From UHGV virus genome UHGV-1351772: a stretch of 64,000 bases of DNA; one strand, given 5' to 3'. Source of the DNA: a virus. Of the stretch, positions 1 to 64,000 are shown in pieces (the stretch's first letter is position 1; each line of letters opens with the position of its first letter). Below the pieces are notes generated by a model, which saw only the letters and a list, made by a program, of their open reading frames with translations, had not been told where the DNA came from and searched no databases. Position numbers and translations under genes: made by a program.

Positions 1-897
1 CCCAACCAATTCCGCAATCGCGGCACGCACCCAAGCCGTTGTGGAGATGCTCGTGTCGTTTGAATCTTTCGGGGGTGTTGGTGACGTCGGCTTACCCGTA
101 AAATTCGGCGAATGTTTGTTAGCCTTTAACTGTAGTTCGTCATTCAACTGCTTAACTGTAGACGGTGTAGCAGCCTCCGTCACGGATTCGCTAGTCAGGG
201 TATTGTTAAGTTTAACGATACCTTTACCAGTCGTACTAGCGTCGATTAAGCCCTGTGCAGCGATTTTCTCCGCACGCAGTGCAGCTGATTCCGAGCGCGT
301 AGCTGCGCCTTCTGAGCTTTCTTTATCTTTCGTGACCTGCGCAGCAACCTTTTCCACTGCGCCCTTACTGGCCTCAACTGAAGCTGCGGTATTTGCGATA
401 CTGGTAGCCGTCTGTTGTACTTGCCCGGCTTTTTGCGTAACCGTTTCTGCTTTCTTAGTTACATCAGCCGCTGCAGCCGTCACCGATTGTTCGCTTGTAG
501 CGATAGCTTGAGCTTTCTCATTTACCGACTGTAATACAGTATCTACGGCAGTTTTCGCGGCTAAAACTTCAGCGTGTTTTTTGCTAACCTCAGCAGTTTT
601 AGTGGCAACGGTTCCCGCTTGCTCGCTAACTGTGGAAGCTAACGTGTCAGTTTGTTGCTTCGCTGTTTCTGCTAAGTCTTTTGCTTGTGTGGCTTCTGTT
701 GCAGACTGTTGCGATTTGGCCGCCGCCGTTTGTGCGTCAGCAACCGCGTTTCTGACGGTGTCAATATCCGCAACAATCTCGCGGACAGGTAACTGATAAT
801 CCCTTTCGTCTTTCGAAAAAAGTAAAACGCCTTCACCGATATCCCCGGTGTATGGACGTAAATCGTGTAAACGAATTTTCTTTACCGCTTTAGCCAT
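1..897 (-). CDS. tail fibre protein, N-terminal ~299 aa (partial; gene runs past window start)
   Basis: ATG at 897-895, open frame to position 1; Ala/Gln/Thr-rich coiled region then conserved fibre motif GKGIVKLNNTLTSESVTEAATPSTVKQL...NFTGKPTSPTPP...TAWVRAAI as in lambda Stf / P2 H-type fibres; absent from ORF track because no stop in window. Confidence 0.6.
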   Translation of the reverse strand, partial: MAKAVKKIRLHDLRPYTGDIGEGVLLFSKDERDYQLPVREIVADIDTVRNAVADAQTAAAKSQQSATEATQAKDLAETAKQQTDTLASTVSEQAGTVATKTAEVSKKHAEVLAAKTAVDTVLQSVNEKAQAIATSEQSVTAAAADVTKKAETVTQKAGQVQQTATSIANTAASVEASKGAVEKVAAQVTKDKESSEGAATRSESAALRAEKIAAQGLIDASTTGKGIVKLNNTLTSESVTEAATPSTVKQLNDELQLKANKHSPNFTGKPTSPTPPKDSNDTSISTTAWVRAAIAELVG

Positions 898-1099
898 GAT
901 ATTTAATTCTCTATCGGGAGCTAAAAGATCTGAGGAAGTGTTTTACCCCTCAACATTTTTATAAGCGGATTATTATACTGGTTTTAATCCATCATCTTCT
1001 AACGTGAAAGTGATGCCCAACTCCGCGCTTCATGATTTGGGATTGTTAAGTTTTGATAAAAGTTTGCTTTGGCCTCCATTACCGGTAAAACGGTCAAGT

Positions 1100-1660
1100 T
1101 CATGTAGCCGGGTTTTCTTCAACTGAGTCGTCATCTGGAACCTCAAAGGTAAGAACAGCATCATCACCAATACAGAAGATCGCATCATCTTCGTTTGCTA
1201 ATGCTCGTTCTGTTGTATCGAATAACGTTACCATAAACGCATTCATCCACGCAGGAGAATCGTCAGCAACGTTAACAGCAATGGGTTCGTTACCTAAGGT
1301 GATATCTGCAGCACGTAAATCTTCGGGTTGTAAGTTCGTTCCGCAGAATTCATTTACAACACCTAAAATGTCACGAAGGTTGTCTTCAGTACCGTCTAAC
1401 GAAATCAAAATAGGTTCAGACGCTAACACTTCGTCCGCATCCAAACGGTCGTAATAAACAACCACAGAAGCACCATCAGGTTTCCTGATTTTTGTAATCT
1501 CTGTCAGTGTGTTACGACGCGAAGTGGTCGGGGACGGGTTTGCCATAGTGTTGCTAATACGGATTTCGTTTAGAGACAACCGTGAACCGTTATCGTGGTT
1601 GATTAAAGCGACCACCAATTCGGCTGAGGCCAGACTTAAATCAGGTACGTAAGTAGTCAC
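1100..1660 (-). CDS. hypothetical protein, acidic C-terminus
   Basis: Track ORF 1100..1693 starts inside terminator hairpin; in-frame GTG at 1660 preceded by GGGAGG 5 nt upstream. Confidence 0.35.
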   Translation of the reverse strand: MTTYVPDLSLASAELVVALINHDNGSRLSLNEIRISNTMANPSPTTSRRNTLTEITKIRKPDGASVVVYYDRLDADEVLASEPILISLDGTEDNLRDILGVVNEFCGTNLQPEDLRAADITLGNEPIAVNVADDSPAWMNAFMVTLFDTTERALANEDDAIFCIGDDAVLTFEVPDDDSVEENPAT

Positions 1661-1692
1661 TAAAACCTCCCAGATCAAAAAAAAATAAAACA

Positions 1693-1720
1693 CCTACCGC
1701 CCATAGAATCGGGCGGTAGG
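1693..1720 (-). terminator. rho-independent terminator
   Basis: 10 bp stem cctaccgccc/gggcggtagg, 8 nt loop, U-run on minus strand (plus 1671-1690 A-run). Confidence 0.6.
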
Positions 1721-1746
1721 CGGTCATTTTACAGCTAAATATCAAA

Positions 1747-2121
1747 TCAGACCGTTAGTTCTCCACATAACTCAACGTCGATACCGAACGTCATTCCCAC
1801 TTCTTGAAGTTTGTTCGCCAGTAGGTGACGATGACAAAACTTACCTGCGGGACAATAGCACATCAAAACCAAATCTTCGTGTCTAAGCAACGAGACCAAC
1901 GTTTCGGCATCGGTATCTAACAGTCGTTCGAGTTTGTACAAATACTTTACCGTGTATTCACGCTCAGCGGCAGCGTCTTGGGCAGAATTTTTATACGCCA
2001 TTAAGAAATCCCAGTCGGGGGCGAGTTCCTTTCGCCCTGACTTCACAGTGATATCCACTGCGTGAAATCCTTTTTGCTTAGCTAACCGCCACTTAGCGAG
2101 TTGTAGCGTCCAGATACGCAT
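1747..2121 (-). CDS. conserved hypothetical protein, DUF488-like (CYCPAGKFCHRH motif)
   Basis: ORF track; motif resemblance recalled from memory only. Confidence 0.4.
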   Translation of the reverse strand: MRIWTLQLAKWRLAKQKGFHAVDITVKSGRKELAPDWDFLMAYKNSAQDAAAEREYTVKYLYKLERLLDTDAETLVSLLRHEDLVLMCYCPAGKFCHRHLLANKLQEVGMTFGIDVELCGELTV

Positions 2122-2321
2122 TAGGAACGAGTCTGCGATTCAGCCATCAGCGCACAACTTTTTACAGCCTGTGCATGAAGCTCTGTACCTGGTGTGTAAT
2201 CCTTTATACAATCCTGATACAATTCACGTTTTGTTTCTAGAACACGATTATCGTACTCAGCACTTGCTAGTGCACCTGCGATAAGGATAAAAACTAGAAT
2301 CGGCAACCAAATTTTCATCAT
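2121..2321 (-). CDS. small secreted peptide with cleavable signal (ALASA|EY), two Cys
   Basis: N-terminal hydrophobic signal MMKIWLPILVFILIAGALASA; paralog of adjacent 2318..2527 (RELYQDC...C vs RETLYREC...C). Confidence 0.4.
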   Translation of the reverse strand: MMKIWLPILVFILIAGALASAEYDNRVLETKRELYQDCIKDYTPGTELHAQAVKSCALMAESQTRS

Positions 2322-2527
2322 CCATCTCCCATACGTTTAGCGTATTCCGTACACGCCATTACTAATTCGGCGTAACGTGGATTATCTACAGTAGTACCTG
2401 ACATACATTCACGGTAAAGGGTCTCTCTACGTGATTCGTCAGACGTCTTAACGTAGAACATCAGCATCGATACAATCAGCGCAGTTGAAACAATTGCCGA
2501 GATGATATATCCGTCATTTATTTTCAT
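2318..2527 (-). CDS. small membrane-anchored peptide, paralog of 2121..2321
   Basis: N-terminal TM segment, conserved RExLYxxC...A..V..C core. Confidence 0.4.
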   Translation of the reverse strand: MKINDGYIISAIVSTALIVSMLMFYVKTSDESRRETLYRECMSGTTVDNPRYAELVMACTEYAKRMGDG

Positions 2528-3044
2528 CTATAAAACACCATGGTTCTGGATAAAACTCTGTAAGTAAATCAACGTAAAAACTATGTAAATTTGTTAGTGT
2601 TATAACGCACCCTAACAAATCATGCTCAGTATGGTGATAAATCACTACAGATGTTTCTGATACCCGTTTAACATGTATATGGCCCACGTCTTTAATGCTC
2701 TGATACAATCGTCCGAAATCGACCGTACCGACAGCATCAGATGAATCCGTAACCGAGTACCGTATACGTGGGGTTTCATTATTTACTAACGAAAGAAATT
2801 TCTCCACACTTTCAGCATGGATTTGTTCCATAAAGGATAAGTGTGGGAACACTTCTTTACGTAACGCGCTGCTTGAAATCTTAGCAAAAACCTGACGTTC
2901 CGTTAAGCGCATTAACTCGCCCAATTTCTTCAAGTCTTTGTTATAATTCAGAAAAGCAACCACCTTTTCATCGTGCGTAATAGGCGGCCATTCGACCGCC
3001 TTTGCCCGACGTTGCTTAAACCAACTCGCAAGTCGCGCTATCAC
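2514..3044 (-). CDS. hypothetical protein
   Basis: ORF track, compact operon context. Confidence 0.4.
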   Translation of the reverse strand: MIARLASWFKQRRAKAVEWPPITHDEKVVAFLNYNKDLKKLGELMRLTERQVFAKISSSALRKEVFPHLSFMEQIHAESVEKFLSLVNNETPRIRYSVTDSSDAVGTVDFGRLYQSIKDVGHIHVKRVSETSVVIYHHTEHDLLGCVITLTNLHSFYVDLLTEFYPEPWCFIDENK

Positions 3045-3046
3045 GC

Positions 3047-3739
3047 TTAGTAATCCTCTTCCTGATTCACTACCGATTGGATACGGGATGCGACTTCGTT
3101 AGTGTCCAGGTCAGTTTCGTCTACCTTATCCACAAGTTTCTGTACTTTACGTACATGTGATTCGGTAATATCAAAACGACCACGATCAGCTAACAGCAAC
3201 GTTACCATGTCCTTACGTGTAACCATCAGTTCTTCTTCAGGTAAGTGTAAGGATTTGTCTAACAGACCCGAATGCATGAAGTTTTCCAGTAAGCGTTCTT
3301 CTCCCTGGTCAAAATCATAACGTTCATTAGGTGCAGCAACGAAAGCATAACCGAAGTAGTTTTCTTCCGTCTCACGTAGCGACTTGATGATTTTGTCACC
3401 GTGTTGACAGAAATCACTTAACGTGTAGTCGTCAAGCGTTGCCACGATGGTTTCTGCTTGCACGCCGTTATCTGTTTCGTACAGATGCGCAACCCACAGT
3501 TTCCAGTTACGTGGCTCGTCAAACAAACCACCGATTAACATATCGGTAGCCGCCATGCGCATACGCGGTGACGTTGTAAATTGGAAACCACGACCTGCGT
3601 ACGGACCGATAGGACGAATAGAACTACCGACGAAAGTAATGCGGTTTAGCGCATTTTCAGCAATGGTGTGCGCAGTACGGTTAGCAGCGGCTTTCGGGTT
3701 ATACTTTTTGTTACGCGGTTTCTTTTGTTTGGTAGCCAT
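3047..3739 (-). CDS. hypothetical protein, basic N-terminus
   Basis: ORF track. Confidence 0.45.
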   Translation of the reverse strand: MATKQKKPRNKKYNPKAAANRTAHTIAENALNRITFVGSSIRPIGPYAGRGFQFTTSPRMRMAATDMLIGGLFDEPRNWKLWVAHLYETDNGVQAETIVATLDDYTLSDFCQHGDKIIKSLRETEENYFGYAFVAAPNERYDFDQGEERLLENFMHSGLLDKSLHLPEEELMVTRKDMVTLLLADRGRFDITESHVRKVQKLVDKVDETDLDTNEVASRIQSVVNQEEDY

Positions 3740-4221
3740 TATTTATTCTCAACTAATACTGTGTGGAATGCTTTATAAAGAGCCTGTCGTGCCTCAATTA
3801 ATACTGGACGATTAATCAAGCACATGTATCCGATTTTCCAAGACCAGTAAGACGTGTCATCGGTATTTAACCCGTAATCAGGTTCAAGATATACCAAATC
3901 AGTGTATGCATCTGGTATATAAAGACGACACAAACTAAGATTCCAGAAATTCGGTAAATCCGATTTTGCAAGTTCACTCATTAGCCGCATTGGAATCTGT
4001 CTTCCAATAGCGTCCGTTGCAAAAACGATATGCAGATTTCCAGGTGACTTAGAATACATACCGTGACCTTCACAACTCCACATTGTCGCCAGGTGCGGAT
4101 GGTCGTTGATTAGTTTACAGGTATCACGAACACCTTTTTCAATATAGCCGTTTTTAACTGCAAACTGAGCACGCTCTTTAAATGACGCTAATCTTTCTGC
4201 GTCAACGGAAAATTGAATCAT
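3739..4221 (-). CDS. hypothetical protein
   Basis: ORF track; start overlaps upstream stop. Confidence 0.45.
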   Translation of the reverse strand: MIQFSVDAERLASFKERAQFAVKNGYIEKGVRDTCKLINDHPHLATMWSCEGHGMYSKSPGNLHIVFATDAIGRQIPMRLMSELAKSDLPNFWNLSLCRLYIPDAYTDLVYLEPDYGLNTDDTSYWSWKIGYMCLINRPVLIEARQALYKAFHTVLVENK

Positions 4222-4682
4222 GACGGATTCTTCCCTAAAATTATCTCGCGCATTTCCAGATAGGTGTCAAACGGCACCACGGTGTCTTTATAACGTAGCG
4301 TTACGTAGGTTACAAAATGTTGGGGTGCCAGGAAAGGACGTTTTGGTGACCCGTCGTGATTGTAATACTGCTTCGGACGATATTTGTTGAAAATATCTTC
4401 CCGTGGGAACAATGATTTCTGAATAACCACTTCCCAACGGTGTGGCGTTTCCAAGAGCCCAATACGGATCAGCATACCGTCTACCCACCGGCTCATGTTT
4501 TCGGTTAATACGAAACTGACGTGGTGGTGCTGTACCTCTGCTAACGCGACTTCGGGTTCTTTATCCAGTCGCATTAATACCGCAAACAGTGGGCGATAAT
4601 CAGAATCGTACAAGTCACGGAAAGCAGTTTTCTCACGCTGTTTAAACAACTCAACAATTTCTTTAGATTCGAAGTAATTCAT
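4218..4682 (-). CDS. hypothetical protein
   Basis: Internal ATG at 4682 (MNYFESK) with GGGGA RBS and ATGA overlap with upstream stop; track start 4724 less likely. Confidence 0.4.
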   Translation of the reverse strand: MNYFESKEIVELFKQREKTAFRDLYDSDYRPLFAVLMRLDKEPEVALAEVQHHHVSFVLTENMSRWVDGMLIRIGLLETPHRWEVVIQKSLFPREDIFNKYRPKQYYNHDGSPKRPFLAPQHFVTYVTLRYKDTVVPFDTYLEMREIILGKNPS

Positions 4683-5074
4683 TTTGAAATCCCCAATTCG
4701 TAAGTAACTAAATCGAACAAACACATTTCCAGCATCGCTTGATACAACGTGTGTTCCCCATTACCCACAAAACCATTGTTCAACATTTTATACGTATCTA
4801 TTCCAAACATCGTCTTTACGTCTATAGGACGTTTTTCGAGAATACGTAATAGCGATATTTCCATTACAATCCAATAAGCAGGCTCAACCTTAATTCTGAA
4901 TAACGGATTGATTTTACTTATTGTTTTATCCCAAATATTAAACCAGCGAACCCATTCTGTGCTATTCTGGGGTTTACGCAATCTAAGACGCGTATACGGT
5001 GAGTTGTTATATTGGTCGATAAATGTCTTAATGACATCAGCTTTTCTTGACATTATACCTATTATTGCGGTCAT
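4679..5074 (-). CDS. hypothetical protein
   Basis: ORF track. Confidence 0.4.
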   Translation of the reverse strand: MTAIIGIMSRKADVIKTFIDQYNNSPYTRLRLRKPQNSTEWVRWFNIWDKTISKINPLFRIKVEPAYWIVMEISLLRILEKRPIDVKTMFGIDTYKMLNNGFVGNGEHTLYQAMLEMCLFDLVTYELGISK

Positions 5075-5120
5075 CTCTATATTCTCCTAATCATTAAAAT
5101 AGCCGCAGTTGTAAAAAAGA

Positions 5121-5642
5121 CTACGGGTTAAAAGGCAGCGGTTTGCAATCCCGCTTTTTCAACTCCTCTACTAACTCAGGTAATGTACACCAACGTTTAA
5201 ATTGGTTGTTAGCTTTAAAGTGGCTGAGAATCTCCTCAATGCGCTCAATAGACCACTTCCCTTTCCCTACGTTGTCTAGATCCTTACGTACCGAGAGCGT
5301 CTCAATGGTAAACGCTAACTCTGAACTATCCGAGTGGTCGTACAACAATCTTACTGGTGTTGGTTGGTGTAGCGTAACACGCCACCCTGACTCTTTAGCC
5401 CAGTAGACGTCTTTAATTCGACCGCTGACGTCAATTACGGAACTGATATAAGTCCAATCACTATCCAGTTTGTTCTTTTCGGCGGTTAATGCATCTTCTA
5501 ATCGTAATGAGTTAGGAGACGGAATCCACCAACCGTACTTACCGTAATAATCGTCTATTACAGTAATACCTTCGTAATACAGATATTGTGTTTTTGTATT
5601 AACGAATATTTCATCGCCAATTAAGACAGCGTTTATCTTCAT
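5121..5642 (-). CDS. hypothetical protein
   Basis: ORF track. Confidence 0.45.
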   Translation of the reverse strand: MKINAVLIGDEIFVNTKTQYLYYEGITVIDDYYGKYGWWIPSPNSLRLEDALTAEKNKLDSDWTYISSVIDVSGRIKDVYWAKESGWRVTLHQPTPVRLLYDHSDSSELAFTIETLSVRKDLDNVGKGKWSIERIEEILSHFKANNQFKRWCTLPELVEELKKRDCKPLPFNP

Positions 5643-6130
5643 CGTAAGTGTTTCCTGTAAAATAAGTCGTACGTTTGTGATGAAGCTGTATCAATAGAAC
5701 CTACCAATGGCATAATTTTCTTTTCTGATATTCCGGTTGCCCAAGCAGCTCGCGCAAAACCTCCGCCAGAACCCGTTGTCCAAACCGCATTTTTATTTAT
5801 TACAAACGTTTTAAACTTATCTGCTACTAATGTCAGCCAATGTGTTTCTTTAGCCGTAAAAATGACGATTTGATCGTATATTCGCTCTTTTTCGATAAGA
5901 TCCGCAAGCAAGGGCTCAACCTTCTTACGTTTATCCTCGTCTAAATATTCTTCTATAGCAGCGGTAATCGACATTTTCCAAAACTCGGTGTCCAGTACAC
6001 GTTCGCCCGTGTAGAAAACAAACTTGTTTTTGTGTTTATGCAGTTTGGGCAATTCTTTAACCGTACCAGCATAATCCACAAGTCGGTCAGCTAAAATGTA
6101 ATCCTTTGTTACCAATACCGTTGTCATCAC
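5639..6130 (-). CDS. HslV/proteasome-beta-like Ntn-hydrolase (putative peptidase)
   Basis: N-terminus MMTTVLV (cf. HslV MTTIVSV, catalytic Thr after Met removal) and TTGSGGGFARAAWA matching HslV [14 protein letters not shown]; size 163 aa like HslV. Confidence 0.5.
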   Translation of the reverse strand: MMTTVLVTKDYILADRLVDYAGTVKELPKLHKHKNKFVFYTGERVLDTEFWKMSITAAIEEYLDEDKRKKVEPLLADLIEKERIYDQIVIFTAKETHWLTLVADKFKTFVINKNAVWTTGSGGGFARAAWATGISEKKIMPLVGSIDTASSQTYDLFYRKHLR

Positions 6131-6154
6131 ACACCTCGAAGAAAAATAAAAGTA

Positions 6155-6178
6155 CCCTCTCTCCTAACGGAGAGAGGG
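6155..6178 (-). terminator. rho-independent terminator
   Basis: ccctctctcc/ggagagaggg stem, 4 nt loop, U-run on minus strand. Confidence 0.65.
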
Positions 6179-6185
6179 GCACTGC

Positions 6186-6455
6186 TTAAATCTTACGGCT
6201 GCTACCGTAGCAGCCACAACCGGCTGTCGTTTTCGCAGCACTGACAGGCGCTAACGCAGCCATCGTACCATCGGCCTTAACAATGTGTAAGTTATTTACG
6301 CGAGTCAGACCTTTAAAGGTAATCTTCACACCCTTACGTAAACTCTTCACATCAAATCCGTCGAGTTTGAGTGTTTTAACTTTTTCAGGTTTACCTTCTT
6401 CGTAATAGGAAAGAACATTACCTGTACGTTTTTCAACAATATAAATCTTACCCAT
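6186..6455 (-). CDS. small hypothetical protein with Ala-rich linker and C-terminal GCGCYGSS motif
   Basis: ORF track; own promoter-like motif upstream and terminator downstream. Confidence 0.45.
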   Translation of the reverse strand: MGKIYIVEKRTGNVLSYYEEGKPEKVKTLKLDGFDVKSLRKGVKITFKGLTRVNNLHIVKADGTMAALAPVSAAKTTAGCGCYGSSRKI

Positions 6456-6485
6456 TTTAGATTACACCATTTAGTTAAGTGAGAA

Positions 6486-6512
6486 CTCTCACATAGATGA
6501 AATATATCTTAA
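6486..6512 (-). promoter_or_regulatory. conserved promoter-like motif (minus-strand cAGATATAT...TAgGTGAGAG), copy 1
   Basis: Shared 27 bp motif ~30-50 nt upstream of a start codon; GTGAGA...TCTCAC inverted repeat just downstream. Confidence 0.45.
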
Positions 6513-6525
6513 AATTTTTAAACCG

Positions 6526-6837
6526 TTAACTGAACAAAGCAATGTTAACCGACTTACCAGGTAGCGGGAAATGCTGTAGTTCTATTGACTGAAGTTTCCT
6601 GTCAATAGTCAGTATTTCATCAACGTTGGGCGTAAGACGGAATACGGCGCGTGGTAGCGTGAAAGGTACGTTCGTCGAGCAGTTGTTTAACAGTAACTGA
6701 TCCTGAGAATAGTCAATTTCTACCACCCTCGCAATTACCCAACGTTCGTGAATCTCGCCACCCAGCGGTGCAGTTAGTGCCCGTTGCAAGCGCTGTGAAT
6801 TCGTTTCATCGGTATTAGTGTGGTTTTGGTTCGACAT
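6526..6837 (-). CDS. hypothetical protein
   Basis: Track ORF 6526..6948 overlaps upstream gene by >100 nt; internal ATG 6837 (MSNQNH) more plausible. Confidence 0.3.
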   Translation of the reverse strand: MSNQNHTNTDETNSQRLQRALTAPLGGEIHERWVIARVVEIDYSQDQLLLNNCSTNVPFTLPRAVFRLTPNVDEILTIDRKLQSIELQHFPLPGKSVNIALFS

Positions 6838-7132
6838 AAGTTTCCCCAAACACGTACGCAGATTCTGTTTCAAGCGTCGGTTTAGCGACACGCCACTTCC
6901 ATGCACCGGTTTCAGGATCTTGCCAGGACAACAAAAGAGAACCCTCACAGATTTCAGAGGTATCGACCTCAGGGTGGAACAGCATGAATTCGTTTTCGTT
7001 GTCGTCCACTACGACGAATTGACCTTCTTCTACCCTTTCGAACTTAGCAACGCCTACTACAGTTGCTGGCTCGCCAACAGTAAATACCATTTCTTGTTTT
7101 GGTAAATCACGGTGAATCGCACTTAACCACAT
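6815..7132 (-). CDS. small acidic hypothetical protein
   Basis: ORF track; D/E-rich. Confidence 0.4.
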   Translation of the reverse strand: MWLSAIHRDLPKQEMVFTVGEPATVVGVAKFERVEEGQFVVVDDNENEFMLFHPEVDTSEICEGSLLLSWQDPETGAWKWRVAKPTLETESAYVFGETYVEPKPH

Positions 7133-7202
7133 TTAAGCTGTTCCTCAATTAATTTTGTTTACGTGTGCATAATTAGACACGAAACCGTAAAAATAAATAC
7201 TC

Positions 7203-7226
7203 CCTCTCTCCGTTTGGAGAGAGGGT
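7203..7226 (-). terminator. rho-independent terminator (near-identical stem to 6155-6178)
   Basis: ccctctctcc gttt ggagagaggg, U-run on minus strand. Confidence 0.65.
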
Positions 7227-7230
7227 AAGT

Positions 7231-7737
7231 TTACAGTACGTTTTCTTCTCGATCGTCTACTAAAATCGAAGTAATCACATAACGCGCTAAACGACTGCGT
7301 GCTTCTTCCGTTTCTTCTTCAGAAGGTAACTGTTCGCCCGCAGGTGCACACAACGTTAGCCCAGACTCACGAAGCTGCTCGGTATAGTCTTCCACAGCGC
7401 TGTCGAACGTACCACGAATACCTGCTACCGCATCCATAATTTCGTCGTTCGGAATAATGGATTCTTTTAGCACGGCGTGAGCATCCGTAGGCTCCACCAT
7501 TTGCAGGTTCTGTTCTACCAACAACGCCTGTTTCGCTAAGCTGTCGGTGATAAAGCAAGATAGAATCTTTTCGAAATCGTCTAACGAGAATTCGGTGTCT
7601 TCAGATGCCCCGGTAATCAATTGCCCGTAGCGATTAAAGAATTCTTTACAACGTGTTTCGTAGTCAGCTTCTAAGTCGCGAACACCGAGATCAAAATCGT
7701 GCTGCTCCAGCTGATTAAAATCCAGAGTCTCTTTCAT
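7231..7737 (-). CDS. acidic hypothetical protein
   Basis: ORF track; strongly D/E-rich. Confidence 0.45.
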   Translation of the reverse strand: MKETLDFNQLEQHDFDLGVRDLEADYETRCKEFFNRYGQLITGASEDTEFSLDDFEKILSCFITDSLAKQALLVEQNLQMVEPTDAHAVLKESIIPNDEIMDAVAGIRGTFDSAVEDYTEQLRESGLTLCAPAGEQLPSEEETEEARSRLARYVITSILVDDREENVL

Positions 7738-7775
7738 CTCTAAGTCTCCAGTTAAGAGGTCATATTACCTGCTGG

Positions 7776-8003
7776 TTAGAGTGCCAACGTTAACCCGGTA
7801 TGGGTTTCTACTGAACCAACACCGTCACGCGCTTTTGCTTTGGCGATGAGTTTGTCAATCACGCGCTGATGGCTACGAGTAATGACTTTACCTGGATAAC
7901 CGATAATCAGCACGTTCTCAGTATTAATAACCGCCGAGAATTCGTTATCACCTGCGACGTAAGTAATCTTTTTGTCTTTGGTTACAATACGTTTGATTTC
8001 CAT
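7776..8003 (-). CDS. small hypothetical protein
   Basis: ORF track. Confidence 0.35.
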   Translation of the reverse strand: MEIKRIVTKDKKITYVAGDNEFSAVINTENVLIIGYPGKVITRSHQRVIDKLIAKAKARDGVGSVETHTGLTLAL

Positions 8004-8012
8004 TCAATGTCC

Positions 8013-8786
8013 TTAAAAGATAAAATGGCCAGTTAATGCTTCTACTTCAACACCAGGCATCGCCGGTGGTGCTGAGTATGGAAAAGTAAGACGCACGGCT
8101 GCACCCTTTAAATACGCAATACGGCAGTATGTGGTTAAGAGTGCATTCCCGTAAGTACAGTCGTTATAGAAGAAACCTTCGGTGGCAAACGTCTTTTCGT
8201 TGATTTTCGAATAGACTAAGATACCTTCAACTTTACCGTCTTTACGACAGCACAGCCCTTCGGCAGCCCCAATCGCTAACAAACCCAGGCAGTACGTATC
8301 CAAGCTGACATTAGCCACCTTAGGAATCGTAAACGTTTCTTCTAATGTTAGAGATTCAATATCATCTACATCAGGTAAATCGGTACGAACTTCAGGTTTT
8401 TCAGTAAACGTCAGCTCATAGTCGATAGACGTCGGTTGCATACTCAAAAACGCCATTAACTGATCGCGACGTTTTAGGTCGTTGGCAGGGTAGGTGATAT
8501 CAAACACCTCCACACTTAACAAACGTTTGAGTTGTGCGAAATTGATGTTCTTCTTCGCAAACACAACGATTGCTGACATGTAGAAAATCTTACCGTCAGT
8601 GCGGCCGGAGAAGATTCCTTGTAGCTGATTCGTGTTCGAAAGAATAATAAAGGTCGGATCTTCAGATTCGCGAATGACGTCCTTTTCCAGTAACCCTTTC
8701 CGTACACGGGTTAGCGAAACCATTTTGCCATCCACACCAATTGCTAAATGGTCATTACGATAATCGTGGATATCCACTATGCGCAT
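8013..8786 (-). CDS. hypothetical protein, translationally coupled to dam
   Basis: ORF track; ATGA overlap with dam stop at 8786. Confidence 0.45.
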   Translation of the reverse strand: MRIVDIHDYRNDHLAIGVDGKMVSLTRVRKGLLEKDVIRESEDPTFIILSNTNQLQGIFSGRTDGKIFYMSAIVVFAKKNINFAQLKRLLSVEVFDITYPANDLKRRDQLMAFLSMQPTSIDYELTFTEKPEVRTDLPDVDDIESLTLEETFTIPKVANVSLDTYCLGLLAIGAAEGLCCRKDGKVEGILVYSKINEKTFATEGFFYNDCTYGNALLTTYCRIAYLKGAAVRLTFPYSAPPAMPGVEVEALTGHFIF

Positions 8787-9601
8787 TAGAGCACTCCCAG
8801 TAATTCAGTCACCGTTTTCCGAGCGGCACCAGACGCACCCATATAGCGACCAACCTCAATACTGCGCCACTCAAAACCGTAATAAATTTCTCGGGTGAGT
8901 AGGGTGTCTGCATTTGACAGCACGACGCTGTTGCCACGTTCCACCTGCTGCTGTAGTAACTTGGCTAATTCCCGATGATCCGTTTGTGAGAATTCTTTAC
9001 GGTGGTATTGCGCATGTTTCGCGGTATCCGATAACGGAATATAAGGAGGATCAGCATAAATCACGGCATCCTCAGGTGTCCGCGCTAAGACAGAACGAAA
9101 GTCCTCACAAACAATTTCCAGATACTCAACTTCTGTGCAACGTTTAGCCCAATCCCGAATTTCTTCTAATGGATAATAAACGCCGTTCGGGTAACGTCCA
9201 AACGGAACATTGAACCCACCACTACTGTTATAGCGACACATCCCATTATAACCATGACGCATTAAGTATAAAAACATCGCGGCACGTTCAACCTCGGTCA
9301 TCGTTTTACCGCTATTAAACAGTTCACGACGTTCCATATACTTTACAGTGGCATTACCGTCTAAGAACAACGGTTGCGATGCAGCGATCAGTTCTTCAGG
9401 CTGTTCACGCGCAACACAAAGTAAGCGTATCAAATCGGGGTTAGAATCCGATAGAATATACCGGCTGTAATTCGTATTTAGGAAAACAGACCCTGCGCCC
9501 ACAAACGGTTCTACAAAGGTTGTACGTTTAGGTAAGACCTTCTGTAATTCACCCAAAACGCGTGTTTTCCCACCCATCCATTTAATTATCGGTTTCCGCA
9601 T
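8786..9601 (-). CDS. dam: DNA adenine methyltransferase (Dam family)
   Basis: N-terminus IIKWMGGK...FVEPFVGAGSV (AdoMet site) and DPPY catalytic motif, ~270 aa. Confidence 0.85.
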   Translation of the reverse strand: MRKPIIKWMGGKTRVLGELQKVLPKRTTFVEPFVGAGSVFLNTNYSRYILSDSNPDLIRLLCVAREQPEELIAASQPLFLDGNATVKYMERRELFNSGKTMTEVERAAMFLYLMRHGYNGMCRYNSSGGFNVPFGRYPNGVYYPLEEIRDWAKRCTEVEYLEIVCEDFRSVLARTPEDAVIYADPPYIPLSDTAKHAQYHRKEFSQTDHRELAKLLQQQVERGNSVVLSNADTLLTREIYYGFEWRSIEVGRYMGASGAARKTVTELLGVL

Positions 9602-10580
9602 TATATCCGCCTTGTAACGATGACACTTCGTCGACTAACACCAATTTGACATGATTTTTCTGACGCTCCCAACTGACGACGTTTTCGTCACGCACTAAAA
9701 CAAATTCGTATTCGTAGGGGCGAAATTTAAATAATTCGACGGCCAGGTGCCTGAATGCAGGGTTGTTATTGAAACACCCTATCTCTAATGGTGCCGCTGT
9801 TGTCGATGCAATTTGTAGGGCACGATACAACAAAGTCCGTCCGATACCACGACCCCGATGTGTCTCACTTACCGCAATGGCTTTTAATTCACATTCGTTA
9901 AGATTACGCAATTTAACTTGCACCGCGCCCACAATATCGTTGCCGTCCATCCAAACGTAAGTATGGTGGTTGACATGACGTACTAACTCCACCAACGTTT
10001 CGACTTGTGGCATGATTTGACGTGAGCGACTCACAGGGTCAGCGTTGATGTTTTCAACGACACTCGTACCCAAAAGCAACATAAGCTGTTCGCGTTGTGT
10101 GGCGGTTAACTCTTTATAAAAATCACCGGAGATGTTCTTCACGTTTGTTGGTAGAGCGATATCCAACAACGAGCGTGTACCTAAACGATACGTAGTGTGG
10201 GTGTGTCTAAATCCTAAGTCATTAAGCTCAGCGATTTCTTCTACACCACTGGCGATTCGATTAAGGTACGTAAAACCGGTATAGTCGAGTACCAGTAGCA
10301 GGTTCAGTTTGTTCAAACAACCCGGTACAATTTCATGCATGTACAAGCAGTGTAACGTTGGGTCGCCGTAAATGTGTTTTGTGATGATAAACCCTTGGAT
10401 TGTTTTTCCTTTTTGTAAAGAGAACGTATTCAGTTCACTATTGCACAACGCCTCACGAATCACCGCGCCGTTAGGGCCCGATAAACATGCCTGAAGTTGA
10501 GGGTTGCGAATATCTCTACGTGCTAACCGACCTACTGTTAAATCCGTGGCGGTATGTTTTATAATCTTCATAAAAGCCAT
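9582..10580 (-). CDS. GNAT-family acetyltransferase with ~170 aa N-terminal extension
   Basis: C-terminal half carries acetyl-CoA motif AIAVSETHRGRGIGRTLL; AAGGAG RBS 8 nt upstream of ATG 10580. Confidence 0.55.
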   Translation of the reverse strand: MAFMKIIKHTATDLTVGRLARRDIRNPQLQACLSGPNGAVIREALCNSELNTFSLQKGKTIQGFIITKHIYGDPTLHCLYMHEIVPGCLNKLNLLLVLDYTGFTYLNRIASGVEEIAELNDLGFRHTHTTYRLGTRSLLDIALPTNVKNISGDFYKELTATQREQLMLLLGTSVVENINADPVSRSRQIMPQVETLVELVRHVNHHTYVWMDGNDIVGAVQVKLRNLNECELKAIAVSETHRGRGIGRTLLYRALQIASTTAAPLEIGCFNNNPAFRHLAVELFKFRPYEYEFVLVRDENVVSWERQKNHVKLVLVDEVSSLQGGYNAETDN

Positions 10581-10644
10581 GTTAATTACTCCTTAAAAGG
10601 TCGTCTCAAAACAATACGCTAAAGTTGTAAAAACAAAAAAGAAA

Positions 10645-10662
10645 GGGGAACCGAAGTTCCCC
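10645..10662 (-). terminator. rho-independent terminator
   Basis: ggggaac cgaa gttcccc, preceded on plus by A-run. Confidence 0.6.
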
Positions 10663-10674
10663 AATTATTAAACA

Positions 10675-11346
10675 TCATGCAGAAGGGGCAGAGTTTGTAA
10701 AAGCAAGATTGGGTGTCAAGCCAGCTTTCCCTAATTTTTCATACAGGTAGTTGAAAAATCTGAGATGGGCATCGTAGTGGCCAGCCGCTACTCGCTGGCC
10801 GTAAACTTCTACCAAGTCAGGCGAAAACTTAATATGGCAGTTTTGTCTAGAGAACAAAGGTTGTTGCACCCCACCCTTAATTAAGATGCGATACTTTTTA
10901 CCGTCGTCTGTTACGGCGTGAAGAATATTTGTACTGAAATGGAAATAGATAGAAGGGTTAAAACACAACCAGGTGGCGGCATTGATTAGCAAGTCAGCTA
11001 ACTTAACAGCGATTTTGTCAAGTTCAGGCCCTTCAAACTTATGCATTAACCGCAGAAGAATTTCAGTAATAACCGTGCCTGTAAGTAATTTGTCTCTATT
11101 GAGACCAGGTGCAACCGCCAAAACATCACCATTATAAGTGCAGACAAGTGTGAATAAGTTGAAAGGCTGGTCTTGATAAAGTTCGAAAACCAGGTCAGTA
11201 TACGGGCTAAAAGTTAAGAATTTCACCCCGAGTATTTCATTAACGCAGGGTAAAAGCTCAACTTTCACAGGCGGTTGTGCTTCGTTAACTTTAGTCTCGT
11301 TCTTTACAGTTTCTTCAATTACGGTTTTACCAATTTTCGGTGGCAT
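10675..11346 (-). CDS. hypothetical protein
   Basis: ORF track. Confidence 0.45.
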   Translation of the reverse strand: MPPKIGKTVIEETVKNETKVNEAQPPVKVELLPCVNEILGVKFLTFSPYTDLVFELYQDQPFNLFTLVCTYNGDVLAVAPGLNRDKLLTGTVITEILLRLMHKFEGPELDKIAVKLADLLINAATWLCFNPSIYFHFSTNILHAVTDDGKKYRILIKGGVQQPLFSRQNCHIKFSPDLVEVYGQRVAAGHYDAHLRFFNYLYEKLGKAGLTPNLAFTNSAPSA

Positions 11347-11367
11347 GATAATACTCCTTCAGGTTGA

Positions 11368-11727
11368 TTAGTGCGTTGCGGTGTTAGTGATAAAACGCAC
11401 ATTCTTCGTGGTGCGTTTAATGGACGTGTTTGCAACGTAGTCCAACGCTGATTCTACGTGAACGGTTACTGAGCAACGACCCTTAACGGAATTAAAACTA
11501 ATCTGGTATTTCAGACGAATCGCATCAGCAACTTTCATCATAATCGGCAAACTTAAACGTTCTGAGTGATCGTTCTTAATAGACGAGATAACAGGTTGTG
11601 AAACTTTCGCAAGCTGGGCAAGTTCACGCTGAGTAATGTCTTTTGTGGTCAAATGACGAATTACGTAAGACAAGTGAAGACCGAATTTACGTTTTGCCAG
11701 AACGATGGAATTGTGATTGTAAGCCAT
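11368..11727 (-). CDS. helix-turn-helix DNA-binding protein (XRE-like)
   Basis: ITQRELAQLAKVSQPVISSI HTH-like segment; AAAGGAG RBS. Confidence 0.45.
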   Translation of the reverse strand: MAYNHNSIVLAKRKFGLHLSYVIRHLTTKDITQRELAQLAKVSQPVISSIKNDHSERLSLPIMMKVADAIRLKYQISFNSVKGRCSVTVHVESALDYVANTSIKRTTKNVRFITNTATH

Positions 11728-11776
11728 TGTAAATACTCCTTTAGGTTAACAAGTCGGTGTAAAGAGTTAATCATAA

Positions 11777-11803
11777 CTCTCACCTAAGTAAAATATATCT
11801 GAG
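11777..11803 (-). promoter_or_regulatory. conserved promoter-like motif, copy 2
   Basis: ctctcacctaagtaaaatatatctgag; upstream of HTH gene. Confidence 0.45.
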
Positions 11804-11818
11804 AAAAAATAAAATATA

Positions 11819-11840
11819 GGTACCACCGTTGGGTGGTACC
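11819..11840 (-). terminator. rho-independent terminator
   Basis: ggtaccacc/ggtggtacc stem, U-run on minus strand. Confidence 0.55.
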
Positions 11841-11847
11841 TAAGCGG

Positions 11848-12471
11848 TTAGTTTGCTAAAATGTGCGTAACAATCTCAGCGGCTTTCAAACGGTAATCGT
11901 CATTCTGCGTTACTGGTAATAATGCGTGAAGACAACCACCTTCTGTTAAGATGTGATGCGCGAAACGATAATGGTCGCGTAGGCCATCCCAACATTGATT
12001 GTCCATTAGATACTTAACCGTAAGTACCTCATCGTCCCAATTCTTACCTTGTTCTTCTACACGTTTCTTAAATCGCGCTAACGCTGTTGGGTAATCAACA
12101 TCAGTCCAAACATAAAGGTCGGGTGCGTGGAAATGACGAGTTAGCTTACGTTGGAAAACTACGTCCTTGCCATCTGTCCCCTGATAAACAATCGTTGAAG
12201 GGCAAAAACGATCGAAAATGACGACATCGTACTCGTCAACAACATGGTCTAACGTGTGAAGGAAGTCATCACACATTGCTTCAGCAATTTTTGTTTTCGA
12301 AGCAGACTGTACAACCAAGCTACGTGCACGAATACCCGCCTCGGTTTCAGACGTCGGATGGTTCCGAATACACACTTTTAATCCTGCGGACTCCAACATC
12401 GCTTTTACCATTTTACACAACGTTGATTTCCCAGAAAAATCAGGACCATCAATAGACACGGTCTTAAGCAT
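11848..12471 (-). CDS. thymidylate kinase / dNMP-kinase-like P-loop kinase
   Basis: Walker A GPDFSGKST at N-terminus, ~200 aa. Confidence 0.6.
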   Translation of the reverse strand: MLKTVSIDGPDFSGKSTLCKMVKAMLESAGLKVCIRNHPTSETEAGIRARSLVVQSASKTKIAEAMCDDFLHTLDHVVDEYDVVIFDRFCPSTIVYQGTDGKDVVFQRKLTRHFHAPDLYVWTDVDYPTALARFKKRVEEQGKNWDDEVLTVKYLMDNQCWDGLRDHYRFAHHILTEGGCLHALLPVTQNDDYRLKAAEIVTHILAN

Positions 12472-12502
12472 TATTGTTTTACCTTTACGCGCTTTTAGAT
12501 AA

Positions 12503-12525
12503 AAGGGGTGTAAAAAACACCCCTT
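12503..12525 (-). terminator. hairpin, probable terminator
   Basis: aaggggtg/cacccctt stem with A-rich loop. Confidence 0.4.
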
Positions 12526-12533
12526 AGTTTTAC

Positions 12534-13148
12534 TTACAATTCAAAATATGTGGAAATTAAGCTCTCAAGGTTACGTTCTTCGTACACTTCCTTACTCGTA
12601 GGGTAACCGACGGTATGGTATTTCGCTGTAAAAGAAATGGCCTTGTTTGCAACGACGTACCGGTCATCGATACTCACCTTTTCAGGATGCTTGAGGCTGA
12701 GCGTGACGGTACGTATATGGGTCACCTCAAAATCTTTGATGATAACGCGATCTCTGTGTCGTGAGATAGCAAAATTGCTACTGCCCGCCACGAACTCCTC
12801 ATAACCGCCGACCAATTTAAGAGCTGCTAAACATGCAGTATAAGCGGGATATTTATCAGCCAATAGTTGTTCTTTTGTTACAAAGAGTTTATAGTCTTCC
12901 TCATCGCGAAGGTATCTCAGCAATAATTGGGAACGGAATTTCGACAACAGTCTTTCGTACTGCGATTCCCAGAGTTTTCCATTTTCAGTGAAGAGATGAC
13001 CAACGGTATACTTTAATTTCTCACCTTCATAAATCAAAAGCGAATTTTTCGAGACAAAGCCCGCATTCTTTCTATTTTCGCCAATTTCATTTTCAGCAAC
13101 TTCAACTAAAGTGTAGTTGTTAGGGAGTTCAAAGCGCTTAATTTCCAT
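12534..13148 (-). CDS. hypothetical protein
   Basis: ORF track. Confidence 0.45.
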   Translation of the reverse strand: MEIKRFELPNNYTLVEVAENEIGENRKNAGFVSKNSLLIYEGEKLKYTVGHLFTENGKLWESQYERLLSKFRSQLLLRYLRDEEDYKLFVTKEQLLADKYPAYTACLAALKLVGGYEEFVAGSSNFAISRHRDRVIIKDFEVTHIRTVTLSLKHPEKVSIDDRYVVANKAISFTAKYHTVGYPTSKEVYEERNLESLISTYFEL

Positions 13149-13191
13149 AATTTATCTCTCTTTAAATTGGTGAGTTACCGACTCACTACGG

Positions 13192-13218
13192 TTGTCACAT
13201 TGATAATATCAATCTGTA
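13192..13218 (-). promoter_or_regulatory. promoter-like motif, divergent copy
   Basis: ttgtcacattgataatatcaatctgta; matches consensus at TCAC and TAATAT..ATCTG. Confidence 0.35.
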
Positions 13219-13248
13219 ATAAAATTTAGGGTAAAAAAAAGAAACCCG

Positions 13249-13268
13249 CCCCTACCGTTAAGTAGGGG
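13249..13268 (-). terminator. rho-independent terminator
   Basis: cccctac/gtagggg stem after A-run. Confidence 0.5.
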
Positions 13269-13275
13269 TAAGGTT

Positions 13276-13881
13276 TTATTGGTGATCAACAATCGGACCA
13301 CTCCACACTTCTGACGTTTGTGGTGCGGTGAGGTTAGCAGCCTGTGCAGACGTTACGCACAGCAAGACTAACCCTTGTTTAGCAAGATAGTGTTGCATTC
13401 TTGCTGCCTCCACGGAGGTGTCCACAATAACGAGCTCAGCGCCACGTAGAAGCGTTAGAGCCGCTTGTCCCTCCTGTGGCGTGGTTAAAGCATCACTGTC
13501 GTCCAGAATGCGTTTAAGGCGGTTATACGCCAACCCAGTTACATTACTCCGACCTGCACGAAGATCGACAACCATATTGTTGTATTCCCCCACCACTTGT
13601 TGCGTCGAATTGGGATAAAATCGAAACGCGGCACGGCGGCGTTTACGACGCACCTCAGAAATCGCGCGTTGTAAAACTAGTAAAACGTATTTCGGTGCCG
13701 CTTCGCTATTCGGACGACGCATCTTGGCTAAACGTGCAGCTAAATCCAAAATTTTCGTTAAGGGATAGCGATGTTTAAACCCGTCGCGTTCAATAGTAAC
13801 GCCACGCTTAGGCAACTTGCCCGTTTTGTTGATATACGATACTGTAATCAATAGTAATGAATCGAGAATCATCTCTGACAT
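13276..13881 (-). CDS. hypothetical protein
   Basis: ORF track. Confidence 0.45.
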   Translation of the reverse strand: MSEMILDSLLLITVSYINKTGKLPKRGVTIERDGFKHRYPLTKILDLAARLAKMRRPNSEAAPKYVLLVLQRAISEVRRKRRRAAFRFYPNSTQQVVGEYNNMVVDLRAGRSNVTGLAYNRLKRILDDSDALTTPQEGQAALTLLRGAELVIVDTSVEAARMQHYLAKQGLVLLCVTSAQAANLTAPQTSEVWSGPIVDHQ

Positions 13882-13895
13882 TACAAGGCCCTCTC

Positions 13896-14267
13896 TTAGA
13901 ACCCCTCAAGAACAGCTTTCACAAATTCATAAACTGTGCGTCGGTGTTCTTCAAGCGGATAAACAAACTTAGAATAATCGTTGTTCCAGACAACCGGATA
14001 GAGGTCGCCATCACAACTTAAATAGCTCTTACGAACCATGTAATAATCTAAACCTACACGGAAGTTTAACGACAGACTACCGTGTTTACTACAAACGTGT
14101 AGCTGGAGCGATTTCACACCGTCTTGAGTTGGTGATTCAATCGTTTCCGCATACAATACATCCGAACACTGTTCTATAGCGCTAACGACATCTCTGAGGT
14201 TGTTGTCTGCATCGATGGTCGCTTTTCGGAGAGCGTCGGTGTATTGCTGAAGTTCTCGATAGAACAT
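13896..14267 (-). CDS. hypothetical protein
   Basis: ORF track; start uncertain (overlaps 14174..14806). Confidence 0.35.
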   Translation of the reverse strand: MFYRELQQYTDALRKATIDADNNLRDVVSAIEQCSDVLYAETIESPTQDGVKSLQLHVCSKHGSLSLNFRVGLDYYMVRKSYLSCDGDLYPVVWNNDYSKFVYPLEEHRRTVYEFVKAVLEGF

Positions 14268-14806
14268 CCTGCTAATCTCCTGTCTCTACCGTATGGCAGA
14301 GGAAATGCTTTGTGTTCAAATTCTGCAACGACATACGCAGGATAGAACAAAAGGTATTTATAGAACGTAGACAACGTAACGTTTTTCTGGGTGGCTAAAA
14401 AGTAATTAAGATCGGGGTTGTCTGGAAAAGCAAAATGCAACCCTGTGTATACCTGACCTTTATACTCCCCATTAAAGGGTGTGACTGCACATCGTGGGTG
14501 TGTCGGCTCGACGTGTAACCAACGACTTCTTACGTGATAAACGCCACGGACTGTCGCGTTTCGTGTTTTACCCAAATAACGGCAACGGATATTCTTTTCC
14601 CACGCCGCACGTTGAGTGGGTGAACCCAGAGAAACAAACCGCGTTAAAGCTTCAGGTGTAAAGTAATCAAAAATGCCGGTCGGTAAACACCAACACGCTT
14701 TATCGATTCGTACCACTCTCCAACCAGGACGAAAACCCACAGCGTAACGCTCTACACCAAAAGTATATCTAGACCCGTCATGAAACGGTACTAATCTTGC
14801 AGCCAT
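14174..14806 (-). CDS. hypothetical protein
   Basis: ORF track. Confidence 0.4.
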   Translation of the reverse strand: MAARLVPFHDGSRYTFGVERYAVGFRPGWRVVRIDKACWCLPTGIFDYFTPEALTRFVSLGSPTQRAAWEKNIRCRYLGKTRNATVRGVYHVRSRWLHVEPTHPRCAVTPFNGEYKGQVYTGLHFAFPDNPDLNYFLATQKNVTLSTFYKYLLFYPAYVVAEFEHKAFPLPYGRDRRLAGCSIENFSNTPTLSEKRPSMQTTTSEMSLAL

Positions 14807-14807
14807 T

Positions 14808-15275
14808 TTAGATTTCCTTTATCATTTCCCTGCATTCGGTACGGAATCCCATTTTCTCATACAAGGAGATAGCTTTAACGTTGTTGTCTAACACATCCAG
14901 ACTCATCCAACCACAACCTTTGGACTTTCCGTATTCACGAACTTTGTCCATAAGCGCACGTCCTACCCCTTGAGAACGTGCTTCGGGAATCACATAGTAG
15001 TTCCCAATATAAACAAATGTGTCCTTCGAGCAAGAACCTATTGAGAACGTCATGAAACCCAGAAGTTGTTCGTTGTCATCCACGGCACACGCACAGAGAT
15101 AATCTTGGGGCCAAATCTCTTCTAAGTGTTCAATTGGGTTGAACGTGTCGCGACCGGTTAACTGACTAATACGCACTTTCTCTTCTGCGAACAACATGTT
15201 GTGCAGTTTGAGTACCTGGTCGCCGTATAACTTTCCGTATTTACTGTCGGGTTTGAGAATAATAGTGATACGCAT
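14808..15275 (-). CDS. GNAT-family acetyltransferase
   Basis: VIPEARSQGVGRALMDKV acetyl-CoA-binding motif, 155 aa. Confidence 0.6.
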   Translation of the reverse strand: MRITIILKPDSKYGKLYGDQVLKLHNMLFAEEKVRISQLTGRDTFNPIEHLEEIWPQDYLCACAVDDNEQLLGFMTFSIGSCSKDTFVYIGNYYVIPEARSQGVGRALMDKVREYGKSKGCGWMSLDVLDNNVKAISLYEKMGFRTECREMIKEI

Positions 15276-16408
15276 TATTTAACCTCAATCAGTGACAACC
15301 TGCACCACTCCAGTAACCCTTCCGCAACGCGCACTAACGAGGTAGTAAACGCATCTTCTAAACGCAGTGCGTTTTTATAACGTACGGTAGCGTCGCGTAA
15401 CTCCCGCCCTTCAAGCGACTTAAGTTCCTTACGCATACGCTGAATTTCGTCATAAATTCCTGTATACCCTACACTACGTCGTTTCGCACCACGCTGACGT
15501 AACGCTCGGATAATGTTTCTAACGGCGTCGAGTGCTGAACCGATTTCGTGCAAGTTCAGAGATTTGATTGTGTGGCCAAAATCACCATCGCGAGCAATCG
15601 CCCATTCAATCTTACCGCTGTCGTGTTCAACGACCACCACGTTACCTGGCCACGGATATGCTTTCACCGTTTTAAACGGATCGATAATACCAAACAACCC
15701 TGCGCTTCGTTTAATCGCCCAGTTCGTTGACCGACCCACTTTCTCCAAACCGCTCTCGGTAACTTTCTTGCTCTTACCGATTAACGTACGTGTTTTAACG
15801 GTATACTCGTTGACCATCGCATCCATTGCACTCAGGTTCTTACTGAACTCAATACATGCTTTTACGTTAGGCTTGTCTTCTAAACAAACTTTGGTTGTCC
15901 AACTTCCCGTGTCACAGTCAACCGGTTCTAAAGTGTCCTTGATACCGAGTAAACTTAAACGTGCTTCTAACTTCTGTAGCTTGCGCTCTAACGACGATGC
16001 TTTGGACGTCGCTTCTTTCAGTTCATTAATAACTTCTTTACCGGCGGCTTCCGCGAAGTCGATAAAACGTAAGGCCAATTGCTTAGAATGTTTACCTGCG
16101 AATTTTCCAGACGCTTTGGCTCCCGCCACTGCTGCTTTTCCAGCAACGCGTCCAACTCCCTTAACCGCTCTGCCGGTCGCACGCGCGACCGCTTTACCTA
16201 CCCCTGCGTAAGGCTCGGTGTCCGCAACAAATTGCGCGCGTTCCATCATCGCTGCAGACTCCAACGCAACGTGGACATCATCTAAAGCCCACCGTTTTCG
16301 GATAGCGACAACCGCCGGATAATTGTCTTTAACATTAAGCGATTCTAACTCGACCAAACGATCGTAGTCATCGCAAAGGACTTCTAAATCGGAATCTAAT
16401 GTTGACAT
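15275..16408 (-). CDS. hypothetical protein with Gly/Ala/Lys-rich repeat segment
   Basis: ORF track; GKAVARATGRAVKGVGRVAGKAAVAGAKASGK low-complexity region. Confidence 0.45.
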   Translation of the reverse strand: MSTLDSDLEVLCDDYDRLVELESLNVKDNYPAVVAIRKRWALDDVHVALESAAMMERAQFVADTEPYAGVGKAVARATGRAVKGVGRVAGKAAVAGAKASGKFAGKHSKQLALRFIDFAEAAGKEVINELKEATSKASSLERKLQKLEARLSLLGIKDTLEPVDCDTGSWTTKVCLEDKPNVKACIEFSKNLSAMDAMVNEYTVKTRTLIGKSKKVTESGLEKVGRSTNWAIKRSAGLFGIIDPFKTVKAYPWPGNVVVVEHDSGKIEWAIARDGDFGHTIKSLNLHEIGSALDAVRNIIRALRQRGAKRRSVGYTGIYDEIQRMRKELKSLEGRELRDATVRYKNALRLEDAFTTSLVRVAEGLLEWCRLSLIEVK

Positions 16409-16458
16409 CCTTTACCCCATTTTAAGCTAAAGCGGGGAGAAGCCCGCCCTGACTAACT

Positions 16459-17007
16459 TCATAATAAGCGTAGGTCTTCTAACCACTTAGATGCATCCGT
16501 AACATGATAATAACAAGGGATGTTCAGTGACTGTGCGTAGCGGACACCCATCGCCGTACCCCCTTTTGGATTTCCCTTTTTATCATGCTCAGCGTAATAA
16601 TAGACGGCGTCTACATGATCGTCCAAAGAATCACCGGATACAATATTTAAGTTTCGTCCATGCAACGCCCAAGCTATTTCCGATAGCTTATCAGGATTAG
16701 GGTGAAGCGATGCCACAATCCCACGATAACGGACGTCTTGTGGAATAACGCGAAAATCCACATTCGGATGTAACTTACGTAACCACAACTTACGTTCGTC
16801 AGGCAAATAGCAAATATGTGGACCTGGTTCAGTACGTGCTAACATAAACTGTAATTGGTCTGGTCCTTTGTAACAACCGCCTGACCGCGTTTCGATACTG
16901 TGCTGTTTATTACGAAGAATTTTGAACCCGCGTTGCAACACATCCAACATTTCATGCATCGTATCTTCGGGCGTTTCTCGAGAACCAATAATAGCAATTT
17001 TATACAT
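16459..17007 (-). CDS. SLOG/DprA-like Rossmann-fold protein (putative nucleotide-binding)
   Basis: N-terminal KIAIIGSRE and SGGCYKGPD resemble DprA/SLOG motifs; low certainty. Confidence 0.35.
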   Translation of the reverse strand: MYKIAIIGSRETPEDTMHEMLDVLQRGFKILRNKQHSIETRSGGCYKGPDQLQFMLARTEPGPHICYLPDERKLWLRKLHPNVDFRVIPQDVRYRGIVASLHPNPDKLSEIAWALHGRNLNIVSGDSLDDHVDAVYYYAEHDKKGNPKGGTAMGVRYAQSLNIPCYYHVTDASKWLEDLRLL

Positions 17008-17053
17008 TTGTCACCTCCATACTGAAGTTGTGAAGTGAAAAAAAAAGAAAGCA

Positions 17054-17080
17054 GGAGAGAACCTTTTCAGGGTTCTCTCC
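17054..17080 (-). terminator. rho-independent terminator
   Basis: ggagagaacc/ggttctctcc stem after 10 nt A-run. Confidence 0.6.
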
Positions 17081-17094
17081 TATCGGTGATGTTA

Positions 17095-17757
17095 TCACGC
17101 TTCTAAACCACTTAAAACGACGGTCTCGAGTAACGCTTTGCCCATCCAGACGTCCAACTCACCATCTAAGCCCCCTAAAGGACGTTTATTCAGTTCGTTG
17201 TTGTAATTAAGTCCGTCAAGGGTTTTATTCGTAATAATTTGCCCAATATGAAGCGGTAGAATAAATCGATTTCGTGCGCTATAAATAAACGAATCACATT
17301 CGTAAATTACCACATAGCGCTCGAGATCCTCATCATACTCAACGTGACACTGCGAGCCCGTGTCCCATGCACGCGACAAAACCATACCACGGTCTTGACA
17401 CATCTTCTCCACCGACACTTTCGCGGACTCTGCCCATTTATCGTAATTTTTAGGTTGGCCGTTTTCGAAATCGAACCAATCCAGATACTTACCGGGAATA
17501 TCAAGAAAGTCGTTCAATTGAAGTTTCGTGTAAGATATCATCACCGCGTCGTTAATATCATTGCGGTTAGTTAACTTTACTCGATACCGACCTTCCGGTG
17601 TGGGTGCGCCTATTAAAGAAACATCCACTTTCTCAGCCGAAAGCTTTTTACGTACACTGCCGCTATTACAGTAACTAACGAGGTTGAGTAAGTTCTGTCT
17701 ATGACCAACTTCAAAATCAATTACAAAAGACATACAAACTCCGCGGGGGTTAATCAC
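17095..17757 (-). CDS. hypothetical protein
   Basis: ORF track. Confidence 0.4.
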   Translation of the reverse strand: MINPRGVCMSFVIDFEVGHRQNLLNLVSYCNSGSVRKKLSAEKVDVSLIGAPTPEGRYRVKLTNRNDINDAVMISYTKLQLNDFLDIPGKYLDWFDFENGQPKNYDKWAESAKVSVEKMCQDRGMVLSRAWDTGSQCHVEYDEDLERYVVIYECDSFIYSARNRFILPLHIGQIITNKTLDGLNYNNELNKRPLGGLDGELDVWMGKALLETVVLSGLEA

Positions 17758-18149
17758 TAATACCCGTATAACGGGTACCGTGCGGTGATCTCATCACCAA
17801 CATAGAAAGTTAAACGTTGAACATTAATACTTTTATTTGCGTAGGGTACAGTTTCTAACGTTACCTTTACACTGGCAGAGCAACTACCCGGATCAACAAA
17901 CTGATATGTACGCCGTTTGATGTTTACCAAATAGTAGCCGCCTGCCGGGCACAATTCGGTTTTACCGTAATTTACCGTGGCGAACTCATCGTTTTGAACT
18001 GCAACAACTGGCTGGTCGGTAGATTTAAAAACGACGGGTTTATCGCCCGGCACTGTAGGTTCAAAACGACTAATATCGTGCGGTTTAAATTCCGCGAACG
18101 CGGAAAATGAAAGTAACGTTAGAAATAGGGTAATGACAGTTCGTTTCAT
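17757..18149 (-). CDS. secreted/periplasmic hypothetical protein
   Basis: N-terminal signal peptide MKRTVITLFLTLLSFSAFA. Confidence 0.45.
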   Translation of the reverse strand: MKRTVITLFLTLLSFSAFAEFKPHDISRFEPTVPGDKPVVFKSTDQPVVAVQNDEFATVNYGKTELCPAGGYYLVNIKRRTYQFVDPGSCSASVKVTLETVPYANKSINVQRLTFYVGDEITARYPLYGY

Positions 18150-18625
18150 CGGTCTACCTCATCAAGATGATCGCGTAGCCATGGCATCGACTCTAAGCGC
18201 GGAATCATATTCCGTGTGTTCGGCGAAAACCATAGCGCTTCACGATATTTCTTTTTGAAACGTTCCCAGTGATACGAGAAAGGTTTGGGTGTAAAACCGC
18301 GCTCTTTTAGCACCTCCTCCCAAACCAAGTCTTTAATAAAATCGTCCACTAAAATTAATACCAACACTTTCCATTTACTGCGTCGGTAGTGCCGTGTAAA
18401 AGATTTGCGGAGATCAGAAAAGTCCTCTCGACGACGAGAACGTACTGCTGGAGTTGCCTTCTCTTTAAATTGCGAACAAGGATTATGTTGTAGTATCGTT
18501 ACAGGAACTCCCCGAACACGGCCTGTACGTAAATCAACCTCGTGTGCGGGGATAACTTCAACGCAACGTAACACTTTTGCTTTATTGCCTTCCAAGCACC
18601 GCGTCTCATATTCGACACGAATCAT
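18146..18625 (-). CDS. hypothetical basic protein
   Basis: ORF track. Confidence 0.4.
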   Translation of the reverse strand: MIRVEYETRCLEGNKAKVLRCVEVIPAHEVDLRTGRVRGVPVTILQHNPCSQFKEKATPAVRSRRREDFSDLRKSFTRHYRRSKWKVLVLILVDDFIKDLVWEEVLKERGFTPKPFSYHWERFKKKYREALWFSPNTRNMIPRLESMPWLRDHLDEVDR

Positions 18626-18644
18626 TTTGGGCTCTCAACTGTTT

Positions 18645-19121
18645 CTAATAAATCTTATCCGCAACAGAGAGAAAGATGGGGGTGTTTTCAATAAAATCCA
18701 CCAAATATCCTTCTTCCGGCGGGGCGTATGACGAATCAACGTTACTGTTCGTCATACGAAAATACCGACGGGAGTCACTGGCAATAAACCATCGGTCTAT
18801 TTGGAAGCCTTTTTTGGAAAAGAAACACAGTCCGTCAATGTTTGAGGGATGCACACGACACATCACCATTTGACGATCTGAATTAAGTTGAACGTATTTC
18901 AGTAAAAAGGAACCTACACCGCTACGGCGAGAACCTTCGGCCACTACCAGATAGATAAGATTCCCCGGCTCCCAGATTGCAACCCCATGTGTAATATCAT
19001 CTTCAACGGCCAACGTGATTCTAACTGGCGTTTCCCGAATCGAATTTAAGTCTTTGACGTATTCACGTAATTCAGGAAATTTAGCGGAAATTTTGTCTTC
19101 GGTAATATCTAACTGCTGCAT
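18645..19121 (-). CDS. GNAT-family acetyltransferase
   Basis: VVAEGSRRSGVGSFLLKYV motif. Confidence 0.55.
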   Translation of the reverse strand: MQQLDITEDKISAKFPELREYVKDLNSIRETPVRITLAVEDDITHGVAIWEPGNLIYLVVAEGSRRSGVGSFLLKYVQLNSDRQMVMCRVHPSNIDGLCFFSKKGFQIDRWFIASDSRRYFRMTNSNVDSSYAPPEEGYLVDFIENTPIFLSVADKIY

Positions 19122-19774
19122 TATTGTTCCCCTATCGATAAAACGTTTTTAACAAATTCATCCCACGTGGTGTTCCCACCAGAAGTAAATAAACTGCTAA
19201 GTGGAACGTTTCGATGCTGTGGAATAATCGCATCGAGCTTCGTTACTGGAACTTCGCTCCATAAAGCCCAACCGTACAACCCTTCCACCGTTTTTCTCTC
19301 ACCTCGTAGGGATGGCACCCACCAGGTAAACTGTATGAATCTTTTACCACGACAGATTTTAAGGCTGGTAGTAAAACCGTGGTCTAACATCCGAACGTCG
19401 TCAAACTTACAATTAATCGAGAAAAGACCATAACGGGCAAGCAATCTCCTTATCTGTAACATTAGGTCGTTTTGGTATTTGTTCAGTGTGACAGTGTCTA
19501 CAAAAACCTGTCCCTTCCCGACCCCAAACCCTTTCTTTTCTAAATGCTCCGCCATTAAGGCAGACGTACTCCCCTCTACACCCGGACAATCTAGACTGCC
19601 GGATAAAGGTACTGCACGATAATAGCGATGGAGCGTCTCTTGAAAAGCCGCCGTAACAATTTTTTCCTCTTTAACGAAATCAACAATTTCCCCATTGGAG
19701 GTGACCAACGGTCCAACCTTCAGGTCCTGAATAGGTATCAGTAACGTTCTGGTCATTAAGCGTAATGGTTCCAC
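19121..19774 (-). CDS. hypothetical protein
   Basis: GTG 19774 with AGGAG 7 nt upstream preferred over track start 19801. Confidence 0.4.
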   Translation of the reverse strand: MEPLRLMTRTLLIPIQDLKVGPLVTSNGEIVDFVKEEKIVTAAFQETLHRYYRAVPLSGSLDCPGVEGSTSALMAEHLEKKGFGVGKGQVFVDTVTLNKYQNDLMLQIRRLLARYGLFSINCKFDDVRMLDHGFTTSLKICRGKRFIQFTWWVPSLRGERKTVEGLYGWALWSEVPVTKLDAIIPQHRNVPLSSLFTSGGNTTWDEFVKNVLSIGEQ

Positions 19775-19834
19775 AATAGCACTCCTTCTTTTAAGTCTCA
19801 CAGTATGTTTAAAAATTGTAAAAATAAAAAGAAG

Positions 19835-19860
19835 TAACCTCTACCCGAAGGTAGAGGTTA
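19835..19860 (-). terminator. rho-independent terminator
   Basis: taacctctacc cgaa ggtagaggtta, A-run upstream on plus. Confidence 0.65.
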
Positions 19861-19863
19861 ATG

Positions 19864-20442
19864 TTATTTCGTTGTTGGGCTTTCTGTCTTCGACTTAAGC
19901 TGGCCTGATTTCTCAAGCTTCTTCTCAACAACTTTTGTGGCTATCTCAAGAGACTTATAAGCCAACGTTTTAATCGGCCAAGTCGCAAAAACAACCAACG
20001 CAAAGAACGGTACCAACGTCACAATCAGAACATCTAAACTGTCTTCTGGAAAATGTTGATGCGTGTCATAACCCAGGAAACCGGTTACAACAACCGTCGC
20101 TAACGTCAGGAGGGCAATAATGAACTTCTGGGGAGCGGATAATTTCGGCCATAAGGTTAGCATGGTTTCTTTGCTAATCTCATCCCCTAGAGATTCCACA
20201 GCGTCAGTTGCCTGCTGATGGAATTGTTCTGATATTTTGCCTAAGTTATCGATTAGCGTCGGGCGTAAGTCGGAAAGAATCTTTGTTCCCGAACGGGTAA
20301 CGTCAACGTCGACGTCATCCCCATACGCCGCTTTCAAGAGTTTCGTTAACTGTTCAGACTGTTCTTTACTTAACTTTCTGTTTCCAGCTTGGATCAATAA
20401 GTCAAGTATTTCAGTGGGTAGTGCTTGTGTGCTCGGTTCCAT
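19864..20442 (-). CDS. membrane protein (two predicted TM helices)
   Basis: hydrophobic segments FIIALLTLATVVVTGFLGY and VLIVTLVPFFALVVFATW. Confidence 0.45.
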   Translation of the reverse strand: MEPSTQALPTEILDLLIQAGNRKLSKEQSEQLTKLLKAAYGDDVDVDVTRSGTKILSDLRPTLIDNLGKISEQFHQQATDAVESLGDEISKETMLTLWPKLSAPQKFIIALLTLATVVVTGFLGYDTHQHFPEDSLDVLIVTLVPFFALVVFATWPIKTLAYKSLEIATKVVEKKLEKSGQLKSKTESPTTK

Positions 20443-21086
20443 TATCGTTTTCTCCGACGCCTTCTCCGCCTGGAGGTCTTAGTCGACTTTTGTTTAGGCG
20501 GTAGCAGGCTGTTTAAGTTTAACAGATTTACCCTGACGAAAATATTTCCCACCGCCACAGCATCAATACTGTGCTCATCTAACGTTGTAATATCAAACAA
20601 AGCATGTTCGCGATAGAGCTTGGTCACGGCCCGAAACATATCGGTTTTATCCGTCCCCTTCGCTTCCACCCCAACGAATGATTTTACAATGATAGGATTG
20701 AAGCCGTGTAAAATTTTCTCCGGGTAAACGTCCCACAAAGTACGTCGCAACATTAATTGTAGTTCGACACCAGATTCATAAGCGGAGAGTTTTGCTCTCC
20801 GCATAAACGGTGTCTCTGTTGCAACGAAAGTTGGGCAGGCAATCCGAAGAAATTCACGGTAACAAGCTTCGAGCTTAACTAAACGATCGTCACGTTTACC
20901 GACACACTCTGCAAACGCATTTGGATGCGTTGGGTCTAATACATGCATGGTATCAGCCCAAACCACTTCGGCTTGATCGCTGCCGTATTCCCAATCCAAT
21001 ACTGCCATACCAAGATGGCTAGTACCGGGGTCTATTGCCGCGATTCTTACCATCTTATCTGGAAGTCTCGGCTCGGGTATCAACAT
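20442..21086 (-). CDS. RuvC-like Holliday junction resolvase with poly-Arg C-terminal tail
   Basis: VRIAAIDPGTSHLGMAV (cf. RuvC IILGIDPGSRVTGYGV), ATET and HSIDAVAVG acidic motifs; ATGA coupling to upstream gene. Confidence 0.5.
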   Translation of the reverse strand: MLIPEPRLPDKMVRIAAIDPGTSHLGMAVLDWEYGSDQAEVVWADTMHVLDPTHPNAFAECVGKRDDRLVKLEACYREFLRIACPTFVATETPFMRRAKLSAYESGVELQLMLRRTLWDVYPEKILHGFNPIIVKSFVGVEAKGTDKTDMFRAVTKLYREHALFDITTLDEHSIDAVAVGNIFVRVNLLNLNSLLPPKQKSTKTSRRRRRRRKR

Positions 21087-21973
21087 CAGTTAGCTGTCCC
21101 CAGGAAGAACGGTGCAGGCTGTCCGATACGAATGGTCAAAGACAATTTGTCATTCGTCTGTGCCAGGTTGGTAAACATCGAAATATAGTACAACGCCTGA
21201 ACACCGATCGCCTCGTTATAGCTGAATTTAGACCCAGTTGCAGAATCCCCGGACGCGACCTGGTCTAACCCTGAGCAGAGTGCCAGTTCAGAGATAATTG
21301 AACTACGCGGGCTACCACGCATAATGCTCGTTACGTTCATATATTCCTGAACATCAAAGTCTGTCCACGGAATAACCAGGTCAGCACCTGACTCCACATA
21401 ACGGCCATCTGGGATTGCAACGGTACCATCGTCGTCGTAATCGTAGTCCGGCAATACTTTCGGTACGGGGTTTAATTCCGTGTCTGTGTACACAAAGTCT
21501 TCGACGGTCTCAACACCGTTCTCACGCCTGATATCGTAATCGGTGGTTTTTACAGCGCGCATGTCGATGCGTTTTAAATAATACGCCCAGTATTCGCGTT
21601 TGTTAAACGTTTCCAAAGTACGAAAAGCGTAGTTCTTACGTTGTTCGTCAGACAGATCATTGTCTTTTGTACGCAGGACAAACGGAACGCGGGAAAACAT
21701 CCCGGAAGCAATAGGTTCTTTACCTACAGGCACAACGTCAGCCACCACATCAGAGGTGTCGACCATATGACCACGGTTGCCAATTGCCATGTACTGCAAA
21801 TGAGGACGCGCTTTACCGTCCGGCACTGGTGTTTGCATGAGTTTATAAAACTCATTCAGTGTGGATTTTTGCGGGTATTGCACGTCAGCACCGGTAATTA
21901 ATGCGGTAGCCAAACGCATCGCATTAAGCGTTACCGTCGAGAGTTTACCGTCGTAAACTTTGACATTAGACAT
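21086..21973 (-). CDS. hypothetical protein
   Basis: ORF track. Confidence 0.45.
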   Translation of the reverse strand: MSNVKVYDGKLSTVTLNAMRLATALITGADVQYPQKSTLNEFYKLMQTPVPDGKARPHLQYMAIGNRGHMVDTSDVVADVVPVGKEPIASGMFSRVPFVLRTKDNDLSDEQRKNYAFRTLETFNKREYWAYYLKRIDMRAVKTTDYDIRRENGVETVEDFVYTDTELNPVPKVLPDYDYDDDGTVAIPDGRYVESGADLVIPWTDFDVQEYMNVTSIMRGSPRSSIISELALCSGLDQVASGDSATGSKFSYNEAIGVQALYYISMFTNLAQTNDKLSLTIRIGQPAPFFLGTAN

Positions 21974-22493
21974 TGATTAATTCTCCTGGGCGGAACCCAT
22001 CCAACGCTAATTTCGTCACAAGAGACGCCAATTTGCGTGGGGTGGAATCAGTAAATACGACCGGAATCGTTCCTTTAAAAGACAAATGATTCGGGACGAG
22101 ACGAACATCATAAGAATCCAGCTCCTCTGAAATCGGCTCAATCATAATGTCGTCAGCACGCAGGTCAATCCCTGTTTGTGCAACGATATAATCAGCCAAC
22201 TCTTCGCTGGACGTTACTGCGCCTTTCGGTACACTCACCGGTTCATCGGCCAGGAACGTTGCCAAATCAACGCGAGTTAAAATGAATTCCTGGTTACCGA
22301 CAACGCCGTTACGGAAGACGGCAGCAACCTTTGATTCTAGTCCGTAACGTTGACGTTCTGCTAAAGTTAGTGGTTGAACGCCGTTTGCGTTAAACTCGAT
22401 GTTATCAGCAGTATAGGATAGACTAAATACGTAGTTAATCCGGTCTACTAAAATTTGTTTAGGTGCTTTCGTTAAATCGACACGATATGCCAT
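21966..22493 (-). CDS. hypothetical protein
   Basis: ORF track. Confidence 0.45.
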   Translation of the reverse strand: MAYRVDLTKAPKQILVDRINYVFSLSYTADNIEFNANGVQPLTLAERQRYGLESKVAAVFRNGVVGNQEFILTRVDLATFLADEPVSVPKGAVTSSEELADYIVAQTGIDLRADDIMIEPISEELDSYDVRLVPNHLSFKGTIPVVFTDSTPRKLASLVTKLALDGFRPGELINV

Positions 22494-22500
22494 GATTCTC

Positions 22501-24684
22501 TCACTTAGGTAGCTGGTCTAACGTAAACCCTTCGAGATCGTTAATTTTCACCTGTTCGTTTAACGCCCAGTCGTCAAGTGAAGACTTGACCTTAACAACC
22601 CCGGTGGTCGGTTCATTAATATCCACCACGACTTGCTGATTCACTCTCACACGGATACCCATGTAAATGTTCATCCGTAGTTTGATGTGTTGCGGCATGG
22701 ACAGCTCTTTAATCACCGGCGCTGCGGGAAGCACTTTGTCCGTCGTCATGTATTGGTGTCGCGTAACTGACTGTACGCCTAAGAGAGGTTCAATGATGGT
22801 AACTGTACCCTCCCCACTCATAGGGATATCCCCTAAGATTGGACAAAGCGGGTCCATAACGTCGTAAGAATCTGACCCCATCCGTGCAGCAAAATGTACG
22901 GTATACGACGAAAGCGTGGTCATTAATCGAACCATCGCGCGCTGTATTTCAGATTGCGAAATGGTTGCACGCGTTTCAAGGTTTGTTGCGGTGTTCAATG
23001 CATCGACTGCAATATCTTGCCACGTCTCTGCAGAGACCAACGTATAGTCTAACCCAAAGGTCTTAAAGAACTCGTCATAGTTACGATACTTTAACTTTAA
23101 ATCACAGCGATAATCACGATAATGGTAATCGAACAGCATTAAGCCCGCAGCACGATCGGGAATCTTACGCCGGTTTTGGCTGTAACGCCAACGGCGTCGC
23201 TTCTGTAAGATAATTTCATTAATCGTATCGTAAAGTTCGTCGGCACTGAGAATGGTCCCGACCACCTCGGTGTGGGTGTCGGTGTAGTAGTTAATCAGCG
23301 CATCGAAACGGTGTTCCCAACTCGGGATAAGATGTTGTTCCATTTCATCGAAGGGCACCCAACGTTTAATCAACACATCAAAAACGTTAAATACGGGGAT
23401 TTCTTCAAGGGCAACATCGGAGTAACCTTTATACGCCGCGTACAAAAACAGTGCCAACAGTTCTTTCGAACTTAACTTTAATGTATCGCCGTTCGTTGGG
23501 TTAAGAATCTCGTGGTAGATGTTGTATTTTCCCTTCGCTACCAAATGTACCCATTCATTAAAGAGGTTATGTGTGTATTCAAAACGCTCAATAGCTTCTG
23601 GGTCAACGGCGGTTACTTCTACGAGCTTCGTCGTTAAGTTAGGATATTGTGTCAGACTCAGTCGCGTGTCTAAGTCTTCTTGGTACTCTGGTTCGTACGC
23701 CGGGTTGTTATACGCTAACCCCACCTCTTTTTGGATTATGTCCGTAGTGGTAACAATATCCAAATCGCGTCCAGAGTCTTTCTCTGTGTAGTTTAAAGAT
23801 TGCTGATAACCGATAGGCAACGGTGTTAAGGTTGAATCGTCATCATCTTTCGGTTCGTGAATCTGCTGCGCAACATTATACCCAACCGCAGGCATTCCCC
23901 AGCCTGTCAGTAGCGCATCGATTTGCCAATCGAAGATCTCCTCTTTCCCTGAATTGCGTTCCCAGTATCGAATATTTCGATAAAGAATGAATTTTTGTTT
24001 CTGAGTCAGGTACGGCATAAACTCATGCAGTTCCTGGTGCGAAGCTAAAAATTCGGTAACGAAGAAAGAGTGTGTTTCTGTCGTATGCTGTAAAGAAGAA
24101 CGAATATAACCAATTATGCCCGGTAGCTGCGGAAACAACATGCAGTAGAAAGCTAACACAAACGCATCGTTGTGGACCTTCCAACCCTCAGCCATGTACC
24201 GGACGTGGGCTGCACGAATTCTCGCTTCCAGTCGGCTAATCAATGACGTCTCTTGTGATTCTACTAACGAACTGTCGTAGTACAAAATAGAACAATCGTC
24301 TACACGTAACGCGTAATTTAAATCGATTGGCGTAAAGACGCCGCGAATATAAACCGCGTATTCGGGATAAGTTGCGATCAACGCCTCGATATACTCGACA
24401 TTCGAACGAAAAACGTTAGAGGTCTTTTTATGACGGGACAGGTTGGCTGTCGTTAATTCTATCTGCTCTTGCGTGTCGAGCGACGTGATGTAAATGGGTT
24501 TATCCATTTCGTGACGTTGTCCTGCTAAATGCAGGTAGTATCGCCACGTACTACGGTTATCGGAAACGAAACCGCCGTTCTCGGTTATTGCCAGATTCAT
24601 CTGTTGTGCGATTGATTCTGATTTAATAATCAGCGATTTCGCCAACGCGATGTTCTGATCACGAAATATGTTAAATCTCTGCAT
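22501..24684 (-). CDS. large hypothetical protein (~727 aa)
   Basis: Track start 24741 would overlap divergent gene; internal ATG at 24684 (MQRFNIF) used. Confidence 0.45.
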   Translation of the reverse strand: MQRFNIFRDQNIALAKSLIIKSESIAQQMNLAITENGGFVSDNRSTWRYYLHLAGQRHEMDKPIYITSLDTQEQIELTTANLSRHKKTSNVFRSNVEYIEALIATYPEYAVYIRGVFTPIDLNYALRVDDCSILYYDSSLVESQETSLISRLEARIRAAHVRYMAEGWKVHNDAFVLAFYCMLFPQLPGIIGYIRSSLQHTTETHSFFVTEFLASHQELHEFMPYLTQKQKFILYRNIRYWERNSGKEEIFDWQIDALLTGWGMPAVGYNVAQQIHEPKDDDDSTLTPLPIGYQQSLNYTEKDSGRDLDIVTTTDIIQKEVGLAYNNPAYEPEYQEDLDTRLSLTQYPNLTTKLVEVTAVDPEAIERFEYTHNLFNEWVHLVAKGKYNIYHEILNPTNGDTLKLSSKELLALFLYAAYKGYSDVALEEIPVFNVFDVLIKRWVPFDEMEQHLIPSWEHRFDALINYYTDTHTEVVGTILSADELYDTINEIILQKRRRWRYSQNRRKIPDRAAGLMLFDYHYRDYRCDLKLKYRNYDEFFKTFGLDYTLVSAETWQDIAVDALNTATNLETRATISQSEIQRAMVRLMTTLSSYTVHFAARMGSDSYDVMDPLCPILGDIPMSGEGTVTIIEPLLGVQSVTRHQYMTTDKVLPAAPVIKELSMPQHIKLRMNIYMGIRVRVNQQVVVDINEPTTGVVKVKSSLDDWALNEQVKINDLEGFTLDQLPK

Positions 24685-24695
24685 CGGAGACCCCA

Positions 24696-27413
24696 ATGGA
24701 CGATATTTGTAAATTAACGGGCGACCCCGCCGTAGCTGCAATTCTTCGTAAAACTACGGGCCCAGCACCCCAGCAACAACGCGGTACGCGTAGCGAGGGT
24801 GGTTCTACGCCAACACGTCAGGAACTTGCAGGAATTGTAAGTTCGCGTATTCGTACTATCAAAAATGCGGAACGTATCTTTGATGCGTTACCTGAACTCG
24901 AAACGATTGTTACCATTGCAACTTCGAGCTTGCTGTCGACAAAAGACTTAATCAACACCACGTTGATTTACGACAACATCGCAGACATTCCAATTGACTT
25001 ACGCAATGACCTACTGACACCAACGCGTGATTATCATGATAACGTACGTCAATTACCTAAGAAATTATATCAGTGGATTTACGACGCGTTAAAAACAAAA
25101 GGCGCAAGTCCAGTGATGATAATCTCGGACAACGGATTTGACCAGTTGTTCGGTTTAGACGCCAAAGTCGCTACCGAGTCCGTACGTCATTCTCAAGCTG
25201 CCTTTTTCGAAGACCAGCTCGGTATTCTCGGCCCAATCAACGGGCAAGAAGACGGGCAACGCGTAGGTGTGGAATCTATACTGAGTCGTGTTCGTGGCCC
25301 TGTTAAAGGACCACAGTCGCTGAAAATCAATTTCAGTAACCACGATAAGATGTTCTCAGATAAGTTCGAAATGGACATCTCGATCACCGACAACCCACGT
25401 ATCACGTTACTACCCCATGCTTATCGTCGAATCGCTCATGAGAACGCACGTACTGGTCTCTACGGCCAATTAGAGCAAGCCGCATATGAAAAGCCTGCCA
25501 CACCGACAGGTGCTACGCCGTATGAAGTTAATCAACAGTTTAACGATCGTCAGCGTGACGCGGCTGAAAAAGGCTTCATTAACTTAGGCGATCTGAACGA
25601 AGCGTACAAAGGTACACCAAAAACTCAGACTTATGGTGATATTCCGATTATTTCGATGAATGAAAACAACCAAATCGAATATTTCGAATGTCTATTGCCT
25701 GCTGAGTCTACCGCACCGTTGGTTATCGGCGACGACGTTCGTAACCCTATTGGGTTTCTGACCATTATTGACGATATGGGTAACTTCATCAACTCACGTT
25801 CTTCACTTTACGGGGACGCGAACTTTATGAACTACCTTAATAACGACGGCATGACGGACAGTATTATCAACCGCTCTAATTTAGGTTTGGGTAATACCTC
25901 TCGTATAACGCCAGAGATCGCCAACCGTTTAAGTGCCCGTTGTAGCGAGATTGCTGAGAACGAATTTACCCGTGCGTTAAGCCAGGCATTGGGTGGAGCT
26001 GAAATCAGCATGAAAATTACCGAAACTTTCGGTCGTATTCTGCTGGCACGTCACCTCGCAAAACGTCACACACAGGTTGTCTATATCCCGGCTAATAACT
26101 TGTGCTACTTTGCAACGGACTTTAACGAAGATGGTATTGGGGTGTCTATCACCGAACGTTCCTTTATCATCTCTACGGTCAGGATGGCACTGTTGTTCGC
26201 AACGATGAACTCCTCAGTGTTGAACTCAGCACGTCACATGCAATACGACATTGAGTTATCGCCAGACGATATGAACGGTCAGAAAACGGTTGACCAAGTT
26301 AAATCAGATATTCTCAACTCCTATAACCGTCGTTTACCGATGTGGGGTGATATCAATGACGCTTGGTCAATGGGGGCTAATGCCGGGATTGCATTTAACG
26401 TGACGGGTAATGAATACTACGCCAGTCATAAAGTGTCGGTTTCGGACACAACGCCTGAGTATAAAGTGCCCGATCAACAAATCGATGAAAACTTACTCCG
26501 TCGTACTTGTCACATCGCGTGTGTAGACCCGGATCTTGTTTTGACGCCGGAAAACCTGGAATTTGCTTCACAGATTTATTCCAAGTCACTGCTGGTGACT
26601 CAGCAAATCGTGAAAAAACAAGAAATCCTATCTACGCCGTTAACACGCTACGTGACAAACAGTTTGCAAGCCTCTCCTAAGTTACAAGCAGAACTGATTC
26701 GTGTTATCGTTGAATATATTCGCAATCAGAATCCTAATGTAACAGGTGAAGACTTGACCAAACAGACGTCAGAGTATCTGGCGAAGTTCATCAATGGCAT
26801 GAAAGTCACCTTACCACCACCAGACACATCAGCTTCTTCTTCACAAGCGGATCTGTTTGATAAACGCTATGAGTTCATTGAGAAACTGGCGGATCTGGTT
26901 GTTACCGACGACATTTCGAATATGCTTCAGAATGAAGGTATCGAAATGCAGCCTGATGATCTCAAGACGATGATTAAATCGTTCTATACGCGTAACTGGC
27001 TGCGTAATCAAGGTATCGAAACCGATCTGTTTGATTTGATCTACGACGAAGATAAACGTGGTGAAAACGTCAAGATGATTTCTGATGAAATCGCAGCAGC
27101 ATCGAAGACGCTGATTCAGTTAGCTAAACGCACAACAGGTAAAGTTGAAACCTTAGCAAAAGCGGCTGATTTGAATCCTGAGGACGCCAATAGCTTCGGC
27201 GGGGGTAGCGACTTCGGTGGCGGCTCTGAAGACGACGGTGGCTTAGGGGGCGATGAGGACTTAGGTGGCGACGATATGGGCGGTGATGAAGACTTGGACA
27301 TGTCTGATGATGAAACGACGGAAACCGATACGACAACGGAAGAAGACGTTTCTGCTGAAGACACAGACGAGACGGATACCGGTACAGACGACAACGCCGA
27401 CGAAACTCTCTAA
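24696..27413 (+). CDS. large hypothetical protein with acidic Gly/Asp/Glu-rich disordered C-terminus
   Basis: GGAGA RBS before ATG 24696; C-terminal GGGSDFGGGSEDDGGLGGDEDLGGDDMGGDEDLD. Confidence 0.5.
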   Translation: MDDICKLTGDPAVAAILRKTTGPAPQQQRGTRSEGGSTPTRQELAGIVSSRIRTIKNAERIFDALPELETIVTIATSSLLSTKDLINTTLIYDNIADIPIDLRNDLLTPTRDYHDNVRQLPKKLYQWIYDALKTKGASPVMIISDNGFDQLFGLDAKVATESVRHSQAAFFEDQLGILGPINGQEDGQRVGVESILSRVRGPVKGPQSLKINFSNHDKMFSDKFEMDISITDNPRITLLPHAYRRIAHENARTGLYGQLEQAAYEKPATPTGATPYEVNQQFNDRQRDAAEKGFINLGDLNEAYKGTPKTQTYGDIPIISMNENNQIEYFECLLPAESTAPLVIGDDVRNPIGFLTIIDDMGNFINSRSSLYGDANFMNYLNNDGMTDSIINRSNLGLGNTSRITPEIANRLSARCSEIAENEFTRALSQALGGAEISMKITETFGRILLARHLAKRHTQVVYIPANNLCYFATDFNEDGIGVSITERSFIISTVRMALLFATMNSSVLNSARHMQYDIELSPDDMNGQKTVDQVKSDILNSYNRRLPMWGDINDAWSMGANAGIAFNVTGNEYYASHKVSVSDTTPEYKVPDQQIDENLLRRTCHIACVDPDLVLTPENLEFASQIYSKSLLVTQQIVKKQEILSTPLTRYVTNSLQASPKLQAELIRVIVEYIRNQNPNVTGEDLTKQTSEYLAKFINGMKVTLPPPDTSASSSQADLFDKRYEFIEKLADLVVTDDISNMLQNEGIEMQPDDLKTMIKSFYTRNWLRNQGIETDLFDLIYDEDKRGENVKMISDEIAAASKTLIQLAKRTTGKVETLAKAADLNPEDANSFGGGSDFGGGSEDDGGLGGDEDLGGDDMGGDEDLDMSDDETTETDTTTEEDVSAEDTDETDTGTDDNADETL

Positions 27414-27437
27414 ATAGCAAAAAAAATAATTCGAGCT

Positions 27438-27462
27438 TACTCCGACCCCAGAAGGGTCGGAG
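27438..27462. terminator. bidirectional rho-independent terminator
   Basis: actccgaccc/gggtcggagt stem, T-run on plus and A-run upstream. Confidence 0.65.
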
Positions 27463-27477
27463 TGGCTTTTCTTTTTT

Positions 27478-27777
27478 TCACCACGCTATCTCGTCTTTCT
27501 TAATAGCAAGGTCTAGCATCACTCCTATTGCTAAGGGATCGTTATCGTACGCCGTCAGTTTCGCTAACAGTTCCGACTGACCTGATTTCTTGACGGCTTT
27601 CAGTAGCTCATTGCGGGCATTATAGTAGATAAGCCAGTATCTACCGTGATTGATTTTGGTGTTTGAATGCTCTAATAAGTAGCGATTAAACTCCATGGTT
27701 GCTTTGGTTTCAGGTAACTCAAAACGAAAACGTGGGCTACGTTCGTAGTCTACATTAATAACGACATATTTAATCAT
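27478..27777 (-). CDS. hypothetical protein
   Basis: ORF track. Confidence 0.4.
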   Translation of the reverse strand: MIKYVVINVDYERSPRFRFELPETKATMEFNRYLLEHSNTKINHGRYWLIYYNARNELLKAVKKSGQSELLAKLTAYDNDPLAIGVMLDLAIKKDEIAW

Positions 27778-27835
27778 TTCCTCATTCCCTCACTATAGTG
27801 GGCGGCTATAATAAATTGGGGAATAAAAATAAAGG

Positions 27836-27855
27836 AGGAGAGCCGAAGCTCTCCT
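27836..27855 (-). terminator. rho-independent terminator
   Basis: aggagagc cgaa gctctcct after A-run. Confidence 0.55.
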
Positions 27856-27864
27856 GTGGGGCGA

Positions 27865-28113
27865 TTAGACAATAGCGGCAATACGTTCTTCTAACAACAA
27901 CTTCTCTGCGGCCATTACCTCCAGTTCCGCAGTGATCAGTTTCACTTGGCGATCGTCAATGAAAATTGGGCGTTTTTCAATGAACTGTTCGCGTTCGTGC
28001 ATCCGAACTTGGAGTTGGTATAACTCCAGATTAAGCTGTTGCTTTAAACGAGCGGCGGTATCAATCTCCTTTAACTCAATTTTTGTATTACTGTAATCAA
28101 CATAGGCTGCCAT
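27865..28113 (-). CDS. small coiled-coil protein
   Basis: heptad-like E/L/Q-rich sequence. Confidence 0.4.
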   Translation of the reverse strand: MAAYVDYSNTKIELKEIDTAARLKQQLNLELYQLQVRMHEREQFIEKRPIFIDDRQVKLITAELEVMAAEKLLLEERIAAIV

Positions 28114-28157
28114 GATACTGTCCTGTGGTGTCTATAGATTAGGGGGCACGAAGCCCC

Positions 28158-29810
28158 TTAGTAACGCACCGGTGCGGTAATTTCACCATTGCTAAGCAGT
28201 GTATAGGATACCGACGGGGTAGCCAGCTTCACAATAGCTTCAGGTGCGCGTTGGTTAATTGCTTCATAGATACCGACAATAGGTTCAAACGCATTACCGA
28301 AGGAGGAAATCTCTACGATATTGCGTCCTTTTGCAGACGGGTAATCCGCAGGCAGCTGGATAGTGTAAGTTACGCGGCAAATTTCAATAGCACGATCGTT
28401 AGATTTCAGACGGAAGTGCAGCTTACGAACAGAACGTGCAACCAGCAAGCACAGTTCGCGGAAGAAATCTGCAGCCGTGGTTACGCCATTTTCACCGATA
28501 GTGCGCGGGAACAGCGTGTCACGGAAGTATTCGAGATCGCTTAAGTTACAATCGAATTGTACAAATTTCGTACCTGGAATTCCTTTACCGTAGTTTGTCG
28601 CAACAGAAATCGCGTTATGAACCAAAACAGTGAGTGTTGCGTTAAACTGCTGACAAAACTCCACACAGCTTTGTTTCAGTGTATCCGGCTCCTCTGCCTG
28701 AGTATTGAAATATTGCAGTAGGCGCTCAGACATTTTACGGATGCGGAACACCTCATCGATCGTACGCTTCAGCATTTCTTCCGGATCGTCAATATCGCGA
28801 ATATCTTCGATACCATCGATTGCCTGGCGGGTGGCAGTATAAAATTCTTGAAGGTAAGTTTTGCTCGAATTCGTACTCACCATCGGGAACAATTTATACT
28901 CGCTTTCGGTTTTCACCATCACATCCGCTTCATCATAAACGCAATAATCGACGTCTTCATTATCGATGATTTCGTCAACCTTTTCTGACCAATTGTGATG
29001 GCTAGAATACGGTGAATTCTTGATGCGTTCATTGAGTTCTTTCGGCGTAAGAATATTTTTCTTAATCTGTTCTCTAAGTTCGTGATCTAAATAGTCTTCC
29101 ACAATTTCCACCCGGAAATGATCGATGATAGGTTTATTGTAACGTTCGACAAGTTCTTCGATAGTTTTCTCGTCGAGCTCACGCGGTTTGTTAGCTTCCA
29201 CCATAGACTGCGAAACAGTCGGTTTAGGCTGTGCCTGTTGCACGGGTTGCTGTGCAGGTTGTTGTGCAGGCTGGCCGAAGTTACCTTGCGGTTGCGGTGA
29301 TTGTTTCTGTGCCGCTGTGCGCGGATCGTAAGTTGACATTGGGATAGAACCCCCTTGTACCGCTGGTGCTGGTTGTGGACTACCATAGCCGCTGCCTGGG
29401 AAGCCAGACGCTGGCATCGCTAAGCTCGGAGACCCACCCATTGCTGGGCCACCAAAAGTGCTCGATTGCGCCATAAGCTGTTTAGCTTGCACCGCATACT
29501 GATTCGCCGTACGGAATTCCTGTTCCAGCTGGCTGTGAATACGCGGGTCCAGTGGCTGCATACCACGTCCCAGTAAGTCACTATACAGCGTCGATTTAAA
29601 AGTTGCCAGAATCGCCGATGCAGTTTCGTTATCTGGACGACGGTTGTATACAAACCACGTGGCGACGGTAACGGCATTATCCATGTATTTGTCGTCATTC
29701 AATCCAGCAGCACGTGCTTGATTACAAAGATACGATAAAAGTTCATCACGACCACTGGAGATCGTGCTATAGATGTGGTTACGAATTACGTCTTTATTGA
29801 CAGTTGCCAT
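28158..29810 (-). CDS. hypothetical protein with Pro/Gln-rich linker
   Basis: ORF track. Confidence 0.5.
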   Translation of the reverse strand: MATVNKDVIRNHIYSTISSGRDELLSYLCNQARAAGLNDDKYMDNAVTVATWFVYNRRPDNETASAILATFKSTLYSDLLGRGMQPLDPRIHSQLEQEFRTANQYAVQAKQLMAQSSTFGGPAMGGSPSLAMPASGFPGSGYGSPQPAPAVQGGSIPMSTYDPRTAAQKQSPQPQGNFGQPAQQPAQQPVQQAQPKPTVSQSMVEANKPRELDEKTIEELVERYNKPIIDHFRVEIVEDYLDHELREQIKKNILTPKELNERIKNSPYSSHHNWSEKVDEIIDNEDVDYCVYDEADVMVKTESEYKLFPMVSTNSSKTYLQEFYTATRQAIDGIEDIRDIDDPEEMLKRTIDEVFRIRKMSERLLQYFNTQAEEPDTLKQSCVEFCQQFNATLTVLVHNAISVATNYGKGIPGTKFVQFDCNLSDLEYFRDTLFPRTIGENGVTTAADFFRELCLLVARSVRKLHFRLKSNDRAIEICRVTYTIQLPADYPSAKGRNIVEISSFGNAFEPIVGIYEAINQRAPEAIVKLATPSVSYTLLSNGEITAPVRY

Positions 29811-29849
29811 TATTATACTCCTGTTACGTCTTTTCTATAATTTAATTCG

Positions 29850-31625
29850 TTAACGGCCAATCTTCGCAATGTCTTCTTCGGTTGCTTGGATCAACTCGTT
29901 GAGTTTTGGATTACGTACCATCACCAGTTGGGTGTTCGTCTTCATATACGGATTGAGAATACCCGATTTGAACGGTGATGATTTCGGAATGTAATACACG
30001 TTACCACATTCCAGATGAGATGCAGAGGCATGTTTTGTCCGGTCATTAAGGTTAACCGTCTTACCGCCCTTGCTGTTACGTTTTGATTCTGTTTCTGTCT
30101 GGCTGATAGCATGGGTTGAAACCCCCAGCACCATAGACTCGGTAGAAGCGTTGAAATAACTTACACCGCCATTGCCGGTAATGTTGCGTAATACCAGGCT
30201 GGTTACAATGTCTTTATTCAACGCACTGCGTATCATGTTCGCACAAGACTCCGGTGTTCGATTTTCCGTTTGTCCCAAGTGGAAACGAATCGCTGCGATG
30301 GTAGGCGTAAAGCCACGCTCACCCAATAACAGGTAATCTGTTACGGTCAGACGTTTTCCATACATTGACGGAATATCACCTTGTTTCGTAAGGCGCGTTC
30401 TCACCATCAACTTCGTCGCGTACCAGAAGAAATCAAACATATCCATATCGTCCGGGATATCGGGATCTGACATCATTAACTCGCCACGGAATGTTGAGTT
30501 AACGTAACGTTCACACTCCGTATAGTGCTTCGTCATGCTGTGTGCCAGTTCAATATCGGACGGTTTAAGTCCAACAATACTTCTCCCCAAAATCTCCCGC
30601 CAAATTGCGGAGGAATTCAGGTTTACAACATCGTCCTCCATTGCAAGTTCGTTAATCGCGGTAAACAACGGCGGTAAAGGAACAACGTTGCCGCTTTTAA
30701 TCGCTTGCTTTCCGCAATAATAGTGCGCTGCTTTAAAGAATGCAGAAATCGCCACGAGTAATAAGTGCTCGTTTTGATCCCATCCCGCTTTATCGAGATT
30801 TGGTAAAGCCTCTGCAGGAACCGTCACTACGTACATAATCGACCGATTATGTTTAGGCTCACCTGAACTGATTACTACTTTTTTATCGAGATCGATTTCA
30901 GGTACTTTGAATGCAGGATATATCTCCACATCCACGCCAGTATAACGTTTGATGGCTTCCTTAAATCCATAACGTCCGAATAGCCAGTACATTAACGGCT
31001 TTTCGTCCGTGTCAGGATGTGTGGCGTTTTTGGCTTTAAACAAATTGTTTGTTCCGGGTAAGAACAACTCTTCTTTCTTCCCATTCACTAAAATCCGTAC
31101 CGGGTGCTTACAGAATTTTAATGACGCTTTACGTTTAAAGTCAAAATTAACAAACACCCCGCCGTGCTCACGACAGATACCCGGCTGATGAATAACAGGT
31201 GCAACATGATACGTTGTTCCGTAATAGTTCATCAACCCACCACGACGAATGAAAGGCAAGTTAATCGGTCTTGAGATTGGTCTTGAGTCTCCAGGAATAC
31301 GGAACGACGACATGACCATATACGCATCGGTATTCGCGATAGACATCACCCCACGACGCTTATCCATCCTGCTGCTCTCTGAACGAGACAGCTTATAGAT
31401 AAAAGTTTCGAACGGCGACATTAAACGAACACCCAACACGGCCAAGCCTTCAGGAACACGAGGGTTCTCTACAGGATGGTAATCTAGCTCACGTTTCAAG
31501 ATACGATGTACACGATCGTGAATACCATCTTTGGCTTGTGTATAACCGACTCCTTCCGCAATCGCACGGTTAAAGGGTACTATTTTACCACTCTCTTTAA
31601 GCTTTTTGATTGCATCTTTAAACAC
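29850..31625 (-). CDS. hypothetical protein
   Basis: ORF track. Confidence 0.5.
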   Translation of the reverse strand: MFKDAIKKLKESGKIVPFNRAIAEGVGYTQAKDGIHDRVHRILKRELDYHPVENPRVPEGLAVLGVRLMSPFETFIYKLSRSESSRMDKRRGVMSIANTDAYMVMSSFRIPGDSRPISRPINLPFIRRGGLMNYYGTTYHVAPVIHQPGICREHGGVFVNFDFKRKASLKFCKHPVRILVNGKKEELFLPGTNNLFKAKNATHPDTDEKPLMYWLFGRYGFKEAIKRYTGVDVEIYPAFKVPEIDLDKKVVISSGEPKHNRSIMYVVTVPAEALPNLDKAGWDQNEHLLLVAISAFFKAAHYYCGKQAIKSGNVVPLPPLFTAINELAMEDDVVNLNSSAIWREILGRSIVGLKPSDIELAHSMTKHYTECERYVNSTFRGELMMSDPDIPDDMDMFDFFWYATKLMVRTRLTKQGDIPSMYGKRLTVTDYLLLGERGFTPTIAAIRFHLGQTENRTPESCANMIRSALNKDIVTSLVLRNITGNGGVSYFNASTESMVLGVSTHAISQTETESKRNSKGGKTVNLNDRTKHASASHLECGNVYYIPKSSPFKSGILNPYMKTNTQLVMVRNPKLNELIQATEEDIAKIGR

Positions 31626-31635
31626 GCCATGCTCC

Positions 31636-32646
31636 TTACGTTAGCATCCCTATAAATGCGACACCCGCCGCCAAATACGCAGGGACAGATTTAAATAGGT
31701 CTGAGCCGTCCTTACGAATGTAAGAACGCGTCTCGTAGAATTCTTTACGCGCCTCAGCCCGTGACTTCGCTTCCAATTCCTGTTGCTTGAATGCTAAAGT
31801 CAATCGCTCCTTTTCTAAAGCCATGCTCTGTAGTTGTTTCTTGTGTTCCAATTCTAGCTTGTCTTTTGCCGAATCCAAGCTTTCTAATTTTTCTTTGTAC
31901 TGCTCCTCTAAACGCTGCTTAATCTCAAAGAGACCGGGAACTGCTTCTTGCCATCGAAACGCGTCCGCCGCTGCCTCGTCCTTAAATAATCTAAACGGTG
32001 AAGTAATGTCGTCAAATTCAAAATGAATCATTCGACTGCCTTCCACCCTCGTTCCACCTCCTATTATCATGTAAACGCCCGGTTCATAATAGCGTGACGT
32101 TATTGGCTCGATTTTCATTTTCGTGCCGTAGAAACGTAGCCACCGATAGTTGTCAGGCTCATCGTAGCGCTGCACAACAACAACACCCAATGTAAATTCA
32201 GTGCGCTCACCTCCAGGGCGCATAGTTGGGGGTTTACTATCTAAGCGTATTGGTGTTGTTGAGAAAGCAAAGCCTAATTGCTTTAGTACAACCAAATCTC
32301 CTCGCAGCAACGCGCCAACATCGTTTACTGCATACTCTAACGTTACCTCTCCTTTTTCTTTCAATTGGGCGCAAAAGCGAGAAAATTGTTTTCCCGGCAT
32401 CAGTTCAGCAAACCCATTGAGATTCGCGCATCTTCCGTATGATTGATACGTCACGTAAACGATAACCCCATGCTCATCAGCGGGGTTTTTCGAAGCATTT
32501 AAAATAAAGCTACCGCCACTGGTTTCAGTGACGTGGATAGGCACGCCAGTGTTATTTTCAAACGTAACAAGTTTCCTCAATCCAGACGTTTGACATAACG
32601 AGCGTTCAGAGATACTGGGCACCACATCAATATCAAGACGTTTCAT
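31636..32646 (-). CDS. hypothetical protein with C-terminal coiled coil and hydrophobic anchor
   Basis: ORF track; promoter-like motif ~90 nt upstream. Confidence 0.5.
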   Translation of the reverse strand: MKRLDIDVVPSISERSLCQTSGLRKLVTFENNTGVPIHVTETSGGSFILNASKNPADEHGVIVYVTYQSYGRCANLNGFAELMPGKQFSRFCAQLKEKGEVTLEYAVNDVGALLRGDLVVLKQLGFAFSTTPIRLDSKPPTMRPGGERTEFTLGVVVVQRYDEPDNYRWLRFYGTKMKIEPITSRYYEPGVYMIIGGGTRVEGSRMIHFEFDDITSPFRLFKDEAAADAFRWQEAVPGLFEIKQRLEEQYKEKLESLDSAKDKLELEHKKQLQSMALEKERLTLAFKQQELEAKSRAEARKEFYETRSYIRKDGSDLFKSVPAYLAAGVAFIGMLT

Positions 32647-32735
32647 GGGAACCCAAGCTAAATTTTAATGATGACACATATCTTTAGTTTAAACTGTATT
32701 TTTTCCATACATACTCCTTTAAAACCAACTGGCCG

Positions 32736-32760
32736 TCTCCCATTAATAATATCTATCCAA
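32736..32760 (-). promoter_or_regulatory. promoter-like motif, variant copy
   Basis: tctcccattaataatatctatcc, closest to the 46862 copy. Confidence 0.35.
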
Positions 32761-32788
32761 AAAATAATAGAAAGAAAAAAAATAAAAG

Positions 32789-32812
32789 GTCTAAGCCCCG
32801 AAGGGCTTAGAC
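32789..32812 (-). terminator. strong rho-independent terminator downstream of the 764-aa structural gene
   Basis: gtctaagccc cgaa gggcttagac with long flanking A/T runs. Confidence 0.7.
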
Positions 32813-32827
32813 ACTTTTTATTCGGTA

Positions 32828-35122
32828 TTATTTACCAGCAGCAGCTTTGCCTTCGCCAGCAACGTTACCTGCTACACCACCTTCGGTTTGTTTCTGACCG
32901 TTCTGTTCAACAGAAACATTGTAAGCCAGTTTTTCTTCAACCAGTTTGGTGATGCCTTTAACCCAGATCAGACCAGTGATCGGGCAGTGGCAGATGTGCG
33001 CGTTACGTGGCTGTACGGCCAGCTCTTTAGAGGTAGAACCGTTACGCTGAATGTTGATGTTGGTAACCATGATCGGAGACCAGAAGTGGTTACCCCAGTT
33101 CAGCACGTTGTAGGAACCATCGTCCGCAGTCGGAACTTTCAGGAACCATTGCAGACGACGAGTCCAGGAACCGTCAGCTGCGTTGTAGATACGCCAGCGG
33201 TCATCGTTGGTGGTGATCACTTCGTATTCGTAGCGATCGCCCAGCAGACGTTGGTCGCCCTGTACCAGCAGCAGCATAGATGCAGTCGGTTCGTCAGTTG
33301 CAATAACAACTTTCGGCAGAATGTCCGGATCGGCAGTGTACAGACGCAGCGCAGGAATGAAGCGAGATTCCTGGATAGCCTGAGTTACCTGATTACCGAT
33401 ACGCTGTACCAGGCCCTGACGAGCGTTGATCAGTGCATCTTTGGTATCCAGGGACTGTACAACTTCATCAACGTTGTAGTCAGACTCTTTGAACCACGGA
33501 GCAACCCAGTGACGTCCCAGACCACGAATGGCCGGTTTGTCCCACGGAGTGATCATGCTTGCAGCAGCGTTACGTACCGCTTCGGTGTAAGACAGCGTCT
33601 GAGTGATAGCCAGCTGTTCGTTACGGATGTTAACTGCGGAAATCAGGTCGTCCAGACGTTCGGTATCGTCGTATTCAACTCCAACCGGAGACTTGGTCAG
33701 GATCGGAGAACCGTATTGCAGTTTGTAGTTTTCTTGTTCCCAGATTGGGTCAAGCAGCAGACCCTGGGTACGACGGTTTTCGTTGGTACGAGTACCATCG
33801 AAGCGCCAGCCCATCAGTTCAAGTTTCAGACCGTCCAGGATAACTTTGCCGGTACCAGATTTGGTATCAACTTTGTTACCGGTAGCGTCGTACAGACCTT
33901 CGATTTCCAGTTTGTGACCAGCGATGTCAACTTTACCACCGAACTGACCGGTAGTGAACAGAGACATGTTGATGGTGATCACATAACGCAGGGTGTAGGA
34001 GTTCTGACCAAGCGCTTGCAGTGCCGGAATAGCCGCACCAGTCCAGTCGGTAGTTTTCGCGTTCAGAGAGAACGCAGTACGACGGAATTGCAGTACCAGC
34101 TCACGGCCATCACCTTCAGCAGGACGCTGGAAGGTTGCGAACTGCATGTCACGAACGTGCAGTTTGATGAATTTACCTGCTTTTGCTTCTTCGGTCGGTT
34201 TACGTACGGAAATCAGCAGGCTGCCCAGAGCACAACCCGGTGCGATTTCATCAGTTTCGTCGTAACCTTCCTGAACGATACCCGGATGCGCAGACAGCTG
34301 GAACAGGTTCAGAGTGTCTTTAGCAAAGCTCAGGTAGTTAGTCGGGTACGGAGGTACACGACCCAGGCGAACAGATTCGTTCGGTACCAGTTCTTCGCTT
34401 ACGAAGTATTCAGCGTTTTCACCGGTTTCCATTACGTAAGGAACGATGTTGATCGCTTCGTCCTGAAGAACGGTGTGGTCAGTCAGCGCTTCGTGCAGGT
34501 TACGACGATGATCTTCAACAACGTCTTTGGTCAGTAACGCGTGCATGACACCACGAGAAACGGTGGTCACTTTGGTACGTACGGTAATACCAACGTCATT
34601 GGTGTCAACGGTGATGGTCGGGAACAGAGTCTCAGCGAAACGAGACTGAGTTTCCAGAGCACGTACGTTCAGCGTCCAGGTCAGACCCAGGTTTTTGTCG
34701 TAATCTTTGTTGGTGTAGTATTCCTGAGCAACAACCATACGCTCTTTGCCCCAGTCGCCGTTACCAGCTTGGGAACCAGGAATCGCAACGTCCAGGTTAA
34801 AACGGCTATGGAATTCTGGCTTAGCGTATTCTTGCGCTACTTTTTCTTGCAGGTCCATACCGTGACCAGCAGCACCCAGAATCATTGCAGAAGCAACTTC
34901 CGCAGCGTGGGACATTTTCTTGCCGCCAGCAAACGCGTTTGCGTAGTGCTGTGCAGCATCGTCACGCAGGGTACCAAAAACTTTCGTGTTGCTACGTACA
35001 GACTCACCAGCAACGATGGTGTTCCACATTTCGCCAGCACTGTTGTTACTAATGACGCTTTGTACCAGCGAGTTACCAGCTTGTACGAGTTTCTCCAGAT
35101 TAGAGATTCGGGTATCTTTCAT
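32828..35122 (-). CDS. major virion structural protein, possibly jumbo-phage-type major capsid protein
   Basis: 764 aa, strongest host-like codon bias in window, strong terminator, N-terminal S/A/G-x-E motifs typical of prohead-protease-processed capsid proteins; assignment is inference. Confidence 0.45.
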   Translation of the reverse strand: MKDTRISNLEKLVQAGNSLVQSVISNNSAGEMWNTIVAGESVRSNTKVFGTLRDDAAQHYANAFAGGKKMSHAAEVASAMILGAAGHGMDLQEKVAQEYAKPEFHSRFNLDVAIPGSQAGNGDWGKERMVVAQEYYTNKDYDKNLGLTWTLNVRALETQSRFAETLFPTITVDTNDVGITVRTKVTTVSRGVMHALLTKDVVEDHRRNLHEALTDHTVLQDEAINIVPYVMETGENAEYFVSEELVPNESVRLGRVPPYPTNYLSFAKDTLNLFQLSAHPGIVQEGYDETDEIAPGCALGSLLISVRKPTEEAKAGKFIKLHVRDMQFATFQRPAEGDGRELVLQFRRTAFSLNAKTTDWTGAAIPALQALGQNSYTLRYVITINMSLFTTGQFGGKVDIAGHKLEIEGLYDATGNKVDTKSGTGKVILDGLKLELMGWRFDGTRTNENRRTQGLLLDPIWEQENYKLQYGSPILTKSPVGVEYDDTERLDDLISAVNIRNEQLAITQTLSYTEAVRNAAASMITPWDKPAIRGLGRHWVAPWFKESDYNVDEVVQSLDTKDALINARQGLVQRIGNQVTQAIQESRFIPALRLYTADPDILPKVVIATDEPTASMLLLVQGDQRLLGDRYEYEVITTNDDRWRIYNAADGSWTRRLQWFLKVPTADDGSYNVLNWGNHFWSPIMVTNINIQRNGSTSKELAVQPRNAHICHCPITGLIWVKGITKLVEEKLAYNVSVEQNGQKQTEGGVAGNVAGEGKAAAGK

Positions 35123-35134
35123 TTGTTTAATACC

Positions 35135-35659
35135 TTAATGAGATAAATGACATGCGTATAATTGCGTCAGCACTTCGTTAGCGGCAAACTGCGTTGAGGT
35201 ACTGAAGCAGTCATCCACGACGCGAGTCTTGGTACGCATATATTTAAAAAGTTCTGCGCAGAACATCTTTTTCGCAGCGTGGTCTTCACCCGAAGAAAAA
35301 CCCGAACCGGACTTCGCTTCTGCAAATGACGCCACAATCGTATCACCACGTTGAGTAAACACCCAACGTACGCGACAAGGAATTGTTTCCCCATATAAAT
35401 CGTCAAGGGAAACCTTTTCGCCTGATTCGACCAGACGTAACACCTGATCATAATATTTACCTGGAAGCACAGGCGGAGCCATTAACGCTTTATAAATAGC
35501 AGAACGACTTACTTCAGGTAAGATAATAGAACTGAAACCATTCGGACAGTCATATAACCAGTTAAAGAACCCTGCCTGGAGCAATTCTATACTTTTAACG
35601 GCAGCGCCTTTATCTATGTTAGGTTGAACTTCCCACGGTGGACTAAAACGAATTTGCAT
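35135..35659 (-). CDS. hypothetical protein immediately upstream of structural gene
   Basis: ORF track. Confidence 0.45.
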   Translation of the reverse strand: MQIRFSPPWEVQPNIDKGAAVKSIELLQAGFFNWLYDCPNGFSSIILPEVSRSAIYKALMAPPVLPGKYYDQVLRLVESGEKVSLDDLYGETIPCRVRWVFTQRGDTIVASFAEAKSGSGFSSGEDHAAKKMFCAELFKYMRTKTRVVDDCFSTSTQFAANEVLTQLYACHLSH

Positions 35660-35672
35660 TTAAGGATGCTCC

Positions 35673-37235
35673 ATGAATAACAAAATGATGTTGATAACCG
35701 CCTTAGCCACATTATACGCTGAAAGTCTTCTGACCGATCCTGAAAAGGACCACGACATCATAAGAAAAGTGCTGTTAGAGGCTAAGCTTCCTGATTACGC
35801 AGAAGAAGGTGACGAACGTGCCGCCCTCGTCGAAATCAAGGATATCATCACATCCATCATAGACGGCGGTATGCCTTACGACCACACAAACGTCATGAAA
35901 CGTTTGAAACTGGCCACTACGCAAATACGTCCTCTATACGATACGATTACCAAATTCCTGGAAGATGATATTCCAGAAGAACCAGAAGCACGCATCGAGC
36001 ATCTTAATCGCCAAGTAGCACAATACTACTTTCAGTTACGTCAAGCTATTCAAGGCGTACAACTGAAACAAAAATTGGGTCGTACGTTAGGCGCACTGAA
36101 CGGCACTGAAACGCGTGTTGATTTACAAACGGCGCTCAACGACCTTAAGGATACCTTATCCACGTTCAGTGAACGCTCTCATAATAAGATTCCTTCTCTG
36201 GTAGGGGAATTGATTACTGATAATAAAGCACCTTTCGTGCATGTATTCGACTCTATCAGTAAGAAAGCGGCAGGGAACGGGTTGCGTACGGGGTGGAAAG
36301 CAATTAACCAAATGCTCGGTTGTAACAAAGGGATCACCGAAGAACTCTGGCTGATGCCTGCTCTTCCCTTTAACTGTAAATCATTATTCAGTTTATTGCT
36401 CTCTATTAGCATTCCTGTATTCAACACTCCAGAAAAGGTGATGGCGAATGTTAAAGGTGACCTACAACCGGTTATTCTGGATTTAAGTTTAGAAAACGAA
36501 TTGGATGTTAACTTGGCTTACGCGTATCAAGCACTTTACGGACACTTTGAAGGTACAGCTCCGGTAATGGTTGCACCTGAAACGGCAACTGACGAAGAAA
36601 AAGCGCTACACAATGCACAAATGTCAGATTACCTCTGTAGTAAAATGCGGGCAAACGGTTGGGAGTATATTTTCCAAAAACACACAAACTCCGATTTTAA
36701 AATTCACTATTTGAATGATTTGATTTTAGATTTAAAACGTCGAGGTTATCATGTAGCTGGAATACGCGGAGACTATTTCGGTACTATCAGCAAAGCAGGA
36801 CACGGTAACGGCATTGCGGGTAGTGACATTAAAGAAATTTATCGTATCGCGCGAAACATCCAAGTGGTACGTAATCGTGGTTTCCTCTTAGCACCACACC
36901 AAATCTCACCTGAAGGCAAAAAATTAAAAGCACTCGACCCAGCAAGTTTCTGTAAGAGCTTACCTGGTCGTGGTCTTTACGACAACTGCTCTAGCTTAGA
37001 CAACGAAGCTGACGGTGAGATGTATTTTAACAAACGTGTCGTCAGCGGACACAGCTATTTAGAAGTACAACGCGGTAAACACCGTACCATTATTGATACC
37101 AAAGAAGCTTATCATTATACTGTAATACCTTTCCGTGATGTTGGCATTTTGCCATGGGATTGTGATAAAGAAGAAACTGTAACAGCCTCGTCGATTAACG
37201 TATTTACCGGCGGCATGGGTGACGAACTCTTTTGA
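35673..37235 (+). CDS. hypothetical protein (520 aa)
   Basis: AAGGATG RBS; plus-strand island. Confidence 0.5.
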   Translation: MNNKMMLITALATLYAESLLTDPEKDHDIIRKVLLEAKLPDYAEEGDERAALVEIKDIITSIIDGGMPYDHTNVMKRLKLATTQIRPLYDTITKFLEDDIPEEPEARIEHLNRQVAQYYFQLRQAIQGVQLKQKLGRTLGALNGTETRVDLQTALNDLKDTLSTFSERSHNKIPSLVGELITDNKAPFVHVFDSISKKAAGNGLRTGWKAINQMLGCNKGITEELWLMPALPFNCKSLFSLLLSISIPVFNTPEKVMANVKGDLQPVILDLSLENELDVNLAYAYQALYGHFEGTAPVMVAPETATDEEKALHNAQMSDYLCSKMRANGWEYIFQKHTNSDFKIHYLNDLILDLKRRGYHVAGIRGDYFGTISKAGHGNGIAGSDIKEIYRIARNIQVVRNRGFLLAPHQISPEGKKLKALDPASFCKSLPGRGLYDNCSSLDNEADGEMYFNKRVVSGHSYLEVQRGKHRTIIDTKEAYHYTVIPFRDVGILPWDCDKEETVTASSINVFTGGMGDELF

Positions 37236-37239
37236 GTCT

Positions 37240-37257
37240 GGGGAGCTTCGGCTCCCC
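37240..37257 (+). terminator. hairpin with UUCG loop, weak terminator
   Basis: ggggagc ttcg gctcccc directly after stop of 35673..37235. Confidence 0.45.
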
Positions 37258-37340
37258 CTTATGACCCCTTATGCGTCTCGAAAAACAAAAAAAAACAGAA
37301 GGCTATTAATTATGAACGGGAAACAACTACTGAACTAAGT

Positions 37341-37363
37341 AGGGGGTGGTGACAACACCCCCT
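37341..37363. terminator. GC-rich hairpin (agggggtg...caccccct), terminal member of repeat series
   Basis: T-rich run follows on plus strand; same architecture as hairpin 3 of the two full units. Confidence 0.4.
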
Positions 37364-37378
37364 TTATTAGTTAGTAAC

Positions 37379-37540
37379 TTATCTCCTTACAGGTGGTTGG
37401 TGAACATTGTGGTTGTTAACCGTTTTCGGTGCCGCAACGAGGCCGAGACGAACATATTCGTCCATGCGTTGGTTAAACTGAATTTGTTTTTCACGATTTC
37501 GCATCGCGGTATTGGACATCTGTATTTGATATTCGTTCAT
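37379..37540 (-). CDS. small basic protein, paralog A (53 aa), not in ORF track
   Basis: Manual translation MNEYQIQMSNTAMRNREKQIQFNQRMDEYVRLGLVAAPKTVNNHNVHQPPVRR; AAAGG RBS-like. Confidence 0.35.
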   Translation of the reverse strand: MNEYQIQMSNTAMRNREKQIQFNQRMDEYVRLGLVAAPKTVNNHNVHQPPVRR

Positions 37541-37599
37541 TTTTCATTACCTTTCGTAATGTTGTAAAAACGTCAACAACTTTATGTGTTGACACCGTA

Positions 37600-37687
37600 C
37601 AGCAGAGACTGTTCCGCCAGTCTCTGCTGCTTTAACTTCTCTTTCGAAAAGTTAAAGCTATGAAAAGGGGTGCTTCACCACCCCTTT
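37600..37687. other. conserved three-hairpin structured element, copy 1 (candidate sRNA or intercistronic RNA structure)
   Basis: hairpin1 37600-37629, hairpin2 37629-37658, hairpin3 37664-37687 plus T-run. Confidence 0.4.
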
Positions 37688-37694
37688 ATTTTAT

Positions 37695-37865
37695 TTAGTA
37701 GTTACTTCTCCTTTCGGTGAAGATTTGTACTCGAGGATTATTAGAAGGTTTAAGCCTTTTATTTAATCCTAGCTGTTGAACTTCTCTTAATCGTTCATTA
37801 AACCTCGCTTGTTCTGCATAGCTGTTTGAGATAGAAGTAAAGATACGTGTATTGTTGTTAGTCAT
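37695..37865 (-). CDS. small basic protein, paralog B (56 aa), not in ORF track
   Basis: MTNNNTRIFTSISNSYAEQARFNERLREVQQLGLNKRLKPSNNPRVQIFTERRSNY; GTGAGG RBS 7 nt upstream. Confidence 0.35.
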   Translation of the reverse strand: MTNNNTRIFTSISNSYAEQARFNERLREVQQLGLNKRLKPSNNPRVQIFTERRSNY

Positions 37866-37921
37866 GTTAAAACCTCACACGAGTTGGGGATTAAGCTATT
37901 ACGCGGGTGTAATAGCAACAA

Positions 37922-38006
37922 GTAGGGACTGTACCGGCAGTCCCTACTGCTTTATCTTCTCTTTCGAAAAGATAAAGCGCCTATGGGGAGTGTTGGCGCA
38001 CTCCCC
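37922..38006. other. conserved three-hairpin structured element, copy 2
   Basis: hairpin1 37922-37947, hairpin2 37949-37978 (28/30 identical to copy 1, one compensatory pair), hairpin3 37985-38006. Confidence 0.4.
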
Positions 38007-38015
38007 TTTAGGTTG

Positions 38016-38168
38016 TTACCTCCTCTCAACTGCCAACTGGGTGTTTCTTGAATATGCAACTTTGGGCTGTGTTAACGTTGGTTGCGCTATTTCACTAACC
38101 CTTCGCTGAAACTCAAGTTGTTTTGTTGACAACTCGTTTAACCGTCGAAACAGCAGTTCATGTTTCAT
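38016..38168 (-). CDS. small basic protein, paralog C (50 aa), not in ORF track
   Basis: MKHELLFRRLNELSTKQLEFQRRVSEIAQPTLTQPKVAYSRNTQLAVERR; AGGTGA RBS-like. Confidence 0.35.
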   Translation of the reverse strand: MKHELLFRRLNELSTKQLEFQRRVSEIAQPTLTQPKVAYSRNTQLAVERR

Positions 38169-38212
38169 GAACTCATCACCTATGTCGATTTTGCGAAAAT
38201 AAATAAAGTGTA

Positions 38213-38238
38213 CCCCTAATCCTTTTCGGGATTAGGGG
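38213..38238. terminator. bidirectional rho-independent terminator
   Basis: cccctaatcc/ggattagggg stem with T-runs both sides. Confidence 0.6.
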
Positions 38239-38244
38239 TTGCTT

Positions 38245-39060
38245 TTATTTAGTCGCTACGTATTGAACATGGCCACATTCCTTACATTCCACGTTGGCTT
38301 TCGGGATTGTCAGGCCGGTTAAAGGAACACGTATTTGGTACTGTGCTCCACATTCTTCACAAACAAAATCGTGTTCTGGATAAACACGACCTTCTAATTT
38401 CTCTTCTTTCCTTAGTGTGCCTGCTAAGAACAGCATCGCACCTAACGCTTCATTAATCTGCTGTTCCCATTCTCCGTCTAACGGGTAAGCGAACGCACGA
38501 GTCAACGTTTCCACCATCTCTGGAGTATTACTTACATAAACGTGTTTCAGTTCAAACTCAACACGCTGTAAGCCAAACAATACGCGTGCTGTTACAGTAA
38601 CATTATCCAACGTTTGTGCAAATACAACGGGATTATCGTCGCCGTACATCGCGAATAACGCAGCACGTTCGTATTCGATATCACTCCACTCGATTAGTTC
38701 TACAGATTTAATCTCTTCCGCAATCGTAGCATTACCGAACGTTTCATGTTCCAATAATCCGACGATAACTTCATTCAACGATTTCAATTGCTGTAAACGA
38801 ATCACAGGATCGGTGTTCACGATAAGCAAACGATGCATTCTGGATTTCAACCAATTAATCGTTCCTTCTACACCGCCCCCAAACGAGCAGATGCTTATCA
38901 CTTCAGGTTCGCGAAGGATAAGAGTGGATTTTCCTGCTGCCGTACTCAAGTAGAGTTTAAAAGACTTATCGCTGGACTCTGCAACGATGGCAATGTCTTC
39001 AGTTGGAACAAAGTTTTCATTGCTCAGTCCACGCGGAAAATAATCTTTAATGGTAATCAT
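38245..39060 (-). CDS. hypothetical protein with C-terminal zinc-ribbon (CxxC...CxxC)
   Basis: FVCEECGAQ...VECKECGHV. Confidence 0.45.
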   Translation of the reverse strand: MITIKDYFPRGLSNENFVPTEDIAIVAESSDKSFKLYLSTAAGKSTLILREPEVISICSFGGGVEGTINWLKSRMHRLLIVNTDPVIRLQQLKSLNEVIVGLLEHETFGNATIAEEIKSVELIEWSDIEYERAALFAMYGDDNPVVFAQTLDNVTVTARVLFGLQRVEFELKHVYVSNTPEMVETLTRAFAYPLDGEWEQQINEALGAMLFLAGTLRKEEKLEGRVYPEHDFVCEECGAQYQIRVPLTGLTIPKANVECKECGHVQYVATK

Positions 39061-39090
39061 CTTTTATGCTCCAATTAATAAAAAATTAAG

Positions 39091-39106
39091 GGCACCCGAA
39101 GGTGCC
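39091..39106 (-). terminator. rho-independent terminator
   Basis: ggcacc cgaa ggtgcc after A-run. Confidence 0.6.
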
Positions 39107-39113
39107 TTATACA

Positions 39114-39257
39114 TTAACCACGACCAGTGCACTGTGCAACGGAGTTACCGTTGTCGATGCAAGTGTCGTAGCCTTTGTCGATGTCCAGATACAGGCAACC
39201 CAGAACAACAGCGATAACAACAGCGAAAATAGCTTTTTTGTGTTTTACAGAAATCAT
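39114..39257 (-). CDS. small lipoprotein-like peptide (47 aa), not in ORF track
   Basis: MISVKHKKAIFAVVIAVVLGCLYLDIDKGYDTCIDNGNSVAQCTGRG; AGGAG RBS 8 nt upstream; host-like codon bias. Confidence 0.4.
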   Translation of the reverse strand: MISVKHKKAIFAVVIAVVLGCLYLDIDKGYDTCIDNGNSVAQCTGRG

Positions 39258-39302
39258 GATATAACTCCTAATTAGGTATTCGATAAATGAGTATTACGTA
39301 AA

Positions 39303-39328
39303 CTCTCACCTAGGTAATATATATCTGA
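39303..39328 (-). promoter_or_regulatory. conserved promoter-like motif, copy 3
   Basis: ctctcacctaggtaatatatatctga upstream of lipoprotein-like gene. Confidence 0.45.
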
Positions 39329-39460
39329 AATCTTTTTGAATCCATATACCCTCTAGAACGCTCTAAAACGCATTCTGACGCAATTTTCTTTTTAAAGGGT
39401 AATTAGTCGTCTTAGCGGTTAAATGACTTCTGCGTGTCGTTTAGGAATAAATAAAAGGTA

Positions 39461-39488
39461 TTCCCGTTACCCATAGAGGTAACGGGAA
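39461..39488 (-). terminator. rho-independent terminator
   Basis: ttcccgttacc/ggtaacgggaa stem, A-run upstream on plus. Confidence 0.6.
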
Positions 39489-39492
39489 GTTT

Positions 39493-40299
39493 TTACAGAC
39501 CTTGCATCTTATCCATTACAGCGATTTCAGGATCGTTAATGCCCGTCTTCGAAGAAATCATAAAGCGCTTATCGCTAATAGCTTCTACAGATTCGCGAAT
39601 AAACAATGACTTTTCTTCCGCAACAGGGAGAATAGAATCGTTATCCTGCGGACCCACAAGCTGACAACTGAATGGCACATAGCTGTTGAAAGTCACATAA
39701 GGACCTAACTGCAAGACCGGATACACTTCATTAAAGTTATTTGATGTACCGCTGTCTGTAGAAATAACAGAATAGCGCACCACCGCACGAACCGCTGTTG
39801 TGTATTCAGGATCGCGGGCTTCACCCACCACGGTAAAACGAAACGCATTGAAGTCGTAGTCTTCCGACTCACTAAAGTGTGAAGGGAGAATACGTTCAAT
39901 ATACTGAGGATAGGTTTCTTGTTGCCCTGGAATAACCGCTGCAGCTAATTTCTGAGCATAGAAGTAACAATAAGCAAAGCCGTATTGCGCTTCTAAAGCA
40001 CCAGACACCACGGCAGTTGTGATCGCGTGCAGGAACAACAAATGGCCTAACGTCCCTTTTTCTTCGATTGGTAATAAGCGACAATTCTGTACACCGTCTA
40101 CGGTATAAATAACAGAAATCGTTTTGTCAGCACTGGACGCCATGATGTAGTCCAACTGGCGTTGTTCGCCACCAGGAATAACATTAAGGCAACGTTCTAA
40201 CAACTTCGACGGTTTCGAAAAATTCTCTTCTTCGAACTTGTCGATTTGAATTAACGTTTGGCCAGACATTCTGAAAGTAAGTAGATTACTCATTAACAA
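39493..40299 (-). CDS. hypothetical protein
   Basis: ORF track. Confidence 0.45.
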   Translation of the reverse strand: MLMSNLLTFRMSGQTLIQIDKFEEENFSKPSKLLERCLNVIPGGEQRQLDYIMASSADKTISVIYTVDGVQNCRLLPIEEKGTLGHLLFLHAITTAVVSGALEAQYGFAYCYFYAQKLAAAVIPGQQETYPQYIERILPSHFSESEDYDFNAFRFTVVGEARDPEYTTAVRAVVRYSVISTDSGTSNNFNEVYPVLQLGPYVTFNSYVPFSCQLVGPQDNDSILPVAEEKSLFIRESVEAISDKRFMISSKTGINDPEIAVMDKMQGL

Positions 40300-40325
40300 A
40301 TCCTTTAGGTTACGGACGACATAAT

Positions 40326-41645
40326 TTACGTAGCGGTTGTAAATTTTTCATTAGTCAACCACAACGTCAATTGACTAATGGTATTAAATTGTGGGGACGC
40401 CATCGAACCACCGTCAACGGCAGCTTGGAAAACTTCACCAACCAACGTCCCATAACGAGTGTATACACCGTAATTATTCGCATACAGATATTTTACTGCC
40501 ATACCCGGCTGCAATAAACCGTACGCTGAACGGTTCCAGGTCGTTGCGGTCAGTGTCCCTCTGGCGGCAGCCAACTTAGAACGACGAGGCTTATCTGTGT
40601 CGCTGAAGTGCTCATTTGGATCAATAGGCGCATTAACAACACCACCGGGGTACTGTGTAGGGTCTGCTGCCGAAACAAACGAATCTGACGTCGTTGCTGA
40701 AACGTCGCCTGGAGAGAAAGAACTTGCACGACCATCTAAGGCACGGATTGAACCCACGCGGTAACCCGTTCCCTGGTTTAACGCAAGAGCGTCTTTGTCT
40801 TCGAAGGTGTGAACATCACCACCACAAATCAGATAAATGACGTCACCTGCAATGTGACACGTTTTATCTAAATAGGCAACTTTCTCTCTTGGAAGGTTAA
40901 TTACCACCAGTTTCTTTTTTGCCGTAGAGAATTTCTTAGAATCCCACGGTTGAAAGATATGCCAACGGTGTTTATACAAAAAGACACCTAATCCTTGGCT
41001 ATACACACCGTAGCGGTTTTGAATGAAATCGAAAACCGAAAGAAAACTTTGCGAATCGGGAATCAAAATGTCGCGATAAGGCTGTTGTTCTTCTTCCTCG
41101 TATTCCACACCAACCAACTGACCTTCTGGTGCATCCCCAGTAGGTAACGTATCAGCAAGTAATGCACGAACGACACTTAATCCGTCGGTTTCGTGATAAA
41201 TCCCTCCTACCTGACGGCAACGAAGGAACCACATCGATTCGTCCATCAACTCCAACGTCACCACACCCAACCCTTTTTGGTCAGATTCACCCAAGAACAT
41301 CGTGGGCGATTCCATATCAGGATCGTGATTGTTAACTACGATTCCTCGGTAGTTCAGTTGCGCAATGGTTTTCTTGTTCATTGTCCGCATCAGGATTTTA
41401 ACTGATAAATCCCCTTCTGCCGACGACGTAAGAATACGTTGCTGGCTCAGTGGAATCACCACACTGAGGTGCGTGATGGTCGTTAAATCCTGAGCGAAAT
41501 TACTGGCATGGATTATCGACATGGTTTTGTAAACGTCAATCGTCACCCCACGAACCGTGATAAGGGGTACGTAGTCGATGGCCGGTAATCCCGCCGCTTG
41601 TGCAATGTGCACGTTTGCTATGTTCTGTAACCGACCAAACGACAT
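40326..41645 (-). CDS. hypothetical protein (439 aa)
   Basis: ORF track. Confidence 0.5.
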   Translation of the reverse strand: MSFGRLQNIANVHIAQAAGLPAIDYVPLITVRGVTIDVYKTMSIIHASNFAQDLTTITHLSVVIPLSQQRILTSSAEGDLSVKILMRTMNKKTIAQLNYRGIVVNNHDPDMESPTMFLGESDQKGLGVVTLELMDESMWFLRCRQVGGIYHETDGLSVVRALLADTLPTGDAPEGQLVGVEYEEEEQQPYRDILIPDSQSFLSVFDFIQNRYGVYSQGLGVFLYKHRWHIFQPWDSKKFSTAKKKLVVINLPREKVAYLDKTCHIAGDVIYLICGGDVHTFEDKDALALNQGTGYRVGSIRALDGRASSFSPGDVSATTSDSFVSAADPTQYPGGVVNAPIDPNEHFSDTDKPRRSKLAAARGTLTATTWNRSAYGLLQPGMAVKYLYANNYGVYTRYGTLVGEVFQAAVDGGSMASPQFNTISQLTLWLTNEKFTTAT

Positions 41646-42199
41646 TACAGAATTCCTCCACGTCTACGGTATATCTGTTCAATACGGTGCATAATCGTAT
41701 CGTTGAACTGATGCCGCTCTGTTTCCAATCGGACTTCGCCAAATAACGCTTGTACGGAAACCGCCATTGTTACTTCAGGTTTCTTAAAGTAACCGTAACG
41801 GTTCGCTACCGGGAACAGTTTACGCGCTAACGCATTAAACTGACGCAAGCCCTCCATAGGGACTTTACGTGTTGTCAGGTGTGGGGTCTGCATGTAATTT
41901 AGCCAATCGGCTAAGTGTTCCATGATATACCCGTACACGATAATCCCGTCATGTGGGTCGTGGACGTCTAACGCCGCGCCAGATTCTGCATAAACCGCAA
42001 CTTCGAAAGGTCGCATGTATACGGTCTTTTTATTGAGCAGTATCGCGCGTGCTTTTTTCTCGTCTTCCGGTAAGAACAACCCATGTTCCTGAGACATGTA
42101 CGTTGAAATCGTCGTCCATTCAGGGACACGCCACCCCACCCACTTGTGAAACAGCATAAATGCTGCGCTACGTTTTTCAGCCACGTTAATCCCTCGCAT
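41645..42199 (-). CDS. hypothetical protein
   Basis: Track ORF 41645..42286 overlaps upstream gene by 100 nt; internal start chosen, uncertain. Confidence 0.3.
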   Translation of the reverse strand: MRGINVAEKRSAAFMLFHKWVGWRVPEWTTISTYMSQEHGLFLPEDEKKARAILLNKKTVYMRPFEVAVYAESGAALDVHDPHDGIIVYGYIMEHLADWLNYMQTPHLTTRKVPMEGLRQFNALARKLFPVANRYGYFKKPEVTMAVSVQALFGEVRLETERHQFNDTIMHRIEQIYRRRGGIL

Positions 42200-43556
42200 A
42201 CCGTAACAACAAATACACCATCGGAATATAGTAGAACTGCGCATCCTTCGGCAAACGGTAAACTTCTTCAAACAACCGTAATGCAATTACCGTTGACAGT
42301 GGGCGTTTATTCAGATAGAGATATAAACCGTATTCTAATAACGAACTGTACGAACCCTCGTAGAACGTTGGGCTTAACAAATACGGTTCGTAAGTCAGTG
42401 GTAGAAATGCAGGGATTGATTCACCTTCATTACCCCGATAATTCTCCACTTCAACCGGTTCAAACTCCGTCCACTTCGGCCACTGTCCAGGGAAACGTTG
42501 CGCCATCCCATAGCCCGGTTTTAATTCATCGGTAAAGAATCGGGTATCCGAAATTAATGACCAGGTCACAGAATTCCGATGCTGCATCGTACGGAAGGTT
42601 TTTACCTGCCAGACACTAGAATCACGTTTGTAATCCGCTAAGAACGTTGGCGATTGATTTAACAACGCAGTCCAGACCGTTTCAATATCTTCCACACGCA
42701 TTGGTGGATGCGGATAAATTTGAATATCTTTACCAACGGTGCGTAAGCCTACAGAGCGTACGAACTGTGCCAAGAACACATCGTAGTACGCACGACTACG
42801 CAACCCATCGCTGTGTCGATCGTGCGGGAAAAGCAACGTTGCCGTTTCCCCATCGTAAAACCGTTTTACGTAAGTCTGTTCAATGTCTGCAATCGCATCA
42901 ACGACCTTCAAAAACGCACGATATTCTTTCGGTGTCAGTAACGTATCACCGCCCGTCCAGGCACGCTCAGAAACGTAATAATACTCACGGACCGTACACC
43001 GGCGAATGGTTTCTGCAACTTCTGGATCAACTTCAAACAACAGCGTATATTCAATGTTATACGTTGCAATTTTGTTATTGGACATCCGTATGACGTTCGT
43101 GACATTGAACAACGCGAACCGTCCGTCTCCAATCGGTGCAACGAAAAAACACCCTTCGTTGGGAATCACCGAGTTCGCCATTGTTGCGGCACCGGACATG
43201 GTAAACGTTTTGTTTGTTGTGTCCTGAGAACGATCTAACGGTGTGGTAACCCGCAATTCTAACCCGATGATTTTCTCTACTTGCTGGTCAGGCGTAAGTA
43301 CCTTCGAATCGAAGAATTTCTTCGCGTCGTTACGCCCTTTCAGGAAATTAAAGAAATCCACTGTCCAGGAAGACCCTTCCAGGTATTTCATCAGGTACTG
43401 TTTCGGTATACGCTCTAAATCCGTCACCGTTGTACGTGTCGGTTGTGTCACCACGTTCGTGGTTTCCTTCACACCGTCTTGTGGTTTATTCAACTCAGGG
43501 ATCGGGCGTTCCACCGGTTCGAAAGAAGACGGTTTATCACGCTTCGCTTTGAGCAT
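42186..43556 (-). CDS. hypothetical protein (456 aa)
   Basis: ORF track. Confidence 0.5.
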   Translation of the reverse strand: MLKAKRDKPSSFEPVERPIPELNKPQDGVKETTNVVTQPTRTTVTDLERIPKQYLMKYLEGSSWTVDFFNFLKGRNDAKKFFDSKVLTPDQQVEKIIGLELRVTTPLDRSQDTTNKTFTMSGAATMANSVIPNEGCFFVAPIGDGRFALFNVTNVIRMSNNKIATYNIEYTLLFEVDPEVAETIRRCTVREYYYVSERAWTGGDTLLTPKEYRAFLKVVDAIADIEQTYVKRFYDGETATLLFPHDRHSDGLRSRAYYDVFLAQFVRSVGLRTVGKDIQIYPHPPMRVEDIETVWTALLNQSPTFLADYKRDSSVWQVKTFRTMQHRNSVTWSLISDTRFFTDELKPGYGMAQRFPGQWPKWTEFEPVEVENYRGNEGESIPAFLPLTYEPYLLSPTFYEGSYSSLLEYGLYLYLNKRPLSTVIALRLFEEVYRLPKDAQFYYIPMVYLLLRYARD

Positions 43557-45045
43557 TCTCTGTTCCTCGCATGGTAATAATGGTCGAGTTCAGCACCGTC
43601 AATAACACACGGGCTTCTACGTTCGGAATCAGTTTATTAATGTCATCGATAACACTCGGCGGTAACACCGGCTTATCCCACCACCAATCAGGAACGTCCC
43701 ATTTCGGGAATAACCACTCAATTAATACTTTCGCTGCCTTCGGATATAACTGTAATGGCCAGAGGTTCATTCCACGCCAGTCAAACATGACCGATTCGGT
43801 TAAGTAATAACCCTTATTTACTTTCAGGTCACGACCTTTAAGCGAAAACGTATTTCCTTCCCAATGGTAGAAACGCGGTTCGATAATCTGTCCCTCTTCG
43901 AACAGCTCGATACGGAAAACACCCGTCTGTCCTGTCGGGTCGATCGCACGACAATGTTCGATATACGGTAGCAACGCTTCGTTCCACTCGTAAGGTAAAT
44001 CTTCCGTAGACATCACCTTCGGCGATAACATGTTGTCCGGTTCAAAAACAACATCTGTACCGAAAATCGGTAGGAGTTTATCTTTCAACGGGGAATGTGT
44101 ACGGTGGAACTGTTCTGTCGGTGACAGTAAATACGGTAAACGAATATACTGACGGGTTTCGTTAATCCACCAGGTTGAATCGAGATTCTTCTGTTGTGGA
44201 TGACGATACACCAGTTCTTCGTTAGACACCCACGGTGGGTCTATCTCTGGCCAATATTCATCAGGCAGCGGTGTCTGATTGATGATATACGGATACGAAA
44301 CCACAATCTCTTCAGGGCGCTGATAAGAGAAACGGATAACGAACGTTGCTTCCCAGTGGTTTTCATCTTTATCCCAAGCCGGTGTTTGAACATCGTATAC
44401 CGTTTCTAAACGCGTAGGTGCGTAACGTACCGCAATGGTTTCCTGACCGCCAGCAACATTAGCTGCGCGAAATACATCGGGCGTAAAATACGCTTTCAAA
44501 TAGGCTTTAAAATCGTCAAACGTTGATACTCGCGTTCCCGCAGCAACGTAGCAGGCATTCAACAATTTTAAAGCAGGTTTAGGGATATAATAGAACGCTT
44601 CTGACTCCGTCATAGTCGAATAACGACCCATGTCCACTAACGAGTCTAAACGGTTCGTCCAGCGCAATAACTCGTCACGTGAGGCACTGGTACGTCGTAA
44701 CGTTACTGTTACGTTATACATCGTTCTAACGGGCCAGGCGCGTACCTGATCGACGGAGTTTTCAAAGAAGTACGGTTCAGCCTGCTGACCAACCTGACGA
44801 TTGATTCTGGCCCACTCATCGCGTTCTTCTTCTACTTCAACGTAAACCTTTTCAGGTGAACTGTACTCTACTTCAGTACCGTCACCTAAAGTAGAATCCG
44901 GTTGATGGGCGCTATTGAATTCATCGAGGAAAACAACCGCTGCTGTATCAATACCAGACTCATTAAGTACACGTTGTATAACACCATCGATTATTGGTTT
45001 GCGAATGGTCGCGTCTAACGACGGAATTTCAAAATACTGTTGCAT
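43537..45045 (-). CDS. hypothetical protein (502 aa)
   Basis: ORF track. Confidence 0.5.
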   Translation of the reverse strand: MQQYFEIPSLDATIRKPIIDGVIQRVLNESGIDTAAVVFLDEFNSAHQPDSTLGDGTEVEYSSPEKVYVEVEEERDEWARINRQVGQQAEPYFFENSVDQVRAWPVRTMYNVTVTLRRTSASRDELLRWTNRLDSLVDMGRYSTMTESEAFYYIPKPALKLLNACYVAAGTRVSTFDDFKAYLKAYFTPDVFRAANVAGGQETIAVRYAPTRLETVYDVQTPAWDKDENHWEATFVIRFSYQRPEEIVVSYPYIINQTPLPDEYWPEIDPPWVSNEELVYRHPQQKNLDSTWWINETRQYIRLPYLLSPTEQFHRTHSPLKDKLLPIFGTDVVFEPDNMLSPKVMSTEDLPYEWNEALLPYIEHCRAIDPTGQTGVFRIELFEEGQIIEPRFYHWEGNTFSLKGRDLKVNKGYYLTESVMFDWRGMNLWPLQLYPKAAKVLIEWLFPKWDVPDWWWDKPVLPPSVIDDINKLIPNVEARVLLTVLNSTIITMRGTENAQSEA

Positions 45046-45096
45046 TGGCTTGTTCCTTCGTTATAGTCATATCACAGGCGCGAAATGAAAAAAAAT

Positions 45097-45120
45097 AAAA
45101 GGGAACCGAAGTCCCCTTTT
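45097..45120 (-). terminator. rho-independent terminator
   Basis: GC hairpin with cgaa-containing loop after long A-run. Confidence 0.5.
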
Positions 45121-45133
45121 ACGTTTATCCTAC

Positions 45134-45430
45134 CTATAACAGATAAGGTATACCTTCAAAGATAATCTCGTCGTTAGCGAAGCCAACAGACGCTTCCTCA
45201 CCCCCAGAGGTGGTTGCCCAAATCTCTGCCGCAAAACGCTGATTGTTAATCAACAGCCCACGGTTGTTTTCGAACAACACTATCAAGACCAACCTGACGC
45301 TTTTATCTTGATGTAAACGGCGTATAAAGGCGTGCTTTACAGAGGAAGGATACCAGGTGAAGCGTGCTATTTTCCCTTTCGCAACTCTACCTAAAAAGAG
45401 CTTTTCTAAGGTTACAAACTCAGTGCCCAT
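45134..45430 (-). CDS. hypothetical protein
   Basis: ATG 45430 overlaps DHFR stop by 11 nt. Confidence 0.35.
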   Translation of the reverse strand: MGTEFVTLEKLFLGRVAKGKIARFTWYPSSVKHAFIRRLHQDKSVRLVLIVLFENNRGLLINNQRFAAEIWATTSGGEEASVGFANDEIIFEGIPYLL

Positions 45431-45956
45431 CTCTTTTCCAAATCTGATAATGCCAACGTGGGACATCGCTATCCGGTTTGGAAGCGTGCGTTAAGTTATA
45501 AACCAGTCTAAACTTGTTACGATCGATTTCAGGAAAGAACGCATCTGCACCATCGACTTTAACTTCTACGCGTGACAAGTAAATCTTATCCACATAAGGT
45601 AACGCCTGATGGTAAATTTCTGCGCCGCCGATAATAAAGATTTCCTTAGGATAACCCTTTTTCTCAACCTCGGTTTTGAGGAATTCAATAATCGAACCCA
45701 TTTCACCCTTAAGGTTAAGCACCCCATCGATATCGGGCACACCACCAGGTCTTCTCGTTAACACGACATGGTGGCGATTTGGTAGGGGTTTATACCCTAA
45801 CGATTCCCATGTCTTGCTTCCCATCACAATAACTTTACCTGACGTAAGAGCCTTAAAATTCTTTAAGTCATCGGGAATACGCCACGGCAGTTTATTGTCT
45901 TTCCCAATTTCGTTATTCAACCCAGCAGCAGCTATCATCGAAACTGTAATTGTCAT
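45420..45956 (-). CDS. dihydrofolate reductase
   Basis: MTITVSMIAAAGLNNEIGKDNKLPWRIPDDLKNFKALTSGKVIVMGSKTWESLG... typical bacterial-type DHFR; start at internal ATG 45956 (ATGA overlap with upstream stop), not track start 46145. Confidence 0.8.
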   Translation of the reverse strand: MTITVSMIAAAGLNNEIGKDNKLPWRIPDDLKNFKALTSGKVIVMGSKTWESLGYKPLPNRHHVVLTRRPGGVPDIDGVLNLKGEMGSIIEFLKTEVEKKGYPKEIFIIGGAEIYHQALPYVDKIYLSRVEVKVDGADAFFPEIDRNKFRLVYNLTHASKPDSDVPRWHYQIWKRDGH

Positions 45957-46258
45957 TTCTTTATCTCCAGTGAGCCTCTTAAATGGCGTATAAAATCTTT
46001 TCGGGTATACCGACTCGTTTTGTACTGATCGGCTAAATGGTAAACGGTAACGTACCGCCCTTTGGCTTCCATATGCAAATGCGTTATATTGCCATCGTTC
46101 GTAGGGAGTGGTCTGATCAGAGGAATCATCAAATCCCCATTCCAACCAGGTTCATTAAGTCTCGGTATCAGTAATCGAATGTCTAGCCGTTTTACGCAGT
46201 ACACCACATTACTTTCCGGCAACTTAACAACACATATCGCATCGGCTTTGAGTTTCAT
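45953..46258 (-). CDS. hypothetical protein
   Basis: ORF track. Confidence 0.4.
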   Translation of the reverse strand: MKLKADAICVVKLPESNVVYCVKRLDIRLLIPRLNEPGWNGDLMIPLIRPLPTNDGNITHLHMEAKGRYVTVYHLADQYKTSRYTRKDFIRHLRGSLEIKK

Positions 46259-46260
46259 TT

Positions 46261-46812
46261 TTAACCTTCCTGGTATTGTCTAATTCCGTAATCAGGTAGA
46301 ATGTTTTCTACTGTGGTTTTCGGTACAACTGAAAGCTGGTTGTATAAATTCAACAAATCCTCGCGCAGTAACTTCTGCTCGATATCAAGTTTATAACAAG
46401 CCAGTTCTTTTTCTAGCGGTTTAAGTAATACAACGCGTGTTTGAAAACCGTCAATAGGCTCAGGAACACGATAACCGCGACGACGATAGAACGTTTCCAG
46501 CTTCGAATAATCACGAATGTATGTTTTCGTCAGTGTAGAATAACCTGCGTCTAACATAAACTTGTAGAACGGACGTAAAGCGATGAAACGATTATATTCC
46601 AGGTGCACCGGAATATAGAATTCGTAATTGCCGTAAGTGAGCGTGGAGAGTTGGGAACCATTACAATGCACACAGTTAATAAAAATAGCCAGTCCAATCA
46701 TTACCGGGCGTGGGACGATAAGAGTTTTATCGCCAAACTGAATGCGGAAAATTTCCTGCTGCAGGCTGGTTTCAGATACGACTTCAGCGTCTAAGATATT
46801 AAATTTGTTCAT
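46261..46812 (-). CDS. hypothetical protein
   Basis: ORF track; TAGGAG RBS; promoter-like motif upstream. Confidence 0.45.
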   Translation of the reverse strand: MNKFNILDAEVVSETSLQQEIFRIQFGDKTLIVPRPVMIGLAIFINCVHCNGSQLSTLTYGNYEFYIPVHLEYNRFIALRPFYKFMLDAGYSTLTKTYIRDYSKLETFYRRRGYRVPEPIDGFQTRVVLLKPLEKELACYKLDIEQKLLREDLLNLYNQLSVVPKTTVENILPDYGIRQYQEG

Positions 46813-46861
46813 TTCTATTCTCCTAAAGGTAATAAACTGGTCGTTAAAAGATTACAATGTA

Positions 46862-46888
46862 ATCTCACTAAGATAATATCTATCTGTG
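46862..46888 (-). promoter_or_regulatory. conserved promoter-like motif, copy 4
   Basis: tctcactaagataatatctatctgtga followed by AGATTACA/TGTAATCT palindrome. Confidence 0.4.
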
Positions 46889-46919
46889 ATTATTTTTAAT
46901 AGAAAAAAAAAAGAAAAGG

Positions 46920-46948
46920 GAGAACCACCCCATTACAAGGTGGTTCTC
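46920..46948 (-). terminator. rho-independent terminator
   Basis: gagaaccacc/ggtggttctc stem after ~20 nt A-run. Confidence 0.65.
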
Positions 46949-46966
46949 TTACTAAACAATCAGGGA

Positions 46967-48229
46967 TTATTTAGATTTTTCGTAAGCAGCGATACCTGCG
47001 GAGATATAGCCGTTCAGACCGCTGGCCAGGTGTTTCTGGGTAGAAGCAATAATTTTCTCATTAAAAGAGAGACTACGTTGAACACTGGTAATGTGGCGAC
47101 GTAACTTACGCACATTGTCGGTCAGTTCTGGTTTTTCATCGATCTTGACTTTATCGATTTCTTTCAACAGATTACCGATTTTATCTTCAAAGGACTTACG
47201 TGCGCTTTCGACTTTACGATAAGCCTGAACGTTTTTCTCGATCTGTTTACCCACTTCGTTGAAGAAGGCATTGATCTTAGCCAGTTCGCCAACAGACGGA
47301 GTTTTCACGCTGGTTTCAACGCTTTTCTCAGCTTCGACAAAGGTATAACTAAAGCCACCTTCTTCATCGTACTCGACTTTCGCAGAGACGTTGCCGAGAT
47401 GATATTCGATAACTTCTTTTTTGGCGATCGCTTCGAAAACTTTCTTCAGTTCTCCATCAAAAGAAGCATCGCCTTTAAGGGCTTTATCAACCATGCCAGC
47501 AGCATCAGTGGCTAAAGAAGGGACTTCATTACTATAGAAATTAGAAACTCTGTGCAGATCGTCTTTCAGTGACGGGATATCGTTGCCAACGAACTTGCCA
47601 TCGATAGACAGAGACTTGATAAAGCCACCAGAGATTTCATCTTTCTTCTGTTTGCCCAGCTTACGAATAACTTCATCGTATTTCTTAGCACGCGCCTGGA
47701 TAGATTTACCCTGGTTGTGGAATTTCAGCCAGCGATCTTTGATCTTACGACCCTGTTCTTTCAGCCAATCCCAGATACGACCAATGAAGGCTTTAATGTC
47801 TTCCCACAGGGATTCACGAGCAACCTGACGACGGTTACGAGAACCGTAGGATTCGTGAGCAACAGAAGAACGGTGTTCGAAGTTCCAACGAGAACGGATA
47901 GATTCCTGAGCAACGTCCAGCGCAGTCGCAGCGTCGTCCGGCATATCTTCTTCGGCGTCCATCGGTTCTTCACCGTCTTCGCCAGCACCTTCACCGTCAG
48001 CAGCAGCCTGAGCTTCATCCAGAACATCCAGCTGAGCGTCAGTTTCGTCGCCGTCTTCTGCCAGCAGTTCAGCGTCAGCGTCCAGAGCTTCGATCGGTTT
48101 GGTGTCATGCTCGATATCGGCCAGAGTGCCTTCTACGGATTCTGCTGGCAGTTCGATGCCGTCTGGAACTACAGTAGAAGTAGACTCCATAGACTCACGA
48201 GCAATTTTGTTTTTGTAGAAATTCGCCAT
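46967..48229 (-). CDS. abundant virion-type protein, tandem paralog 1 (420 aa)
   Basis: Shares N-terminus MANFxK..ARESME, central KKYxExxRKLGKQKKDEISGGFI and C-terminus GLNGYxxAGIxAYEKSK with 48312..49583; acidic N-terminal region; strong codon bias. Confidence 0.5.
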   Translation of the reverse strand: MANFYKNKIARESMESTSTVVPDGIELPAESVEGTLADIEHDTKPIEALDADAELLAEDGDETDAQLDVLDEAQAAADGEGAGEDGEEPMDAEEDMPDDAATALDVAQESIRSRWNFEHRSSVAHESYGSRNRRQVARESLWEDIKAFIGRIWDWLKEQGRKIKDRWLKFHNQGKSIQARAKKYDEVIRKLGKQKKDEISGGFIKSLSIDGKFVGNDIPSLKDDLHRVSNFYSNEVPSLATDAAGMVDKALKGDASFDGELKKVFEAIAKKEVIEYHLGNVSAKVEYDEEGGFSYTFVEAEKSVETSVKTPSVGELAKINAFFNEVGKQIEKNVQAYRKVESARKSFEDKIGNLLKEIDKVKIDEKPELTDNVRKLRRHITSVQRSLSFNEKIIASTQKHLASGLNGYISAGIAAYEKSK

Positions 48230-48248
48230 TTTAAGCTTTTCCTCTAAG

Positions 48249-48267
48249 GGGAACGTATTGTTCCCCT
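48249..48267 (-). other. inter-paralog hairpin (ggggaac aatac gttcccc)
   Basis: Lies between the two paralog genes without a clear U-run on the minus strand. Confidence 0.35.
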
Positions 48268-48311
48268 GATGATTTATTTCAAGAACTGTACGGAACTACG
48301 AATCTAAATGA

Positions 48312-49583
48312 TTATTTAGATTTTTCGTAAGCACCGATACCAGCACCCAGGTAGCCATTCAGACCGCTAATAACGGTGTTAGCAACATAGCTAACTGCGC
48401 GGTTCAGGGTCTGGTAGTTCTTAACAGACCAATCGGCAGCTTGACGTGCGTTACGCAGGCCATCCCACTTGCTATCGTCTTTTTCGTTGTTCAGCGCCTT
48501 AGCAGCATTCTCAGCAGCCTGTTGCAGCTTCACGATTTCAGAATCGTAAGCACGGAAATCTTTCAGTACGGCTTCGAAGCCTTTACCGATCGCTTCCAGA
48601 GCAGAAGCAGCGCCAGCCATTTCAGAAACAGACGGAGTTTTCACGTCTTTATCGTCAGAAGCGTCGCCGGTGCTCATGAATGCGATTGCAGTGAACTTGT
48701 GGCCGCCAGCCAGTTCTTTAGTACCAGCCTGAATGTAAGCGTTGCCCGGCAGTGCCAGCAGTTTAGACGCATCACCTTTTTCAAAGTTCGGCAGAGTGTG
48801 TAGTTTAGAAGCAGCTTTACCAAACAGTTCTACCGGCTGATCACCACGCATTGCCTTGAATGCGTCATCGTCACCTTTGGTAACGGCAGTCACAGCTTCA
48901 CCAGCTTGTTTTTCCAGAGCACCGATGGAACCTTTAGCTTTACCAGCGGTAACTTCTTTCGCAATAGCGATAGAGCCAGCAGCATCGAATTTACCTTCGA
49001 TAGACAGCTTGGTGATAAAGCCACCAGAGATTTCATCTTTCTTCTGTTTGCCCAGCTTACGCAGCATTTCCTGATATTTCTTCGCACGTTTCTGTGCGGT
49101 CTTACCGACGTTGAAATATTTCAGTTTCAGGTCTTTGATCTTCGCAATCACTTCTTTACAGAACTGAATGAAACGATCGTAAAGATCTTTCAGGGTTTCT
49201 TTCCAACCTTCCTGTGCAGCAGCAGTCATACCACGACCACGGCGATAGGATTCGCGAGCCAGTTTAGTACGTTCCAGGCACCAACGACGTGCGATGGATT
49301 CCTGTGCCACTTCGTGCAGGGCAACCGCTTCTTCCGGCATTTCTTCACCGTTAGCAACGGCTTCTTCCGCCTGTTCGATAGCGTCTTCAGTACGCTCGGT
49401 ATCGGCAGCCAGGGTTTCACCGTCGGTTTCCAGCTGATCGAGCTGACCGTCGATAGATGCTACGTCCGCAAGTTGGACGTCCAGGTTCTCTTCTGCCGGT
49501 TCAACGTTGCTGATACCGTCGATTACTTCATCGGCCGCTTCCATCGATTCACGAGCGGCGCGAGTTTTTGCGAAATTTGCCAT
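48312..49583 (-). CDS. abundant virion-type protein, tandem paralog 2 (423 aa)
   Basis: See paralog 1; AAAGGAAA RBS. Confidence 0.5.
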   Translation of the reverse strand: MANFAKTRAARESMEAADEVIDGISNVEPAEENLDVQLADVASIDGQLDQLETDGETLAADTERTEDAIEQAEEAVANGEEMPEEAVALHEVAQESIARRWCLERTKLARESYRRGRGMTAAAQEGWKETLKDLYDRFIQFCKEVIAKIKDLKLKYFNVGKTAQKRAKKYQEMLRKLGKQKKDEISGGFITKLSIEGKFDAAGSIAIAKEVTAGKAKGSIGALEKQAGEAVTAVTKGDDDAFKAMRGDQPVELFGKAASKLHTLPNFEKGDASKLLALPGNAYIQAGTKELAGGHKFTAIAFMSTGDASDDKDVKTPSVSEMAGAASALEAIGKGFEAVLKDFRAYDSEIVKLQQAAENAAKALNNEKDDSKWDGLRNARQAADWSVKNYQTLNRAVSYVANTVISGLNGYLGAGIGAYEKSK

Positions 49584-49642
49584 TTCGTTTATTTCCTTTG
49601 GTTATATAACCCAATTACACGCCCCTAGAATGAGGGGCCCCC

Positions 49643-50203
49643 TTAGGGACGTGCGATTTTCAAAAACACTGCTAACGACGAGATCATGTCGGACAACCCG
49701 TTCGGGCGCGTCATCCAGCGTGCCAGCAGTTCATGGTCTGCATAAGATAAAAGACGTTTGCTACACTCAACGGATTGGTGAGCAGAGCCCATATTACGTA
49801 CAGTACCTCGGCGACCAAACGCAGCAGCTAATAGACGCGAGCCTAATGCACCCGTCTGTTCAACATTCTTCGTGTTACGAACATCGTTCATATACGACGA
49901 CAGCAAAGTCGACCACTGCCCTAACGTCACATTACGTCGCTTACCATCCAGCAAGAAATCTACACTTTCGTTATAAAACGTATTAAAGGTAAATCCGACC
50001 TGCGGATATTCGTCATATAATACTTGCTGCAAAGAATCAGCAGCCATCAGACGAAAGTACGGTAAAATAACGGCGGCGGCTTCCAGTGTTTTGTGAATAA
50101 CCTCGTCATCGTGTGTGTCGATTGGGTTTTTCGATAAAATCGACATGTAGGATTTAATGCGCTCTACAGCAACATTAAATTCAGGACTATCGTGCTCAAA
50201 CAT
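49643..50203 (-). CDS. hypothetical protein
   Basis: ORF track. Confidence 0.45.
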   Translation of the reverse strand: MFEHDSPEFNVAVERIKSYMSILSKNPIDTHDDEVIHKTLEAAAVILPYFRLMAADSLQQVLYDEYPQVGFTFNTFYNESVDFLLDGKRRNVTLGQWSTLLSSYMNDVRNTKNVEQTGALGSRLLAAAFGRRGTVRNMGSAHQSVECSKRLLSYADHELLARWMTRPNGLSDMISSLAVFLKIARP

Positions 50204-50220
50204 TCGCCTCTCCTAACGGT

Positions 50221-51156
50221 TTACGCTAAACCGTATTTCTTTTCAAGACGCTCACGCTTGTGCTTGAGTTCCATCAGATGCTTTTCACTGATTTCAATCA
50301 GTTTCTCAATGTAGGCATCACCCTTACCTTCTGCGACTTGCTTTTTGTAAAGTAAGATACGCAGTTCCGCCGCTTTCGCCGCTTCTACACACTCGTCGTA
50401 CTTATCCATCTGCCGTTCAGCGATATTCAAACGTACGCGCAATATCAGCGAGATTGGGAACGGTACACTGCTCATTCCCAGTGGGTCAACGGAGCTCGAA
50501 CCGAACTGTTGCGCCAACTCACCGTAAGTTTCGTCGTTAAAGATCGCTTCAGGAATTTCCGCATAATCCGCTTTCAGTTTATTCAGCGGCGTTGCCAGCA
50601 CACGGACAGCAATGCAGTAAGAAATAGAACGAGTATTGAGGTATTGAAGGTCATTCGGACCGACGCCTTTTACTTCAATATTCGAGCCTTCTACGGCGGC
50701 TATTTCTTCCGCGGTTACGTAGTTAAGTAAGGTGGCACTGTAACCTGTAAAGAAGTCAATCAGGTCAAGCAGTCTGAGCACCGTTAATTTATTAAACGTC
50801 ATTGAAGACGTGACTAACGCTTTACCAATGTCACGCGTAATACATTGGTCTAAGAAAGAACGCAATTGTAGCGTGTTTTCCATCGAGGCAACGATGTATT
50901 CCAGCATCGAAGGATTACGGAGACCTTTGGCTTCCAGACCGGAATTCCGCAGGTATTTAACCAAATCATCCGACATGTCCTGCACCGTTTTCGATTTAAA
51001 CGGCTTGCCTTCTTTCGACGCTACCAGCTCTTGCAGAGACTGGAAACGCGGTAAAAGTTGTTCACCAATCGCATCGCAGTTTGATGAGAGTTGGTTTTTC
51101 AAGTTTGTTGCTTCAAAGCTCGGCAACAACATAGCGAGCATATTCGGGATTGCCAT
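50221..51156 (-). CDS. hypothetical protein
   Basis: ORF track. Confidence 0.45.
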   Translation of the reverse strand: MAIPNMLAMLLPSFEATNLKNQLSSNCDAIGEQLLPRFQSLQELVASKEGKPFKSKTVQDMSDDLVKYLRNSGLEAKGLRNPSMLEYIVASMENTLQLRSFLDQCITRDIGKALVTSSMTFNKLTVLRLLDLIDFFTGYSATLLNYVTAEEIAAVEGSNIEVKGVGPNDLQYLNTRSISYCIAVRVLATPLNKLKADYAEIPEAIFNDETYGELAQQFGSSSVDPLGMSSVPFPISLILRVRLNIAERQMDKYDECVEAAKAAELRILLYKKQVAEGKGDAYIEKLIEISEKHLMELKHKRERLEKKYGLA

Positions 51157-51166
51157 GCCTTACCCC

Positions 51167-52273
51167 TTAAAGAACTGGCTGAGCGCCAGAGCGATACGCT
51201 TCGATGATTTTATTTACATCGGCGCTACCAGACTTCGATTTACTAAAGTCAGATTTATCGAGTTCCTGAGAGCCGTTCTGACCACGGGTATAAATAGTGA
51301 CGCGATTCCAGGTGGTGTCCACAACAACGTAGTAGACGGTCAAGGTGTCTTTGAACACACGCTGACGGATATTGAAATCGTCAAATTCGCCACCTAGCTG
51401 TGCGGTCAAACCGTCGATGGTGTCTTGAGAAACCACCATAACGGAAGAAGCGTTATTGATAGACGGTGCCAGAGACAGCAAACCAGATAACCAGTTACCG
51501 TTCTTCTTCTCCACCATCTTACGGTAATAACCGGACTTATCGCGATAACGGTTCTTACGATATTCTTCTACCAGGTCGTTACAGAACGCAATGTCTTTTA
51601 CGTAACTCAACGCGCCAACGCGTGCACGCAGCCAACGTTCCCAGAATGTTTTCGTCTGGTCACTGAACGCAATCAGTGTTTCAATTTGTTCGGTCGGTAA
51701 GGATTTCACATCCAAACGTAAACGCATTGGGAGTTCGACTTTATTACCGTCACGTTCGAATGTTACTGAGAACATCTTCCCGTTGGACAACCCTTCTTGA
51801 TCGAAAAGCTGTTTAATCGGATCACCTTTCCCACCACTGACTGAACCTTTTGATTCTTGGGCAACCCGTCGGGAAGATTCACCGACCGCAATGCCGATTT
51901 TATCGTATGACGGTAAACCATAACGGGCAGATTCGCCGACCGCAAGCGCTGCTAAGCGGGAACCGCTGCGGACTGCATTATCGAGCGCACTACGACGTGT
52001 GCTGACCTGATCCAGTGTGCCGATAATATCGACATCCGGTACACCAGTTAACAGGGAGATAGCCGTTAGTTGGTTTCCTGCCAGCAAAATTTGGATTTTC
52101 TCCAGAATTCCCGGAAGGTAATCTAAACCCAGCAGGCTTTGTTCGACTAAGGTAATGTGCTCGTTATAGAGCACTGAGTTAAATTCCTCCATCGACTCCG
52201 CACGTGAACGAAACAGCATGGGAAGTCTGGAGAGGAAAGAGACAACGCTTGTCTCAAACGTTTTTTCTAACAT
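51167..52273 (-). CDS. hypothetical protein
   Basis: ORF track. Confidence 0.45.
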   Translation of the reverse strand: MLEKTFETSVVSFLSRLPMLFRSRAESMEEFNSVLYNEHITLVEQSLLGLDYLPGILEKIQILLAGNQLTAISLLTGVPDVDIIGTLDQVSTRRSALDNAVRSGSRLAALAVGESARYGLPSYDKIGIAVGESSRRVAQESKGSVSGGKGDPIKQLFDQEGLSNGKMFSVTFERDGNKVELPMRLRLDVKSLPTEQIETLIAFSDQTKTFWERWLRARVGALSYVKDIAFCNDLVEEYRKNRYRDKSGYYRKMVEKKNGNWLSGLLSLAPSINNASSVMVVSQDTIDGLTAQLGGEFDDFNIRQRVFKDTLTVYYVVVDTTWNRVTIYTRGQNGSQELDKSDFSKSKSGSADVNKIIEAYRSGAQPVL

Positions 52274-52299
52274 TTTCCTAATGAACTCCGGAGTTAAAG

Positions 52300-53598
52300 A
52301 TGAGTGACGAGACAGATAAGAACGATCCGGGGTATGACCCGAATACTGATTACGACGATTCTCTCCACAATCCGAATAATGCGGACGCAGTGCCTTCGGT
52401 CGCAGGGTATTTCGACGGACGGATTAGTAATGCTAACCCCCCGACGCCTTACGACGCTAATACTGAACTTACGGCATGGAACGATCGTATCCGTCTTACT
52501 GTAGGTTTGGGTCTTGCTGCGCAGCGTTTGACCAACCCCTACATGGGGTTCAACCATATGATGGCGTCTAACCCCACGCCAATCAACCGAGAATACGGTG
52601 GACTAACTTTTATTACCCGGCCCGATTTTAACCTGTGCTACGACAACATTGCTAAGTCTCGTAAAATGTCGAACATGGCAATGCAGCCAAAGGACTCCAT
52701 AGATTATTCGATTTTAGCTGCGCTTGACCCCGATTTTGAACTCGGATTTACGGACGCACCTATGGAAAACGGTAGGCGGAAGAATCGCTTAGGTACGCCG
52801 TTTATGCCTCAAGTAAAATTCGATAATCTACAAGCGTTCATACCAATACTCAGTACGCAGCTGATTAGCCTTAGTGGTGCACCCGATCAATCTATTGATA
52901 ACTGGATGGCAAGTGAAGGTTTAATGCGTGAACAGTGGGGGATGGTTGACTCTACCCACGAAGTTAACAACAGCTTTTCCATCAGCATGTCATTAAACAA
53001 CCCCTATGGCGACCCATTGATGAAAATGATGGGTGTGTGGCTGGAGTATATGTCTGGTGTGAAAATGGGTAAATTCCGTCCGAAAATGCGTAACTCCATT
53101 CAACGCAGAATCGATTATCAGTCGCGAATCTACGGGATGCGTTACGATGCCTTAGGGAACATCACCCGTTTCTGGACGATTTGCGTCGCTTGGCCGATGA
53201 ACGATAACGCGGGACAAATGGCGAACGTTGATAACTCCAAACCGCAGTTAAACGACGACGTTACGATTACTATTAACTGGCAAGCTATCGGTGCGCGGTT
53301 TAACGATCCATTATACATGGAAATGTTTAACCGCACCGTTTCCATTTTTAATCCGGATATGCTCCCGCAGCCAGGCTCTATTCAATCGGGCAACTTCATC
53401 CCGATTGCTAGTGACCAATTAGTACCCATCGCGCCACAATTGCTGCCGTTGTTTAACTATTACGGTTATCCACACATCGATTCCGTGCGACGCAAACTTA
53501 CCTGGTATGTTTACCAGGCAGACTACCAACATATTCTCAAGAAAGCGGGATTACTGGATAACGCTAATGCCGCTTCACTACCGACAGGTAATAACTGA
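52300..53598 (+). CDS. hypothetical protein (432 aa)
   Basis: GGAG RBS; ATGA coupling to downstream gene. Confidence 0.5.
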   Translation: MSDETDKNDPGYDPNTDYDDSLHNPNNADAVPSVAGYFDGRISNANPPTPYDANTELTAWNDRIRLTVGLGLAAQRLTNPYMGFNHMMASNPTPINREYGGLTFITRPDFNLCYDNIAKSRKMSNMAMQPKDSIDYSILAALDPDFELGFTDAPMENGRRKNRLGTPFMPQVKFDNLQAFIPILSTQLISLSGAPDQSIDNWMASEGLMREQWGMVDSTHEVNNSFSISMSLNNPYGDPLMKMMGVWLEYMSGVKMGKFRPKMRNSIQRRIDYQSRIYGMRYDALGNITRFWTICVAWPMNDNAGQMANVDNSKPQLNDDVTITINWQAIGARFNDPLYMEMFNRTVSIFNPDMLPQPGSIQSGNFIPIASDQLVPIAPQLLPLFNYYGYPHIDSVRRKLTWYVYQADYQHILKKAGLLDNANAASLPTGNN

Positions 53599-56552
53599 TG
53601 AGTTCTACGACTTACGATACTTTGGCAAAGAACATATTGTTGTTTGCCCACCATCCGGCAGCGATGCAAACACTGCTCTTGAATCAGCTTCTGGATGTAG
53701 AAGACGCCGAAGGCCAAATAGTGTTACGTGACCCAACAGACCCTGTTGTTTATTTGGCGGAAATGGGGACAATGTTGGGCCATGCAACGCTTATGGGGTT
53801 GCAGGAATCAGTGCCAAAGACATTTCCATCGATGGCGCAAACGTACGATGACCTGTTCCGACATATGTCCGATGTGGACTACGTTGATGTGTTCGCCCAA
53901 CCTTCAACCACCGAGCTGTTGTTATTAATCGATGTTGATAGTTTAATCTCCAAGGCGTACCCTTTACAGATTGCGGGTGTGCGTAAAGTTGTTATCCCAC
54001 GAGACACAGTTTTCACGGTGTCAGGTTACACCTTTGCCATCCAGTACCCGATTGAAATCAGGGTACTTCCTTACGGTACCAATGAAAACCCGGCGTTTCA
54101 GGTTCTTTGGATTACCGAAACACAGTCACCTATTTCTCCTGTGTCGACGAATGCGCTGGATTGGGAGTTGACGTCGTCTAACACCACGGCCTCGCAACTA
54201 CTGGCAATCCATATCCCGGTCATGCAGTATGCGGTGAAAAACGAAAGTGACACCGTTGCTGGGAAAAATACCTTTGTCATGACCCGTCATTACACTAACA
54301 AATTTTTCTACGTAAGGGTATGGATGAAATCAACCAACGATAACAAGTGGGTTGAAATTCAGCATACGCACAGTCGTGACGTTTACGACCCCAACACCCC
54401 AACCGCGTTAATCCAGGTCGGTGACGGTGTTATACGGTGTACTATCCCCTCGATCTACATGGCGAAGAACTTGGTCAGCGGCGAAATTCGTATGGATATC
54501 TACACGACCTTAGGGCCTTTAAGTGTCGATATCTCGGCTTATCCGTCTGACGAATACACGTTCACGTTGCGTGATTTAAACGGCGAATATGACGAAAACT
54601 ACGTTAACCCGATTAAGAGTTTTTCCATCAAACAGATGGCTGCAAAAGCAGGTAAAATGTTGTCAGGTGGTCGTAGCCAGCTCACCTTCGAAGATTTACG
54701 TACACGTGTAGTCAATAACGCTGTAGGTGCACGAAAACTCCCTGTAACGGAGAAACAATTAGAAGCAACGGTTTCTGACTACGGTCTAACGTTGTCGAAA
54801 CCAAACGACTATGTTACTAGCCGTACATACTTCTTAACGGCACCGATGCTCGAATCGACAATTCCCAATGTCAGTTCTCCCATCGGGACAATCACGGCAC
54901 CGTTCTATTTCTCCTGGAATGAATTGGTTAATCTACCAACGGTAAAGGTTAACGGTAATCGCCTGACGATTCTTCCTGACACACTTTATCGGTTCACCGA
55001 CACCAGCTTGACGGTTGATGCGGAGATGACGGTCTTGGCAAAAACCATGCGTAAAGAAGATTTGATTAATGCGGCCAACGCTAATCGTTATCTCTTTACA
55101 CCATTCCATTACGTTGTGGATATCAACAACAAAGCCATTGACGTTCGTATTTATCAATTAGATAAACCGACGTTAAACTCCAAACGCTTTATCGCCACTA
55201 ACGTAAGCACGGAACTCAGTGTGGTAACAGCCGACTACACTATCGAAAAGACCGAAGCCGGTTATGTATTGCGTACCGTAACGAAGTCAGAGGCACCTTA
55301 TCAAGCACTGACCGACGATCAAGTTTTTGCACAGCTATCGTTCCGTCCACGTAACGCAGACAACACTTTAGCGTACATCAACGGTACGTTAGTCGGTAAA
55401 CAGGGTAGTGAGCGCGTATGGGAATTCCTGCTGGAAACCAACCTAGACGTTGACCGTAACGACGAATTAATGCTAACGAATACACGCATTAGTAGTAGCA
55501 CACCCACGGAAACGCCTGTACCGCTGATGACGGACTTCAACCTGTTCTACGGCTGCACCGGTTATTATCCTGGTAATTACGAACGTGCGGAAATGGATGC
55601 GTTAATCACTGCCCCGTCACGCGATGCTATTGGTATTACTCACGAGATTTTCAAAATCGAATTGGGTAAAGCAATGACGTACTACTGGCGTAAAGCGCGT
55701 GCTGTTACTGACAGCATTAACTACCAGTATTACGAAAAAGACGTGATGGCAACGTGGGAAATCGATGTGGTTAAACGCGATGAGAACGGTGTACCAATCT
55801 ACACCTACGACGCAGGTCGCACGCCACCACTTCAGATTACGTACGAGCATCGTAAAGGTGATCCTAAACTTGACGAGGCTGGACAACAGATCGTCCTACA
55901 TCGTGAAGGAGACTTAGTTAAAGACGAATTCGGCAATCCGAAAATTGCGAAATCGCGTTCTATCAAATTCCGTAGTGAGATGGCGGTATTCGATGCGCGA
56001 TATAAATTCGCGACGACGCCTTCTGCAAAATCGTATCTGAACGAGGTTATCGAAAACATCGTTAACTACGTTACGGTAATACTGCCAACTTTGAAGCCTA
56101 TGTTGTTAGAACGTACCGAAGGTTACTTTGTGCCGATTACAACAATGGGGTATATCGACGCCCGTACCGAGGACGGGGTAGTAACGCCTGTCCCTGCGGA
56201 AAACCAGTTCACCGTGCGTTATTACCTAACAGCTGCTAACCGTAATAACACCGAGCTCTTAACGCAGATTCGTAAGAAAACGTCTCAGGTTATCAATGAT
56301 TACTTGGGTAGTCATCTAACAATCTCTGCAACAGAAATCGGTAATGCATTGAGTGAAACCCTCGATGCGTCTATTATCGGTGTTGAACTCGATGCTATGG
56401 GACCAGATAAAGACATGCGTCTCTTTACCGTTGTTTCGGAAGCATCAAGAGCAACTATAGGTAAAAAGCTGGACATTGAGGCCAGCGGCGACATCGGACT
56501 TAAAGACGATATCGTTATTGTCTATAACCGTCACGATACTACCGCCGATTAA
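53598..56552 (+). CDS. large hypothetical protein (984 aa), possibly structural
   Basis: ORF track; no catalytic motifs recognised. Confidence 0.5.
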   Translation: MSSTTYDTLAKNILLFAHHPAAMQTLLLNQLLDVEDAEGQIVLRDPTDPVVYLAEMGTMLGHATLMGLQESVPKTFPSMAQTYDDLFRHMSDVDYVDVFAQPSTTELLLLIDVDSLISKAYPLQIAGVRKVVIPRDTVFTVSGYTFAIQYPIEIRVLPYGTNENPAFQVLWITETQSPISPVSTNALDWELTSSNTTASQLLAIHIPVMQYAVKNESDTVAGKNTFVMTRHYTNKFFYVRVWMKSTNDNKWVEIQHTHSRDVYDPNTPTALIQVGDGVIRCTIPSIYMAKNLVSGEIRMDIYTTLGPLSVDISAYPSDEYTFTLRDLNGEYDENYVNPIKSFSIKQMAAKAGKMLSGGRSQLTFEDLRTRVVNNAVGARKLPVTEKQLEATVSDYGLTLSKPNDYVTSRTYFLTAPMLESTIPNVSSPIGTITAPFYFSWNELVNLPTVKVNGNRLTILPDTLYRFTDTSLTVDAEMTVLAKTMRKEDLINAANANRYLFTPFHYVVDINNKAIDVRIYQLDKPTLNSKRFIATNVSTELSVVTADYTIEKTEAGYVLRTVTKSEAPYQALTDDQVFAQLSFRPRNADNTLAYINGTLVGKQGSERVWEFLLETNLDVDRNDELMLTNTRISSSTPTETPVPLMTDFNLFYGCTGYYPGNYERAEMDALITAPSRDAIGITHEIFKIELGKAMTYYWRKARAVTDSINYQYYEKDVMATWEIDVVKRDENGVPIYTYDAGRTPPLQITYEHRKGDPKLDEAGQQIVLHREGDLVKDEFGNPKIAKSRSIKFRSEMAVFDARYKFATTPSAKSYLNEVIENIVNYVTVILPTLKPMLLERTEGYFVPITTMGYIDARTEDGVVTPVPAENQFTVRYYLTAANRNNTELLTQIRKKTSQVINDYLGSHLTISATEIGNALSETLDASIIGVELDAMGPDKDMRLFTVVSEASRATIGKKLDIEASGDIGLKDDIVIVYNRHDTTAD

Positions 56553-56569
56553 GAAAAAAATAATAAAAG

Positions 56570-56597
56570 TTACCCTACTCCTTCGGGAGTAGGGTAA
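56570..56597. terminator. bidirectional terminator, UUCG tetraloop; identical sequence repeated at 61930-61957
   Basis: ttaccctactcc ttcg ggagtagggtaa flanked by A-run and T-run between convergent genes. Confidence 0.7.
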
Positions 56598-56603
56598 TCT
56601 TTT

Positions 56604-58274
56604 TTAATCAATCAATTTATTGAACTTCCCACCTTTCACAAGTGGGTTGGACTTGGCACGCTTCAACACCGTTGCCATAGACCCTGCGGCCTTGCACCAC
56701 ATGTTAATCATGTTTGCACTGTGCGCAACAGAATCCCAGACATTGCGGTCAGGGTTTAACACCATCATCGTGGTCAGCTCACGACCGTGAAGGTTAAAGT
56801 TTTCCCCTCGCGTCACTTGGTCTTTAAACGCCTGTTCCATCGCCTGCCATTTCTGACTGTCGACGCCAGAACGTGATTGGCGTGCCATCTCTTTCAAGGT
56901 TTTTACAACCTGATCGACACGTTTCTCCAACACCTTATACTTGTCTAGCGCAGTATTCGCTACGCCATCAGAGATACCACTACGTGCCAGTGTAATCAGA
57001 CATGCCAACAGCTCACGGTAATCCCCGTTACTTAAGCTCAACTCCTGGCGCATCATCTCCAGGTTTGTTGTGGAGCCAAAGAAAGAGTTAGCACCGATTG
57101 ATGCAATCATCCAACCGTTGTCTAATTCACGTGTGGTATAACCGAGAAGCTCAACCTTGTCTTTTACACGCAAAATTGGACCAGGACTACCTTTCTGTCG
57201 TCCAAATTCCGTGGCAGTATATTCAATTCGGCCATTGATCTCGCCTAACGCACGAACCAGATGCACAGCGGCGACTTGGTTCTCTTGCGATGTGCCTACC
57301 TTCGGATTATTCGACAGGTAATACGTTTTGATGTCTTTCAGCGACTGGTCTAAGTCCTGAAGCGCACCGGCAAAACTGTCAAGAATCGTGCTCATTAAGT
57401 TGAACTGAATATCTGACGGAATGTTCACCCCAGCACGTTTCACATCAGGCGGCAAACCGTTATAGACTTCCTCAGCAACCCCGAAGTCAAATACACCGTA
57501 ACCGATGTTCGTCCGAAGCAGCGTATCGAGCAGATCCTGAATAACCTGCAGCTCATTCTGCCGACGTTTAAGATGGTTCTTAAACGTATCGATAAACGGT
57601 GATTTACCTAACGCAGCGGCGAGTTTATTTAGAAACTCTTCAGCTTCCATGTTCACGAAAACGTCGTCAGCCAGCGAAAGAGATAACTCCAGGTTGCTTA
57701 ACTCGCTGTCTTTCAAACCTTTTGACAGTACCAGATAAACTTCTTTCAGTACGGTTGTTTTCAGGCGCTCTGTGAAAGGAACATCGGCCAACTTCTCTTC
57801 CAGTTTCTCGCGATAGTCGTTCCCGTCAATGTTCGCAGCACCTGCAAAAGGAACGGCGTTGCTGATAATCCAACTGAGGATTTTCATTATCCCCATCATC
57901 ACCATCACGATGAGGCTAATCTTACCAAAATTAGCGTAAGACTCTAATGCCACCACCGTTTCTTTCTGGTGTGTTTTGGAATAATTCGACGTCAGGACAC
58001 TTTGTACAGCCTTTGGGATCGTACCAGGACGCAACGATTCAGTCGCTACAGCAACATCACGGTTCAACCCTGCTTTACGTATTTCCCGTAAGATCGCTTC
58101 AATCTGCGCGATAAGGCGAGAGCCGTAAATCAGGTCTGCTTCATTACGTTGCATGTAGAGATTGAGTTGGCTAACAGAATCGATGCGTTCTTCCATGCGC
58201 TGTTCTAACAGTGCAGGAAGTTCATCGAGTTTCCATTGCGGTTGCGCAATGTTTGCTGTCATCTCCATACTCAT
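56604..58274 (-). CDS. membrane-associated hypothetical protein
   Basis: Internal ATG 58274 (ATGA overlap with upstream stop); hydrophobic segment ISLIVMVMMGIMKILSWIISNAVPFAGAA. Confidence 0.4.
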   Translation of the reverse strand: MSMEMTANIAQPQWKLDELPALLEQRMEERIDSVSQLNLYMQRNEADLIYGSRLIAQIEAILREIRKAGLNRDVAVATESLRPGTIPKAVQSVLTSNYSKTHQKETVVALESYANFGKISLIVMVMMGIMKILSWIISNAVPFAGAANIDGNDYREKLEEKLADVPFTERLKTTVLKEVYLVLSKGLKDSELSNLELSLSLADDVFVNMEAEEFLNKLAAALGKSPFIDTFKNHLKRRQNELQVIQDLLDTLLRTNIGYGVFDFGVAEEVYNGLPPDVKRAGVNIPSDIQFNLMSTILDSFAGALQDLDQSLKDIKTYYLSNNPKVGTSQENQVAAVHLVRALGEINGRIEYTATEFGRQKGSPGPILRVKDKVELLGYTTRELDNGWMIASIGANSFFGSTTNLEMMRQELSLSNGDYRELLACLITLARSGISDGVANTALDKYKVLEKRVDQVVKTLKEMARQSRSGVDSQKWQAMEQAFKDQVTRGENFNLHGRELTTMMVLNPDRNVWDSVAHSANMINMWCKAAGSMATVLKRAKSNPLVKGGKFNKLID

Positions 58275-58714
58275 ACCAGCTCGCCTCGCGTTTCTTCCAT
58301 ATAGAATTTCACCGTTTCCATGAAACGTTCCAGCCACAGATTAACGGTATCCCATACATCGTCGCCCAAGGCTTCATTGAAAATCTCACGGACAGAGAAG
58401 TTTTCAATAGCGCGACGGCCGCCCCAAGCGCTATCGTAGCGGTTACAAAACAGTGCCACTGTCAAATCTTCAATACTGCCCAGATCGACACAATAAAGCT
58501 CGTTTACGTCCGAAACAACATTTTTCATCAGCGGGCGAAGCTTTAGCTGCGACACTTCATTCGACCCAAACGGGCCATTATCGGGCATATCGGTATTATA
58601 AGCCAAAGCGAATGCGACCAGGCCAGTCAGCGCGCGTTGTGCCTGTACACCTTTACCCTCGTTCGTACGTTTAAAGTCCAGAACCAGGGAATTTAAAGAA
58701 ACTTTATGCGTCAT
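58271..58714 (-). CDS. hypothetical protein
   Basis: ORF track. Confidence 0.4.
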   Translation of the reverse strand: MTHKVSLNSLVLDFKRTNEGKGVQAQRALTGLVAFALAYNTDMPDNGPFGSNEVSQLKLRPLMKNVVSDVNELYCVDLGSIEDLTVALFCNRYDSAWGGRRAIENFSVREIFNEALGDDVWDTVNLWLERFMETVKFYMEETRGELV

Positions 58715-58728
58715 GATTTTACCTTTAC

Positions 58729-60063
58729 TTATTCGACATTAAACATGGCTGAAGCAATACGAAGATCGTTCGACATATACTTCCCAATCGCACGCTGGTA
58801 ATCAACTGCAGCACGTGAGCGACGACCCTTCGGCGTTAAAGTATTCCAGATAAACTGATACAAGTTATCTTTATCTTTTACGGTTTCTAATAACTTGTCG
58901 ATAACCGCAATACCATCTAAAATACGTTTACGTTGCTCGTTAGCCGCCTTCGTATTTTTGTCTTTAATCGTATTGAGTTCTTCAACGAGTGTACGTCGCA
59001 TTGCCTCAAAACGCTGCTGCGGCGGATCGTAAATGGTGTTATCCGGGTCATTTAAGATCATTCCGAACGTCACGGAAATCACTGGAATAATTGGAATCGT
59101 AGAAGAGACTATTAACGCGGTCACGCGGAAAAGTTCTACTGTCAAATGGACACCCATGTTCATATACGCTGAGTTCCGCAGCAAATAGAACGAACTGGTT
59201 TCCATTTTATACAGTGCAGAGGCCAGATAAGGAGCGCCTCCGAAACGGGAAGCAAAATCATCCGCAGCACGTTCCCACGTCCTGTTAGCAAAGCCTTGAC
59301 TACCGCTAATGAACGGACGATCTAATAACAGCTGTGTGACCAAGTGCATGTAGACGTTTTCTTTTTTGTACTCAGTACAAATCGTTTCTGGCTGATTCAC
59401 TTTCGTGTTCAGCATCTTCTCTACGTCTTTAACAATGCGCAAGCGGACAGTTTGGTCTTCTGTTTCCATGATGCGGTTAGCCGCAGCATCTGCCAGCAAA
59501 TCAGTCACCACGGTACGCATTAGCGTACGGAAATAATAATAGATGTGGCCGACTTCATGAAGAATCACCGAGGCGATTTCCAGATCGGTCAGATTTAATT
59601 TTTCCAGCAGCACCGGGGTAAGATAAAGCGGAGAACCCACTTTGCTTAAATCGCCACTGATTTTTGCGCTGCTGTCATCGATTGATGTGTTCAGTTCGTT
59701 TTCTTTGATGAACTTACTGTACATATCCAGGTCTTTGTTACCTGCGTACAGTGCGCGAGTCATCGATGCAATGATTGGACTGTTTGCATCCAATTTCGGT
59801 GGTTCTACGCCTGCAAAAGCAACGTCAACAAGACCCAGTTCGCTACCGTTCTTAAAGTGAATCGTAATGCCGATATTCTTAAATACCCAATCCGAAACCC
59901 CGGCACTTTCGTAGCCAGCAGGACTGAAATCGCCTGCTCCACGAAACTTAGCAATAATATCAGCCAATTCTGCCAGCTTCTTTTTGTCTTGGAATTTAAT
60001 CGATTCTGCGGCTACAACCTTTGCATCCGCAACTGATGCAATGTGATTTTGCCAATATCCCAT
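58729..60063 (-). CDS. putative zinc metallopeptidase (HExxH) with C-terminal hydrophobic segment
   Basis: ASVILHEVGHIYYYF motif; ATG 60063 with AAGGAAA RBS preferred over track start 60096; single-motif call. Confidence 0.35.
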   Translation of the reverse strand: MGYWQNHIASVADAKVVAAESIKFQDKKKLAELADIIAKFRGAGDFSPAGYESAGVSDWVFKNIGITIHFKNGSELGLVDVAFAGVEPPKLDANSPIIASMTRALYAGNKDLDMYSKFIKENELNTSIDDSSAKISGDLSKVGSPLYLTPVLLEKLNLTDLEIASVILHEVGHIYYYFRTLMRTVVTDLLADAAANRIMETEDQTVRLRIVKDVEKMLNTKVNQPETICTEYKKENVYMHLVTQLLLDRPFISGSQGFANRTWERAADDFASRFGGAPYLASALYKMETSSFYLLRNSAYMNMGVHLTVELFRVTALIVSSTIPIIPVISVTFGMILNDPDNTIYDPPQQRFEAMRRTLVEELNTIKDKNTKAANEQRKRILDGIAVIDKLLETVKDKDNLYQFIWNTLTPKGRRSRAAVDYQRAIGKYMSNDLRIASAMFNVE

Positions 60064-60134
60064 TTGTGTTTCCTTTTGAGAAATTACATTACCCACAAAT
60101 CAGTATAGCAGCCGCTAGATTTGAGAGTGAAATC

Positions 60135-61916
60135 ATGAATAACTATTACGCACCGGAAGACGTTATTGCCAAGGAGTGCAAGTTTGTTTCTTACGCAACC
60201 GATCAGCAGAAAGAAAACGACTTCGTGCTCATAAAGGAGGTCGTCCATACTAAAGATGGCAGATATATCCCACGAATTGTCATGCGTGAAAATCTGAAAC
60301 GGCCCATCTACATTACTTTACCACAACATCGTAACCACAAGGAAAAGAAAGAATACGAAGAACGTAGTAAGTGCCAGGAATATTTAACAACGGACGTAAT
60401 GATGTCCTCAACCATACAGATGGGTCTGGGGATTCGTTTTCCCGATAAAAAGAAACCACTCCGTCAGGTTTGTACTTCACCGTATGTTTACTGGGCTGAT
60501 TTGCCCATTACTAGCTGGATTAAAGAAAAGTACATACGTAAATGGCCTAATGCTGTTTCACCTAACCGCATCTGTGTATACGACGTGGAAACTCGAGAAG
60601 AAGACAAGTCTCGAGACCCCTGGATTATGAGTTTTGTTTTAGACGACGAAATTCATTTCTTTGCTACGAAAGACTACGTCACCCGTTGCGGACGTGAAAA
60701 CTTTGAAGCGCGACTCGTCAAACGTGCTCAAGAATTGCTTTCTAAAATCGCTTTTCGTGGAAAAGACGAGAACGACAACCCTATCGTTAAATACAAAAAC
60801 GTTATCGACGGTTACAAAATCTTCGTTTACGAATGTCTCAATTCGGGTTGTTGTATTCAACGGATGTTTGAGGAAATTCACCCTCGTCTCCCTGACTTAC
60901 TCGTCGCATGGAACCACGAGTTCGATATTTCACGTATGTTAGAAGCTTTAGAAGCAGCGGGCATTCCACCGGAAGACGTCTTCTGTCATCCAGACGTGCC
61001 GAAACAGTACCGTCGTGTCTACTTTAAGAAAGACGAAGCATCGAAGAAAACGGAATCAAAGTCATTAACAAAAGCGCCTTCGCAACAGTGGCACATTCTT
61101 TATTGTACGGCGTCATTCTACTGTGTAGATGCAATGTGTCTATTCCGTTCATTGCGTGTACACGAGGGACAACGCCCCTCTTACAAACTTAACGCGATAC
61201 TGGAAACCGAGTTGGGTTTAAACAAGTTGGACTTACCAGAACTACCCTACGAGGAAAAGTTGGAATGGCACTTAAAGGCGCAGAAAGATTTCCCGTTAGA
61301 ATACTGCGTTTATAACATCTTCGATAACTTGATGATTGTTCTGCTGGATAAAAAGACGAACGATCTGTCTTCTGCTATTTCAGTTTTGGCGGGTTATTCG
61401 ATGTATGATATTTTCCCTTCTCTACCGAAGCGAATCTGTATTGCATACACGTATTACCTCTATGAACAGGGTCTGGTTATCGGTTGTGTGGGTAGCGCGA
61501 TGCGTAACGATTTCGACAATGAAGTCATTGGGACGGATGGTTGGATTGTTACATTGACTGCGTGTATGAACGCAGAGAATGGGCTACGAAACATCATCAA
61601 GGAAGTTGATGATTTCTACACGGCTTTCCGTGGGCAAACTGCGGATGCTGACTTAACCCAGGCATACCCATCTGCAACGAACATGATGAACCAGTCTCGT
61701 GAAACAACGTTAATCGAGCTATTGAGCATTCACGGTGTTCCTGAAGAGGTGCGGCGTCGTGTCGGTATTAACCTTACTGCGGGGCGTGTCAATGCAATGG
61801 AAATCGCGACAGATTTCTTCCTGTTGCCCGATAAAAACGACGTCTTAGAAGCTTTTCTACGTAGACAAGGAGAAACGATTACCGATCCTTTTGAATATAT
61901 CAAAGCTGCAAAGTAA
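60135..61916 (+). CDS. family-B DNA polymerase, N-terminal portion (3'-5' exonuclease domain through motif A)
   Basis: Exo I ICVYDVETRE, Exo II VAWNHEFDISRML, Exo III YCVYNIFDNLMI, motif A DADLTQAYPSA with T4/RB69-like spacing; motifs B and C absent; ATG 60135 used because track start 60021 overlaps divergent gene. Confidence 0.6.
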   Translation: MNNYYAPEDVIAKECKFVSYATDQQKENDFVLIKEVVHTKDGRYIPRIVMRENLKRPIYITLPQHRNHKEKKEYEERSKCQEYLTTDVMMSSTIQMGLGIRFPDKKKPLRQVCTSPYVYWADLPITSWIKEKYIRKWPNAVSPNRICVYDVETREEDKSRDPWIMSFVLDDEIHFFATKDYVTRCGRENFEARLVKRAQELLSKIAFRGKDENDNPIVKYKNVIDGYKIFVYECLNSGCCIQRMFEEIHPRLPDLLVAWNHEFDISRMLEALEAAGIPPEDVFCHPDVPKQYRRVYFKKDEASKKTESKSLTKAPSQQWHILYCTASFYCVDAMCLFRSLRVHEGQRPSYKLNAILETELGLNKLDLPELPYEEKLEWHLKAQKDFPLEYCVYNIFDNLMIVLLDKKTNDLSSAISVLAGYSMYDIFPSLPKRICIAYTYYLYEQGLVIGCVGSAMRNDFDNEVIGTDGWIVTLTACMNAENGLRNIIKEVDDFYTAFRGQTADADLTQAYPSATNMMNQSRETTLIELLSIHGVPEEVRRRVGINLTAGRVNAMEIATDFFLLPDKNDVLEAFLRRQGETITDPFEYIKAAK

Positions 61917-61929
61917 AAAAAAATAAACG

Positions 61930-61957
61930 TTACCCTACTCCTTCGGGAGTAGGGTAA
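61930..61957. terminator. bidirectional terminator, identical copy of the 56570 hairpin
   Basis: ttaccctactcc ttcg ggagtagggtaa. Confidence 0.7.
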
Positions 61958-61962
61958 TACTT

Positions 61963-62472
61963 TTATGCCGCGTTGAAGCAGTAAGCCAGTAAGTGTTGCA
62001 GCTCTGGATCGGTCACACGTTGTACCAAACGTCCAACGTTGTCACGCTGAGCAAAGTTTGCTTTATCCTGAGAATTTGCGAAACGTACTAACATGTTGAT
62101 AAACACGACGTATGTTTCACGTTCAGCGGAATCGTAAAACCAATCTAAATGGTAGTTCACATTCGGATAGTAGAAGATACCACGTTTGTGTTTAATTGCA
62201 GCTTCAACGAACACGTTGAACGCATCAATGAATGCTTGGCCACGCAGTTCAAATAACGTACGGAACGATTGATGCAGCTTACGGAAAGCGTCGTCAGCTT
62301 CTGGGGTATCTTTCGGTTTATTTTGGCTAATTGCCCCGCCAGCCTCATCGAGCTGAGTAGCAATAAGTCGCACCTGGTACGCATCATCCTGACTGTAAGT
62401 TACCGCATTTTCCTCAGCGCGTCTTACCGCTGATGGGCGTTCATCTTGTGTCGAAATATCTTTAGTTGCCAT
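61963..62472 (-). CDS. hypothetical protein
   Basis: ORF track. Confidence 0.45.
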   Translation of the reverse strand: MATKDISTQDERPSAVRRAEENAVTYSQDDAYQVRLIATQLDEAGGAISQNKPKDTPEADDAFRKLHQSFRTLFELRGQAFIDAFNVFVEAAIKHKRGIFYYPNVNYHLDWFYDSAERETYVVFINMLVRFANSQDKANFAQRDNVGRLVQRVTDPELQHLLAYCFNAA

Positions 62473-62485
62473 TGGCTAATAATCC

Positions 62486-63787
62486 TTACGTAATGTGGAT
62501 CGATGGATTAAATTCGTGTACCACTGTCTCTTTACCGTGCATCGCGGCCATTGCCACGGACATAACGTTAGAGAACGCCGAGGATATATCCGCAGCGATT
62601 GCGCGAGGTTCTTCCCCTTTATTCGCAGACGAACACGCTGTGCAGGTGTCGATGTGGCCATACTGACATAAGATGGGTCGGCGTAACCGCACCACTTTAC
62701 CTAACTGCTGTTTTAAATATTCCTCAGTCAGTGGTGTCAGTTTACCATTAACCATCGCATTCATCCCAACGTAACGTTTTACGTTATCATCGGTAATCAC
62801 AACCGGATACGTTAGTTTCGTTCCACAGTCACCAGGGACGATTCGGTGGTTCTGGAAAATCATCTGGATAATACGTACCTGCTCACCCCCTTTCGCTGTT
62901 TCCGCACCACGAGAGAACGAACCTTCACGGATAGAGTTGAATTTCGCGACCAGGTTTTCCATCCCCGCCTTATCAACTTCAACTAATGCGTTCGGAATGA
63001 GCGTGTAATGGCCCCCTTCCTGAAAAGACGATTCAATACCGTACATCAGCATTAATTTACGTCGACGCATCCGCGATTTCGGCGAGTTATAAAACTCAAT
63101 AGATTGGTCACCCGACAACCACTCTTTATCTAACTCATCCAGCGCTTTTTCAATCTTAACGATAACGGCAGGATCGTCTAACTCGTCTTTGTGCTTCAAC
63201 AGTAACGCATCGCGGATTTTATACGCATCAGGATGCACCGTGAGGCTTCGTAACGTACCTGTTGGTGCAATACCTGACGTGAGCGGTGCGAGCTCGTGTA
63301 AGCCGCTTACAAAGCGCTCAATCATACTCGGTCGAATTGCACCTTCGTTTTCTGGCTCATCGGTTTCATGGTCTAAACAACGACGATGCATCTCTTTGCG
63401 ATATTCCAACGGGTTTTGTGAAATCGCCAGATAAGGTAAGCGTGTACCAAATGCATACCAGATAACAATCCAGTTAAAAACGTATCGTCCTACTGTCGTG
63501 GGAATAGGACCGTCTAAACCGGGATAATCGTCAGGGCGTAGCTCGAACTGTTCTTCAGGGACAAACAGCTCCTGGTCCTTTACACCGTCAGTAATCGGTT
63601 CCCAACTGCCCTTACCGTCTTCTACAGCGTAATAATGCGGTAAGCCGTCGATATACGTTATATCAAACACTTCGGGTTCTTCGCGCCCTGTTGGAAACAC
63701 CGACATGTTAAAAATAGCAATACGCCAAACCAATCGACGCCAAGCTTCTGCTTTACATGCCGCTACTAAGAACTCAAACCTCGTCAT
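62486..63787 (-). CDS. hypothetical protein
   Basis: ATG 63787 with GAGGAGG RBS; track start 63805 is TTG. Confidence 0.45.
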   Translation of the reverse strand: MTRFEFLVAACKAEAWRRLVWRIAIFNMSVFPTGREEPEVFDITYIDGLPHYYAVEDGKGSWEPITDGVKDQELFVPEEQFELRPDDYPGLDGPIPTTVGRYVFNWIVIWYAFGTRLPYLAISQNPLEYRKEMHRRCLDHETDEPENEGAIRPSMIERFVSGLHELAPLTSGIAPTGTLRSLTVHPDAYKIRDALLLKHKDELDDPAVIVKIEKALDELDKEWLSGDQSIEFYNSPKSRMRRRKLMLMYGIESSFQEGGHYTLIPNALVEVDKAGMENLVAKFNSIREGSFSRGAETAKGGEQVRIIQMIFQNHRIVPGDCGTKLTYPVVITDDNVKRYVGMNAMVNGKLTPLTEEYLKQQLGKVVRLRRPILCQYGHIDTCTACSSANKGEEPRAIAADISSAFSNVMSVAMAAMHGKETVVHEFNPSIHIT

Positions 63788-64000
63788 CGTGCTCTGCCTC
63801 CTCAACCTGATAAATCAGCCGTAGGCTTTTTAATGCAGGTTGTAAAACAGTAATGGGTTGTAACCCATCATTATTAAGTTTCTCTAAGTTCGTCGAAAGA
63901 TCGGCATAGGCGTCATCGAAGTCATCGTTATCGATAATCGAAAGCCCTACCGTGTACATCTCGAGCAATTCTGTTTCGCTATAATCCTCGACGTCAAACA
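63774..64000 (-). CDS. acidic hypothetical protein, C-terminal part (gene starts beyond window end)
   Basis: Frame remains open to position 64000; track start 63968 is TTG. Confidence 0.3.
   Translation of the reverse strand, partial: FDVEDYSETELLEMYTVGLSIIDNDDFDDAYADLSTNLEKLNNDGLQPITVLQPALKSLRLIYQVEEAEHDDEV

Follow-up and report, generated by a model that had tools for sequence, protein, structure and literature searches.

The 64-kb window analysed here (the whole stretch of 64,000 nucleotides from the virus genome UHGV-1351772) contains, close to its right end, a plus-strand gene with motifs of a family-B DNA polymerase, whose product is here called DNAP-N (Table 1). The longest open reading frame at this locus runs from 60021 to 61916 with a TTG start; translation probably begins at the ATG at 60135, giving a protein of 593 aa, and the same ATG was chosen by gene calls on independent contigs. 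The Shine-Dalgarno-like sequence in front of it sits in a divergent intergenic region of ~70 bp, which is common to an upstream minus-strand gene. The TAA stop codon (61914-61916) lies 87 residues past the motif A residue D506; a preliminary description of this DNA had correctly placed the end of the gene after motif A, although at a distance of ~95 residues. It was also right in stating that a bidirectional terminator and a convergent, unrelated gene follow. The terminator is common to both genes, and its RNA fold reaches -23.2 kcal/mol (z = -5.49), a stability matched by none of 200 shuffles, while the convergent gene is conserved and unrelated. Elsewhere in the window were found split multisubunit RNA polymerase (RNAP) genes, a phiKZ-type major capsid gene and a divergent DnaB gene, which together make up a genomic context of the phiKZ type.

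Table 1. Features of the DNAP-N locus and of the phiKZ-type genes in the 64-kb window
Feature	Position	Strand	Residues (aa)	Basis or remark
Shine-Dalgarno-like GAGAG	60123..60127	+		7 nt upstream of ATG 60135; read directly
DNAP-N, complete CDS	60135..61916	+	593 and TAA	PHROG 3011, tblastn, hhalign, Foldseek
N-terminal domain and 3'-5' proofreading exonuclease domain	60135..61496	+	1-454	AF2 and RB69 gp43 structure alignments
Exo I, VYDVETRE (D150, E152)	60576..60599	+	148-155	Opposite RB69 D114, E116 (hhalign)
Exo II, WNHEFDISRML (N260, D264)	60909..60941	+	259-269	Opposite RB69 WNVESFDIPY (hhalign)
Exo III, YNIFDNLMI (Y393, D397)	61311..61337	+	393-401	Opposite RB69 YNIID, residues 323-327
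Putative N-terminal palm fragment, with motif A and a lineage-specific tail of ~65 aa	61497..61913	+	455-593	AF2, hhalign
Motif A, DLTQAYPSA	61650..61676	+	506-514	In register with RB69 DLTSLYPS (profile alignment)
Bidirectional intrinsic terminator	61929..61958	.		13-bp stem, UUCG loop, A-run upstream, T-run downstream; found on both strands
Convergent gene, unknown function	61963-62472	-		ORF list and PHROG 7825 match
RNAP beta piece	62486-63805			Profile screen of window ORFs
RNAP beta piece, phiKZ gp123 homologue (non-virion RNA polymerase)	29850-31625	-		PHROG 2943 'polymerase'
Major head protein	32828-35122			
DnaB-like helicase	35673-37235			

The three exonuclease motifs and motif A, all of them reported in the preliminary description, were recovered at the coordinates in Table 1. 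Both acidic residues of Exo I (D150 and E152), as well as Y393 and D397 of Exo III, were invariant in the 33 homologues aligned, while N260 and D264 of Exo II were each kept in 32 of the 33. In the motif A region, D504 and D506 were present in all 29 sequences that contain it, and the 28 sequences that cover the columns of Y511 and P512 all have these two residues. Since these residues are near-invariant and in register with RB69 gp43, the matches are not attributable to chance. D506 was placed opposite RB69 D411 by hhalign, suggesting that it is the catalytic motif-A residue.

Several searches assigned DNAP-N to a single protein family. The match to PHROG 3011 ('DNA polymerase') had an E-value of 1.4e-250 and joined residues 3-583 of the protein to positions 2-573 of the 576 in the profile. 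Named homologues include phiKZ gp82 (PHIKZ082), EL gp51, phiEaH2 gp227 and Asesino gp61, and tblastn found homologues in 300 phage records, 287 of them with at least 80% query coverage and some, such as PHIKZ082 and EL gp051, with 95-100%. In different samples, an identical 593-aa protein was present on at least 23 independent contigs, read from 104 index blocks and including contigs of ~224 kb. Many records, that of the closest complete relative among them, give the gene as a 'hypothetical protein'. The nearest named phage shares ~73% nucleotide identity with the window, and the source phage is a member of an SPN3US/Erskinevirus-like clade.

At E <= 1e-30 the family comprised 614 representative clusters, of which the best 150 had lengths of 489-894 aa, almost all of them 546-630 aa; no fusion of the N- and C-terminal parts was found among these 150. 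An architecture of ~550-630 aa is thereby common to ~300 phage genomes and the 614 clusters. A fusion was considered for the longer homologues (682-894 aa) and rejected, as their extra parts are not the C-terminal partner; one carries a DUF4326 domain and another an acidic helical tail. Homologues of ~480-490 aa were also considered, as cases of a different breakpoint, and rejected, as their gene is interrupted by a group I intron and the exon with motif A follows the intron. In a distant relative this intron (RF00028, 51.4 bits) is located within the DNAP-N gene just upstream of motif A, and not at the break between the two parts.

Comparison with RB69 gp43 allowed the domains to be delimited. 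With hhalign, residues 142-526 of DNAP-N were aligned to RB69 residues 106-431 (probability 96.8%, E 2.5e-10), and RB69 gp43 was also the best Foldseek match of the AF2 model (E 3e-13, query-normalised TM-score 0.49), with ~480 alignment columns between the model and the gp43 structures. A sequence search of the PDB copy returned no solved phiKZ-type polymerase, only weak profile matches to RB69 gp43 and Pol zeta. In the AF2 model the mean pLDDT of 10-residue blocks was ~80-98 over residues 1-450, with one dip near residues 301-310, so that the N-terminal and exonuclease domains (aa 1-454) are predicted to fold alone. In contrast, pLDDT was below 50 for residues 455-537, 539-558 and 560-563, while the rest was high with the same alignment; accordingly, the model predicts that residues 455-593 do not fold without a partner subunit. 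A palm fold of the low-confidence segment with motif A is suggested by its alignment in register with gp43. The C-terminal tail varied in length and sequence among the homologues aligned.

The open reading frame carries Exo I-III and motif A only, and is thus not a complete single-chain family-B polymerase; nor is it a stand-alone DnaQ-like 3'-5' exonuclease, as the RB69 N-terminal domain, the exonuclease domain and the start of the palm are all covered. The lack of motifs B and C, as pointed out in the preliminary description, extends to the entire window: a six-frame regular-expression scan of the 64 kb showed no credible motif B or C, nor KKRY, in any long ORF. No DNA polymerase was detected among twenty other large ORFs of the window compared with PHROGs, or among ten compared with Pfam. 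The ORF at 29850-31625 was considered as the missing half and rejected, being a homologue of phiKZ gp123 without a Pfam DNA-polymerase signal.

The C-terminal partner, DNAP-C, was found in relatives. It is a protein of ~765 aa with the Pfam domain PF20286 (divDNApol), a weak match to PF00136, and motif B, motif C (SDTDS) and KxY, in which the residues K157/N161/S164/G165, D423/D425 and K501/Y503 were invariant in the homologue alignment. The best structural match of its model was, again, RB69 gp43. Over the stretch that starts with the pre-finger hairpin and includes motif B, the DNAP-C profile was aligned to Pol zeta Rev3; with RB69 as a single sequence, hhalign recovered the KxY region alone (probability 19%), and therefore the placement of motif B rests on the PF00136 and Pol zeta alignments. 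DNAP-C was also found in Asesino (gp35, PHROG 2927) and on metagenome contigs, and the clusters of the two proteins co-occurred on the same set of ~220-226 kb contigs and in the same ~300 phages.

In the E. coli 98232 'plasmid' NZ_CP173450.1, the closest complete relative, which has 85% nucleotide identity to the window, DNAP-N is encoded at 111984-113765 on the plus strand and DNAP-C at 140555-142852 on the minus strand, 26.8 kb downstream. This distance was 26.8-27.7 kb among the closest complete relatives and 28-53 kb in ten other phages compared; in the 11 phages compared altogether the two genes were 27-53 kb apart and in different transcription units. The motif scan and the PHROG and Pfam screens showed no DNAP-C in the 64-kb window; synteny predicts that the source phage has a DNAP-C of its own beyond the right end, ~24.7 kb past it. 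The preliminary description had offered two explanations for the locus, a polymerase split into separately encoded, non-adjacent parts or a truncated exonuclease-only derivative. The partner with motifs B and C in the closest complete relatives bears out the former, whereas the family-wide conservation of length, the invariant motif-A segment and its being an intron-homing target in a relative give the latter no support.

Taken as a whole, the gene very probably encodes a complete and functional DNAP-N, the N-terminal subunit of a heterodimeric family-B polymerase of phiKZ-like (chimallivirus-type) jumbo phages. Alignment with RB69 gp43, which the preliminary description had proposed as the way to locate the breakpoint, places it within the palm, near RB69 residues 432-456, past the motif A helix and ahead of the hairpin and fingers; the canonical region of DNAP-C begins at the pre-finger hairpin, at ~residue 99, which corresponds to RB69 residue 457. 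DNAP-N would supply the N-terminal domain, the DEDD 3'-5' exonuclease and the first palm strand and helix with D506, while DNAP-C would supply the hairpin and the fingers with motif B, the remaining palm with motif C and KxY, and the thumb. As the break falls within the palm after motif A, the active site is proposed to be composite, assembled across the interface with DNAP-N contributing motif A and DNAP-C contributing motifs B and C, and as the split runs through the catalytic palm, neither polypeptide is expected to polymerise alone. The two subunits would associate 1:1 and non-covalently, with no need for an intein, RNA splicing or adjacent genes, through an interface possibly formed by the DNAP-N tail (~aa 529-593) and the DNAP-C head (~aa 1-98).

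An alternative is that DNAP-N is only an exonuclease subunit with a vestigial 'motif A', and that DNAP-C alone contains the complete active site with both catalytic aspartates. It agrees with the low AF2 confidence of DNAP-N residues 455-563 and with the 2011 model of the EL polymerase by Kazlauskas & Venclovas (PMC3201878), in which D229 and D398, both in the C-terminal protein, were the active-site aspartates. However, EL D229 corresponds to P0068 D226, a position occupied by Asn in 6 of the 29 DNAP-C homologues, which in the model is located between helices and not on a beta strand, and which follows motif B, the wrong motif order. The DIDxxxxY look-alike near the DNAP-C N-terminus is poorly kept (D17 and D19 in 19 of 29 sequences each), and the canonical region of this protein starts only at ~residue 99, whereas D504, D506, Y511 and P512 of DNAP-N are invariant and in register with RB69 DLTSLYPS. 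Group I introns typically target functionally critical sequence, and in a relative the intron site lies just upstream of motif A. The exonuclease-only reading is therefore considered very unlikely, and the 2011 model seems to have been mistaken in choosing a residue of the C-terminal protein (EL D229) as the motif-A aspartate.

That the stop codon at 61914-61916 is an assembly or sequencing error, a reservation raised in the preliminary description, or the mark of a recent truncation of a full-length gene, is suggested solely by the lack of motifs B and C, and has almost no probability given the identical product called on 23 independent contigs of differing sample origin, the same end point in ~300 phage genomes and the best 150 of 614 clusters, the PHROG 3011 profile matched to its last positions, and the strong terminator and conserved convergent gene directly 3'.

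The heterodimer proposed here can be compared with other polymerases made in two pieces, among them those whose gene was split by a mobile element. In Aeromonas phages 25 and 44RR, which are related to T4, the polypeptides 43A and 43B purify together and are jointly active (Petrov et al. 2010, reviewed in PMC2988022). Their genes, known in few phages, are adjacent cistrons with either a seg homing-endonuclease gene or a short untranslated spacer between them. The phiKZ-like genes, in contrast, are 27-53 kb apart without a mobile element, and their split is universal (~300 genomes, 614 clusters). At the DNAP-N locus the place of an adjacent second cistron is taken by the terminator and the convergent gene, no homing endonuclease gene is present, and in relatives the partner is encoded on the opposite strand at a distance of ~27 kb.

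In the archaea, the two-gene PolB of Methanothermobacter and the split-intein PolB of Nanoarchaeum have non-adjacent genes for the N- and C-terminal parts, and the halves of the Nanoarchaeum enzyme are religated by the split intein. DNAP-N and DNAP-C differ from them in having no intein, and no specific sequence relationship to them is apparent, because the best matches are to phage gp43. Group I introns do occur in the DNAP-N gene family, and polymerase genes split by an intein or a mobile element exist in other systems; these are the points in favour of a covalent joining of the halves by trans-splicing or a split intein, or of a split of the 43A/43B type. Against it, no Hint/intein Pfam match was found in DNAP-N or in DNAP-C, the former having no Pfam match of any kind and the latter matching divDNApol and DNA_pol_B only, the DNAP-N tail is variable in length and sequence, and no Rfam intron was detected in 58000-64000 at E <= 0.1, so that the intein signatures about which the preliminary description had asked did not appear. 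Moreover, phiKZ DNAP-N and DNAP-C purify as a stable 1:1 two-subunit complex, for which there is a cryo-EM structure and whose activity is boosted by Rhc, as stated in the abstract of a 2026 preprint by Basu et al. (PMC13648687). A covalent joining of the halves, or a split of the 43A/43B type, is thus hardly credible. No RNase H domain that would mark an Rhc homologue was found among the screened large ORFs of the window.

With respect to the phiKZ system, DNAP-N is an orthologue of gp82, with ~34% identity over the full length (80% with Erwinia phage Asesino). The two proteins share length and exonuclease and motif-A motifs, the relatives of the source phage have a non-adjacent divDNApol partner, and the neighbourhood is of the same type, with multisubunit RNAP pieces, a phiKZ-type capsid and a DnaB-like helicase, and the differences are those of lineage-level divergence only. 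In the source clade the two genes are convergent on opposite strands and ~27-28 kb apart, whereas in two phiKZ-like phages they are on the same strand at ~34-35 kb. Both halves together have the fold of RB69/T4 gp43, and their motifs follow one another as in that enzyme (Exo I-III, A, B, C, KxY), but gp43 is one chain of 903 aa, while the phiKZ-like polymerase is broken. Extra residues are present at the break (~65 aa in DNAP-N and ~98 aa in DNAP-C), and motifs B and C of DNAP-C are set further apart by ~200 additional residues, which are helical.

The presence of the split throughout ~300 genomes and 614 representative clusters implies that it was an ancient event. It is unlikely, though conceivable, that the phage uses the separation of the two genes to control when and where active polymerase forms, for instance by expressing the subunits at different times, by importing them separately into the phage nucleus, or by having a pool of free DNAP-N that acts as a stand-alone exonuclease.

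The non-adjacent arrangement, which the preliminary description considered worth documenting, has already been described in the literature for the whole family of phiKZ-like phages: a polymerase of two polypeptides was predicted for them in 2011 (PMC3201878) and the term 'split subunit DNA polymerase' was used in later genome papers (PMC5105663). The locus thus has little weight as a discovery, and its uses are in annotation, gene calling and mechanism. The label 'hypothetical protein' can be replaced by 'DNA polymerase, N-terminal (exonuclease and motif A) subunit', and homologues of ~490 aa should be regarded as products of group I introns and not as a different architecture. As to mechanism, the assignment of motif A to the N-terminal subunit by sequence evidence points to a composite active site in the polymerase of these phages, and would correct the older picture of an exonuclease plus a complete polymerase.

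The 593-residue product of the polymerase gene carries all the Exo I-III and motif A segments that the preliminary description, made from the sequence alone, had listed, and ends 87 residues C-terminal to the motif-A aspartate. Scanning all six frames across the window revealed neither motif B nor motif C in any long ORF, as that description had noted for this gene, and the terminator it reported was detected on both strands (-23.2 kcal/mol, z = -5.5), beginning 13 bases past the stop and followed by a convergent gene. The longest ORF over the locus is TTG-started (60021-61916); ATG 60135 is also the start in independent metagenome gene calls. The protein is DNAP-N, the N-terminal subunit of the phiKZ-type split family-B DNA polymerase (PolB), an already known feature that was predicted in 2011 (PMC3201878) and called a 'split subunit DNA polymerase' in 2016 (PMC5105663). 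A 2026 cryo-EM preprint describes a stable 1:1 complex of phiKZ DNAP-N and its partner DNAP-C, with activity raised by the clamp-derived Rhc protein (PMC13648687). The T4-type 43A/43B split, seen in Aeromonas phages 25 and 44RR, is a different arrangement: its cistrons are neighbours, and a spacer or seg endonuclease gene is associated with them (PMC2988022).

Features of the window and of related records (DNAP-C residues numbered on reference sequence P0068)
Feature	Record	Position	Strand	Remarks
Non-virion RNAP beta-subunit fragment	window	29850-31625	-	phiKZ gp123 homologue; adjoins major head protein gene
Major head protein	window	32828-35122		phiKZ-type
DnaB-like replicative helicase	window	35673-37235	+	PHROG 3213, E 9e-199
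GAGAG box	window	7 nt 5' of ATG 60135	+	read from sequence
DNAP-N CDS	window	60135-61916	+	593 aa; stop TAA 61914-61916
Exo I	DNAP-N	aa 148-155		VYDVETRE
Exo II	DNAP-N	aa 259-269		WNHEFDISRML
Exo III	DNAP-N	aa 393-401		YNIFDNLMI
Motif A	DNAP-N	aa 506-514		DLTQAYPSA
Terminator	window	61929-61958	both	13-bp stem, UUCG loop; A-run before, T-run after
Convergent gene	window	61963-62472		next after DNAP-N
Virion RNA polymerase beta piece	window	62486-63805		phiKZ-type
Window relative	NZ_CP173450.1	221,873 bp		E. coli 98232; circular
Window relative	NZ_CP134650.1	222,441 bp		Enterobacter ludwigii
DNAP-N	NZ_CP173450.1	111984-113765	+	closest complete record
DNAP-C	NZ_CP173450.1	140555-142852	-	PGAP 'family B DNA polymerase'
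SH3DP gene	NZ_CP173450.1	142952-143365		
SH3DP gene	L009 (relative)	9487-9900		
DNAP-C (gp35)	Asesino	12216-14501	opposite to DNAP-N	761 aa; PHROG 2927
Motif B	DNAP-C	K157-x3-N161-x2-S164-G165		invariant residues
Motif C	DNAP-C	S422-D423-T-D425-S		invariant residues
KxY	DNAP-C	K501-H-Y503		invariant residues

The phiKZ-type genes of the window, and a gene order around DNAP-N shared with phages phiEaH2, Asesino and EL, show that it derives from an SPN3US/Erskinevirus-like jumbo phage. The best DNA match of the window is about 73% among named phages and 85% overall; the latter value comes from 'plasmids' (circular, 222 kb) in E. coli 98232 and Enterobacter ludwigii. Contigs of 220-226 kb from this lineage appear in many assemblies of Salmonella, E. 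coli and Shigella isolates, and complete genomes include it under the label of circular 'plasmids', which suggests a carrier state, pseudolysogeny or persistent culture contamination. Besides the polymerase, the helicase alone was recognised as a replication protein in the window; ten window ORFs scanned against Pfam yielded no RNase H or clamp-like (Rhc) candidate. The divergent neighbour of DNAP-N (58729-60096, (-); PHROG 2767), annotated in relatives as a virion structural protein, has a weak Peptidase_M48 match and a HEVGH zinc-protease motif, and this gene pair is kept from phage EL through to the window. Elsewhere, a DNA methyltransferase gene (PHROG 56) adjoins that of a GNAT acetyltransferase-domain protein (8786-9601 and 9582-10580, both (-)).

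DNAP-N matches positions 2-573 of the 576 in PHROG 3011 ('DNA polymerase'; E 1.4e-250). Homologues were detected by tblastn in 300 phage records, 287 of them with a single hit of at least 80% query coverage, including phiKZ (PHIKZ082), EL (gp051), PhiPA3, phiEaH2 and SPN3US-like Salmonella phages; the closest was Erwinia phage Asesino (80%). HMMER, run exhaustively over 1.84 billion representatives, gave 614 clusters at E <= 1e-30; the best 150 cover the whole profile and have lengths of 489-894 aa, in nearly every case 546-630 aa. These best 150 contained no fusion of about 1,300 aa, and the extensions of the few longer homologues were unrelated sequence. The identical 593-aa protein was called on at least 23 contigs (104 index blocks), some of about 224 kb and from different samples. 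This family-wide length, the profile match and the identical protein on independent contigs exclude both a recent truncation and an assembly error at the stop, which had been considered at the outset. Fragmentary or low-coverage DNAP-N matches in several genome records of Salmonella phage SPFM (e.g. LR535905.1, LR535910.1; P0051-P0054, P0058, P0061; H21, H68) look like a problem of sequence quality or record boundaries rather than biology.

Five homologues of about 480 aa end just ahead of motif A, and about 10 of the best 150 clusters (489-510 aa) end at that profile position. Rather than another architecture, these short homologues are gene-calling artefacts: in the one examined, from a related metagenomic phage (locus L014; JGI 3300035493 Ga0376446_000006), a group I intron (RF00028, 5443-5864, 51.4 bits, E 4.8e-12) follows the stop, and the next ORF encodes '...FRAQTADDDITQAYPTGEVIMNVSKETT...', the motif-A exon. 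Gene callers rendered this locus as a 478-aa 'truncated' protein and a 105-aa ORF with motif A. That the intron sits beside motif A is consistent with a site critical for function. Archaeal PolBs with a split intein exist, from which the split polymerase of the window differs. Trans-splicing and inteins had been raised in the preliminary description; the window copy contains no intron, and no intein signature was found in DNAP-N or DNAP-C.

The main initial reading, that the polymerase is split and its remainder encoded elsewhere, is supported by the relatives, where DNAP-C lies 26.8 kb downstream of DNAP-N (NZ_CP173450.1) or 27.7 kb from it (Asesino). By synteny, DNAP-C of UHGV-1351772 would be expected about 24.7 kb past the right end of the window. 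DNAP-C belongs to Pfam PF20286 ('divergent family B DNA polymerase'), is present in 302 phage records with a genus distribution equal to that of DNAP-N, and lies 28-53 kb from it in the 11 phages whose coordinates were compared; the clusters of both subunits in this lineage occur on the 220-226 kb contigs of Salmonella, E. coli and Shigella assemblies. Apart from DNAP-N, the window has a single ORF with a 'polymerase' PHROG match (29850-31625), which was rejected as the missing half, being an RNA polymerase subunit with a misleading label. Between motifs B and C, DNAP-C contains an all-helical insertion of about 200 aa (P0068 residues ~170-400; gene at L009:10001-12313 in relatives) with an invariant GD(L/F)xH element (D288). 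Directly upstream of DNAP-C, relatives encode a 'phage DNA polymerase-associated SH3 family protein' (PF20287, SH3DP).

The break was placed on single-chain RB69 gp43, the comparison proposed initially. In hhalign, a 33-sequence DNAP-N alignment matched RB69 106-431 over residues 142-526 (probability 96.8%, E 2.5e-10), with DADLTQAYPSATNMMNQSRETT opposite 22 RB69 residues and D506 at RB69 D411. DNAP-C profile residues 84-165 align with yeast Pol zeta Rev3 1019-1099, a region that runs from the hairpin 'IAPNGVVY' through the first finger helix to motif B, and PF00136 matches DNAP-C 94-189. From the canonical PolB alignment, the RB69 counterpart of this hairpin is probably SPNGMMY, at residue 457. 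Since the DNAP-N alignment ends at 431, the break maps to about RB69 432-456, within the N-terminal palm segment, past the motif-A helix and ahead of the hairpin leading into the fingers. RB69 gp43 has nothing equivalent to the C-terminal ~65 residues of DNAP-N or the N-terminal ~98 of DNAP-C, two stretches that probably make up the interface between the subunits. RB69 gp43 was the best PDB match of both AlphaFold2 models. Residues 1-454 of DNAP-N were mostly confident (369 with pLDDT >=90) and 455-563 fell below 50 with the same alignment, supporting a palm fragment that may depend on its partner; aa 165-179 apart, confidence inside the DNAP-C model is lowest at the segment with motif C.

Kazlauskas and Venclovas, who in 2011 predicted the exonuclease and polymerase of phiKZ-like phages on two polypeptides, assigned the two catalytic aspartates to the C-terminal protein (EL D229 and D398; PMC3201878). 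Of these, D398 corresponds to the second aspartate in SDTD. D229 corresponds to P0068 D226, which is unlikely to be catalytic: it is Asn in 6 of 29 DNAP-C homologues, sits between helices in the model and lies C-terminal to motif B, the wrong motif order, whereas DNAP-N D504 and D506 are invariant (29/29), as are Y511 and P512 (28/28 sequences with those columns). We conclude that motif A is very probably on DNAP-N, as the preliminary description had it, and that the active site is very probably composite. What the finding still adds concerns annotation and the assignment of motif A to the N-terminal subunit.
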